NCBI GenBank assembly: GCA_963924565.1
Contig: OZ004615.1
Span: forward strand, 20,088,001 to 20,152,000
Length of the DNA stretch: 64,000 bases
Reading direction: 5' to 3'
DNA from: Ascidiella aspersa
Lineage: Eukaryota
The notes below the pieces were generated by a model, which ran no database searches, had not been told where the DNA came from, and worked only from the letters and a program-made list of their open reading frames with translations. The stretch's first letter is position 1; each line of letters begins with the position of its first letter. Positions 1 to 64,000 of the stretch are shown here, piece after piece. Both the position numbers and the translations under genes were made by a program.

Positions 1-1520
1 AAATTTTGCTGCCAGGCCACGTTTTCCCGCCATATTTCGACCCTTAGCAAAAAAGGAGCACATTTCCTCCAAAACTGCCCAAATCTTGGTGCCGAAAAAA
101 GGCACATCGGCGTGTCGTTGAGCTGGTCAGTCTTTGGTAGTTTCGACTCGGTCTGACGAGCTAAGCCTTCGGTTCGCACCTGCTAAGCCACTGCAAGAAT
201 GCGGAACGCAAATACGCCGCTCGTTCACGTCACGCATATATACGTCACGCCCACGCAACCCCCGACTTTTCTTCGTTTTTGCACCCTACCACCACCACCA
301 GTCGGGTTGGCTCAATACCGAGCGCCCCTCTAAGATTAATTATGGTCAAAGTTTAACTAACAAGCAAAATTGATAAAATTAAAACGCTTAAAAGCTATTT
401 TTATTTCAGGTTGCAGCTTGCAGCAACATGTTTTTTTAGGCTATAAACTTGCTTTAGTTTAATTACCTCTAATTGTCGTTGCAAAGCCATTTCGAATCAA
501 GAAGGTTGGAAGATTTAATCACGGCATCAGCGTAGCTATGTTTGTTTTTAAAACACACCTTGCAATCTTGTTTATTTCTCTATACTGGGCATTTCAAGGT
601 AATTGTCAGATACATCGCACTATGTCTAACCATTTATATTTAGTTGATCTTAATTACACAAGTGAAGTCACTAAAGTTATTGGATGTTTTTTGCGACTTG
701 GCTAAATTGTATTTTCTACGGGTTAGTTTAATAGGGGTAAAATGTATGTCATACAAAACTGTGATTCATCCACCTAAATCTGTTAAAAAATTGTATTATG
801 TTGTTTTAATTGTTCTAAACTTGACTGTATATGCTTGATGTCTTTTTAAACTGACAAATGTGAATATCGCTTTTCCATTCGCATTTAATGATTTTGAAAT
901 TTTGTATACATTTGCCTTAATATGCACAGTCTAGGCCCTATAGTTGAATGCCTCCTAATTTGCCCTAATTTTTTAGTATGTGGCTATTAGTTAGTTAAAT
1001 AAAGTCCTAACCTTATGTCGCGTCTTTGTAAAAGGGAGTTTAACTCGGAAACCCAAGCACTGTGTATTTATTAAACAGTCGGTTAAACGTTTATCCCCGA
1101 TGACCAGAGTGCAAATCGGCATAAACGAGGTTTAAGCTCTTTGTACCATCGCGGCTCAACTTTGTTTAAACTTTATAATCGCGTTGTAATTTTAGAACGC
1201 AGAAGGCGTAAAATAGTTAAATTGCGTAAAAGCTGTCCCCAGACAGACCACAAAAGAAGCAAACCAATTTTACCTCTGTAAGTTAACCACAAAAAAAATG
1301 TATACTACCTCACTGTGTGAGATCCAAATGTTATGTCGTGAACGCAGCTTAATATTCCAGTAAAAAATAAGTTAACCGAACTTTGGTAAATATAAACACA
1401 AGCTTCATAATTCCAGTCGAAGAAAAAGTATCCTTAATCAGGAAGGTACAAAAATTCACTAAAATTTACTTTTTGAAGACTGATTCTTAGGCAACTCTTA
1501 GCAATACTTTTCCTGTAAAC

Positions 1521-1600
1521 CAGGGGTTCTTAACCCTTTTTGTATGTTTTACCCTTTTAACAAAGATGAATATCAGATTTACCTCAATATATAAGGTGCT
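1521..1600 (+). mobile_element. Truncated hAT MITE left end
   Basis: Starts CAGGGGTTCTTAAC, like the TIR of the 42913 element; no matching right end found. Confidence 0.45.
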
Positions 1601-4600
1601 CATTTATTAAAAAATGAAAGTAACAAATTCGATCAGTTATATTCAATGCGAAAATTGCCCTTGCTTTTTGGCAACGACAAATTAAGGAGCTAAGAAACAA
1701 GGATGTTGCCAATAAACTAAAAATGTTCTAATTAACGAAGCATGGCTCAGAATTTCTAAATTTTAAGATCAGTTAAGAAAAACCATTTTTGTTACATCTA
1801 TAAGTGCTCACAATTTGACTATTAACATATACACAATTGGATATTTAAAATCCATCCGCCTTTGTCTAAAACGTATAAAAGGTCACCAATATATCTCAAT
1901 TGGCCTTGGAAGAAATAGGTTCGCTGCCCCATGCTCGTGTACCACGTGGCATTATCAAACGCTTTAGCCAAAGCAGAAAGGCCCTTTAAAATCTTGCCAC
2001 TCAGCTATAGGCGAAGGGTTCTGCCTGCTCTTGGCGTTTGAAACGTCCCCAACGTTCCGCGCATATTTGGTCGCGCAAGGGCCGATTGCCAAGAGCTCGT
2101 CGGTTTGAGCAAGGGCTCGTTTAGCCGCTGAAGAGCAGCTCGTTATGGGCAACGCGGCGTGCTTGAAAACAGTTGCGAGATTGCCGTTCGGAAAAAGGAT
2201 GTTTTTTTATGGTTGTATACGGCAGGGGTTGCTTTTTAGCTTTGTTTTTGCGCCTTTTCGTACAAATCTGGCTCAAATTTTGAACAGAATTTGAGCAAGA
2301 TGCAGCAAATAAGGGTAGATAATGGGATTTGCAATTGAATCGTGTTATTGCGACAGTACCGATTTAGACTCGCTCTGTTTTCGCGCCAATCACTTGCTAA
2401 TCAGCCTCGAAATGTGCTAAGAATTGGAATCAAAACAAACGAGCGTATAAATGACGCTTAAGGAATCTGTATTCATTTAGGCGTTATTTTTGTTACACTA
2501 TATCAAGTATACCGAGTATATATCCTAGCCTGAAACAAAGAATGCTCGCCCTGTTTTTTGTACCAATTTCTGACTGATCAGGGTGGACAGGTATTTCGAA
2601 ATTACAACAAAACCAGTATGTAACATATAAGGTTTTAGTATGTGATTTGCATTCGTATTTCACAATTGCCTTCATTCCGGACAACACCGAGTATATAGCC
2701 TTAAACAATTTAGACTAAATTTTATAATAATCAGGCACCAAATGTACATCAATTTAAAACCAAAACGGTAGGCAGTAAACGGTAGCCTACGGGGGCTCTA
2801 TTTCTATTCATTTCATTATTACCGAGTATAACTTGAAGTAATATACGCACAGCGGTCATAGATGATAATTTAAGATAAGCGAAAATTAGACTCAGTATCA
2901 AAATCTGCTGCTACAAAGGTTCTCGTTTTTTAGACGAGCAGTTAGTTGTTGTTGACTTCTAGTTGCACACCCAGGATCTACGTGAGTCTTGGGGTCCAAG
3001 GGAGCTCAGAGACTTTCTGCTCGATTTAGCGCGATCGCATGTCAGCCACAAAGGCCGAATCAAGGTTAAGCGCTTTCGCGTTGTTTTCTGAAGAGAGCCG
3101 TTTCTTGCAGTTTAGGGTGAACAATTATTCAGCCAGGCAATGAGGCAACTGTCAAATCGCAAAACCGGCCCGCATAGCATTGGCTTGACGTCGGTGCTTT
3201 CTCTTTACACTGCTTAAAGAACTCAGATATCAGACTATTTATTTTGTCATCCCCATATCATGTGATACTAGTGTAGGGGGTGACATTTCTACGAATACAG
3301 GAGTAGCTCTTGTAGTGTAAGCACTTATGTTACTGCTATGACGTCATTTGTCTACTTGGTTTTCTTCAAAAGTTTTTTTGTTCGAATATGGTTATTTGAT
3401 GCAGGTAGATATTTTTTGAACCGTTGCTCGAACATATTTATACGACTAAAAATAAATATTTGTACAAGAAGTTTGATCAATCGGTGTAAAATTTGATTTC
3501 AAACAATAAATAGGTAGCCTATAGCAAGTTATATCTTACGTAATTTGAAAAATACCAGACGTTAAGAAGAAAGGTTTTGCTAGCATTTTTTCGACATTAA
3601 ACAGTCTGGATGCTTAGTTTGAATTTTCTCTTTCGTGCTATTATAAAAATATTTGAAAATTGATAGTAAAAAACGTGGGAGAAATACCTAGAGACCAGCT
3701 GGAAACAAATATTTAAATTTGGTAATCTCATATACGTCTGAACGTAAATCGTGGCTGTTTAAGCTATGACGCCTTGAATGTAAGTGAGTTGAGTCAGGCC
3801 ATTACCGGAAAAGGTTAACAATAAAATTTGAAGGCAGTTGTCGCAATTTGAAGTCAAGCTTGGTGCTTTCAAACATGTCTGGAAATTTTTTACTCTGGTC
3901 TTTGGTCACGACTCTTACGTCAAAGTTTGTAATTTATTTTTACAATCAGAAATTACCTTTTGGTCATTTATTTATTTGCCCTGGATGTCTGGCAGTTCTC
4001 CTTATAAGGCGTATTTTTTAAACGCCCAAACAAAGGTAGTCGTTGTGCTGTAAATTTCCTGAATAATTTAATAGTAACAACATAATAGTTTTGACCTTTT
4101 ATCTGTTGCCACAAGGATGTGTCAAATTGTTGAAATGCTGAGTAGATATGGTCGTCGAAACAAAGCATTAATTTAGGTTTGGGAATGTTGTAAAGCGAGG
4201 TGGTGGCGCTTCGAGTGATTCGCGCGTTGTGACACATTCGCCAAACATTATCTTCTGATTGCTGTAAATTTCATACATTTTTCCGACTACCTTATGTAAC
4301 TAGCATTCCTGCGTCTCGCCATCCAATGGAAAAATACGACTTGATTGTGCCTTCGTACATTCAGCTGATCGTTTTATGTTTTGTTACTTGATGACGCGGT
4401 CCAGTTCCGTTTTTTTTTTATACTGTTCGATTTTTAGTTCCGGCTGCGGAGTCGATTTAAAACAACTCGAGTCCAACTCCTGAGTTTGAATACGTTCGAG
4501 AAAGTAACCTTAAGGACAACTCCGGCCTAAAAAGTAAGTCGAATACTCGAAACACCTCTTTTTCACCAACCCAAGTGACTAAATCAGAGTATAGGTGTAT

Positions 4601-6788
4601 ACAGTAATCCTTATGCAACGAAAATATTTAACCCTATATGCTGTCATACCTTAATAATTTACTGTCCCGAGTGGCGATCGTCAACTGACCGTTTTGCGTA
4701 TAGTCACTTAAACACGCGACCGAGTTCCTTACTTTTTTTTATAATTTTTATTTACCGCTGCGGCTGCGGAGACCTCGTGAACTTGGCGCGCTGAGATTTT
4801 AAGAGTGTATTATCTACAAAAGTTGTGCCGCTCAGAAACTGATTATTTTAGACATACCTTACTATTTCTTCACCATGCAACAAACACACTTTTAGCAAAA
4901 ATGTTGTTAAAATATTATCACCTAACAGCTCTGTCACAAGCTATACAAATACTATTGACCGTTCGAGTACACGTTTCAGTGTTACACCATTTACCTTCAG
5001 TAACCTAGGCATGGGAAAGTGAGTAAAAAACACCACGGAAAATAAACTTGCTTGTAAACTTGCCAGGTGAACCTAGTATCCAACGAAAATTGTCTAGCAA
5101 CTGTTTTTTGTATTCATCCTTGGTAAACCAGAGAATTTGTCGCTGTTTTGTTGTTGTCGACTAGTTGTAGTGGCTCTTCCGTTTGCTTGGAGTGCCCGGC
5201 GACGCCGGTGGTGCTCGGTAATGTCGCGCCGCAATATAACTGGCACCTGTCGTCCTGCCCGTGAACTGCGAGACGGGAACGTTGTAATTTGGCCACAACG
5301 TGTTGCCGGTGGAGGTTCGCGGCACATGAGATGCAGTTAGAATTGCGCCAAAACGCTGTGTCTATAAACTTACACAGGTCTATATCAATAGGCCACTGGT
5401 ATCTGGTCCTTGAGAGTAAATAAAAATAAAGCCAATTTACTGAGAGTAATTTGCAGACAAATAACATACATGAACAACAAATAAATGATCTTGCGTATCT
5501 TCACCGTGCTATACCTCTTTTATGTTTTAAGTGAACGTTTCCATAGGATGATATACCAGTATGTGTTTTATATGTTTGCTCCCCTAAAGAAAGGCTTTTT
5601 TTTAAGTCAGAGGTGTTCTTTGTTCAATTCAGATGTTTAACTTAGAAAAGGTGTCTTCGTTCAACTTAGAAAGGTGTTCTTCGTTTAACTTATTAGATGT
5701 TACATAAATTATTTGTGTGATGTGGTGCCAACATGTAAAATAGGCTTGAATACCCTCTGAACATGGGCCATTTGGTATATTTGCACAAAAAATTTAAAAT
5801 CTTTTAAAAAAATTAAATTTTTCGCTTACTAAAATCTTAAAATTTTACAACTTAAAATGCAGTATTCGCCTTTAAAATGTCTTTTTAAACATTGGGATAG
5901 CAAGTACAGTTACAAAAGCAAGCAAAGTTCCAACGGCTGATATACGAAATATTTACTTTTAAATCACCGGGAAAGTGTCCAATGTTTCAAAACCCAACAG
6001 GTGTCTAATTTGAAATCGAGGAGAAACTCCCCGGATCGCAAAACGTTGACTGATGAATCGCCGGGGCGGACTTTTTGCGTTCAACTTTCACGCACGCGCG
6101 CAATCGTGCGTGACCGCCGGACGCGGCTCTGACGTAACGACGACGTATCGATCTTCGTGGAGCCGCGCGTTTGTTACATGTGATGCTGATCCAGGTACGA
6201 CTGAGGATTTTCCGGTTGTTTTCATGTCGATGGGAAACAGGCTTTCGCGCTGATGCCTTTTCCGATACGCGGCTTCAGCCTACGCAATCGCTTGCGCTCG
6301 GGTGTTGACATTCACAACAGCGCTTTATTAAATTGCTGTTAAACCAGTTATGAGTCGAAAACAAAAGCGTTGATATATGGCTGTGAGGTTGCCTTTCTTA
6401 TCACTTTCCCAGCATATTTCTGCTGTTTCGCCCTTGAGAAGCTAAAGATCCCCTTGCTTACAGTAATAATTTCAAAAGAGGCAGGATCTTGATTGGTTTA
6501 AAGGGTGTACTTTTTCCACCCCTTATATGATGTATTGATGGGATTTCCTATTTACCAGTTTATTCCGATAACGATACTCTATATTTTGAACACCAAGGAA
6601 CGCGATAGGCCTACGATCTTATACCTAATGATGTCGGTACTATACGCCTAAACAAGCAAAATCGATGACATTGAAAAGTTCAAAGATTTATTTTCAGCGT
6701 AAATAAGCGCTGAAAATACTTTTACTTTAGTAAAAGATTTACTTTAGCATAAATAAGCGACCTTATACCGGGGTAGCAATGTCGTTCA

Positions 6789-6951
6789 CAGTTTTTTTTT
6801 GTAAGGTGTTTTGGGGGACCGAAACGGTCCCCCAAATTTCTCCAGCGGTTTCCCAAATTTTGGACTTGCAACTTTTGGGTATTTAAATGAAACACTTGCG
6901 GTCTCTTAAAACTACTTAGCGGTCACCCAAACCAAACCTTAAAAAAACCTG
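6789..6951. mobile_element. Short hAT-like MITE
   Basis: Ends CAGTTTTTTTTTGTAAGG ... CCTTAAAAAAACCTG; flanking GTCGTTCA / ATCGTTCA (7/8 TSD). Confidence 0.7.
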
Positions 6952-9109
6952 ATCGTTCACATACCAAATTGAATGATTAAAAATTTAGTTTAGCGTTAAG
7001 GGGTTTAGTCATAACTTCATTTATTTAAATTTGATTTACCTTGCAAGGCAGATAATCACTACATTGAATCGCAAATCATAGGTCGAATTCTTAAATCAAG
7101 TTGGTAAGGGAACTACATTGCTACTCCGGTATGGTGGTCGTTTGGTATAAATATTTTATAGATTAGTTTTATTAGTTACGTGACACAACATCTTTGAAAG
7201 TGAGCTACATATAAACCTTCTTGCCTAGGCCTATACGCTTTTTCCCGAATTCCATAAGAGCACCTGCAGAAGTGGCAGAACGTTATTTTCCGATAGCTTT
7301 TGGACTGCGTGTGTGGCTTTATAGGCAGCTTTGGGCAGCACTTTGTCCTCGCTTGGAACACTTTCACTTAAACGCTAAACGAGCCGCACATCAAGACATT
7401 TCTTCCACCGGTGCCCCTCAGGAATATCATTAGGGACACGGCCCGTGTGACAACCTAAAGTGCTTTCAGGTTACAGCGAGTTATGCTCGTTTTAAGCTAA
7501 AAGCGCCAGTGTCCGAAAAGAAAGGATGTGACCGATGTCTGGGCAGTGTTTGGTAGTCTTTTAAAATCCCAAATAAGTTGAGCCCTTTTCATTAGCCAAG
7601 CTTCGCGTAAATCTAAACCTAGAAAGTTAAAGACTGTTCTAAGACATAGTATTGACCTACCCAGCACTAAAAATAAGTACTTTTTGTTTTGAAAGTTCAA
7701 TATAATCTGCCTGAAAACTGCATAGATATTTTTGGCAAATTTCTTGTATTTTACTGTCTTTAAAAGTAATTCACATTGTAAGTCCAACAAATGTTGATTT
7801 TAAATTTACCTTAACAAATAGCTTATTTTTAGATAATTGTCACTCGATTATGATCTGTTATGTAAAAATAAAGGCAGCTGTAAAAATCATTAGCAGTGTG
7901 GTATAATGATCTTAGCGAAAGTTTTAGTGATGAGGCGTTTTTAGTCCCGCAGAGTTATGTCACGCCTTTTGAATGTGGAGGCAGTGTGTAAACGCAAATA
8001 TGTGCCAGAGAATTATATGAATCACTTTTTGGAAAAGACGCCTATACTTTTCCTAATTGAGCATTCCAAGCGTCGAATGAATGGTATTGATTGAAGAGAC
8101 TTCCTACACTTTAGATATAGAATTATCTTTTCTCATTCATTTTCAGTCATCACTATACAATTTAATACGTTTATTTTCATTACTAAGAGGGGGTTGAATA
8201 AAGCGATTTTCATACATGTCAAACTTTGTCACAGTATCGATAACCGCAGGCGAAAACTGTTGCAACAATTTCGTAACATTTTCAGGGTGGGCGTAATTCA
8301 TTGCACACGTGTTTCGTTAGTAAAGTCGATTAACTGCCATGTTGTTTACCCAAACAAATGTTGCATCCCGTTCGCTAATAGGAGACACGTTGTTTCAAAT
8401 CCAGCAAGTGTAAACAGCTTGTTATTATAGGACAATATCCCCCGATTGCTAATAGCGCTCGCGTCTTGACATCCAATCGTCGAAATTTGTTTACACTTCA
8501 TCAATTTTGGTCAGCAGGGCTGGATGAGAAACGCCCAGCACTGTCGTAGTAATCTCGCAGTAAACACCGACACGTCGTGATTGTGTCGTCATAACGCAAT
8601 TTCGCCGCCCGCTGAATATCAGTGCCTGGTCTTTTTCGAAAGAGCTGATCGTTTTAAGTTGTAACCATGTGCCAACTGCCAGCAGCTGTAGAAATCAGGT
8701 TATTGCAAATTGCCGAATTAATTAAATTGAGGCAATTAATGGCTGCTGCTCTTTTGATGGCGAAGTTGTTGGTGGTTTTGAAGTAATTCTGGATATTAGA
8801 AGGAATGATGTAATATACCTATTACCTCAGTCAGTTAAGTTTTTGTAACTTTAGCTAAATGAGAATAGTAGTGACGTTTTTAGCCTAATTTACTTTTAAT
8901 AATCTCTTAATACGAGCTATGAAAGACAGAATGGTAAAGTGAAAACTATAATTTCGTGAAGTGAGAGATATCCGTTTTAAATTCAAATTATGCGATTTAT
9001 TTGTAAGTCATACTTTATAGGTGAGAAGAACATAGTTTAGAAATTGTATTTCTATGATTTTTACGTCTATACGAAAAGCATTGATTTTTTCAAAGAAAAA
9101 AAACAGGTT

Positions 9110-9395
9110 TCAAATAATTCAAATCCAAGTCAGGTCATTAGCAGAATGCTGAACCCTAAAGTCAAGTTGTTTCTTATAAGTAGTGTAAATTATTGCCACA
9201 ACAATAATCAGTAATAGTAAAATTTGCACCAAAAATGACTGTTAAACTTTCACATAAGTATAACTCAAACGATTTAAATTACTTGATCAAATTATGAAAA
9301 ACGAACAGTCAAGACAATTACATAAATTCTTCAAGTCCATTACTGTGTCTGTGATGCTGTTAAGTTAAGTATTTGACCCAAGTCATTACAACACT
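9110..9395 (+). mobile_element. Old, degenerate Family B copy
   Basis: ccaagtcaggtcattag..., ends cccaagtcattacaacact. Confidence 0.55.
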
Positions 9396-12300
9396 ATTTA
9401 TTTGCTCAATGGTCTTTTCTCCTCTGAAAAAGACACGCTGTCACGGTGAATATTGCGAAATCGCAACAAAAACTCACTCGAAATATGTCGGCTCGAAGTA
9501 ATTGAAAGGCGATTGTGGGGGCTGCAGTGAAAAACAACCGTTGTACGCATATGAGCCGAACTTTTAAAATTCCAGGACGTTATTTTCTAACCAGTTCAAA
9601 TTTTCTTATAAATTAGATAAAAATGTGAGCTTCTTTAGATAACAGCCTTTGCGCTGTTGCATGTTATCACTGAAACCAACCATTTTGCGCCTTTAGGCCA
9701 AAAAGTTTCCATTGAAAAGGGCAAAACGTAACATTTAAAAACAAAAAAATGCATTTACGTATAATCGAAAAACTTAGTTTTGGGGTTTTATGGCCTAGTG
9801 CCTATATGGTAATTCAGGAAAGTTTTAAATATTTTTGGTAAAGCCAAAGCCTGCAGGAATAATTTTTCACATCTATAGATAGATTAGTCAAATTTCAGGG
9901 CGTTTTTAACCCCCTGGTAGAAATCCAGGGCTTCTAAAAACGCTCTGCACACCCACGTTCGCCTAATTATAGCCTTAACACCGACGAATCGCGGTCAAGG
10001 TGGGCGCGAATCGACACAAAAGCGGTTTTGCTGTCGCGGACCTCAATGCCCGGGTTCCGTCCGATTGTTTTTCCGCCGGTGTATAAAGCCGGGCAGTCGG
10101 GCATGCTTCGTCTGCGCCAAAAAGCCTACCACATCGAGGCCACACCTGGACCGTTCCACGTCCGCACGTAATCCCCAAAGGCTTTAAAATGACCGCTGCG
10201 GCTTTGTTTTGTTTGTGTGCGCGCCTTGTTAAAAAAAATAACGGCTTTTGCAAACGCGTCCGCGCCTAGCTGTAATTGGCCACCTGGGCCGCTTAAGAAA
10301 CAAAACGACGAAGTGTCCAGCGGTTTTGGTGTAAATCAGGGGGTCGAGGACTTTCGGGGTGGCTACACGCGAGAGGTTTTAGGGGCCAGCCTTGTTTTCC
10401 CAAGGCGGGTTATTTCGGGAGATTTTGTTTATCGCGATTTCCGTTTTTCCCGGTTTGTTTCCGCGGTTTCGCTTTCAACGTTTCGCGCACGCCCATATAT
10501 TGCATTCCGTCGGGGACCATGTGAACTGGAATAGAAAGTGGTGGGTGCGCCCATAAAAAGGACAATGTGTACTTTGCTAACTATACACAGTTTGTTCTTA
10601 GCAAGCACATACTGTTAATATGTTTGCCGGTTAAACTCAAATTGGTGGTTTTTCATTAACACTTTATATAAATCTCTTGCCTTTATGCAGTTTTTCAAAA
10701 AGGTCAGCAGGGGTCTACATATTGCTAAGTGCTCATTGAAGGACAAGCCATTAAATTTAAAAACCCATATTCTAAAAAGATCCGATAAATTACGATAAGT
10801 TTAGGCATTTTTTCCCATTGCAGACGTCATCGCTTTTGTATGTAGCCCATACTTAAAGTTCAACAATTTAATATCAACACTATACAAAGCGGTCAAGAAC
10901 TAAGAGGTTTCTAGCCCCTTTTAGGGTGACTAAACCCCTTAATCGCGACAGTCACAAGTAACCACCGCTTGTACGGAAGGCATAAGCGGGCTCGACAAAG
11001 CATAGGAAACCGTTGCCGAGTTCGGCTTAAAATTGCCCGAAAAAACGCAAAAGAGAAAAAAACGTTTTTTTTGGATTGCGACTCCAATTTCGTTCTATTA
11101 CGTCGCGTGGCCAGCGAAGCGCGAAAAAGGTCGCGCGCCCATTTTGCAACTGTGGCGAACCGCGGCGGGCGAAGGCAACTCGTAGGGCGTCACAAATCAA
11201 ACAATCGACCGCCCCCCTGCACACCCCCATTCAGCAACCCCCCACGGGCCCCCGAGCGCGTAATTTCATCGGGGTCGCGAATCAGGCCCACTTGAGAAAC
11301 GCCACGGGTCTGCGAAGAAGTGCGCGGGATAAAAGTGAGATTTCGTTGTTGGGTAAGTTTTAGGGCAGTTCCCGTTGGTTAACTGTCGCCACGAATTCGA
11401 TTGCGTGACAAACAACCCTCGAGAGTAAAAAATAGAACGAATTTCGGTGTAAATTCAACGTTAATACAGGTGCTGTTTGGTGACTGGTGTACACTAGCCA
11501 GCTGTGTTGTTCGATCCGATTTTTATCTGGCTAAAAAACAGTTGGAAAAAGAGATGAACACGCTTTAAAGCCATTTTCGTGAATAAAAGCACACAGTATC
11601 GTCTATCGTCACACAGTCACACACACACACGCCCCTATTCGTCATTTCGTAACCCCCTTTAAACAGAGGGTTAGACTCTTTCTATCGGAATTCGGGCGCG
11701 GGTTCCATCTCACGGCTATCAGACACAACTCGGCAGCAAAAAAAACAGCAACACTTCACCGAAAAACAACTCTTCCACAGGTCACGCCCCCAAAGGCACG
11801 TGACCTAGCCATGATTGTGACGTCACCATCGTCGCGCGCGGCTTCAAGGGTGCACTCCACCGGGGCCGGGGTGTGGGGGGTAAAGGAATCGTTCGCGGAA
11901 CGCACAACCCCGTTTCGCGCCGTTCGAGTGCAATCGAGATTCGCTCCGCGCAGCTGTTTGTCGGCATTGGAAAGTGCTTGAACGCTAAACGGCCGGCTAA
12001 CTGGGCCACTTGAAAACAAGGCCGGCTCCTTTTATTGGTGCCCTTTTCCTGGCCCTATATGTATTCCGTTGTCCTGGTTTGTTGGTACCAAAATTGTAGA
12101 ATTGTCATTCAAAGGAGCAGTTATATCACAGATTTAAAAAGGAGCAGTTATGTCACAAGGATATGGCGAAAATGCAATTTCGTCATCCAGTTATCTGTTC
12201 TTTTTTTCCACAAAAGTCGGTTTGTGAAATGCATGTATGAAAAGTCAGGGTGATTTGGCCACGGATCGGACACTAAGGCACAAAATTATGGCTTAAAAAT

Positions 12301-15300
12301 GGGGCTGGGCCCTTTAGAATGGCCTGGGTTAAAAACGGCCCGTTGTTGATTTAACTTTGGTTGGGCGTAACCTTTTTGCGCCACTCGAATGGACGAAAAA
12401 CGTCCGATCGGCAAACAGATCGTCCAACAAGGAGAAGAGATGGCATCGCTCGCGTCAAGTCGCAAGTGCCGTAATGACTTAAGTCAACGCACGCCTGGCT
12501 GAAGTACGGGCTTGGGAGGGCGTAAAGCGTCGCACTTATACGCCCGGTTTGCGACACTCCCGAGCAATTTGTTGGCATGGCTCAGTCCTGTAATAACTGT
12601 CGCGAATTGTTCGTTTGACTGTGTGCGCGTTTAACCATTATCGCCATTATCGCCCAACGGCCATTTGACTAAAGTAGCCAAGCGCTTGTATTTCACAACG
12701 TTTAAGGGCGTCGAATTTAACTTGTTGCAAAAAACTATCATCGTTTCGCGCCAAGCTCTTAACGGCATTTCTCAATATAAGCAGTTGAAATCGCAAAAAT
12801 ATGGCAATGTTAGTTTCAAGTACGATATAAAACCTGAGAAAATGTGTGTCGAATGGAAACAGACGAAAAAAATCACTATTATTTTTTGCAGACGCTTTTA
12901 AAGTAATCAGGTCGTTTGAAGGTTACCACAGATTGCATTGAGGTTACCCTTACTTGTATTTGTCACAATACACGCTAGTAAAGCCCAGTGCCTTTGCGCT
13001 TGGGAAAATGGGGTTTTGGGAAAACCATTGGGTTCAATGTAACAAAGGTTTGCCGTCCAAAACACATAAAATAAAATATAACCTTTTTACGGGTTCTGGC
13101 GGTGACTTGTGTTATGATAAAATGTGTTTTGTGCCATAAAATAAATACCCTCAAAGAGAAAGTGCTGAATTAATGCTGCAAAGTGCCCATACCTTCTAGC
13201 GTTGTACAACTTATTTCGAAACTATAGTTCCACAAATCCCTTTAAAAATATAGTCTCTACCTATCGTGTGTTTTTAAACCGGCCTTAAAATCCCAGCTGA
13301 CCATAGTTTCAACAGCCATTGTTCGAAAATAGCGTTAAAATCCCGCACGACAAAAGGCAGCCACCGGCGTATTAGACAAGCGACCCGCTGTCGCTTCCCC
13401 TGGTCGCTTTACTGCCCGACAACTAAGGAAAACAACAAAACAAACGTCTCCCGGTTGGATGTCGCTCGCCAAGCCACAGCTCGGGGCCGAAGTTCGCCGC
13501 TTTGACAATGGCCTTCCAGCCGCGGCGCGGAATGCGAGGGCATTGTGCGCGCACAACGAAAACTTCCGTACGTCGCTCCCCCCTCGATTGTAGAAAAAAG
13601 AGGACCCGCACCCCCCTTGACGCGTGTCACTTTCAACACTTAAAGTTCGCTTTTTGACTCGTTTTTTTGTTTTGTTGCTAGTGTTATAAGGACAGCAGCG
13701 CTGAAAGAGTTAGCATTTTACCTTTTAAACAGGATAGGAGGCTACGTATTTAGTTTTTTTAAGGTTAGTCTTAGGTGACTGCTAATGAATTTCAAGCCGT
13801 ATATAGTGAGGGATTTTATAAGAAATTTGAGAGGTCTTTATTTGAAATTTGCACCATTTTTTTCTAATATTGGCTTAAAAATAATTTAAAGATTCTGTTT
13901 GATACCAAGTTGTGTAAGGCAGGGTTTACACAATCAGGTTTCACTATAGACTTTTTTGTGTGTCCTGTTAATTGGCGGGCGTCTTACGTCGGTCACGCGC
14001 AGAAACGAGTTTTATTCGGTGGCTATGACGTCACAAAGCGGCTTCGCGCGTGTTGACACAAGTGCACAGGAAGGAACGGCGGTCAGAGCCTGTGACCCGT
14101 CGATCGGCAACGATAGACGTGACCCGGGCAACGTTTGGACGCCGCAAAAGCCAGTCACTTGTTGTTTGATTTTTCTTAGAAGTCAGCGGGGTCCGACCGC
14201 CTTGGTCCTCGACACAACAGGTGTGTGCGATTGTGCGTGCCCGGGCCTGAATCTTTCCACTCTTTGCGCATTTGTCCTGTAAATAGATCGCAGCATTCCG
14301 GCGCCTATGGGCGTAGAGCTGGGACCACCAAACTTTTTTTTAATTTTTTTAAACGGCCGCTTTACTGAAAGGTCTGATCATCAGTAGCATATTTACATAG
14401 TATTGACACTGATGGCACCTATAACAGTATTAACCAATAGGAACACCGTATTGCGCCAATCAGTTAACCAATCGGAGAGCCGCTGTTTGTTTTTATACAA
14501 TCAGCTGTCTAGTGGCGTCAGTTTAGTCCTTGAACAAGGGTCACAAAAGATTAAAACATCATTCGTGAATAAATGTCCTATAGTATACAAAAGGAAGCCA
14601 ATGTTAAATCATTGTCACATGCGTCCTCGGGCCGGAAATATGTTTTCTCGAACACGATGATATTGTCATTAAACGAAGTAAATATAAAAAAAAGTAGAGG
14701 TATAACGAATACATTCGTGTTAGCGCGCCTTTCCGAAGATTTTAAGGACCATTCAAACTAGCGTATGAGTTGGTTTCTGACTTTGTTTTGCGGTTACCAA
14801 AAGTGCGGTGCTACAGTTGTAGTTGTGTGCCGTAGGCCATACTTTTCCAGCGAGCCCCACAAGAATATTGCGGCATGGTTTTGTTAACGGCGCAAGAATC
14901 TGTGCCTTTAAGGGCCTTAAATATGTACTCCTGATTAGAAAAAAATGAATAAATTTCAACACTACCTTTTGTATCGCCCAAGGGGCTTAAATGATCTATT
15001 TGTATTACACAGCCATTTAACAAAATTACAAAATCAGCTTGATTATCACTTGTGCTCTTTTCGTAGTTGAATTTCCTGTTTTGGGTAGCTAAGTTATATT
15101 TAACCTAAGAAAACAACTGATTCGCCAGTATAGTCGATTTGAAAAGCAGAGTCAACAATCATTAGCAAGTAAGCATATCCCGAAAAATATCTGGCGCACG
15201 CATTCCTAGACTGCAAAGCCGTTTCCGCTGCTAGCTGCTCGCGTTTTATGCGACACGCCGCCTATACTTCCGCCTCAATACCGGATCGATAAATAGATAA

Positions 15301-15676
15301 ATAGCAGATCATGGAGCGAGCGTGCCGCCTTCTCTTTGCGCGCACTTAAGCGCCTTATATGGCGTCAAGTTTGTTTGATTTCTATCGCGCGCTCGCCGGC
15401 CCCGCTCATGTCGCCTGTCAAACTTTTCGTGCCCAGTTCGATTGCGAGCCGAATTCAAGGCAATCGCTGTAAGGCCGGTTTTAAATGAGGCTATAGTCTG
15501 TTCACATTGCTTGTGTGCCGTTTTTGGTGAAAAGTTTGATTGCTTTTGAATACGCCACGTATATTGGCGTACGGTTTAAAAACGTCAAACGCACAACACT
15601 ATTGAATAAAACGTTTTTGATTTTTGTTTATGTATACCCAATAGTTAGTAATGTAAACCATTGGTCGAATAAGTTT

Positions 15677-15780
15677 TCGAATAAGTTCGAAACGTTCAAA
15701 ATGATACCTATACTTCTGTATGGGCTTTGGCATTCTTATTACGTCTTACTAGAACCTCCAACCATTATGCTCCTAAACCA
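15677..15780 (-). mobile_element. Family A repeat, single arm (reverse)
   Basis: aaacgttcaaaatgatacctatacttctgtatgggctttg...cctccaaccattatgctcc. Confidence 0.85.
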
Positions 15781-15784
15781 TTAG

Positions 15785-15985
15785 TGTTAAACTGGGGTCA
15801 ATGGACTACTTGGGGTACGCGGAGTAGTTTGAGGGGTCTATGAAGGACTAATAGAAAATCTTAGTGAATCTACACGTTATATGCAGATTTCTTAGATCTA
15901 CATGTTTTATTACGCCATCTCTACAAATTCCACGCGAACCGAAAATAGTTTTAGGGGTCCGTGTTAAAAAAAGTTAAAACCTGCA
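15785..15985 (-). mobile_element. Degenerate relative of the 42913-43245 hAT MITE
   Basis: aactggggtcaatggac...gaggggtctatgaaggactaatagaaaatcttagtg resembles the reverse complement of 43145-43235. Confidence 0.65.
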
Positions 15986-18244
15986 CGGGGGCACCGGCGT
16001 GTCCCAAGAGATTCGCAAGTGCGACGGGGCTTTTTGTAATTTTGCGAAAAGAAAACAATTTGTATTAGAAATGCTATTCACTTATTGCCTTGCGTATAGT
16101 AGTAAGGCTGATTATCATGGTATAGTTGTATGGCTTTGTTATATTACAATCGACTGAAAATTGACACGTACGTTTTTTTGGCGATTTTTTAATATTTTCG
16201 TAAGAGGCCGAAGGTTGAAATAGTTCGAATGATGTTATCTATGGCCTCGTCAACTGATTTTTAAACTATGGCCTATTAACATTCGTTGTTGGACTGCGGT
16301 ATGCCAATGACTAACGCCCATATGCCCGTTTCGCGGCTTACACACAACAGAATGAGCGCCTTTAACAAACGAGCCCATAGTCTTGAGTCAGCGAAAGCGC
16401 GCGACTGCGCCGGGCCATTGTTGTATTTTTACCATTGCGCGAGACTTTACCAGCTTAAATTCGCCATGAGTCACCCGCGTTTTCACTATAGCAGGTTACG
16501 ACCAGAGACCGAAACCTTGGACGCAAATATTTTCCGTCCGATTTGACCGCCGCTTGCATGCAAAACAAAAGCAGAAAGTCAACCGGAGACAGTACAGCGT
16601 CTTTGGCAGTTGTTTTCGTAGCTTAATGCAGGTGATTCAGATGCAGGCGCCGGGTTAAGCCGGACCGTTCGCGCCGCTAATCGTATATACGGTGAAGACA
16701 GATTGGCGAAACTATGGCCGTGTTTTGGGATATTTCTAATGACTGCCAGCTGCCTCTGCACCGCCAACGACGCAGGTTGGGATGTACACACTTCCTGTTA
16801 GAAAGGATTAGTGAACAGATTGCGGCCGAGGTCGAATCTCAGGTGGGCTTTTGTGTGTTGCTTATGACGCTCTTTGTGGCAGCGATTTTACACTTGGGCG
16901 TCGCAAACAAACTGTAATGTATCTTTGGTGGTTAACGTAGTTGTCTATGTTTAAAAAACTATGAATTTGGTGCGAGTATTAAGCGACACCTATTTGTTAA
17001 AATTGCTTGGACTTTGCACTAGCGTTCATCTATCGAGGACCTAAAAGTGGCACGGTTGTTAGTTATGCGATAACATGTGCGGTTAAAATATATACTTTGT
17101 ATTTTAACACACCTAATTTACGAACAAGATGAACAATTAAACTTTAGCAACTGGTTTGCAATTAGCCGTTCATATGATATAGTTGCGAATGTTGAACTGT
17201 TGGTTTGAATTTTGAAGTTATTTAACTATTTTAGTGATTCCGGAGCGGAATGGCGCAGTTTTAAGCGAAAAAGGCGCATTTTTTGTCTAAAACCGGGTGC
17301 AACTAAAAAAAGCCGCCAATGTCAAACCGCCGTTTCCGCCAAAATTCCACCGAGAGCGGCATTTGTCTCCACAAAGTGTTTGTGTGCGCCTTTAACCGGG
17401 CCCCTGGTGTTGGGTTGTCGCTTATTGTGAGCGCCAACTGCCGCCCGTCGCCGCACAAAGGATTCCAAAGGACCTGGGGGTGTTTACCGCTGCCCCGCGG
17501 TCTGCGCCAACAAAAAACAGTCGAGCACCCGGCATCTGCTTTGGCGTGTAGCGTTACCTCATTTCGCTTAGCCTGTTTAAGCGGGTTCGCAAGGTTGACG
17601 GTTGATTGCGACTTGCACCGTGCGTTTTGCTCGCTGCTGACAGCTGCACAATGGCGTCTCGACCGTCACACTTGTGGGAACCCGTCCCTGGACAATGCAG
17701 CCCCCGCTGTTGCCCCCCGATCAAGTTCCCGCACCCATTGTTACCCCAGACCCCCAACGCGCCGCCATAAAAACTCCCGGGCTGCAGTTTTTTTTATTTG
17801 CAAGCGTTTAATTAGCGCCCATTCGTGCCGCATTCTTAGCGTGACTTGCGCGGGCGGATTGCTTTGGCGCGCCAAGTATCTTATCGTTGCCATCAGCAGA
17901 TTCCTCAACTTCGGCATCTATTTGTCGACTTTTTCGCCCGCAAAAGCGTGAAGCGCGAACGTGCCAGGTTTGGCGTTTTTTCGTTAAATATATTGGCGAA
18001 AAAGTAACGGAAAACAGGGTCCGTTTTCCTTGCATTATTCTTGTGAAATTAGGCGAAAAAGTCGTGACAAATTGGGAATTCCTCTTTAGAACCGTATTGA
18101 TCTGGTAACAGCTCGATGTATTATAAACATGTAAAATATGGTAGAACTGAATCAGCACCCGACAAGAAATGTTCGCTTGTGGCTTTAGCGACAGGTTTAT
18201 ACCTCTATTCTATTGTATAAACCATTTTGTATCAGAGAGCTGTA

Positions 18245-18482
18245 ACTGTGTGTGTATGTGAGTTTGTTTTGTGTGTGTGTCCATGTGTGTGCCTGTGTGT
18301 ATGTGTATATGCGCGTCTGTGTGTCTGAATGTCTGTGTGTCTGTATGTCTGTGTGTGCCTGTGCATCTGTGACTGTGTGTCTGTGTATATGCGCGTCTGT
18401 GTGTCTGTTTGTCTGTGTCTGTATGTTTGTGTGTGTCTGTGTGCCTGAGTTTGTGTGTGTCTGGGTGCTTGTGCGTGCGTGT
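18245..18482. repeat. Compound (TG)n/(TGTC)n microsatellite
   Basis: Directly visible; explains the T/H-rich and V/C-rich spurious ORFs. Confidence 0.95.
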
Positions 18483-20163
18483 TGAGTATTCCTTTGCAGC
18501 GTCGGCAAAGGTCAAAAGCCTCCCGTGGCTCGCATCCGCCAAAAGGCCAAAGTCTCAAACTAATAGTACAAAAAAATAAAACAACGCGAAGTTGCGCGAA
18601 CGGCCCCGAACCTTATCGGGCGACTCGATCGCGCGACCTTGTCACACTACCTGTTCGGTAGATGGACGCGCGGCGAACGGAGACGGCTTCTTAATTCTCT
18701 GATGGATGTACGGCCTTTGTTGATCCGCACTGAGATTGCCGGATCGCTGTTTGTTTTGCCAGCCCTATCGCTAATGCATCCCGATCCGACGCGACCCGAT
18801 TGCTGGGAAACGCTGTCCATCTTCGATTGATCTCTCTTGCTAAATACGCGCCATGCCTGTTTTATTTTGCGGCATCTGAAAAAAATTCATCCGACCCAGC
18901 CTCTTTTACGCCCACTTTTCTTACCCTCGACAGCGCTAGGCGTCAGCGTCATAAGATAAATATTTGTTTATCATGGCAGAAAGTCAAATTTTTGCGGACA
19001 AATGCTTACCAAATTTGGCAAGGATTTCGACAATTGCCCTTGAATTGCGCGCGCAGGTATTTTATAACACGACTCTTGGATTTGTTTAAGTAACCTTATG
19101 CCCTTAAATTTGCGATCTACATTTGTCACTTGTATAGATAGCTGGTCACCTTATGAGATTTTATTAGCAGCTCCCGTTGTGAAAATGTTCACGTCGTTTC
19201 TAAGCGTGCCTCAGTCAAAGGCCACTTTTTTAATTTAAACGGTTTGCTAATTAAAGTCTATGGTTAAAACAAGGAAACAAAAGTATTGGTAAAATCAATT
19301 CGAATTGGTTTTAAAAATAATAAAAAATGCCCACTCAACGGACAAAAAACATTGAACGAAACTTAAAAATGATGAAAATTGAAAACACTAATTTTGCTAC
19401 CATATAGATAGAATAGTAAAAAAATGAGCACACAAGTTCGTTAATTGAAAGGATCGTAGTTTTTACCGAAATACCACGTAAAAATTGGAAAATAGTGTGA
19501 CACTTGATTGTAAATTTAAACCGGTGTATTTTGCGAATTGGTTACGTAGACTGATAAATAAGGTTGATAGTTAGACATAAAGGCTAGATTAAAAAAAAGA
19601 GATTTCTGCTCTTCGAAATTTCCATTTTAAACTAACAAAGATTGAAAACGGAGTATCAGTGAAGAAATCAAAACTGAACCGATTTATTTCGCAAAGTGGT
19701 TACTTACATCGATAAATGAGTTAAAAAGGGACGCAAACGCTAGATTGAAAAAATAAACAGATCCCAAATGGTCTTCAAAACAGCCACGTGAACTGCCCCG
19801 CGCACCACCTTGCCCGGCTCGTCTAATGCTGTTGTTTCAGCGGGTGCCGCGTTCAGGGTTTCCAAAGAACACACAGAACGCCCGGCGCGATTAAATAACA
19901 GCAAACGATTCGCGCTTTAACCTGGCAAAGTGAAGTGTTGATGACAACTTAGCGTCGTACCAATGTTTGCTCGCCGAACGACCGTCGTTGAAACTCGCGA
20001 CGATGGCCTTTTCTGTGTTTACGAGCCCTTTTGTGATTTTTTTTTTCGATTTTTGTTCTCTTGCCGCTTTCGCGAACGTTGCTCCGAGACCGAGACCGCG
20101 TGCCTTGGAATGCTGGGTTAAAGCCTCACATTGTACATTTAGGCCTAAGTAAGTAACTAAGGT

Positions 20164-20275
20164 TTGGAGCATAATGGTTGGAGGTTGTAGTAAGACGTAA
20201 TAAGAATATCAAAGCCCTTACAGAAGTAGGTATCATTTTGAACGTTTCGAATAACTCTTTATTCATTTTCAACAT
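20164..20275 (+). mobile_element. Family A repeat, single arm
   Basis: Highly similar to 28281-28385; ends TTTTCAACAT. Confidence 0.85.
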
Positions 20276-21399
20276 AGCAAGTAAGGTTTGTTTTCCGTTC
20301 GCGCTGAAAGAAAAAAATACACAAGTGTTGAACAGAAAATAAATTCATGCACGATATGTCCGGAGCAGTTATGTGGGACAAAAGGCCTCCAGTCAGCGGA
20401 ACTGTAAAGGTGAAATTAAATTAAGGCAAGGCGTTTTTTTAACAAATATTGCATATAAAAATTAAGGTGAAGAATTCAAATTAATGCAGATAAACAGTAG
20501 AAATGAATCTCATAAAACCTTCAAATCGTTATAATTTTTTCAGTGGAGCAGGGTTTCCCAACCAGTACACGGAGCGTTCTTCACTTAACAGATATGTCGT
20601 CATATTGCAAAAGAAAAATATCGCTATATCAGTTATTCCCAAATTAAATCTCTATATTGTTTTTATTATGACCCATGGACTTTGTCCTGTGACATAGTTG
20701 TGCATTTTACCTGCCTGCAATTATGAGTCAAGGACCTAGACTTCAGGTGAGTTGTCTGTAAATTGATTATTCATTTTAGATTGTGAATGTGTTTAATATT
20801 TTCGTTTTGTTAAAACAAAGCTTTAAGCATTTTTAAATCAGACGGAATCACAACTTATGAAAGACTGGGAAACACTGCAGTAGATTATGTCCATATATGG
20901 AGGTGAGCATTGTAGCTTTGGCGTTTTGAACAATCCTTCCCGCGGCGTCCTAAATGCACGTAAGCGTCGATTTAACGCCGATGATGTAATCAGCAGGTTC
21001 CAAAACAGCGACATAGCTCCACACAACAACCGTAAATGCCATCAGCAGGTATAATTGCGGCGGCAAAGTTTACACTGGACTCTGCCTACGTAGCACGTTT
21101 AAGCGAAGGCGGTCGTCGCTTATTGCTATGTTTAGCTTGTGAGGCCCAAAATCGAAGCCTTAACGCGACACGACCTCGCTTAAGACCGTGGGAAAGAGGG
21201 GCAACGGACCAACGCCAACGCTCCATTTGCCCTTGTGTGTATACGCACCTAAGCCACCGCTCGTATAGTCGCATAGCCATCAGGGCCGGCTTTTTACATG
21301 ACCACTTCTTGAGCCGTCGGATTAGATTGTTTGCTAGTGCAAGAATGGCACTAAAAATTGTAAAAAGTACAGAGGGCCCACGTGCGCTTGAAAAGAAGT

Positions 21400-21845
21400 G
21401 TAAAAATGACCAACGATGGTAAAGGTGGTTAACAAATGTCAAAGCATGAGTAAAAAGGGTTAAAAATTCATCACTTTGATTAAAAGGGCTTAAAAATTAG
21501 CCCCATATAACTAAATAGGGTCGAAGAAGGCCCCGCAGTATGACTATAGTCTTGAGAAATGTCCCAGCTTGGCTAATAAGGATTTAAAAAAAAGTCACAG
21601 TGTGACTGAAACGGTTAAAAAATGCCCATTGTGGGACTGACATGGTTAAAAAATTACCCCAGTTTGGCCAGAAAGGCTAACAATCACCCAGTGTGTCTTA
21701 AACGATTAACAAATTACCTCACTGTGACTAAAAAAGGTTAAAAAAGGTCCAGTGTGACCTAAAAGGTTAAACAATTAACCAAGTGGAACTAAAGCGGGTT
21801 GAAAAAAACTCAGCGCGTCTAAAAATTAAAAAATTGACCTATATA
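21400..21845. repeat. Degenerate ~31-bp minisatellite (~14 units, consensus near CAGTGTGACTAAAAAGGTTAAAAAATTACCC)
   Basis: A GGTTAA-like core recurs at ~21427, 21458, 21487, 21519, 21550, 21581, 21613, 21644, 21675, 21704, 21736, 21765, 21797, 21825. Confidence 0.8.
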
Positions 21846-23787
21846 AAAAAGGAGCCTGGGACTCATTGGTTGGCCACGTAAACTTTCCGTGTGGTTTAAG
21901 AGATTTAAGCGATCGGCAAAACAAGACGCAAACCAAGTGCTTTGGCGTGGGAAAAACGTAAACTCCTCAAAGCAGGCCAGGACACTCGGCAATTAAGGCT
22001 CATCGCTATTAAGATAAGTCAGTCAGTAAGCGCGTGCGTCGGCCTTTCACGCTTCAAAATCGCGACTGCCAATCGAAATAAAGAATCGACACCTGCTCTG
22101 CGTCTAAATGGCGGTCGCGCGATTGATGTGCGCGAAAGAGCGACAAAGATTCCTTTACGATCGCTCGGCAGATAATAGCTGGCCACGAAGAATTCCAGCG
22201 TTTTTGCCGGTTTGCGTATCCGTAGCGGAGAAAGCGAACAAAGCCCGCCGTCTTTCAATTTTTCGATGAAAAATTCGCAATTGCAATATTTTCTTAACCC
22301 CTGTCCGGATAGGGTGTGGCTTGCAATGAAGTAAGGTGCGTTATCTTTGGGAGACTGCAAGCATTGATGTAAACGTTAAACGTATTGTTTTCTGCGTTTT
22401 TCACAAAAAAAAGATATCTGAGATCTCTTTTGATAGATAAACATGTGCTTTTCGTAGTGTTTTAATCCAGTACTGATTATCCTTTTGGTGAAAAAATACT
22501 AACTAACCTTTAGAAGGCTGTTAGAATGTCAGTTCCTATACAGAAACGGGTGACATCAGAAAAGACGAAAAACTGGTGCCGAGAATTTAACTTGCCAACT
22601 GTTTGGATGTAAAAAAATTGCGCCATCAGTTCACGAACCAACAGTTCACGAACACAGTCGCCTGCCCTTCTATATCCGGTTAGAGTCGACCCCGACTTGA
22701 GTCAGCGTTAAGTGGCCCTCTTCAGGCCAGTTTGCACTTCCAACTAAAAAGGCGCCGGGCCCCGTTGTCAGCCACTCTTTTGCCGTAATGTTTAACCTTT
22801 TATCGTACATCGTTTTGCTAAATCGCGGTAGTTCTAAGTCGTATTTACCAGAGAATTATGATTCCTTATATGACTTCAGGCAATAATACATCTTATTGTT
22901 TTGTAATGTTTTGTATCGTGATTTAAAATTTGTATAATAAAAAAATATAAAATCCCTTTCTACAGCAGCTCGCAGCCCAATCCTTACCCTTAATCTCCAC
23001 TGAACATAAATAATTTTTACAACAGGATTTTTTTTCGCAAATTTAGCGAAACGTCAATGATTTTGTTGAGTCGCAATCCAATCATGCCATCTCAGTTTTT
23101 ACAGCAATCGTCCTGCTTGTTTTAATTTAGCGTTTGTGTGTACAGTATATCTGCCTTGTCCTGTCTTGGTTAAAAATAGCCCAAAATGTGGCCAAATAAA
23201 GGCGGCCGGCTCTATTTTGAAGTGGCCACGTAATGAAGATTGCAAGTGGCTTCGACGGCCCTCTGCGGTTTTATCTCATCGAGACTCGAAAAAAGCGCAG
23301 CCGAATCGCTGAAACTTGACAGAAACGCCGTTCTACGTCATAGAGACGATTGTGATTGAGAAAACGCATCGGCCTGCCATTTTCGTTTTGCCTTGCTTGA
23401 TTTGAGGCAAAACGAAAAAGACGTAGACTTGACAGCACATCTTCAGTCTTTAAAATGGGAACGTGTTTGATTTGTAGGAAATGAAAAGATACTGAACTCT
23501 AAAAAACTGAGTGAGAAACATAGCTTTTTGAGGCTTTGGAGTGTTTGTGTTTGTATAGAGCATTTTCAGTGTTTTTAGCAACTAAAGGTATTTTGAAATT
23601 TACTGAGTAGAAATAGTTGTGGTCTCTTATTTATGTTAGAATACCTGGTCATGGTATTGTGCCTAGTTATGTGTTTAATAAAGGAGGCAGCACAAGTTGT
23701 AAAACAACAAACAAATTGTTGTACGATTTTTTTAGGACAAAAAGTAAGCTAGGAGGTTTTAGCAACCATGGTCTGAATCATTTAGAG

Positions 23788-24179
23788 CAGTGCTCTTCAA
23801 CCTTTAACATTTCCATCCGCACTTTTTTATTTCGGAAAATTTCCATCCGCACGAAACAAGCGCAGTAAGTTTGCAACCCTTAGTTTTAATTGTGAAATAC
23901 GCATGAAAGGGTTTGTGTATTAAAACGTGAGCCTAAGCCTTGACCGATAATAAATCCATAGCTTAAGCTGCAATGAATCACTATGCGAGACTATATATTA
24001 CTGTACCTGTAACGCATAAGTATGCGCACCACCTTGTTTGATTACTATATACCACATGATAAAAAATAATAACATGCACCATTTTCATCCGCACATTTAT
24101 CCGCACGACGTTTGTCATCCGCATTACAATTTTGTTCATCCGCACAAGTGCGTACCATCCCACGGGTTGAAAAGCACTG
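23788..24179. mobile_element. hAT MITE with 15-bp TIRs, 8-bp TSD and internal CATCCGCAC repeats
   Basis: TIR CAGTGCTCTTCAACC ... GGTTGAAAAGCACTG; perfect TSD ATTTAGAG at 23780-23787 and 24180-24187; about 7 subterminal ATCCGCA(C)-type copies. Confidence 0.92.
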
Positions 24180-24452
24180 ATTTAGAGGCCATAGAAAGAA
24201 TAAGCCACCCTAACAGTAGTTTTACACAAGGGCTAAGGGTGATTCATGTTTTAATAAAATAGATAGATCACGCAACCTATGCACAAGTAGCAAGTTTGTG
24301 ATTTTCCCAACTAAGCTTTTAAAGCTGTTGGCTAAATATCAATCTGGCATCGCTATCAGAATACAAAGCAAAGTACCGGACATCTCAAGTAATCGCCAAT
24401 AACGCTCAAGACACGTGAACGATCGTAATGTGAGCACCATGGCTTCCAAATT

Positions 24453-24747
24453 TGGCAATGACTTATGTCAATGGCTTGACTCAGGACTTTTCAGCAAAAT
24501 GACTTGACTTGACTGAAGTCTTTTGAATAAATGACTTGGGTTAATATGAAGGGGTTAAAATCAGTTTTAAAAGTTTACCGTTTTATTTTTATAACAAGGA
24601 CTTGGCTTGAAGTTGACTTGCTCTATTTAAGACTTGACTGGGACTTGGCTTGGTATTTATTCTAAAAGACTTGAATTGGACTTAAGTTATTTTACGAATG
24701 ACTTAACTGGGACTTAAATCAATTCTAAGTGACTTTTTAACAACACT
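24453..24747 (-). mobile_element. Family B MITE copy (reverse)
   Basis: gacttgacttgactgaagtc...aaggacttggcttgaagttgacttgctcta...caacact matches the reverse complement of 30274-30684. Confidence 0.8.
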
Positions 24748-25240
24748 ATCCAAAACACAGGCGAAGTGGCAAATTTCGATCGCTCGCCCGTAAATCAAGC
24801 AAATTGCCGAATTTCGTCCGCGCCATAAAAACAACGGGCCGCGAACAAAGGCTTTCGCGAGTTCCGTAAGGCGCCCGTTTCACACGCTTTCTCGCCGCGC
24901 GATATATCGCAGTAACACTTTACTTGATGATGTATTACGGCGATTGGACAGGTGCCGCGTATATTTATTCGCGTCGGCGCCTCGGGCGTTTTTTGAGCGC
25001 GCGTGTGAGAATATTCGACGGATGGCGCGCCGCACATATGCCGTTTATGCGCGACCGCTTGATTGTTGCACAGAAAGCTGATTGAGAGCTGCTGTCGGCC
25101 CGTATCGCATTCGGAGGCACTGTTTTGTGTGGCGCTCGTTTAGAAAGCTTTTGGAAATTGCAGGATTTTGATCTTCTTAACGTTTAATCAACATTTTTTT
25201 CGCTTGCGTGGGCGGCTGTACACAATAGGCGTTGTATTAG

Positions 25241-25452
25241 CAATTTGTGCATATTTTATTCAACCAATGTGTGTGTAGTTTAGAACCATGTGTCTGCCAT
25301 ACATTTCTCGCCCTTCATAGAATTTATAAAAATTATTATTTCAAAATAAATCAATTTGTGCATATTTTATTCAACGAGTTTGTATAGCCTATCTTTGAGC
25401 TCTTTGTCTGCCATACATTGTTCGTCCTTCAAACGATTAAAAAAATATTTTT
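25241..25452. repeat. ~111-bp diverged tandem duplication
   Basis: caatttgtgcatattttattcaac...tgtctgccatacatt at 25241 and 25352. Confidence 0.8.
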
Positions 25453-26183
25453 CTATAAAAATCAGATATGTATATATAACGCCTTTCTTGTTTTTTTATT
25501 TACATACTCTGATATTTCAGCATACAGAATCAAATGGCGTTGTATTTCGGCGTCAAACCGCCAAATGTATTCGCTCGGGCATACATCCGCTTTGGCTAAA
25601 TCCGGACGCCGCCACTTGACAACTTATTGATTTGCAATCGGAATTCGCCATAAAACCGGCGGCATCAGCCCTACGCCGTATAAAAAGCTAAGGCACTCGA
25701 GTGTAATTTGCGGCGCTGAGGGCTCTCACAATGCCCAATTAACCTTGGCCAGAGCCTATAGTCGTTGGTGAATGGAGACGAGTGCGCCGAATTCCTTCTC
25801 GATACAGTCGCCTTGCCCTGTAAAGGGATGAGGTAATGGTGGCAAGGTTCGAGTGCTTTTGTCTGATTGCAAATTGTCTCTTGCTGCTGCTGCTGGAACT
25901 TGCCAGCATTGGTTTGCCGGGGTTGTTTCGCTTTCGATGGACTTACTTTGTTACATTGCTTTTTTTCTTATCCATATTTTAATTTGGAACCCGGTTTTCG
26001 AGTGAACCTATTAGCAATGGGAGAACACTGTTTTACAACCTTTCCACAATAAAAGTTGTCTGTTTATTTGGTAAAATCCCTGGCTGTAAATCGTAACTTG
26101 GTCACTATGGCAATCTGAATGTGTATAATAAGAAGATATCTCTTCGCCCTTACATGTAAATGACGACAATGACTTCAAATAGG

Positions 26184-26375
26184 GACAAATTTTCTTTAGA
26201 CTTTTCTGTATTGGTCGAAGTCAGTAATTTATAAGTTCTATAGTCATTTGAAAGAGAAATATATTTCGCCACAAAGTTTTTATTTTTCTGGCAAAATATA
26301 TTTCTTTTTTCATTGAGTAGATCTTATAAATCACTGACTTTGACCAAGACAGTAAGGTCTAAATATAATTTAGTC
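26184..26375. mobile_element. Near-palindromic foldback element
   Basis: Left arm tttagac..ttggtcgaagtcagtaatttataag..aaatatatttcgcca pairs with right arm tggcaaaatatattt..cttataaatcactgactttgaccaa..gtctaaa. Confidence 0.8.
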
Positions 26376-28280
26376 AGTACGACTATGTAGGTTTAGAATC
26401 GGTTATTTGCGAATGACTTTTACTTTTTTTCGTTCCGGATAAGCCAACTCCAATAATAAAAAAAGCAAAAATATAGTGTCACAACAAATTTCACAGGGGC
26501 TTGAAAAGGCACGCTATGTGTGTGAAGGCAATCTTGTTTTTCTGAGCTTTATTGTGTAGCTAAGCGAACAACACAAATAAAACCTAAAAACGTCGTTTCG
26601 CATCATTTTGCGGCTTTTAAGCTGTACGTCGTGTTCGCGAAAAATAATAAAGCATTACACCGTTTTATGACAAAACAGCAGCTGACTAACCGTTCGTCCT
26701 TCGTGTTTGCTGAATGTATTTTCTGACGTCGCCTGGATAAAGCTCGGTTTAGTGTCTCTTGAGGTTAGCGCGTTGGCGGGTATTAGCCTTAATGAGATCG
26801 CCTTTGTACAGGTGAATACAGTTGTCGTTTATTTTGACGCGCGTCGCTGATTGATAAACAGTATAGGCCGTGGCCCGCCGTCAGCTATATTATGCTTTGC
26901 TTGCCACGTCAGTTTTGCTGTTTAATTGCTGACAGGAGCTAATAGCCCGTGTTACCTGTGTACGCACGTGTGGTTTCCAAGTTGAAAGCTGGAAACGGAA
27001 TGAATAAAGTACATTTGGGCTGAGTTTGCGGTCGATTAGATCTGTCCATATGTTAAGACGTTTGTTATATGAATTAAAACGTTGGACATCATCAAGATCA
27101 AAGCTAACCCACACGTGTCAATAGATCGGTTAATGTGGGTCGTTGGGTATTTGTCTGCTCATTTAACAATAGTTTCTGGTCATGTAAACAAAAGGCTTTT
27201 ACTTACAACATATTGGCTGAATTTGAGACTCCTTGCTGTAATTAAATGGCAATAAGTCTATAACTAACTATTGTAATCGTATATTATGCCGTTTGAATTA
27301 TAACTCGTGATAGGCTTATCCGAATTTGCACAGACGCAGCACATTTGCAAGGGCCACAGCCCAACCAAATAAAAAATATCAGGATAAAGGTTAAATCAAA
27401 CTTCGAAAGCTGTTAACCAAGCTAAGTACTTATTTAACAACAAAGAATCTGTAAAATGTTAAGCCCTAATCCAATATGCCTTCGTTTTACAAAAAGCGGT
27501 GGTGTGCAATGCGCGACCTTGACGATTTGCTGCGATAATAATGTGTCAATAGTGCATCTGAAACACCCACGACATCGGGCGTTCATTTTTCGCAACTTTC
27601 CCGTCGTAAAATGACAAAAATAGCCCATGCTGTATTCGCTCTCTCGTAAACCGTCAAAACTCCTCCGACAAACCACCGGGTCGACGACTGGATCTCGGCC
27701 GCAAACGTAACTGCACGCGCCCGTCAATACGTTTACCCACCAAACAGTGAAGGCCCGACGGCGACGACCGGTACGTCGACACATTCTCAGTTCGGAAAAG
27801 TTTCGGACTTTTCGCTCGTAAAAACACCCATACGTTGGTCGTCGCCTGTAGCTTTGAAACAACAGTTAGCGCGGGCGGACTTGGTCTTCTGCTGACAGAT
27901 TCCCCTTGTCTTTTTATAGCTGTCCTCCAAGTTTAAGCACACGCGCGAGCAGGCTAAGCTGGCAGCCATAGACAAACGGTCGGAATTAGGCGGATATTCT
28001 TGAGTGGGTGTTGCTTCGCGCCGTGTTTGTTGTATTTGGTTGCGGTTACTTTTCGCTGGATGGCTTCTCGGGTATCGGCTTTGACTGACTGTGTGCAAGA
28101 TCACCTGAGAAATGAGCCGTGCATATCCTGACCTAAACCTAACGTTATACATGCTATATGTGTCTTCAGCATTTGTATATGTGCAATTGTTCTTTTTCGC
28201 GAGTTTATTGCTAATTGTAATCAGTTGTTTAAATTGTATATGTGTATTGAATGTTTATATCAACATTACTATATGTATTT

Positions 28281-28465
28281 TGGAGCATAATGGTTGGAGG
28301 TGACAGTAAGACGTAAAGAATATCAAAGCCCATACAGAAGTAGGTATCATTTTGAACGTTTGGAATATCTCTTTAATTTTTTTCATGTTGAAAATGAGCA
28401 AAGAGTTAATGGAAACGTTCAAAATGATACCTACTTCTGTATGGGCTTTGATATTTTTATTACGA
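28281..28465. mobile_element. Family A repeat, two-arm palindromic copy
   Basis: GGAGCATAATGGTTGGAGG...AAAGCCCATACAGAAGTAGGTATCATTTTGAACGTTT, followed by its reverse complement after a central CATG (~28384). Confidence 0.85.
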
Positions 28466-30273
28466 CTATATGTATTGCTATACAGACAATAAATAATGTA
28501 GAAAATAAAAAATAAAATTAGAAATTACTGCAAATGTTACGTGATGATGCCATGATGCCCGTATAGTTAATGACGATAACCATTTTTTATTTAAAATGTT
28601 CAACAGGTGTTTAGACAGTTGAACAGCCAGTTAGCTTGACAGCGCCCTTATTTGTAGTAGTGCTATTTTGTGAGCTTCGTACCGTAATGAGCGGTTTAAA
28701 GCTATCGGTTAATAATAAAATTAATTTGTTATCACGACGAAAAACTCGCATTATATTAAGTATGCATGGGTTGATTAAAAAAATAATTTTAGGTTACCAC
28801 GTGTTGCACTGAATATGTGAATAATAGAAATCACCTTGACCCTTGCAATCTTGCAATCAGGTTACCACGTGTAGCGATAATGCTTAACGCTTGTTTAAGT
28901 CGCCGTTCAATTCACAAAACGTAAGCTTGAAAATGTTCCAAATGAAATGTAGACAACCTATATCCACATCATTAAAGTCAAAAATGTTAATTATGGTTGT
29001 TCTTCTGGCCAAACGTTGAATAAGCACCTGTGCCCTGTTTTACGTAAGGTTTACGAAATTACATCAAAGTGAAGCGGTCTGATCTGCACTTCGGTGGATT
29101 ATTTCTGATATCAGAAGAAACAACAGCAATAGCATCGTGAAAAATACAGAGACCCCAAAGTGTTAAACATTTTTTTTAAGTTGAATCTTTTTTTTGCTAT
29201 TCTTGTCGGTAAAACAGGGAAAATGGCACTCTGGGGCATCGTAGCTGCGTTCCACAGCGTTTGACCTGGCGCATTCGGGATCTGTCATAAAACAGCAACA
29301 GCATCGCGATTACAACTTTCGGCTAATAACTGAGCCTTCAAAAACGTCGCATCAGGTTCGCACGCGAAAGCAAAGCGGCTCGCGGCCTTTCGGTGCCTGG
29401 AAGACATCGCCGCGCTAATACATTAATGCCATACGCCCGGTGCGATCGGCGGCAATTAAGCGTAAAGGCGGGCGGTATACGGACGGCCGGAATCCGCTAA
29501 AGACCAGTGAAAATCGCCAGATCGTGACCCGCTTACTCTTGCGCGCGCAAAAATACGCCGCGTCCGCCGCCGCTTTGATGTCGTTCTGTACGCGAGCGGA
29601 ACTGATGCGTTTAGCGAACTCGACAGGTGTGCTTATGTGTGTGTGAGTGTGTGTTCCTACATGATACAGGGTGAGGGGTAATTGTTGGTTATATGTGTGT
29701 GCGGGTTTCCGACGTATTAATTTCTGCTTGGGTATACTCGGTAATCAAGAGCCTTGATGTGGATTAGGATGATCGCAATTGGGTACGCGTTGATTCGTTT
29801 CCAATTTCGCGCGACCGCTAGTTTGCCGTACGTTCGACCCTTTAATCGCTTTCCTGTACTGGTGTTTTGGTTTTGGAAAAAGGATATTAACCTGTACGTA
29901 GTATACGAACCAGCATTGAACTTCTGACGCAAATTATAGCCTCTTTTGAGTTTACGAAGGACGTGGCATGTTTAACTCACTACATGAACTTGGAAACTTA
30001 CAAATGTACTGCTGGTGTTTTTATTGGACGGCAATCGTATTTTCTTCTTTATTTACAGTTTTTGTCCAAAATATGCCCATTTTAATGTATTTTTTGTCAA
30101 AAAGCTACGAAACGGTAAATTAGCCCTTTCTATTTCTCTAGTTTAGACTTTCACCGTTTGATCTCTTCTACCTTTTAAAATAAATGCATAAATTTAGCTC
30201 GCATGTGTAGGTAAGTAATGGTGCGAAACCGGTTGCTAGCCAGAGTCGAAGAATTAAAAAAATCGTGTTTATG

Positions 30274-30684
30274 AGTGTTGTAAACAATTCATTTTGAAAT
30301 GACTTATGTCCCAGTCAAGTCATTTGTAAATTAACTGAAATACAAGTCGGGTCTTTTTGAATAAATAACAAGTCAAGGCCCTGTCCAAGTCATCGGTTGC
30401 CCAAGTCAAGTCATAATTAGAGCAAGTCAACTTTAAGTCAAGTCCTTGTGATAAAATGAAACGTTAACTGATAAACTCATCTGACTATACCTCAAAAATT
30501 TGGATAAATAATGCGATTTGAAAAAGAAATGCCTATTGAAATAACTTTTTTTTAACCTAAGTCATTTGTCCGATAGACTTCAGTCAAGTCAAGTCATTTG
30601 GTCAAAATACTTAAGTTAAGTTATCTGAAAACAGTGACTCGAGTGCACTAAGTCAAGTAATAAACTTAAGCCATTATAAAACTG
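30274..30684 (+). mobile_element. Family B MITE (AAGTC-rich; ends AGTGTTGTAA...TTACAACACT), most complete copy
   Basis: Starts AGTGTTGTAAAC, has many (C)AAGTC units, ends CCATTATAAAACTG; collinear with the other copies. Confidence 0.8.
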
Positions 30685-31337
30685 GTGTTTACCATTACTG
30701 ACTCAACAACCACGCAATCTTTAACGCGAATCCTCAAATCGAAACGAGCCATGGTATCGCCCGACTAACGTGCGACCCATTAAAGAACCCGCCGCCAATC
30801 GAATCAGACAATTTTCGACTCTCGATTGGCTTGCATAAGCGAAAAACAAACAAGTCCCCAGGCCGGGCGCATTATTTTAATGTGTCTGGCGCCCATGGTG
30901 GCCGCAACCCGAACGGACGTTGCCGCGAAAGCCGGACAAATGTTTGCGCGCGGTCAGTCGCTGGTCACTTTGTTAGCGTCGCGGAGGAAACGACGTGTCC
31001 AGTCGGTCAGTCGAAAACCGATTCGAGCGCATTTTAGTTGGCGCCGTTTGAGTCCAATGCGACCCGGTAAGAAAACTGTTAAAGGTTTGCCTTTTTTGCC
31101 GATTTTTTTTTGTGAAGTGCTTTGTATTAAAGGCAGGAAAAGGTATATTAAGGGGCATGTAAAATATTTTTAGGTAGTCGTATACAGTTTTACAATGTTT
31201 TGCTTGACTGGCCACGCAGAAATGTTAGAACCGCGCTTTTATTGGAGAATTTTATTTTGTTTCCATTCCACATTCCAAATACATTTTTAGATGCATTTTC
31301 TGGAATGGATTTAAAGTTTTGGGCGATATTAGTTATA

Positions 31338-31432
31338 AGTTGTAGTTAGACGTAGTATGGATACCAAAGCCCATACAGAAGTAGGTATCATTTTGAACGT
31401 TTATAATAACTCTTTATTTATTTTCAATATAT
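31338..31432 (+). mobile_element. Family A repeat, 5'-truncated arm
   Basis: aaagcccatacagaagtaggtatcattttgaacgttt...aataactctttatttattttcaa. Confidence 0.8.
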
Positions 31433-31761
31433 GTTTATTGAACGGTCCTCTGTAGATTAAAAGTGCTTTTGTAAATGTACAGTCTCCCTCCAAAACGACT
31501 CTGAAATTGGCCAGTTACGGATGTCGTCGATATGTGTAACGTCGGTCTGACTCTAACGGCGCACTGGGCACCTGTCAATTCGCTCGCCACAGCGGCCAAT
31601 CATCAATCATTCGCGGTTCACTTCTTTTCCCAGAATCGACGATCGTGGGCCTGTCCTATACGGCCGGCTCTTCTTTACCAGCCTGTTTTTTTTACAGCTG
31701 TGTAAAAACCATAGGGCAGTGGTGGTTCTAGACCTGTTACATCCCATGGACCCCTTTGTCT

Positions 31762-31919
31762 AATAATGATTTGACTGGAACTTGACTTGGGAAACCGATG
31801 GCTCGGACTGGGACTTGGACTTGTCGTTTTTTTGAAAAGAATTTACTTGGATCTAAGTTATTTTACAAAATACTTTACTGGGACTTAAGTCATTTCAAAA
31901 GACTTGTTTACAAAACTGG
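31762..31919 (-). mobile_element. Family B fragment (reverse)
   Basis: cttgacttgggaaaccgatgg...actgggacttaagtcatttcaaaa...tttacaaaactg matches the reverse complement of 30274-30415. Confidence 0.75.
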
Positions 31920-34548
31920 TAAAAAACCATAGGACAGTGGTTCTCAACCATTTCCATCCCGCGGAGCTCTTTGGCCGCCGTTCAAACTCAATTTACCCCT
32001 ACGAAAAATAATATACCTGAAAATTTGTCAATACCAAGAGAGTGCATAACCTCTTGCAAATCGCCAGCACTTTATTCACTGTATTAGTACACAATAATTA
32101 GTTATACACTTTGGTAAATTATATTTCAATGAATACAATATATGCGGTTGTAGTAAATAACAGAGTAGGCCTACGCAGAGCGCTTTGTAAAGTAATAATA
32201 AGAAAGTGTTTACAATTCAGTCAAAGTTTTGTCTCGCTTGCGAGAAATACCTGGTTTGCTTAAATTTTTTTTAAGTGGGCTCTACTCGTAAATTCAATCA
32301 ATATTTCACGCCCAACTGAAACGTGCTTTTTGGGCTAAAATTTCAAATTCCCCCTCCTGAAACTTCGCTGACTTGGTAAAACGCATATTTGTCGACCATG
32401 GCCGTGTAAGTTGGTTTAGGAGCGATAACGATGTAAAGTGTTGCGGTTGCCGCTCTTTCGAGGCTTCGTGTACCGTTTGTCAAACGCATACGCAACACGT
32501 TAGCGCTGATTGAGGAACTTAAACGATTGCTCCTACCGCGTGCGTTTGGGCAATGCACCACGAAGGCCGATGCCCTGCGTTCTGCGAGTTATCGAAGGTG
32601 ACGTTATACTTGTTAAGAATATTGTGGTGAATAATGATACTTTCGTAAGATTAAGGTCACGAAACATCAGTGATTCATTTTATACTTTTTTTTAAAGTTT
32701 ATAGTTCGTCGGAAAAATCTACAAAATGCACATATGGCCTTCCTTTTTTGAATATTGCCACTTAAGGTTGGTAAAAACCGCCGAGTTTTAATTCAGTTCG
32801 AAAAAACTTCAATGAACTTTGCTGGCGAAAAAAATTGGGACTCGCGGTTTGAGAATTGCTTGCAACACGTCAAGGCAATTTTCGCTCTCGGTGTTCCCGA
32901 TGCATTTTTCACTTTCGTCGCGAGAAACCGAGAAAGGTTACAACAATAACCATTGGTCCAGGCTCGCGAAACGGCTCGTGCGAATTTCGCGCCCCCGAAA
33001 TTGCGAGGTAAAAGCACCCGAAATGTGAGGCGTCGTATTTTTCGGCCGCGCCGCTAACGGCCCAAGGTGACAATTTGCGCCCTCCGATAAAGCCCTGGCA
33101 CAATTGAGCCCGAAACGTCAAAAAAATCGCCTGGGGCTTCGGCTACCAGCGCCTGTTCCACGCGCGCGCGACGCGAGAAAGGTGATTCCATTTTTTCCCT
33201 CAAACGCAAACACGCCATTCGGTCCGCGGTGCTCGAAAGCGTTCAATCGATGCGCCTGCCGCCAGCAGTAAGGTTTATGCGCTCTGAACAGCTGTTTTTC
33301 GCTTAGTGTGATGCTGCTGTTTTTGTGTAGAGAGAGCTCGCTCTCGCCCTTTCCCGAGGATTTATTTACCCCGCTTTCGGACTTGGATTAAGGCGCGATT
33401 GCGCGTCGACCGTGAATGAGAAGTGCATCGATTTGCGGTGTTCGGCAAACACGCTGCATTAGCCTTGCTCGCTGGGGTTGCGCTAAGGTTACTGAAGTTT
33501 AAGAACTGTTGGTTGGCAGGTGCAAGCGCAAGTTTGTGTGTTTTACTGTTAGCTCTCAGCTCTACTGCTGTATTTTGCTGTGCTAGTGATTTGAAGTAAA
33601 ATTTAAAGGTTGTTAGACTTCAGTTTATGGAAAATGTCGCTCAAACAGAAAAGTTTGCACTAAACGTAGAGCTAGTTAGTACACCGCTCTCTTACTGTTA
33701 AAAGTTGAACGCAAACTGACAGAAAGCAAACTGACAGAGAACGCCAACTGAACGCTGTTTTAGTGTTTGTTTGGCATCAAGTTAAGGACAACGTAAGCGA
33801 CAAGGAAAGTTAAACGAAGTGACTCATTTCGTTCAAAAAACAGCTTTGAAGCTGCTTTTGGCAGCCTTGTGTGTGCGCATCCTAAAACTCTTTCGTCGTT
33901 GAAGTTTTTTTTGTCCATTTAGCCAGCGTTAAGCACGGTTGGCTGGGCTTGTTTTGCGGCGGCGTCCAGACGGGGTCTTTTCCCGCAAAATACCAGATTT
34001 CCATTAGAGGCCTATCCTGGGCGCTCGCGACAAAATTCCGCGTCGCTACGGCAGGAATGCCAGACCCCCGGGAAAGAGCTGACTGTATTTTGTGGCGCCC
34101 TAATCAGCGGAATTTCTCTTTTTTATCATGTTTTTATTTTATTTTCCACCATGTTTACATAGCATTTTGTAGAGCTGAGAAAATATTATTCCACTTAGTT
34201 AAAAGAGATTTTCCTGGCCTAGGAAACGAACTGAATAAACTTTGCAAATTGCAATGGTAAATATTCCTCCAAAATTGATGGGTAGAAACCTATTGTTGTT
34301 TTATGTGATGTGCTTCGGCCGTATATGCAAATTTCGTGCTGGTTTAGTGATCCAAATCGATTTTAGTCGCGTTAAAAGCAGGGCTTTTTCCTTCACCCTA
34401 ACGCATTTTGGCAAAAAATCTACCCTTTTAGAATTGTCGTCGAAGCAGCATGTTTGAAATTACTCTACCAAAGTAAGCTATCGAGTTTGAGTGCGTTCCA
34501 CACTCTGTGGAATGCTTTTGGGTCGGGGTAATTTCAGGTGAGACATTA

Positions 34549-34747
34549 GTTACTTAATCAGGAATGCCTCGAGTCTCTTTTATCTGCAGCCAAGCGCTAC
34601 CTGGGCGAACTTTTTTACTTATTTTTCGCTCAAAGTGTGATTGCTGATTGTTCGGAGATATTGCTTTATAAAAATCTTAACATGTCATTTCGCCCAGGTA
34701 ACTTGACTGCAGATAAAAGAGACTCTTAGCATTCCTGATTAAGTAAC
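34549..34747. mobile_element. Foldback MITE with ~60-bp terminal inverted repeats
   Basis: GTTACTTAATCAGGAATGC..GAGTCTCTTTTATCTGCAG..TACCTGGGCGAA is mirrored by TTCGCCCAGGTA..CTGCAGATAAAAGAGACTC..GCATTCCTGATTAAGTAAC. Confidence 0.85.
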
Positions 34748-37700
34748 CAACTGTGAAAAAAGTGACCGAAAAGGCATTGAACACAATTTTACCCGCTGAT
34801 GATAAAATAAGTGTTGCTTTTTAACACTTTAAAACAGAAAAATGTGCCCAGCCTGTCTTAATCAGACCGCGCGAATTCCAAAGTCGGCCCAGCCAACCAA
34901 CAAACCAACCAAGCATGATCCATTTCTCTTGGTGGGGTCGCGCCAACGCCGAGATAGGAAAAAAGAGACAGCGAGTTACACAGCCACCGCCAAAGCCAGG
35001 AGACCGACCCCACGTTACTCGCCAAGCAAATTGCCACCTCGAGTGGGTCCGCTATGCACTTACGTAATGCTGCCTGGGTCGGTCGAAAACCAGGGCGCTG
35101 ACATCATGCCGAAAATGCGGCCGGGTGGTTATGGCTGACTCAAGTCCCCGCTATCTTTTCGCTGGTCACGGGGTCGACTGATTTCGTCGTCTCTTGCAAG
35201 ACAAATAGACACCATCTTTTTGTAATCGGATTTCATCCATTTTTTTGCGAATGCTGTATGAGCTTTGTACCACAATTTCGCTTTAAGGGGTCGCAAACTG
35301 GAACGTGACCCTCAATGAAGTGTTGTTTTGGTCAAATTCGCCACTTTTATCCCCGAAAATTGTATTGCCCCCACTAGTAGAGTTTTATGCGTTAAATCCG
35401 TGATTTTTTACCATTTTTTGTAAGGTGTAGAATTCTTAATTTGGGAGGACGATTAATTTAACACAGGTTTAGAGCCTCGTTTTCAACTTCGAATATTTTA
35501 ATCCAACTTTTGTCCAGTTTTTAAACGGCCGCTATACAAGTCTTGACTTTGCAAAAAAACAGAGCAAAACGAGGTACAAATTCGAAATAATCAGCTTCAA
35601 AACTGGCTCTATATTATCCATCCGGGTATTTTAGTGCCTTTTCCTTTAAGAAACGACATGTAAGGCAAAAAGTATAGGAACGCGCGACACCCGCAGTAAT
35701 ACATTCGTCACTCACGAACAGCAGCAGACCCCCCTCACTGAAAACTTCCCTAGCCGGGCGTCGGCAATTTTCGTCGCGGTGGCACTCGCCGAAACGCCGG
35801 GGTTTCCGTATTGTCGCGAAACCTTAGCTTGCCAGCGGAATTCGGTCGCCTCTTGGCATGTTAATCTGCTTTGTGTTTTGCCCGGTCATGTCCAGTCGTC
35901 TCCGTTTGCTTGTGTTCGCTTTGGCTAAATCGGGATGGCATTGGCACGGCAGGTTAAATACTGTTTAGCCTAATCGTTGACTTTAAAGCTTGACTTGACG
36001 AACGGGAAATTTAACTTGGCGCCTTAACAAAAATCTTACGTATGCTGTTCTGCGTAAAGCGATTACCAGAACCGGATGGACAATTGACGTTTTGTGATAA
36101 ATTTGGGGCGTGTTAAGAGAAAGCCCTAAAAATTGTCACGTTTCAGGAATGAGGGTTTTTCGTTACAAAGAGAATTAGTTTCACAGCTAATATACAGCCT
36201 CGTAATGCTTGTTATCTCTAATTTTTGCCTTATTTTTAATTGTACTTTTTATGTAGCTGTCAATAAGGTCAGGCTCGTGAAATCGGTAAAGTGATTTAGA
36301 AAAAAAACTTAATTTCTCCTGTGGGACGGCCTCTTCTTGATTGTATTAGTCATATTTGGGTAGACATCCTTAAATTTACGCTTAATTCATGGTCGAACCA
36401 GCATAGATCTACGCTTTACTGCTGGTCAGCCGCAAGACGCAAGATACACCGGGGCTTTAACTGAATAGAGAAGTGGGCAAACAAGTTAAGTGTTCCCTTA
36501 TCAAGGTACAAGGCGTCCCTAGCAGCAGAAAGTACTAAGCTACCGGCATTGGTAATCTCCCCAGGGCCTTGTAGCTGCGGCAGCATGTGTATTTCGGGGC
36601 TACACAAGTCAAACAAGGTTTAGGTTTTTAAGCAGGACAGGTTTTAGCCAGTTTGTATTGTTTCGATGAGCGTCTTTAACTGCGCCTTTGTGCTTTATTC
36701 CAACACTAGTTCAATATCCGATTTGCCGCTTGGTCGCTATTATATGGCTGGTGAAATCGACATATATAGGATTTAAGAAAGAAATACTATTGCGCGTTTG
36801 GGGGGCAACAGTGTAAATAGACTTGCGTGTAGCGGCAGGCCGCCAGGACATGTAGCCCGGCATTTAAACTGTTCTCAGCGCGCATTACGTAACGCATTCA
36901 CATTGGTATGTTGGCTTTTCCACCGCAGCTTAAAGTGCAGCGGGAAAACGCAAACGAGAATATAAGCCGCGGTTTTGAGACAGCGCGGGAACGCCATATT
37001 TGGTCGAAAGAAAGAGCACCTGTCATTTTTTTCGGAATTGATGCGCAGGAAAGTGTACAGCGGTGGTTGGTGCGTTGCTTACTTTTATAAAAGCAAATCA
37101 AAGCAGTGTTTAGGCCAATGTTTTGAACGGATGTTTGCCGTTTAACCTACGCGTGCGCGCCGGTTTAATTACAAACGGGCGAGCATATTCGCAATCACCA
37201 AAACGGGCGCGTAATTGGCAGCCGTGTTGATTTAGGACGCGGCTTCTAAAAGCCTCTGCTTTGCTGCATCAGTAGCCCCATCTCGCCTTCGTTCAGCCAG
37301 TCAGGTGCTCTCGCGTCTAAGTTTACTAGGGCGAAATCGTCGACTAGTCGTGTCTGTACAGCAGCAGTACACGGGGCTGCAACCCGAAGAGCTGACATTT
37401 TTCGGCTCATCACTTTAATGAGTTGCGTCCGGCGGTCGAGGTCGAGCACTCAAGATAGTGTCGGTCGCGCTGATAACGATTGATGCTGTTTTTGTGAATT
37501 TTGTAAAATTAGTTTTTGGTGAGATGCTTTCTGCTTTCGAAACGGACTCGTCCGTTTAACGATTTTTCGCACCAATTTATAAGCTATTATGTTATTCTTT
37601 GACGAATCACGCTGAGATTTTTTCTATACCCTGAAATCTCAAGTTTACCTTAAAAAGTTGCTTTTAAAATAGGTCCGAATTTGGAGTCCCTGGCCAGTCG

Positions 37701-38424
37701 GTTACTTTTTGGTGTATTGGAAGCATGACGTCATGGCTCATGATACATCGATATTAATCAAAATTTCAGAGTTTGGGGGGTCATACGGGGGGAAGTACAT
37801 CTGTGCCAAAAATATCACATCTACCTAATCGTATGCATGTCAGAAGGTTTTTTTCCACATAGCTCCCCCATAAGTCGCAACCGAAAGTCACGCATAGTAG
37901 ATTATTACCCTGCCTTACTTCCAAATTTTGCCTGGATTTTGCAGAGTCGAAGGTCGACGGGGAGAATTCCGGCTTTCGAAAGGGGAATTCGACAGCTGTA
38001 AATCGACAAAACGTCACGCTGAAACCACCTCGAACCGGCAGACGGTTTGCGCGAAAAATCCGACTTGGACAGTTGGTGAGAAAATTGGCCTGTCACCGCG
38101 CGGCCTCGGATTAGAATCAAGCGCAGCCCGCTGCTGCATTATTTCCCATTAAAAATCGATAAGACCGCGCGCGCCTAATTCGTATTCCCGACAGCGTATA
38201 AGGGCACGGTTGCAATCTGGATCTTTAGAACTTGTTGCTTTGTATAATGGAAACAGAGTGAAGAAAGCCTATATGAGATCATCTTTGGAGTTGTGGTACC
38301 ATACTTGGTCATATACACGAAATACATAATTTTGAGTATAGGTTAGGTATTTGTCCTACTGTTTACGGAGATAATTGGTTCACGTTGTTTTAGCGTTGTG
38401 CTGTATTTTGGCGAACGAAATTCG

Positions 38425-38512
38425 ACGGCCCAGTGTTTTTCTATGCCTTGGTCAGGGTTCGAACCGCCGACCTCAGTATTGCCAGCTTTTGAATAATAAG
38501 CAACTGGCCAAA
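38425..38512 (-). mobile_element. Possible degenerate tRNA-derived SINE head
   Basis: On the - strand, TGGCCAGTTG (A-box-like) is followed ~30 nt later by GAGGTCGGCGGTTCGAACCC (B-box GGTTCGAACC); no intact cloverleaf. Confidence 0.3.
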
Positions 38513-41500
38513 TTTCAGAATGACCCCTCGAACACATAGTGTTCTCACGGCGGAATTCACTGGCAAAGAGGTGATGCTTCTCACAAGAAAGCCGCAACGC
38601 GCAGCAAAGACGGGCGCTGCAAACAAATCGGCCGCCGCCACGTTTTTCCTGGAAACCCGATCCGACCTGTAGCGACGCGGCCGAGTGGAATAGGCATGTG
38701 GCCACTTGGCATGCAGGAGCGGCCTTATAGCTGTCCGTGTCCGAAAGGCGCCGTGTTTGCGTCGTAAACACATCGGCCGACGATATTTGACAGTCGCTCT
38801 CGAACACCAGTTTGCCTCGAGAGAATCTTTTAGGTGTGCTGCTGAGCTGTTTGTGATTTTTGAAATAGTCTAATCGAATTATAAATGGTGGGCATGCATA
38901 CAAGACTGGAAAATCACCATACATTTGATAACTGATATATTGTCGAATTTATCTATTCTACGGCTTGCCATATTGTACGGAAGACAACGCATTAAAATTT
39001 GCCCTATAATTTTTCTGGAAACTTTGTTTACAAAAGGTATGGCGCGATCTTGTTTTATTATTGGCGTGCCACAATCGAATTACAAAAAAAGATTTTTTCT
39101 TGCAAAACGATTACAAGAAAAAGAGAAGACTGCACTGTTATAAGAAATGAGAGAAGATGTCTGATTTGCTAAATCGCGCTAAACTGCCATAAATCTCATG
39201 CGCTTTTGAGGTTTACAGCTGTGTGCCACTGTCGGCTATTTTAATTGCTTGACAGGTAATAACGGCCGCCTCGTATAGCATTTCGTCTTGTCATTGTCCG
39301 GCTTTAAGGTTGTAAATCGTCCCGGGCGCGAAATTAAAACGACAAGCCAGCGCATTCGAGGTTTTGCGATATTGTTAATCGATAGTGCGTCAACTGCGTT
39401 GGGTATAAGCCCTCAATGTTTGCGGAATTTAATCACTACGTTAATCCCTTTTCGGCTGACTGGCCCCTTGCTGATTAAACAGGACCCTGAAAATACTGGG
39501 GGTCGAAAACTGGCCACAAATGTTTAGTGGTTAAGTTGCTCAAACGTGATTTTGTCCACGCCTCTGTTCTGTGGACAGAAAGCCGCCCCCCTTTTTTAAA
39601 TACAAAAACTAAAAAAAAAAATTTTAATAGTTTGCACTTACCTATGCATAGTAAATAATCTTGCATGCCAAATCGTTTTCACATAAACTGTTCTGGGAAA
39701 ATAGTAACAAATTCCATTCAGCACGCGAAACGCCTGTTATTTTTAACAAAGAGGTTTCTACCAAAGCTACTTTGTTGCGGGCGATGAACTCAAGACCCGG
39801 GGTCAGCTACAGCTCCCAAAAAAAAACGACGACTTCGGCCGCATCATCCTATTATAGTCCGTGTCAACTAACCAGCGCCCATGATAGACTTGAAGCTGCC
39901 GCCACCGCCGCTGCCTTGTAAGCTCTTCAATCACGACAGGCTTGTTTGGACGGTCGCGTTGTAATGCACTTGCATTTGGCTTGGCCGGCATATAGGGCCG
40001 CTTTAAAAGAACCAAGGCCACTTTTAAACCACGTTTCTGCGCTCAGGTGTCATTGCAGTGTATTTTTACCGAAAGGTATATGTGTTTGCGGTTAGAAATC
40101 GGTCTCTAGTATAGGTTTTGCCATTTATGGTGCGAAAATATCTCAAAAACGAGGTTGAAGTCCCAAAGCGGCCGCATTTTTTTCGGCTACCGGAATGTGG
40201 GCCGCCTCCTGCCGCCGTGAGTCGTGTTTGCGCCCGCGTAAGCCCGTGTTTGTGTGAGTTCTAGAAGCAGCGCAAGCGGCCCGCGCGCCCCGTTTGAAGC
40301 AAGCCAGGACAAGACGCGGCAAGGCGGCGCTTTCATTTCTGTTGCGACAACACGAATCACACGTCTGGCCGCTTTTTCGCCTGCCTTTGCCCGTTGGTTG
40401 TGAGACGAAAGCGAACCTTTTCCGTGTGTTCCCTTGCAACAGACGGGCGCTGAAGGGTTAGCACCAAGTATGAGCCGGTATTGCTTTGCTGGCGCGCAGT
40501 TTGAACAGCTGAGCAAATTTTAAGGGCAGGGTTGTTGTAAACACTAAGCTGAAAGTGATATGTTTCACCCCTTAAGATGTTCGATACTTCAGGTTTTATT
40601 TTGTCATCGGTAACTAATATTGTAGCTTAAAATTAAAGATCCGATAATCAATGACGTCATCTTAAGGTCAAACGCCAGGTTTATGAAATTAAAACTTGCA
40701 AACGTACTGTTTTCCGCACTGTTACGCTAAACTTAGCGTTTTATACTAGGAAAACGTAATAGGTCCAATTCCGTAGACGATATGCGCATAATTTATGATA
40801 GTATCGGATCAGCACCGATAGTACCACCCTAGTATCGGACGAGTTCCGATAGGACCAACAATCAACATGCGTATCCCATTTGTTATTATCGGAAGCGTAT
40901 TACTGCAATATACACTCGCCTGTTTTATCTACGCCATGACACATTAGCTCATTAACCCCAGAGTAAGTTCTTACTGGGGCCGGGGTAAGTTTAAACGTCG
41001 TGGGCAGCGAAGCGCCGCTAAACGCTTGGCAAGTGTGTATACTCTTCTAGTTTCGGCTTCTGTGTTTTGTGTATACGCGCCCTCCTCGCAAGTACCTCGA
41101 GTGATCTCGGCGCGAGTAAAACACAAGTCGTTCCCACAGGTCTCTGCTCATAGTGTTAATAAAACCTCTGGAACAACGGGTAGCGCAGTTTGACTAAATC
41201 TGCGGACAACTTTGATTTTTCTTTTCTTGTTATTTGATGCATGTTTTGTTTAGGACTTTAGATCTTTTACCTTAATCCGAGAAAAATACTAAATTTGTCT
41301 CTGGCAATTCGAGAAAATACTTCCAGGTTAATGGCATAAATTATGGGTTATGTTGATAACAACAGTTACTAAAGTATTAAAATTGCAACTTTACAGCTAA
41401 TCTATATGTGACCCACATCGCTATGAACGCGTTGATTTTTATTCAAAATATGCTTAAACAAACACCATAGACACGTTATCCGTGAAAGAACGACTGAATT

Positions 41501-42912
41501 TTATGGCTTTGCGGACCCGGTCGTTTTAACGCGCCCTGCGTGCAAACAGGCCACAGAGCGGTTGCGTGTGAAAAAACAAGGCGCAGGCTGTCAGTCGTAA
41601 CGTCGGTGGCGACCTGCGCGCGTCGTGAAAGTATACGAGCTCGTCACTTCGAAAACAGCATTTTTTGCTTGCCTGCTGTTGCCCATTTCGCCCTGCCTGA
41701 GTCGTTTGAAAGCGGCTTGAATGCACGGTGCGAAAGATCGGCCCACGCGCTCGTAAAACGCGACGCAATTGACCTGTCAACGAACTGCGCTCTCAAGTTT
41801 ATGGCCCGCGCCGCGCAGATCGGGCCAGGAGAAATTAAACCGCCCGTATATACCTGCTGTAGTTGAGTTTGTATGCCTGCTGTGAGGACAGGTGGTTTGC
41901 CGTTGTTTTCGCTCAAGCGGCTGGTCAATGCGTCCCGTACGGTTAGAAGGAAGCGTGATATTACGAGCCAGCATAAAATGTAAGAATGAAAGACAAAATT
42001 GGTTTGTCGGATTTTGCAGTAAGTAAGAAAAAATGTAGATAAAGTCAGTGACACTGGGTCAAGCACCTGTATTATTTTAGTGATCTTTTTTAAAACTTAT
42101 TTGTTGTTGTGTCACAACTATGTACACGGAATACTAAACGTATTGTATTTTCCCAGGTTTTCAATGTAAGTAATGTTATGTAAAGTTAGTGATTATTGAT
42201 TTTTTCGAGCAAGGGAACTCTCTTTAAGCTGACATCGAAGAAACGGCATTGGTTAAAATTATCCAACACAACTGGAAATGAGGTTTAACGAGACAAGGAC
42301 AGAACTCGGAATACCCCCACCCAAACACCAAGTAAGTCGAAAAATCTATAATTATATAAAAAAAATCGACTCAATATGGCACCAACGTTTAGCTATTCCA
42401 AGAAGTTGTTTGTTTTTCTCTTTTTATTAAAATTGAAATGGAGCATTACGAAAAAGTACGTATTTCTCATCATGTCTCTCGTTCTACAATAATACCTCGG
42501 GGACCCAGGCATTTGATACATCTGTATCTAACGACGTGCACCTCGAAGCTTGTCATTTGTCCAATTACGTCTGTACGAGGGCAGCGAATGCAATTCTCAG
42601 TATGTCGGGTCACGGGTGTAATGTTACCTCGAAAATTGACCATAACTTTGGTCAAGCCCTGGAGAGTACTGTAAGGTCGAAATTGTCGCGTCGCCAACGC
42701 GCTATATTTGCGCCGCAAAGTTAACCAACTTGTTGAAGCACTTTACTGCTAAACGCCGTATTTGATTGGCCCAGTGTCCATAGAGGTCGTGCGAAGGTCA
42801 GTCGACTGGATAACCGGTCAGTTGACTTTATCGAATCGAAACTTAATTTATTAACACTGTAGCGTCGATTGCACCGAAATTTTTCGCAATACAATTTTTT
42901 ATTACACTAAAC

Positions 42913-43245
42913 CAGGGGTTCTAAAACTTTTTTACCTCGGGCCCCTATTTGTTTTTTGGCTTCGCGTGGACGACGGAAGACAAGAAAATTTCAGAGATGA
43001 CCTCATAAATTGACGTTATAATACAAATGGACTAAATTGACGTCAAAATGTAATATCCAAAAATGTGCAAGTGAAATGCAGTCTAATTACATTTAGTGAA
43101 AAACCGGTTTAGTTTTATTAAAACTCTTTTTAAAATTTATTATTTCTTAAATATACACTAAAATTTCAATTAGGTCTTCATGGACACCATAAAACTTGTT
43201 CACGGATCCCTAAGGGGCTCATGGACCCCAGTTTAAGAACCCCTG
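42913..43245. mobile_element. hAT-superfamily MITE with 16-bp TIRs and 8-bp TSD
   Basis: TIR CAGGGGTTCTAAAACT ... AGTTTAAGAACCCCTG (1 mismatch); perfect TSD CACTAAAC at 42905-42912 and 43246-43253. Confidence 0.92.
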
Positions 43246-45119
43246 CACTAAACGTACAGGCGTAGGTTGTGTACTTCGAATATCGCCCTTTCTTATATCG
43301 ATTTTCAAAAATCTTGTTCCTCAAATCCGCGCCAACCTATTACCTCATAACATTTCTAGTGGTGCAGTGAAAATTTAGACGATTGAAATCTGCTTGACCT
43401 TTTTCGATAAAGTTCGACCTTAACTTCTGATAATTGAAAAAGTGGTCTCCTGGCGAACGTAAAATATAAGTTCGCACACTCGGTAATGTAAATGACGTAA
43501 AAAGTTATATAAATACTTAGCCTTGGGAAATCAAAAACAATTTATACGTATATAGGACTATCATATCGATTGATTTCTACCTGTTTGAGTTTCTGGGTAA
43601 TACGACAGCTTTTACTGGGACAACAACTTCCTGTTTAAAGCCTAGTGCTTTTCTCTTTAGGGAGAAAAGGTGCCTAAAAACATATCGACATGATAGCACG
43701 GGAAATAAGTGTAGCACCTACAACCCATCGGAAATGTCGAATACATTTTGATATCGCAAGTATGTTTATGGCTATTGGATATCTGTACCATTTCACTAGG
43801 CTGTTTTATTGATGACGGGTGCATTTTTTCAGCTATGCTTTATTACGGTCAGTTTTCAAACCCTTTTAAACTTAGCCAGCTTTTGTGGCTTTACATTCTC
43901 GACGTGGCTATAATAAGCTCGCTCAAAAATTGAGAAAAAAGGAAGCCCGGTGACTTTCAAAGCTGTCATTTGGCCTGGCCGCGAATCACCGTCGCCCAAA
44001 TCCCTAAAACCTTTGAAGAAAGCAAACACAGATTAAATTTAAAAGACCGCCGCCCAGGGCCCACATACAGGTTGTGGCACGGCTCGATTTTCAATGCGGA
44101 AATAGCCGCTTGACGTTTGCGCTATTTCCTGGTGTACACAGAACTTGGTCGGTTTCATATGCCCTTCAAAAGTCAGTCGGATGTATTTTTCGCTGTGATT
44201 TGTGTTATTTTGCAGCGCCACTCAAAAGGCACAAGTCCATCAGCAGAGTTCCATTTTCAAAGGGGTGCGAAAAATGTATTTTTCTTTATTTAGATTTGTT
44301 GATTTTTTTTACGAAAGCTAAGTGCAAAGAGGCAAACCGCTGATTTTAAACTACCGCCATTACAATTTGCCCATAAAACATCAAAAAACCGTGATGGCAA
44401 AAAAGGTCGTCTTTTGAAGTTGCAACGTAAGCCGTTCTTTTGTGTGCGGGCTGCGGTCTCAAGCCCAATTAACCGGCATAGACGCTTGCGGAAACCCATG
44501 TGCCTTTCATTCAGTCTTATTTACGCCGGCCGCGTTTTCTATTGAGCGAATATTAAAATTTGCGCATTTCCGCCCGACAGCTCTTGCTCAAAATTGTGAT
44601 CGAACGTCGAAGGTAATGTGCGCTCATCTTCGCTAGCCACAGAAATTTCCATTTCGATGTGCAGGTTTAAAAATCATCAGCGCCTGTATCGAGCACGGTT
44701 GTTACTTCGAAATTGTGATTACGGGTTCGCGTTTTTTTTGTCGAATCAACGGAACACCTGGGACTTATCTTGCGCTTGTTTGACTATCGGGGCGTTGCTC
44801 TTTCGATAACATCGCTCGGACACTTGTCAGAATTACAGTCACATTACCAGTCGACACTCAATGTCGATATCGCTGCTTTTCGTGGAGCAAGTGCTCACGG
44901 GGTCGTCCCTAATCGCTCGACAACAGGACCTGGGAGATTTTCTCGGTCCAGGTTTGTTTGCACAGCAATTCGGCAATGACGCCCGCGCGTCGTTATCATT
45001 AAATCGCGCCTCTGTTTTTAAGCATTTTTAAGTTTTCTATATCTTTTTCTTTTCCATGTTTCCCAGTTCTCTGTCGTTCGTGTTGTTTTTGATGGGCTTG
45101 AAATTTTTTTTAGTACAGC

Positions 45120-45280
45120 TTTTTATGTTTTTCTCTCTCTTTCTCTTTTTTCTTTCCTTCTCTCGCACCATTGCTCTCTCTTATCATAACTCTTTCCGCC
45201 CACTTTCTCTCTATCTGTTTCTCTTTTCGCCTTTTTCTTTTTCTCCCTTCGCAATCTCTATCTTTCACTCAATTTCTCAT
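45120..45280. repeat. Polypyrimidine (CT-rich) low-complexity tract
   Basis: Nearly pure C/T on the + strand. Confidence 0.8.
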
Positions 45281-47380
45281 AAGTTTTGAACGCTCAATCT
45301 TCCGGCTTACAGGATTCGGTACACGTCCACGCCAGGCCCGGTAATAATGTGCGCACATCCCCTTCCCCCTTCCCCGGGTAACATAAACACCACGATCGGC
45401 GTCCTAATGGCCCCGATCGGGCTCGAGAGAGCACCGTGGCCCCGCGTTTAAAGGCCCGAGCCAAACTGCTATGATAATATTTTGATTTGCGTCGTCGAGG
45501 GTCATGCTCCTTGTCGTCGTCCCGGCGTATAACCGAGGACGTGTCCAGTGGTCTGTTTACACGGTCGCTGTAAAAACCGCCGGCACCCAAAATTTGCCAG
45601 CGGTTCCAATTGTTACCCTCGCAATATTACAAAACTACACCCCTGAAAAAACTGAAAAAAAAAAGTTTTAATACACTACAAAATTTAATTGACCGTTAAA
45701 AACGGTAAAAACTTGACTTTTTACCATTTTCATGCAGAATGCCTTTTTTGCTGTACGCTCTGCGTTAATAGGGGACAAAACAAACAAAAATTAGTCGTTT
45801 CTTGGCATAACAAACGGTCGGACAGCCCTCTTGATAGAGCTCGCTCAGTTTTGTTTTGTCAGGGATAAATCAATATTGACCGGCTGCCGCAATCTGCAGC
45901 CTTAATCGCTTTCCAAAGGATTGCTTTTCATTGGCGACGACCTGCTGCCTCGTGCGTTGTTTTGTTAGCGAAGCCCGTGCATACAAGTGCCACGTATACC
46001 GCGCAGCAAAAGCGATTGGGTAAATGCTATACTTTGTTTCAAGGCGTTAATTGGGTTTTAAAGCAACTGTTGTATTATTTTAAAGGCTGATTTTTTTAAT
46101 AAAGGTTTGTAAATATTACAAATACGCCCACACTCAAAATTTGTGTTCATTGAATGGCAAGAAGATCCATTTTTTGTCCCAAAACAATGATTTCTTTGAA
46201 ACTGACAGGCCATTTCCTGCGCTTGTTGCACCAGTATCTTTTGTAAGACAAGTATATTATACCATTTGCTAACAAACACCTTAAAACCCTGCCATTACTG
46301 ACATCCCAATGAGCGCGGAAAACAACTTGAAACCGAGACAATTGCGCACCTTTGGCATACTTACCGCGGCGTGCCGGCATTTCGGGCCCGCTAAAGCCGG
46401 TTACGGTTTATTTGCGACGCTGCTATTATCGCAAATCGGCCTTTTCCTGCATCCTCGATATCGATTTCGGCGAAAACAATTTCAAGTTAACGACCGCCGT
46501 CCGCAATTAATTGGCCCGGTTTGGACGCGGCGCCTTTCTCAAGCCGCCCGTTTCCCACCGGAGATGGCCTTAATATTGGTGAAACGCTGACCCTAAGAAC
46601 AAGAATGATCGTCTGTATCACGTAAAACGACGTCCCGAGGGTTTTTGCGTCATCCCAATGGGTGCAAGTGATTCAACATAAATCGACGTTCTCCCGTTAG
46701 AATGTGCGGTAAAAATTTCCTGAACAGGCCATTCCGAAATGAACCTATTTCACCTGAAAAAACGATGAAATTACCGGCCAACGGCCAGACCTATTTCTCT
46801 AGACCGGTTTCCAATCAGCCGTGCAGAACAAAATGAACAGGGGTAAAAAAGAAATGCGACCTCTTTTAACCCCAAGTAAAAAAAATTCACACAAAGATAG
46901 TAAAAAACACACATTTCCTTAAAAAAACGAACTAGGCTCAAAATGTGGCCTTACGACCATCGATCCACGCTAAATCGCTTAAAGCCGTATCCCCTTCTGC
47001 TGCGAAAGCCCCAGAGCACGGCTTGCGTCGTGTAAAACTCGCCAGAGTGCTTGTACTTCTAACAGCTTTAAGGCGCCCTAATCCCCCGATTAGGTAACCA
47101 CTAAATTGCGAAGCTTGTTCCGCCTAAGTGCATTTCCACCAAATTGACCCGACGGGTCGGGATTTGGGTTTCGTTTATTGTGTACGCGCTACTTCTGCAC
47201 ACCTCTCTGGAGAGCGGACTTGGTGTCCTTCTTTGCCGTCGTTTGCCCTTTGGGTGTCACCTTAAAGCGGTTTAAAAGTTCAAGACAGTTTGGTGAAAAA
47301 CAGGCAGAAGTACGTTTGAGTTGTCTTGTTTCATTCCACGTTTGTGTCACTACACTTGCATAAAATGAGAAAATGAGATT

Positions 47381-47495
47381 CGGAGCATAATGGCTGGAGG
47401 TTGTAATGAGACGTTAAATTAATATCAAAGCTTATATAGAAGTATAGGTGGCATTTTGTTAAACGTTTCAAATAATTTCCTATTCATTTTCAACA
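47381..47495 (+). mobile_element. Family A repeat, diverged arm
   Basis: ggagcataatggctggaggttgtaatgagacgt...aatatcaaagc...tattcattttcaaca. Confidence 0.8.
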
Positions 47496-49697
47496 GACAA
47501 TGAACCGTTGCTTTTAAATTAGCCAAACAAAAACGGTCTGTATCTAGGTGGCGCAACCATCCCTGTCAGCCAAAGTAGGCCATCGCTGTTTCCTACCATA
47601 GTATACATTCCCGCTCAGCGAGCGTGAAAAAAATTACCGGTGTTGCATAAAGTGTTGCAACTGACTTCCAACAGCGAACCTGGTTGATCTTTATGGCCTG
47701 AATCTCGTTAGCAGATGTCCTCTTATGCCTATATGTCACCATCAGCCGACTTAACTCGAAAAATAGACATTTCAGTGGTGATTTTGATTTGCGAGTGTAT
47801 TTTTTTGAATTAGAATTGCATTGTGCGTCAAGTCGATGTCGAAATCACGCGCTTTTAAATGTTTGTAGCGTGTTTCTCCCGCTACCGAATTAGACACGAT
47901 ACAGCACAGTCAAAACCAAATACACGCTTTTGAAATGTTTCAAACTTGTTCTTTAAACCTGTTAAACGTGCGTATGCATTTTGCGTTGAACAGAAAGGCA
48001 GTTGACGCATTCCAAATGGTATGCAGCAGTTGGTATTTCAAAGTGCAACGCAAGCCTTGCAACATTTAAACCCACAAAGGATGATCAAAACGCCGCTGTC
48101 AGTCTTAAATCCCACCTATTTGAAAGGGGGTGTTTACGATTTTTCCAGCTACACATTGAACAGCGGCGCAAATCCAGAAATGTCAAGCCGACGGATTTCT
48201 ATTTCCCACCAGGCTGATATTTATCGAGATCCAGGAGCTACATATACGCTGCTCAACTTGTGCAAGTTTTTCGCCGGCCACCTTTTTAGAGCCGGTAAAC
48301 CTTAACGGATCACGTTGTCAAGGCAACGAAGCCAGTAGAGGCGAAAATTGCTTGACCCGATGACGCCCGCAAACCCCCAATCGCCGACACTTTATATCTC
48401 ACCCGTTTGCGGCCGACCGGCGCCAGACTCGAAGCTGTGACGTAATGCCTGTAGATTGACGTGTTGCTCATCGCGCTTAACTGACACCTATAGTCGTTTC
48501 AGACTAAAAGTAGGGTTAACTATTCCATGAACCTATAGCGACGTGTTATGCTTCTTGGTGTATTGTAGCTATTTTTGCATCTATTGCTTTAAATTTGTGC
48601 TAGATTAACATAACAAGGCTCCTAACAGAAACCTGTAGGTTGACTGAAAGGTAAAACCCCCTTCTAAGTAACACAGGAAGAAGGCAAAGATAAACCTTAA
48701 TAGCGTATATCTCACACAAAGTTTTGCGCAAAAGTGTGCCCCCCCAGAAACATAACAGATGCAACCACAAAAAGCGTACATCCTCATTTACAGCCAACGC
48801 GCTTCTAAACCAATTGTGTACAAAACTTGTCACCTTGACCTACAGCACAGCAAGCAACCCGTATAGTTAAAAAAACGAGCTTAAACAAAATTCGTTTCCT
48901 GGAAGGATTGATCGCCTTGTGCAAAAGGCCACCGAGTGCGCGCTCATCTGCGTCGAGTGTTTTGCTTGCCGGCAAACGCCACCTGTGGCCCGTTAAGTCG
49001 ACTTTTTAAGAGTCCTGAGTATGCGGCCCTTTAGCGTGCAGCGTTTGGCCAGTATTCGCGGCCAAATAAAAGTCGACCGGCTCCCTTTTTTACCCACTAT
49101 AGAGGCCTTTACACCAAACGTAGTAAAATGCGAATAAAAAGAAAAAAAATGGGTTGCATGATTTCGAAAGTTGTGTTCTGCACAAAGACGCTCACAATTT
49201 CGTTATCCGCCGACAAAAAACTGGAATAAAAAAGAGGGCCGAATCGACCGCTTAGGCCGCGCCCAGCTGTCACATAGTTTAACTGATCAGAGTCGCGTTT
49301 CTGGCACGCTTTGCTTTACGGAAGGTCGGTTCCGCCTGCTGCCCTGCGCCACAAGCCCAACCTGCCATAGTTACGCGCCTTATCCTGGCTGGAATGTCGA
49401 TAGGTTGGTTTTCGCTCCTGTTCATCGCGTGACATTTCCGGCAGCGCTCTCGGCCCGGATATAACTTCTCATTTGGATCCCGCGGCACCAAATGGCCTTG
49501 CAATCGGCGGCCGAGTATGCCTGTTGTTTGCGGGCGCTCGCCAAGCGCATGGAAACGTTATTGTGTCGTTTGTTTGATTGACGTATACTCGTGTGTATTG
49601 CCCGCCGCAGCAACTTGTACATTACGTTACAATTCGTTAAACTTTTTTAATCGGATATTTTTTTTGTATAACACATATATAAAAAGTTTTTCTGAAC

Positions 49698-49926
49698 AGA
49701 TTTTTCCGAGTAATTTATGCTGTACCAGTGATTCCTGCCAAAAACTTTTAAAAGCTCTTTTTCACATGATTATAAAAGTTTGCCTGCCTTTTCTTTCAGT
49801 AAATGCCCTAAGACTTCCCTGTAGATTTTTTGCGTAATTCATGCTGTACCAGTGATTTCCACCTGACACTCCAAAGAAGCGCTTTTTCAGATGTTTATAA
49901 AATTTTACCCTTGTCTTTCAGTAAAC
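49698..49926. repeat. ~124-bp diverged tandem duplication
   Basis: agattttt..gtaatt.atgctgtaccagtgatt...tttcagtaaa occurs twice. Confidence 0.8.
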
Positions 49927-49932
49927 GTTCAA

Positions 49933-50067
49933 ACGTTTTTTTACATTGTAGCGTCGCTATTACCAAGCTGCTTTTGAAGCCCACTTTGTAGACCACGTTT
50001 TTTTACATTGTAGCGTCGCTATTACCACGCTGCTTTTGAAGCCCACTTTGTAGACCTGTTTTACATT
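49933..50067. repeat. 62-bp tandem duplication (2 near-identical units plus a partial)
   Basis: acgtttttttacattgtagcgtcgctattacca.gctgcttttgaagcccactttgtagacc at 49933 and 49995. Confidence 0.92.
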
Positions 50068-51349
50068 CCATAAACCGCCCGCATTGCATTGCACCTGGCA
50101 CGGTTCAAAGTAAGCAGCCGCCCCCATAAAATTAAACCCACCTACCCCCATAACCCCAAAACCCCGGTAGGTACCAGCGCGAAATTTTTGTACGCTTTTT
50201 TCCGTCAAGCGTTTGTCAACTCGCCGGCAAAGTTTTTCCGCAACTCAGATGATCCGTGAAAGCATAACCTCAATGTTAGACGGGGCATTGTATGCGCCTA
50301 ACGCAAATGACAGCTGGACAGTTCTGGAAAAAGGAACTTAAAGGAAAAGCCTACAAATAAAACAAACTGGCCTTGGGAAAATTAAGGAGCAATTTCAACA
50401 ATAATTTCCTGCTTATAAGTAACAAATAAAATATGTTGGCGACGGTTGCAACATCGACCAAAGACTTTTAAATCTAATTCTTTGGTTGTTTTCTTCTTTA
50501 ATATCTTTAATAGGTGAAGAGAAACACCAAATTCAGCCTTAGCTTGATTTGCGTTGTGTACTTACCCCATGTGGAACCTTTAAACTAACATATTTCCAAT
50601 AAAAATTCCAAAATATAGGCATCCTCAAACTGCATAATGAGTACCTTTTTCATGGTGTAGCTTCACCATTACTGTTTCAACCCCATAAGCCGATAATCCA
50701 ATTTGCCGTTTTTGTCGAAGCTAAACTGGGATTAGTACGGATTACTGGGATTGCACCGAAAGGGTTTGTTGTTCGTTGGGTTTTAGGCGTTTTAAAGCTC
50801 CCAAATGTTTGTAGTGGGTAAAAGCGGCCCGCGGCGCAACCTTATTGCTCTATTGCGCATTATTGCGACGAAAAAGCACTGTTTTGTTGAACTGTCGCCA
50901 CCGTGTCGCTGCAATTGACCCTTTTCGGCCGAATTCTCTAACTTTGGATTTCTAGACGATTTGATTCCTGATTTTTTTATTGGGAAAATCGCAAATGCTC
51001 GGCATATTTTAGAAGATTAGGCCGTTTGTTGTGACTTGCTTGACCCGAATTTGGAACGAACAGCCAGTCAGACTGGCATTCCTTCAAGCGGCAACACGCG
51101 CCGTTAAAAAGGCGCAGATTTACCACAACCGAACCCTAACCATGTATCCGTGTGTGGTGTTTAATAAAAAAGTTAAATTGTTTCTACGCTCTGCACACAA
51201 ATAAGTTAAATAGCTTACCAATATTCAAAACACTCAATTAAACTTTTCAATGTATTTATTATTGTTTAGTTTAACGATTATATTCTCATTGCTACAGAAT
51301 AAATTTCGATTTTACCTCATTATAACGCCTCACTTGCTTGCAGCCCGAC

Positions 51350-51460
51350 ATGGAATTCGACAGCGTGGAGGAATCGTTACGTAATGCGTTACGTCACGGG
51401 CCTGTCCAGGGCTCAAGCAGACTTCGGCCCGACATTCCCTCGCACCAAAACCACCACGAG
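51350..51460 (+). CDS. Coding exon 1 (MEFDSVEESLRNALRHG...HHE)
   Basis: Acceptor ttgcttgcag ends at 51343; ATG in gacATGG context; donor GAG|gtaatt at 51461, phase 0. Confidence 0.75.
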
Positions 51461-54400
51461 GTAATTAATTTATTAAACTGAACCTGCGTGCTACGTTTAA
51501 GCATCAAAACTTTCACCTTGTTGAGCTTATCAGTTCGCGAGAATATTTTGAAGCACGCTATTTCTGCAATTAGAAAAATTCTAAGTTTGTAGGGATGTTA
51601 GGTACGAATCTTTTAAGGATGAGCTACTTAACCGTACGAAAATGTAGTTTAAATCGATATATAATCATTTATGTGTCTATGTGTACACGAGCGACCAGGT
51701 CAATAAATGCGTTTACACCAGAAAAGAGATTTGTATTTTGTAAACTGATGTTAAGGAAATAAAAATCGCATAAGGCCTCAGTTAAAATTCGCCTCTAAGA
51801 GTGCGTCCTTTAAATCATTTTTTTTTATTTTAGATGCAAAAACGACACAACTATGTCACAGTTCAACCCGAACAGCAACGAACTGTAACACTCCAACAAC
51901 AACAACAACAACAACAACAGCAACATTTTTTACAACAGCAGGAACAACAGCAATATTCCCAGCAACAGCAGCAACTCTCCCCCCACTCTCGGGGTTACGT
52001 TGTTGACCCCACAATGGACCCCAATCATCACGTCCAGTCCCCACACCATCACCCACCAGAGGTGGTTTCCCCCAACAACAACCACCATCCCATGAGCGCG
52101 CCGCAACCAGCAGCCATCCACCAGAACGGAACCAGCGTGGTGCGTATACAACTTTTTTGTCTGATTGGGGAATTTATTTTTGACAATCTTCCCTTCGTTT
52201 GAGAAATTTATGGTAAAAGCCTTATATTGATTTGTGTTTATGGTAAAGCCCCTTGTTAAGTCGATATGTTTCCTGCCCCAACATAAGACTGGAAAATAGT
52301 TGTAAAAAGTTATATATCAAAAGAAATTTGGTTATATTCAGAGCGGTTTAATCCCATGCATAATCTTGTTGACCGTTTAAACTGTAATCTGTCGCTTCGC
52401 AAACCAATTTGACTTACAATAGTCTCACTGACTCTTAAAAACAGCATACCTTTAAAACGCCCTGAATAACTTCACGTGAAGTCTTATTACAATACCCGTC
52501 TACTCTCTCGCCCTATTTTGTATGCGACAATCCCGCATCGAAGTTGCGAAACTTATCCCGTTTCCTTGTGTTGACAGAGCGTCGACGACTTCCGTAAGTA
52601 CTGCGTCTTCCTCACGGAGAGAATGCAGAAGATGGAAGAGCAGAATGATCAACTGGCTCGAATCGCCGAGCAACAAAAGCACGAGTACAACAAGGTGAGG
52701 GAGGCCGGAGGCGTACGTTGCAACCCTTGACTTCAAAAGATGTTTGCTATACTTTTTTTCGTCTGAAAGTGCGACCCTTGGGCCTCGAAAACCTACAAGT
52801 CTAAGAGTCATTACCGAGATTTTTTAATGTGTTAACTCTGGACAAATGCGTTTTTCCTTGGTCAGGTCATTAGTTGAGCAAGCCAATTTTGAGTCAAGTC
52901 CTTGTCATAAAAAATAATATTGAACTATACAAATTTGTGAACTATTTCGATTATGAGTAGTGAATAAACAAACAAAAAAATAACACAAAATGAAACATAT
53001 AGCTAGAAAATTAGATAAATAACCCAAAGAATGCACTTCATTTCAACCCAAGTCATTGGTCCAAAAAAACTAAGTCGAGTCAAGTCAAGCCATTTGTTCA
53101 AAATTCTTAAGTCAAGTCAAGTCATTTTAAAACAGTGACTTAATTGCACTTAAATTACGTCATAAGCGTAAGTCATTACAACACCGACAGGCCCCCCAAA
53201 AACTTCGTTCTGCATTCTCAGGTGGCCGCACAGATTGCCCAGTCTGAGCTGATGCAGCGTCGTCTCCAGCACGAATGTACCAACCTACGGCGCCAGGTGC
53301 ACCAGCTCTCCACCTACAACCAGCACCTGCAGGAAGTCACCCTGCCCAGCCCGGAAGTGACGTCACAGACCCAGACCCAGCCCCAACGTCACCCGGACCC
53401 TGCCGCGCCCATTGCCGTTGTCGGTTAGTAGAGTTCCGTGGCTTTTGTTTTTTGCGTGCATTCTGCTTCTTGGAACTTTTCTGTGTTTTTTTGTGTTTTG
53501 TCGACCCGTGAAATGTATTTTAAGTGATTTTGGGCGTTTTGTTAGCTTTTAAAATCACTTTGTACTTATCACGGCACAAGTGGTTTTAAAATCTTGTCGA
53601 TAGCGAAACAAAATGGTAGTTTGAAATTTTAGATGTTTCTTATCCGGATTAACGACAGCCAAACGTTTAGAATACCTTTATACCAGGTTCAAAGTGTTAG
53701 TAGGCCAAACATTACTCTAATTCCTAGCCGTTTTTGTTTGTTAGACGACAGGTCTCTCATCGAACAGCAACAACATCATCTGCAACAACAACAATACTTG
53801 CAACAACAACAACAACAACAACAACAACTTCACCATAAAACGCCGCCACAGGATCTGTCGTTCGATTCGATGCAAAGTCTCAGAAGTGGATTTCACCAAA
53901 GTAATTATTAAAAAAACGTGTTGCGAAGAGCGAACAAATGTAAACGTATATGGGTTGACAGGCCTCCTAGTTTTCTGGGCGATCCTGCAATCTGGCCCTT
54001 TATTAATATTTTTAAATTTATACCATAAAGTTATTTTTACCCGACGCGACTAAAAAGTTACGTTTGACTTCCTATTTTTGGCAAAGATGCCCTACGCAAA
54101 GTTTCTCTAGCTTACAAGTTATAAATTTCGGTAAAACAAGAATGTTATTAGACCAAGTGTAAATAGCGGCAAGTGTAGTGTCACACTTAATTTTAATTCA
54201 ATAATTTTTTTTTCAAAAATAAATTTGGCGATAAACCGTCAGGTTTTCCTGGTGTAAAGTTTTTAAATGGTTCCGGTGTACGTTTTACAGTCCTCGAGTC
54301 CACATAAAATAAATCCAAGCCAATGAGTGATGGATCCTCACGAATATGCCAAAAGACTCCTACAGTTGTTACTAACGATATAAGATGTTAAACACAGCAA

Positions 54401-57400
54401 CCACGCCTACACCTAAAACAAAACCCCTCGAGAATAGTCCTAATAACAAACCCAAACCTCCGCAGCCATCAACGAAGCCTTAATCGCTCGCACCAAAGAC
54501 ATCCATCCCAACCGCCAGATGTCGCACGTGCGTCCCGACGAAATCGCCACCATCGTGGACCTATACAACGCCCTCCAGCGTTCGACGCCGCCGCGCGTCC
54601 AGCCCAGCCCGCCTGAGATTGTCGGTGAACCGTGTGATGACGTCACAGTGTCGCCAAAGGCCCAGGTCCTTGACGTCATCCACGAGCAGCCTGAGAACTC
54701 AAAGCAGTCGTTAGGCGAGCACTCTGACTACGCCACCCCGTCGGGCGTTTGCGCCACGCAGGCGTGCGACTGCTGCAGCAACGCTCGGCAAGTTCCGAAG
54801 GTCGGTGGTTCGAAGCCGCCCGCCGGGAGACCACGCGATATCGCAACGTCACCCCCAAAGAAGCCAGCGCATGCCCGCGTGAGCAAACTGGGCAGGTCGC
54901 CACGAGGTAGCGCCGCCGTGGAACGCAGCCAGTCTTTCGACAACAACGCCTACATCGAAGTGGAGTTAAAGCACTACGAAAGTGGCAGCGCCAGCTTGGA
55001 GCGCCCCAACCTTCAGTCCCAGCTTCAGTCAGAAGCAGATCCAGCCAAGGCCAGTTTCAGACGCGACAACCGCCTACGACGCTCACACAACCACTACATG
55101 AACGTTTCGCCTTCTAAACGCGAACCGCAGCGTCCGTCCAGCCTCGTACTTGACCTGGACACCGTCCAGGCGGCCATGGACGAGCAGCAGGCCGCGGCCC
55201 AGGGCATCGCCTTGTCCCCGGTCTCCCCCTACGAGAACTCTCCCTTGTTTTCTCGCTCTTTCGAAGGCTACCCCTCCGCGTCGAGAAAGCGAACCCCAGT
55301 TTCGCCCCAGAACCAGCCCGATGGGAGAATATGGCACACTCGGGGCGGCCCCTGTACGTCACAAAGCGAGGAGCGTTTGACGTCAGCCGACAGCGGGCAC
55401 GTGACGTCACCGGGGAGTCCCCCGATTAGCGGGTCGAGGCGTTCTTACTCTAAGTTGGACTTTGCCGGAGGTAAGCTTTTTTTTCGTCTGTTTTAAGTGT
55501 TTTTGTTATTGTTAATTGTTGCAACGATTTTTGTTAAGAATGTTGATTAAAGCATATGTAAACCATGTAGGGTAAAGTGAATTTCAATATAAACTTGGCA
55601 CCATGAGAAATTAAAGCAAAACCACTGGAATTGTTAGGCAATCAGCCTGTAGCTAGTAATTTAACATCTAGTGGATTTTAAATTTTGAATTAAGCTAATT
55701 GTTTATAGGAATTGGCATCGTGGCTGCAATTCAAACTATATGTATAACTTCATGAGTCAAAACTGTCTAACAAACTGTCAAGAGTCGCAATAGTCCAATA
55801 AACTACTTTAATAATTACAATAATTTCACTTCTGCGACTAAGAAAATTTTAGCAGTTTGTCCGTCGAGAAATTAGCAGTTTTTCGTTGCTATTTTTCAAA
55901 TTAGTTACAATAATTGCTTCAAGGGTAAACGCTATCAATTGCACGTTCTTATTCCGACATATTGTTGTCTTGTTTTTTACAGACTTGCCACCCCCTCCCC
56001 CGCCTCCCCCACAGCAAGAGGAAAACACCCCCGAAAATAACGAAGTCTCCCCTCGTCCAACAACTGAAAAAGCCAGAACCGAAAGCGACCCTCTGCCAAA
56101 GTAAGTGATCAAATAAAAAAAAATATTTTCTCTTTATGTTACGTTTAGGTTGTGTATCAATTATCTTGGTCAAACAGTAACTATCTTTGTTAATGGGGGG
56201 GCACCAAGGGGCACCATATAACGACAAATTGTATTGTAATGTTTACAAGCGTTCGCACAAGCGTGCTTCATCAGGTCAAAGTAGAAACCTATTTGTCTTT
56301 ACATAGTGCCACCTAGCTTATTTAGAATTAAACAAACACGGCCATTTACAAAGATGTCTTCTTTATTGTTTAACATAAGGCCATTAGATCAATATTTTCA
56401 TGTTTTGATTTAATCCCTTTGTTTTTCTTCATTAGAAAACAGGAAACAACTTCCAAAGATGCCAAAAAGTCATCACGATCAGGTAAAAAATATGTAATCC
56501 GACACACAGTAACCTAACCCTGTAATAATACTAAAAATCTAGTCCTGTGATAAACAACACGCCAAGACAGAACGCATGTAATTATACTATTAAGTTCGTT
56601 AAAACAAAAATTAAAAAAAATGGAAAAAAATTGATGAAAAAACCTTCAAAACTGAAAAAGCATCCTCCTCAAAAAAAAAATTAAATAAATTAAAAATTAA
56701 AATAAACTTAAACCGCGAAATCTTTTTCGCAGCCTTTTCCCAAATCCGACCGCGCAAGCTCAGCCTCTGGAAGCAGCGTAACAACAACAACGGCACTGGG
56801 CGCGCGCCCGGCGCCGCGGCGGGTTCCGGGGGAAACCCCGCTTCCCCGGACGCCGACGGCGCCAAGGCGGCCGGTTGGCGCCGCAAGTCGTACGCGGCCG
56901 CTTGCCGCAAATCGCAGTCGCTGGATCACCTGTACGATCAGATATTGATGGAAAACGGCCGCCAGCCGCAAAACCAAAGTCACCGTGGAACAAACGCCGC
57001 CGATAAGGCGCAACTTCGGGCCACCGTAAGTTAATAGGGTTGACATTAACAAACCTAGGCTGAGTTAGTTGGTTTAGTTTTTTAGGTAAAGATTTTTTGT
57101 TTGTGAACATGGGACGTGGCGGTAAACTATTCGTGTCAAGTCTTATGTATAGCTGTATAAAACCGGCGCGTAAAACTTAGGTCTTTATCCAAGTCTATAA
57201 AACAACCTTGGTGGATGCGGGTTGGTACAACGTTTTTATACTAACAAAAACTAAATTACGTTTAATCATTGGTAAAGCAACATAAAACTTGCCCGTAAAA
57301 ACTGAGGTCTCTATCCTATAGTGTTTAGAAAACCTTTGGTGGATGCCATTTAGTACAACGATTTTTATACCAAAGAAATCGTATAAAACATTTTGATCGC

Positions 57401-60400
57401 CACTTGCGATTCTCAAAAAACCAACAAGGATTTATTTAAAAGTAAAATATAGAAAAAACCCACATCATAGAATAAGGATGTCTTCCAAAAAATACCCACA
57501 TAAAATAAGGACTGGTCGAAACCTATAATCGTTTTCCATCTGGCTTACACGCAACCAAGGCCTCGTGTTGTTTCGGCGGACACAAAACTCATAATTGTAT
57601 TTGATTGGCAGACATTCAGCACCCTGCAGAACCACCAGAAGAGGGCGCCCTCGCCGTCGCCGGTAAAATCTGCGGAAGACGCACTTCCGGGTTCCCACCA
57701 GCTTCCGGTTCCCACGGAGGCGGACGAGAGCGTGTTTCTCGACGACGAAGATGACGTCAGCAACAAAGTCGACGAACCGCTCTCCGACGCAGGGGATTTC
57801 CCGCCGCCACCACCACAACACCTGCTCCAGGAAGTGATGACGTCAGATGGAAGGGGCACCGGGTACGCGGTGATGATGCCCCTCGACGCCGACCCCATTA
57901 CCCACGAGGCGATTGAAAAGTCCCCCGCGACTAGCCCCAAAGGTAAATTGAGTTATCTGTTTTGTTGTTAAAAAATTAACTGTCAGCTTTGGATCACATT
58001 TTTTCTTTATAACAATGGTAACCTTTTTAGGTATGTTAATGAATAAAACCCCTAAATTTTTGAAGACTAATCCTAACCAAAAACTTTGGAAAACTGTATG
58101 CTTACATAATTAATACTAGCCATCGTTTACCGCTATATTTTTGTCAGATTATTAGAACTATTTTTTATGCATTAATAAATGAAACACTTAACAAACTGGC
58201 TTTTCATTTAACTTCCATTCCACATTTCCAAAGAGACGACTTAAGCATGACTAGTTTAGTATATCACATCCACTGTCATTAATGTTACATTCATTTATTA
58301 TTGAAACCTGGTCCCTGAGCGGCTAAGTTAACGTTGTCATTATGATCTTCAGAAATCCATTTTTGCCTGTAAAAAAAGTAAAATCATTGAACCAGGTGAA
58401 GAAGCCGAACCCGGTCCGCCAGTTTCAACCACACGGTAGTTCGTTTTTCACATAAATATTTGTTCTTCTTCGCCTATAGCGGGCATTTTTGCAGTTGAAC
58501 TGTTATCCGTCTTTTAACGTCAGCTCGTTTTCTCCAGAACCTGCCTCTCCTCCAGCGATTGCTCCGAAGAGCCTCCTGCTCCAAAGAGGAAGCAGCAAGA
58601 GCGAGACTTCGATTCCGCAAAAGCTCAAGCTCTCGCTCGCCAGCCCCATCAGGGCAAACCCCTCCGCCCCCGGATTGCGGGTCCCCGATTTCGGCGCCGA
58701 GACCCCTGCGTCGTTGGTCAGCCGACTTCCCAAGTCGAGCACCTCCGACGCGATAAAGCGCGATTGTGACGCAATTGACGAAGGACTTCGCAGGCGGAGA
58801 ATGAGCGAAGGTAAGGGGCGATGTTTGATTGTATGTTGTCGTGTTTTGTGTCTTGTGTTTTATTTACAACATCTCAAAACGTTTGTGCTTTTTTATCCTT
58901 GTCCTATTTTTTGGGACGAAACGTATACAAACGACTAACTGAAGACATAAACCAATTTCAAACCAACTGAAGTAGTACTTTTGAAATCTTTCATTGTATC
59001 TTACTCAGTTAGGCGACTTTTATTTTTTCGTATTCGTGTCACATTGATCGTATTTTATTTTACGCAGGTCAAATTTTAGTTTTCAAAACGGTCGAAATCA
59101 CGCTTTCCTAGCACACCGATTAACAGCCAAAAAAATTATATGCAATTTGCTTACGAAGTCACTTGTTCTTTTTAGGTTCAGTTGGAAGGCGTCGCAAGGA
59201 CTTACTCGAGCAACAGAAGCCAGTCGACACCTCCACAAGTCAAGCGGCCAGCGTTCGCAGACGCCGCAGCATCAGCAGCGACTTCGCGCTCAACAAGCGG
59301 CGCGAAACCGACGTTCGCGAGTCTTCGCGCGCGCGAGAAAGCGCTGCTTCGCCGCCCTCGGCATCGCCGCCGCAACAGCCGCGATTTCCCTCCACCAACC
59401 CGCACGTGCGCCCGCCGTCCGGCAGCATCGGCAGGAATAACAGCGCCGGCGGGAATTCGACGCACCTTTCCCCGCAGAGCTCGCCGGCTGTGAGTCGAGC
59501 CGCGCGCACCGAGTCTTTAGAATCCGGCTCAAGCATCAGCCAGTGCAGTCAGGCCACCGAACGCAGGCCCTTGGTTAAATCAAGCTCCAAGCTTTCCATT
59601 TCCGCCAAGCCGGGCACTGCTGCTAAAAAGCCGGACTCCAAACCACAGGAAAGGGGCAGGGCCGCATCCAAAGCGTCCGCATCTGGGAAGAAGAGCAAAG
59701 ACGCCGCTCCGAAGAAGCGCAACTCGAGCGGCGGAGGGAGTGGTCAGTCGCGATCCCTGGTGGACATCATGAAGTCCAAATTCGGCCGCTCAACGTCCAG
59801 CGGGAGGACCAACTCCTCCGGGAGCAAAACAGAGCTTGCGGAGGCCAGAAAACAGCAGGAATCCGATCCACAGATAAAACCATCCTCCTCCTTGATCGAT
59901 CCTCGGACCCTCTCTTTGGAGCCAAACTCCTACCTCAACCCAGGAAAGGACATCTTCTCATCCACGTCTTCCTCTGTCGGAAGCAACAAGAAGAAAAAGT
60001 CCCTTGGAGGGAGCAGTGATGCAGCGGTCGGACGCAAACTGAGCCAGCCTTATCCGAACGGACTTTCAACCGCCTGCGTCCAGCCTCTCTCCAAACTGGT
60101 GGAGGAGGTCGTGTCCGATGAAGGATTCGCGGAGGGGAGCACGATCGAGCGTCCCGACAAGGATCAGCCTCGGGAGGTGGAAACAATAGCAACGCCAGCG
60201 TCGGAGCGCAAGTACGTAGAGACTTCCTTCCCGGCCGAGAACTTTAACTCATCCCAACAACAACAACAACAACAGCACCAGCAACAGCAAAGAAGGAGGC
60301 TCCCCAAAAAGGAGAACAGCGACTGGTACGAGAGCGTTGTGACCGTCCAAAGCGACAAGGAGCATCCCCAAGCCAAGCGCTTTCAGATCGTCGAGCAGGA

Positions 60401-63400
60401 TCGACTCTCAAGGCGCGGTTCGGGCAAGCAACGGCACGCCGCTGCCCCGTCTGTCCCTATGGAGGAACCGCCTTACGAAAACCTCCCGTTTGATCCACGT
60501 CAAGTTATGCCGCAACAGATCAATACCTTCACCGAGCTAAACAACAACATTGGTGACGAGAAGTTGAGTCATCACGCCCCATCGCCCCACCACCGTGACG
60601 TATTCGCCGCCGGGGTCACTATAGTGCGCACCCCACCGTCCCAGGGTGTTTCCCCCGACTCTACCCAGTCGAGGAAGAGTGCCGGTGGACCCAAGCTCGC
60701 TTCCGCTATCGGCCGCGTTGCGAAGAGTCCGGCGCAATATTCCGGAAGCAAAGAAGATCTGTCCTCTGTGAGGTCGTCGGACTCTTTTCTGGCTGGAGCA
60801 CCAGCAAAATCAAGTAAGTTTTTGCTGTTTTTTTATCTTAGATTTATATTTTTAGGTTTTTGAATTTTTTAATTTTGGGCACCAACACACTCTCAGTTGT
60901 TGCAAAAGGGCGTCAAATAAAGTAAAACGATCAACATTAAAAAAAAAGAGTTAAGGAAAAAAATATGTAAAAAATCGAAAAAAAGGTTTTTATTATTATT
61001 AAAATTTTTACCCTCATGTAAAAATAATCCGAAACCTTTTAAAATTTCGTCATACCAAACTGGTATTTAAGCTTCAATCTAAATGGAGTTCTTTCAAATA
61101 CAGTTCGTAGCAATACTATTACAATTTTCTGTTTAAAAATACTACGTTCTTTAAGCTGTAAACTAACCTTGCGCTTTTTTCACTTCCCAGAAAAACCAGA
61201 CAAGGACTTAAGCGGACGCAAGATCAACTACTCGGCTCACCAGAAGGTCTTTGAGAAGGCCTTCATCAGTTCCGTGGTCGAGGCCCAACTGGCCCAGGCC
61301 TCCGGGGACCGGGGAAGTCCACAAGCTATGGGCGGAAGTGTAAGTAAAGCGGTCTATGTTTACTTGGGGCGTTAACGTTTAATTGGAAATACTCAATTCG
61401 GGAGGTTTTTTTAATTGAATATACTGAACTTGGAATAAATTTGTTTCAATTCAACTTGGGAAGAAATTGGTTTTAATTGGAGACACTCACTTTCGATAAA
61501 AGAAACGTGCCAAAGTGAAAATAGGGAAAGGATTTACGAGCATTATATTATATAGGAACATAACCAAATTATTTTGCGTCATAATGATATTTAAATGTGA
61601 AATAACTATAAAACTATATCTAATTGTGTTGACCAAGACATTTATACGGATTTGTTTTGAATTATTTTCAAAAAACGCCGGCACAATCTGAGGTCTTTGA
61701 AAAACTGCAAATTGACTTTCAAAAGTCTTTGAATGTCTTTAAATATTTTCATAAATTTGTTTGGTCAATTCGGCAAACTCGCCCAGAAACGCCATTTTTT
61801 CTCTTTCCATTTTTTACACGTTTTCTTGTTAATTTTTTTAGACGCCCGACTCGTCGCCTCTGTCCCAGGCCTCCAGCGGCGCCGACAGCGTCATGAACGG
61901 TTCCGTCGGAACCGGTTCCAGCTTCGGCTCCCTGCCCTCAGACGGACTGGTTGACGTCACCGAGTTCCAGGGCACCACGTCATCAGGATCGTCAGAGCCT
62001 TCGTCCAAGCCCAGTCAGCGCCTTTCAAAGTCGAAGAGGAACAGCTCTTCTGGATTCGGATTCTCCGGACGCGCCGGGAAGACGGGAACAAACGGATCCA
62101 ACACCTCAACTTCCAGCTCCGAGAGGAGCTTCCGCGGAAGAAGCAGAACCTCTTCATCCGGTCTTCCCCGCTCCCCTGCTGTGTCAACTCCACCTGCTCC
62201 TACCTCCACCGTCATCCAGTTGAAAGAGTCAAGGAGCTCCTCCTGTGTATCCTACGCCAGGGATGCGTCCCCGGCGATTCCTCCGGATTACCACCACTCC
62301 GCTTCCAAGCAACCTCCAGCCTACTCTGAGCCCTCCGCCGATAATAAAGCCCTAAACGCCGCCAAGAGCTTACAGAGCCGCCGGTCGCAGTCCGGATCGC
62401 GAATCTCCCGCATCACTGCTCCGAGCAAACTCCCTTCTCCCGGAAAAGGATCCCGCTCTCAGAGCACTTCCTCACAAGACGGTGCTTCCCCGAAGCCCCA
62501 GTCACCCAAGGTCAAGTTGGCCCCGCTTAATTACGGCTTTCCGCCTTCGCGCGCTCGGGCGCCGTCTAACGGCCGCCAGAACGAGCCGGTTTACGAGAAC
62601 TCGAGCGTGCTGATGAGCCAGCAGGCGGCAAGGAAGGGAAGAGCACAGGCAACCTCTTTACGGTAAATTATAGGTTTAAGGTAGATTGTTTTTAGTTGAA
62701 GGCAATGTGACGTTATCCGTTTGAAAACCAATAATTCTTTGTGTTTTGAAAGAGTAGCTAAGATACAAATGAATGTTAGTCTCCGATTTATTTTCGCAAT
62801 AATACTTTCTAGTCGAGGTAATTTAATTGGCAAGTTGGAGGTTTAACCTTTGTTTTTAAAAGAAGCGAAAACAACCTGCCCAAATCAATCAGATTCCGAT
62901 TTGCTCGTTTTTCGCAATAACTTTTTCGCCGCAATAACACTTTCTTGTCGACATATAATAATTTGATAGAAATAGAACAAGATATGTGTTTAATTTGCGC
63001 TGTCTTTTATGACGCTGAAAATGACCGTCTTTACCGTTTAAAATGTTTACGAATTCCGCAGAATGAAAAAGAGGAACATAAAAAGTATTAAAAATTCTTG
63101 TGGGTAAAACTTGACGAAAAGAGGGAACACCAAAAAATACTATTTACAGCATAATACTACAACAAACGTTAGCAAACTGCAAAACGCTACAAAATCTAAA
63201 TCTGTTATTGTTGGTATCAGATCGCATCGAGTTAACCCCAAGTGATTGTTAAAAGCAGTATTTGAGTGCAAAAAATTAATCTGTGATTGCCCGTATTTAC
63301 GATTTTTTTCTCCTGTTTTCAGACAACCGACCGTGTCCTCCTCCACACCGACCTCCAGTCGTCCTCCCTCAGGGTCCTCCGCGTCCCAGCTGGAGCAGAG

Positions 63401-63479
63401 AAGGTTGAAACGCAACATCCCGTCGGCGGTCGGACTGCAGAGACCCAGAGCCGTTAATCTGGGAGTCGGAGCAGGATGA
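51350..63479 (+). CDS. NCKAP5: 15-exon gene, ~1907 aa NCKAP5/NCKAP5L(Cep169)-like coiled-coil plus disordered scaffold protein; join(51350..51460,51834..52139,52578..52694,53222..53423,53745..53900,54466..55470,55983..56100,56436..56482,56733..57025,57612..57942,58538..58810,59176..60813,61191..61339,61842..62662,63323..63479)
   Basis: All 14 introns are GT...AG and their phases (0,0,0,1,1,1,2,1,0,1,1,1,0,2) chain into one open frame of 5724 nt ending in TGA. Exons 3-4 encode ERMQKMEEQNDQLARIAEQQKHEYNK-VAAQIAQSELMQRRLQHECTNLRRQVHQLSTYN, which matches my recollection of the NCKAP5/NCKAP5L coiled coil (ERLKALEAENSALALENENQREQYERCLDEVANQVVQALLTQKDLREECVKLKTRVFDLEQQN). Gene structure confidence is high; the family assignment is from memory, not a search. 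Confidence 0.75.
51834..52139 (+). CDS. Coding exon 2 (polyQ, H/P-rich)
   Basis: Acceptor ttttattttag; donor GTG|gtgcgt; phase 0/0. Confidence 0.85.
52578..52694 (+). CDS. Coding exon 3 (SVDDFRKYCVFLTERMQKMEEQNDQLARIAEQQKHEYNK; coiled coil)
   Basis: Acceptor ttgacag; donor AAG|gtgagg; absent from the ORF track but in phase with both neighbours. Confidence 0.88.
52790..53185 (+). mobile_element. Family B MITE inside intron 3
   Basis: gagtcaagtccttgtcataaaa...cccaagtcattggtcc...aagtcaagtcaagtcattttaaaacagtgact...aagtcattacaacac. Confidence 0.8.
53222..53423 (+). CDS. Coding exon 4 (VAAQIAQSELMQRRLQHEC...; coiled coil)
   Basis: Acceptor cattctcag; donor G|gttagt; phase 0/1. Confidence 0.9.
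53351..53366 (+). promoter_or_regulatory. Perfect ETS-CRE composite motif CCGGAAGTGACGTCAC inside coding exon 4
   Basis: Exact sequence match to the overlapping GABPA/CREB motif; function untested. Confidence 0.4.
53745..53900 (+). CDS. Coding exon 5 (polyQ)
   Basis: Acceptor tttgttag; donor A|gtaatt; phase 1/1. Confidence 0.85.
54466..55470 (+). CDS. Coding exon 6
   Basis: Acceptor ctccgcag; donor G|gtaagc; overlaps the 325-aa ORF. Confidence 0.9.
55983..56100 (+). CDS. Coding exon 7 (DLPPPPPPPP)
   Basis: Acceptor tttttacag; donor AA|gtaagt; phase 1/2. Confidence 0.88.
56436..56482 (+). CDS. Coding exon 8, 47-nt small exon (KQETTSKDAKKSSRS)
   Basis: Acceptor tttttcttcattag; donor G|gtaaaa; needed to convert phase 2 to phase 1 between exons 7 and 9. 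Confidence 0.8.
56733..57025 (+). CDS. Coding exon 9 (AFSQIRPRKLSLWKQR...RKSQSLDHLYDQIL...)
   Basis: Acceptor tttttcgcag; donor ACC|gtaagt; GC-rich open frame missed by the ORF track. Confidence 0.88.
57612..57942 (+). CDS. Coding exon 10 (acidic, DFPPPPP)
   Basis: Acceptor attggcag; donor G|gtaaat; phase 0/1. Confidence 0.85.
58538..58810 (+). CDS. Coding exon 11 (TSIP and SRLP motifs)
   Basis: Acceptor ttttctccag; donor G|gtaagg. Confidence 0.9.
59176..60813 (+). CDS. Coding exon 12 (large S/K/R-rich exon)
   Basis: Acceptor ttctttttag; donor A|gtaagt; overlaps the 566-aa ORF. Confidence 0.92.
61191..61339 (+). CDS. Coding exon 13
   Basis: Acceptor cacttcccag; donor AGT|gtaagt; phase 1/0. 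Confidence 0.88.
61842..62662 (+). CDS. Coding exon 14 (Ser-rich; SGLP, SKLP)
   Basis: Acceptor ttttttag; donor CG|gtaaat; phase 0/2. Confidence 0.9.
63323..63479 (+). CDS. Coding exon 15 (terminal, ...RAVNLGVGAG*)
   Basis: Acceptor tgttttcag; TGA at 63477-63479. Confidence 0.85.
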
Positions 63480-64000
63480 AGTGTTGCTTTGGAAGTTGAG
63501 CTCAAAGAAGAGGATCTAACTCGACTCTTTTCACACCAAATTCTCTTGAAAAGTTTTTGCGGTAAAGAAGAATAATCAACCCGATTTGCCCTGTATTTTC
63601 CTTTGGAGCATCGGCAGAGGATTCATCTTTACTCTTTTTCTTACCAATCCTGTTCTCTCGAATATTTTTTGAGATGATGAAAATCAACCAGTTTCTGCCG
63701 TTTTTAACACGATTCAAGCACGATAATTTTTGTTCTATTAAAATGTATATAAAAAAATAAGTAGGAAACCCTGTTTTTCCCACAATTTGAGTTCTCTCGG
63801 AAGTTTTGGAGATGAAGGGATTAAATTCAACCTGTTTTGCCACTTTAACATAATTTAGGCAGGATTTTTCCTGTTTAGTTTAAATGTTTATTTAGTCAAA
63901 AGTATTTAATCCAACTATTCACAGCTTCTCTTCTGTTTAATGCAACTGGGTTTATATCTTCTTGTATGAGCACCGTTTATGAGCGCTGAAAATGGATTGA
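63480..64000 (+). other. Probable 3' UTR / downstream region of the NCKAP5-like gene
   Basis: AT-rich sequence after the stop codon; ATTAAA at 63737; no clear AATAAA seen. Confidence 0.5.

What the first reader, a model, noticed from the sequence alone, without database searches (positions are those of the whole stretch)
53358..61959. Eight perfect CRE palindromes (TGACGTCA) written into the coding exons, in two reading frames
Seen: TGACGTCA at 53358, 54638, 54671, 55378, 55402, 57752, 57838 and 61952, all inside exons. Four are read as x-T-S (GTG/TTG/ATG ACG TCA) and four as x-D-V (GAC GTC A), so the DNA word rather than a peptide is what recurs. I found only six in the 51-kb upstream region (3339, 11818, 14026, 37726, 40652, 43038) and none in the introns. 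A rough base-composition estimate (about 60% GC) gives ~0.1 expected in 5.7 kb. Half-sites (TACGTCAC, AACGTCAC) also occur in exons. Inference: a bZIP-site code superimposed on exons encoding disordered protein, possibly marking exons, positioning chromatin or keeping the gene body unmethylated. It could instead be a lineage-wide mutational or k-mer bias.
Basis: partly seen in the sequence, partly recalled or inferred. Interest (0 to 1): 0.7.

Follow-up and report, generated by a model that had tools for sequence, protein, structure and literature searches.

The report
Genome-wide CRE excess rewrites sea-squirt codons
The eight CRE words in this sea-squirt gene are real, but they are a local sample of a genome-wide glut of the same word (about 45,000 copies) that steers codon choice in many other coding-like stretches too, likely because a DNA-binding protein makes the word slow to disappear rather than because it marks these exons.

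Summary
All 14 TGACGTCA sites lie where stated; eight fall in coding exons of a 15-exon ascidian gene (orthologue of Ciona LOC100179876). Synonymous shuffles give 0.29 (max 3 of 5,000), so the DNA word, not the peptide, recurs. The genome holds 45,059 copies (reversed control 5,750), and the word is the top 8-mer of unique DNA (O/E 13.7). Its density rises with local GC and CpG content, coding or not. GC-matched expectation is 2.3 sites in these exons, 0.5 in the introns and 9 upstream. Genome-wide, 23 of 37 other acidic-run Asp-Asp-Val contexts are spelled GAT GAC GTC A (2.4 expected); this gene's 8 of 9 does not differ (p=0.23). Eleven of 15 exons have no site, and a distant ascidian orthologue has none in 5.1 kb of aligned coding DNA. 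Exon marking and a conserved gene code are not supported; a residual 2-3.5-fold local excess remains. Best reading: a lineage-level ratchet in which bZIP-bound CREs are lost slowly (binding inferred, not shown). Ten literature searches found no description of the genome-wide excess, and no earlier scan note on it was found.

The parts
51350..63479 (+). 15-exon gene model, 1,907 aa, largely disordered with an N-terminal coiled-coil-like segment; orthologue of Phallusia/Ciona uncharacterized LOC100179876. Exons: 51344-51460 (ATG 51350), 51834-52139, 52578-52694, 53222-53423, 53745-53900, 54466-55470, 55983-56100, 56436-56482, 56733-57025, 57612-57942, 58538-58810, 59176-60813, 61191-61339, 61842-62662, 63323-63479
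   Evidence: Open frame across AG/GT junctions; Phallusia 46%, Ciona 35% identity on exon 6; full-length alignment; matching segments in order in L142; sparse RNA reads on some exons, first mate on minus strand, no splice joints listed; no Pfam family above cut-off in 11 exon pieces
53358..53365 (.). CRE 1, GTG ACG TCA (V-T-S), exon 4; peptide not aligned in Phallusia or Ciona
54638..54645 (.). CRE 2, GAT GAC GTC A (D-D-V-T), exon 6; lineage-specific segment; 33 bp from CRE 3
54671..54678 (.). CRE 3, CTT GAC GTC A (L-D-V-I); Phallusia and L142 read L-G-V-I here, so likely gained with a Gly-to-Asp change
55378..55385 (.). CRE 4, TTG ACG TCA (L-T-S); peptide kept in Phallusia; 24 bp from CRE 5, the commonest of the four pair-spacing windows counted
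55402..55409 (.). CRE 5, GTG ACG TCA (V-T-S; M-T-S in Phallusia)
57752..57759 (.). CRE 6, GAT GAC GTC A (D-D-V-S) after an acidic run, exon 10; one of 24 such spellings among 38 genome-wide matches
57838..57845 (.). CRE 7, ATG ACG TCA (M-T-S); Phallusia reads M-S-Q here
61952..61959 (.). CRE 8, GTT GAC GTC A (V-D-V-T), exon 14; peptide kept in Phallusia and Ciona, lost in L142 (G-D-M-I)
3339..43045 (.). Six upstream non-coding CREs (3339, 11818, 14026, 37726, 40652, 43038); about 9 expected from the genome's GC-dependent rate
42913..43246 (-). Copy of a 338-bp hAT-like miniature inverted-repeat element whose family carries two CREs 13 bp apart; holds the 43038 site

Best explanation
The eight sites are a local sample of a genome-wide excess of TGACGTCA in this ascidian, which likely builds up as a ratchet because words bound by an ATF/CREB-type bZIP dimer in unmethylated DNA would be lost more slowly than they arise. 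Shown: the excess is genome-wide, about ten-fold or more in coding and non-coding DNA alike. It tracks local GC, CpG o/e and nearness to chromosome ends. It sets synonymous codons wherever the peptide allows, and the sites turn over between species. This gene has many sites because it offers 5.7 kb of GC-rich, CpG-rich DNA coding for a weakly constrained disordered protein.
For: 45,059 sites vs 5,750 for the reversed word in 308.6 Mb. Top 8-mer by z in unique DNA of 137 evenly spaced 10-kb stretches, 122 sites vs 9 expected. Other predicted exons: 9 sites vs 0.8 by synonymous shuffle in 57 exons, 16 vs 1.8 in 167. Genome-wide acidic-run test: 24 of 38 matches (23 of 37 without the window's own) read GAT GAC GTC A, 2.4 expected, p=2e-18; this gene's usage does not differ, p=0.23. 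9 of 14 EEE-x-T-S matches carry TGACGTC. Rate rises from 0.03/kb at 25% GC to about 0.5/kb at 55% GC; at 45-55% local GC unpredicted DNA has 0.35/kb and high-score exons 0 in 18 kb. Flanks are purine in about 80% of half-sites and independent on the two sides (A/A 46 vs 46.0 expected), as a two-half-site protein reader would give and a hairpin mechanism would not; the bZIP-type variant TTACGTCA is enriched 2.9-fold. Pairs cluster: 4,981 at 13-38 bp vs about 171, peaking at 23-25 bp among four windows counted. In a star-like transposon family the CRE has 32 substitutions in 326 cells vs 14.3% elsewhere (p=0.02), and its CpG 6 of 82 vs 65 of 318 (p=0.005). The genome encodes bZIP domains: 18 matches, 14 over cut-off. 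Not conserved: 0 of 8 in L142. In Ciona the motif TRTGACGTCA recurs in enhancer regions but mostly outside minimal modules, and one tested site was dispensable (PMC11001920, passages).
Against: A local excess remains: 8 vs 2.3 (p=0.002) or vs 3.5 (p=0.03); counted roughly as 5 clusters, p=0.09-0.18. Usage is 8 of 9 here vs 9 of 28 in sampled exons (p=0.005), and 6 of those 9 come from one gene, L088, so genes differ. Slow loss rests on essentially one repeat family; the first of its two CREs is unremarkable (rank 167 of 330 windows), the G position is not protected (12 of 70), and transposase-side constraint could explain it. Gains could not be measured (0 observed, 0.15 expected). Part of the pair clustering comes from repeat families (about half of the first 50 listed at 23-25 bp, judged by eye). 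No binding or methylation data were available. Exons outside the window are my own predictions, and some matches may be non-coding (reversed-pattern control: 13).
Confidence: 0.5

Rival explanations
1. Weak genome-wide selection keeps CREs as generic seeds of open, unmethylated chromatin. Each site matters a little wherever it lies, exons included, so the word is functional but not gene-specific.
For: CRE density rises with CpG o/e (rho 0.20; 11 sites in 26 CpG-poor stretches vs 122 in 75 CpG-rich ones). Flanks within 50 bp are GC- and CpG-rich (0.445 vs 0.361 GC). Pairs favour 23-25 bp spacing. Sites appear even with amino-acid changes.
Against: The correlation is equally expected if methylation erases CREs. 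CRE-free introns here have the same CpG o/e as the exons. Retention is seen in transposon copies. The orthologue in L142 is CpG-rich (o/e 1.06) with one CRE in 17.6 kb.
Confidence: 0.25
2. The eight sites form gene-specific exonic enhancers (duons) that regulate this gene through ATF/CREB.
For: Residual 2-3.5-fold excess over GC-matched rates. Three close pairs. CRE 4, 5 and 8 sit on peptides kept in Phallusia. One Ciona enhancer needs a TGAC core inside this motif (PMC11001920, passage).
Against: The same spelling rule holds across all nine chromosomes. Comparable density in another sampled gene (6 in 6.4 kb) and in non-coding DNA at a chromosome tip chosen for being dense (52 in 65 kb). 0 of 8 in the L142 orthologue; 5 of 8 peptides absent in Phallusia.
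Confidence: 0.1
3. A protein-independent, context-dependent mutation or repair bias creates or spares this word.
For: The excess is indifferent to coding status and appears in repeats. Other unrelated words (TAGGCCTA, TAGGCTAC, TACCGGTA) are also about 4-fold enriched.
Against: An 8-10 bp specificity matching a known bZIP consensus, independent half-site flanks, and pair spacing preference are hard to get from local chemistry. Those other words do not co-vary with CRE (rho 0.04).
Confidence: 0.12
4. Transposons seeded the word, and the exonic sites are relics of insertions or tandem duplications.
For: 58 of 184 sampled sites lie in interspersed repeats and 6 in tandem repeats. A frequent element carries two.
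Against: None of the eight exonic sites matches a sampled repeat. Unique DNA alone has O/E 13.7. Exonic sites arise by point changes inside alignable peptide.
Confidence: 0.03

Closest known systems
Canonical cAMP-response element (CRE) bound by CREB/ATF bZIP dimers
   Same: Identical 8-mer, purine/pyrimidine flank preference, enrichment of the TTACGTCA variant, association with CpG-rich DNA.
   Different: Vertebrate CREs crowd near start sites; Ciona shows no such bias (PMC1796609, passages). Here the word occurs once per 6.8 kb genome-wide, in exons, repeats and intergenic DNA. Binding and cAMP response are untested.
TRTGACGTCA motif of Ciona notochord enhancer regions (PMC11001920, passages read; supplements not opened)
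   Same: Same word and 5' extension; clustered (10 copies in 1.8 kb); mostly outside minimal modules; one tested site dispensable.
   Different: Reported as an enhancer-region motif in a few loci. The passages read give no genome-wide count and say nothing on coding exons or codon choice.
Duons (exonic transcription-factor sites that also code), as described in PMC6790085 (passages read), which cites Xing and He 2015 for the GC-bias objection
   Same: A factor-type word lies in coding sequence and fixes synonymous codons.
   Different: Duons are defined by footprints and lower substitution rates. These sites have no footprint data, are not conserved in a distant orthologue, and are no denser than GC-matched non-coding DNA.
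Fission-yeast ade6-M26/CRE recombination hotspot bound by Atf1-Pcr1 (PMC9775316, passages read)
   Same: A CRE-like word inside an open reading frame acting at the DNA level in meiosis; 4 of the 8 sites contain ATGACGT on one strand; density here is higher towards chromosome ends.
   Different: No recombination data here. A break-promoting motif is expected to erode (recalled, from no call), whereas this word has accumulated.

Membership tests
Canonical CRE (CREB/ATF site) | TGACGTCA palindrome | tested here: met
   8 exact copies in exons
Canonical CRE (CREB/ATF site) | RTGACGTCAY flank preference, two independent half-sites (consensus recalled) | tested here: met
   Genome sample: A 0.50, G 0.32 at -1, sides independent; in the gene 10 of 16 half-sites
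Canonical CRE (CREB/ATF site) | Central CpG unmethylated | tested here: inconclusive
   CpG o/e 1.05-1.22 suggests an unmethylated domain; methylation itself not measured
Canonical CRE (CREB/ATF site) | Position close to the transcription start | tested here: not met
   Sites lie 2.0-10.6 kb downstream of the modelled ATG; the start site itself was not mapped
Canonical CRE (CREB/ATF site) | Bound by a bZIP dimer in vivo, confers regulation | not testable with these tools
   bZIP domains are encoded (18 matches); no occupancy data
Duon | Lies in coding sequence and constrains synonymous codons | tested here: met
   8 of 9 eligible peptides use the word; shuffles max 3 of 5,000
Duon | Conserved at the DNA level in orthologues | tested here: not met
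Duon | Factor footprint and effect on the host gene | not testable with these tools
   No ChIP, ATAC or reporter data
Exon-marking or splice-enhancer code | Present in most exons and near splice sites | tested here: not met
   4 of 15 exons carry sites; 58-205 nt from the nearest boundary
Exon-marking or splice-enhancer code | Denser in exons than in composition-matched non-coding DNA | tested here: not met
   45-55% GC: 0.35/kb unpredicted vs 0 in 18 kb of high-score exons; above 55% GC 0.61/kb in exons vs 1.1-1.7/kb in small low-score and unpredicted sets
Exon-marking or splice-enhancer code | Strand asymmetry of half-sites (RNA-level signal) | tested here: inconclusive
   ACGTCA 6 vs 2.7 and 16 vs 10.3; TGACGT 1 vs 1.0 and 5 vs 5.9; weak and confounded by the TGA stop
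M26-type CRE recombination hotspot | Raised meiotic breaks or conversion at the motif, dependent on the bZIP factor | not testable with these tools
   Only a proxy: density falls with distance from chromosome ends, rho -0.29, p=0.0007

The most novel reading that the evidence does not exclude
TGACGTCA is a self-spreading word in this ascidian. A germ-line bZIP dimer bound to it shields that chromatid or biases gene conversion in its favour, so the word is driven into the genome regardless of function, most strongly near chromosome ends, and rewrites codons and even amino acids of disordered proteins (Gly to Asp, Ser-Gln to Thr-Ser here). This would be the mirror image of hotspot-motif erosion.
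Probability: 0.12. Interest if true: 0.85.

Novelty: new variant of a known kind. Interest (0 to 1): 0.45.

Why it matters
As a feature of this one gene it is close to ordinary. The genome-level fact matters more: one transcription-factor word occurs 45,000 times and decides about 60% of synonymous spellings in eligible acidic-run contexts, where about 7% is expected. CRE/ATF/XBP1 motif hits in ascidian enhancer studies therefore need a genome-specific background, and codon-usage or selection analyses in these animals are distorted at such sites. It also gives a clean, testable case of whether protein binding to DNA can steer mutation or conversion strongly enough to shape protein sequence.

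Tried and rejected
RNA check: no RNA holder was listed in the index. One raw RNA run, 6 in 100 of it read, gave depth 0.4-2 on a few exons, no splice joints and no depth on the bins of sites 53358-55402 beyond position 54620. Polymorphism: none of the 40 listed differences (of 211) falls in the five sites covered, too few to inform. A small candidate exon near 58353-58442 had no phase-consistent fit and was left out; it holds no site. Pfam gave only sub-threshold coiled-coil/bZIP_1 hints, so the gene is not called a bZIP. Hairpin or template-switch origin was rejected because flanks do not co-vary. Peptide-level selection was rejected by the codon tests; eligible peptides are not in excess in sampled exons (28 vs 30.4), though they are in this protein (9 vs 3.0) and in Phallusia (11 vs 3.7), and not clearly in Ciona (5 vs 3.1). 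Gain rates in repeats were unmeasurable. My recollection that a Ciona methylome paper reported a CRE motif was not borne out: PMC3827831 (abstract and term search) has no such motif. PMC4700943 (passages) does not treat this word or tunicates. PMC11240583 (passages) lists only an Atf1-like motif among gastrula accessible regions. The original duon paper was not available. Literature searches; most subscription papers and all supplements were unseen, so absence from print is not established.
Full report
Observation. The window holds 14 perfect TGACGTCA at exactly the positions given. I built a 15-exon model from 51350 to 63479 with one open frame of 1,907 aa; exons are 59% GC and introns 33%. 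Eight sites are coding, four in the [VLM]-T-S frame and four in the x-D-V frame, and none is intronic. Every [LMV]TS tripeptide (4 of 4) and 4 of 5 xDV[TIMKNSR] tetrapeptides are spelled as the palindrome. Synonymous shuffles give 0.29 (max 3 of 5,000) and dicodon shuffles 1.6 (max 5 of 2,000). The DNA word is what recurs.

The gene. Exon 6 finds three proteins among 3,066 candidates: LOC100179876 of Phallusia mammillata (46%) and Ciona intestinalis (35%, two entries). The genome is therefore an ascidian's. The model aligns end to end with them, and a metagenome contig, L142, holds a further orthologue with matching segments in the same order. RNA support is thin: a few reads on some exons in the expected orientation and no joints. 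No Pfam family passes cut-off. CpG o/e is 1.05 in exons, 1.14 in introns and 1.22 upstream, which suggests an unmethylated domain. In Ciona, body methylation goes with broadly expressed genes (PMC3827831, abstract).

The right null. The genome (308.6 Mb) has 45,059 copies against 5,750 for the reversed word, one per 6.8 kb. In 137 evenly spaced 10-kb stretches there are 184 sites: 58 in interspersed repeats and 6 in tandem repeats. In unique DNA the word is the top 8-mer by z-score, 122 sites against 9 from an order-2 Markov model. Its rate climbs from 0.03 per kb at 25% GC to about 0.5 per kb at 55% GC. It also rises with CpG o/e and towards chromosome ends (rho -0.29 with distance). Applying the GC curve to the window gives 2.3 sites in exons, 0.49 in introns and 9.1 upstream, about 12 in all against 14 seen. 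The empty introns and sparse upstream region need no explanation.

Are exons special? I trained a simple exon finder with the motif masked. It recovered 13 of 15 exons of this gene and made false calls up to score 34, so I used scores above 35. The 57 such exons (37 kb) hold 9 sites against 0.8 by synonymous shuffle; 167 exons above score 20 hold 16 against 1.8. That is the same roughly ten-fold excess as elsewhere. Six of the nine come from one gene (L088, 6 in 6.4 kb). Matched for local GC, exons are not richer than non-coding DNA: at 45-55% GC unpredicted DNA has 20 sites in 56 kb and high-score exons 0 in 18 kb; above 55% exons have 0.61 per kb. Ten stretches from the tip of C1, picked because they were dense, have 52 sites in 65 kb of unique non-coding DNA. 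A whole-genome test avoids gene prediction. Of 38 matches to an acidic run followed by Asp-Asp-Val and an A, 24 read GAT GAC GTC A, spread over all nine chromosomes. Without the window's own site that is 23 of 37 against 2.4 expected (p=2e-18), and this gene's 8 of 9 does not differ from it (p=0.23). Nine of 14 EEE-x-T-S matches carry TGACGTC. Some of these matches may be non-coding.

What remains local. Eight against 2.3 is p=0.002 and against 3.5 is p=0.03. Sites come in pairs genome-wide, and counted roughly as five clusters the p value is 0.09-0.18, in a window chosen after the fact. Usage here exceeds that of my sampled exons (8 of 9 vs 9 of 28, p=0.005). The gene is in the upper tail, but nothing makes it a separate class.

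Conservation. L142 has no site in 5,061 aligned coding nt at 53.5% GC and one in 17.6 kb overall. That rejects conservation at this gene's density (p=0.0008) but cannot say whether that species has a milder excess. At 54671 both Phallusia and L142 read L-G-V-I where this species reads L-D-V-I, and at 57838 Phallusia reads M-S-Q for M-T-S. Some sites were thus likely gained with amino-acid change. Sites are missing from 11 of 15 exons and lie 58-205 nt from the nearest splice site, which argues against exon marking.

Mechanism. Shown: flanks are purine in about 80% of half-sites and the two sides vary independently; TTACGTCA is enriched 2.9-fold, while the AP-1 word TGASTCA is not. Pairs 13-38 bp apart number 4,981 against about 171, with 325 at 17-19 bp, 1,715 at 23-25 bp, 287 at 29-31 bp and 77 at 68-70 bp; repeat families supply part of this. 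In 25 copies of a 338-bp hAT-like element (27 found, two close relatives of one copy dropped) the two CREs carry 32 substitutions in 326 cells against 14.3% elsewhere. Their CpG changes in 6 of 82 cells against 65 of 318, and many changes give TGACGTAA. Pairwise alignments of all repeats agree (43 of 50 sites better kept than flanks) but are dominated by this family and biased by alignment seeding. The genome encodes bZIP domains. Inferred: a bZIP dimer binds the word in unmethylated germ-line DNA and slows its loss, so it accumulates wherever constraint is weak, including long GC-rich exons of disordered proteins. I give this 0.5, weak genome-wide selection for open chromatin 0.25, protein-free mutation bias 0.12, gene-specific exonic enhancers 0.10 and transposon seeding 0.03. 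That the pattern is genome-wide rather than specific to this gene I hold at about 0.9.

Comparison with what is known. It looks like a canonical CRE but fails the start-site position feature, as Ciona CREs do generally (PMC1796609, passages). A Ciona enhancer study found TRTGACGTCA as its one significant shared motif, ten times in a 1.8-kb region, mostly outside minimal modules, dispensable at one tested site and overlapping a needed TGAC core at another (PMC11001920, passages). That fits a background word that is sometimes co-opted. It works like a duon in fixing codons but fails DNA-level conservation, and footprints are untested (definition from PMC6790085, passages). The yeast M26 hotspot shows that a CRE-like word in a reading frame can act in meiosis (PMC9775316, passages), which motivates the novel case. 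Ten searches found no account of a genome-wide CRE excess or of its effect on codons in tunicates. Subscription papers and supplements were not seen. I recall, from no call, that D-D-V-T and M-T-S motifs are conspicuous in ascidian proteins, so specialists may know the effect informally. Earlier scan notes held nothing on this word in this genome.

Verdict. Interest 0.45, carried by the genome-wide phenomenon rather than by this gene.

Noticed in passing
G000:C9:20154920-20174253 (L002, L154, L155), just 3' of the window: A 9,668-bp tandem duplication at 99.94% identity, repeating a 726-nt predicted exon; a very recent duplication or an assembly artefact.
   Followed up: partly
window 42913-43246; L076:7802-8196 and 25 more copies: 338-bp hAT-like miniature inverted-repeat element, 27 copies in 1.43 Mb, with two CREs 13 bp apart and GGGGTCC subterminal motifs.
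   Followed up: yes
137 sampled loci L005-L141: TAGGCCTA, TAGGCTAC and TACCGGTA are about 4-fold over-represented in unique DNA and do not co-vary with CRE; unexplained.
   Followed up: partly
G000:C1:1-165000: Chromosome tip with 100 CREs in 164 kb, including a 70-bp minisatellite with one per unit; density falls with distance from chromosome ends genome-wide.
   Followed up: partly
G000, first at C1:3781-3838: A further repeat family with two or three CREs 24-25 bp apart accounts for much of the pair-spacing peak.
   Followed up: no
L088 (G000:C1:28000001-28010000): Another gene, with repeated domain-like exons, carrying 6 CREs in 6.4 kb of predicted coding sequence.
   Followed up: partly
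window 52861-53300 and 56161-56380: Two very high-copy intronic repeats (read depth hundreds of times the single-copy level), one built on AGTCA units.
   Followed up: no
window 50221-50440: A few RNA reads in the gene's orientation 1 kb upstream of the first coding exon; possibly a 5' untranslated exon.
   Followed up: no
window 51350-63479: The protein has no named family but keeps short linear motifs across ascidians (three Y-E-N motifs, a poly-proline stretch, a coiled-coil-like segment), as a tyrosine-phosphorylated scaffold might (function is inference).
   Followed up: no
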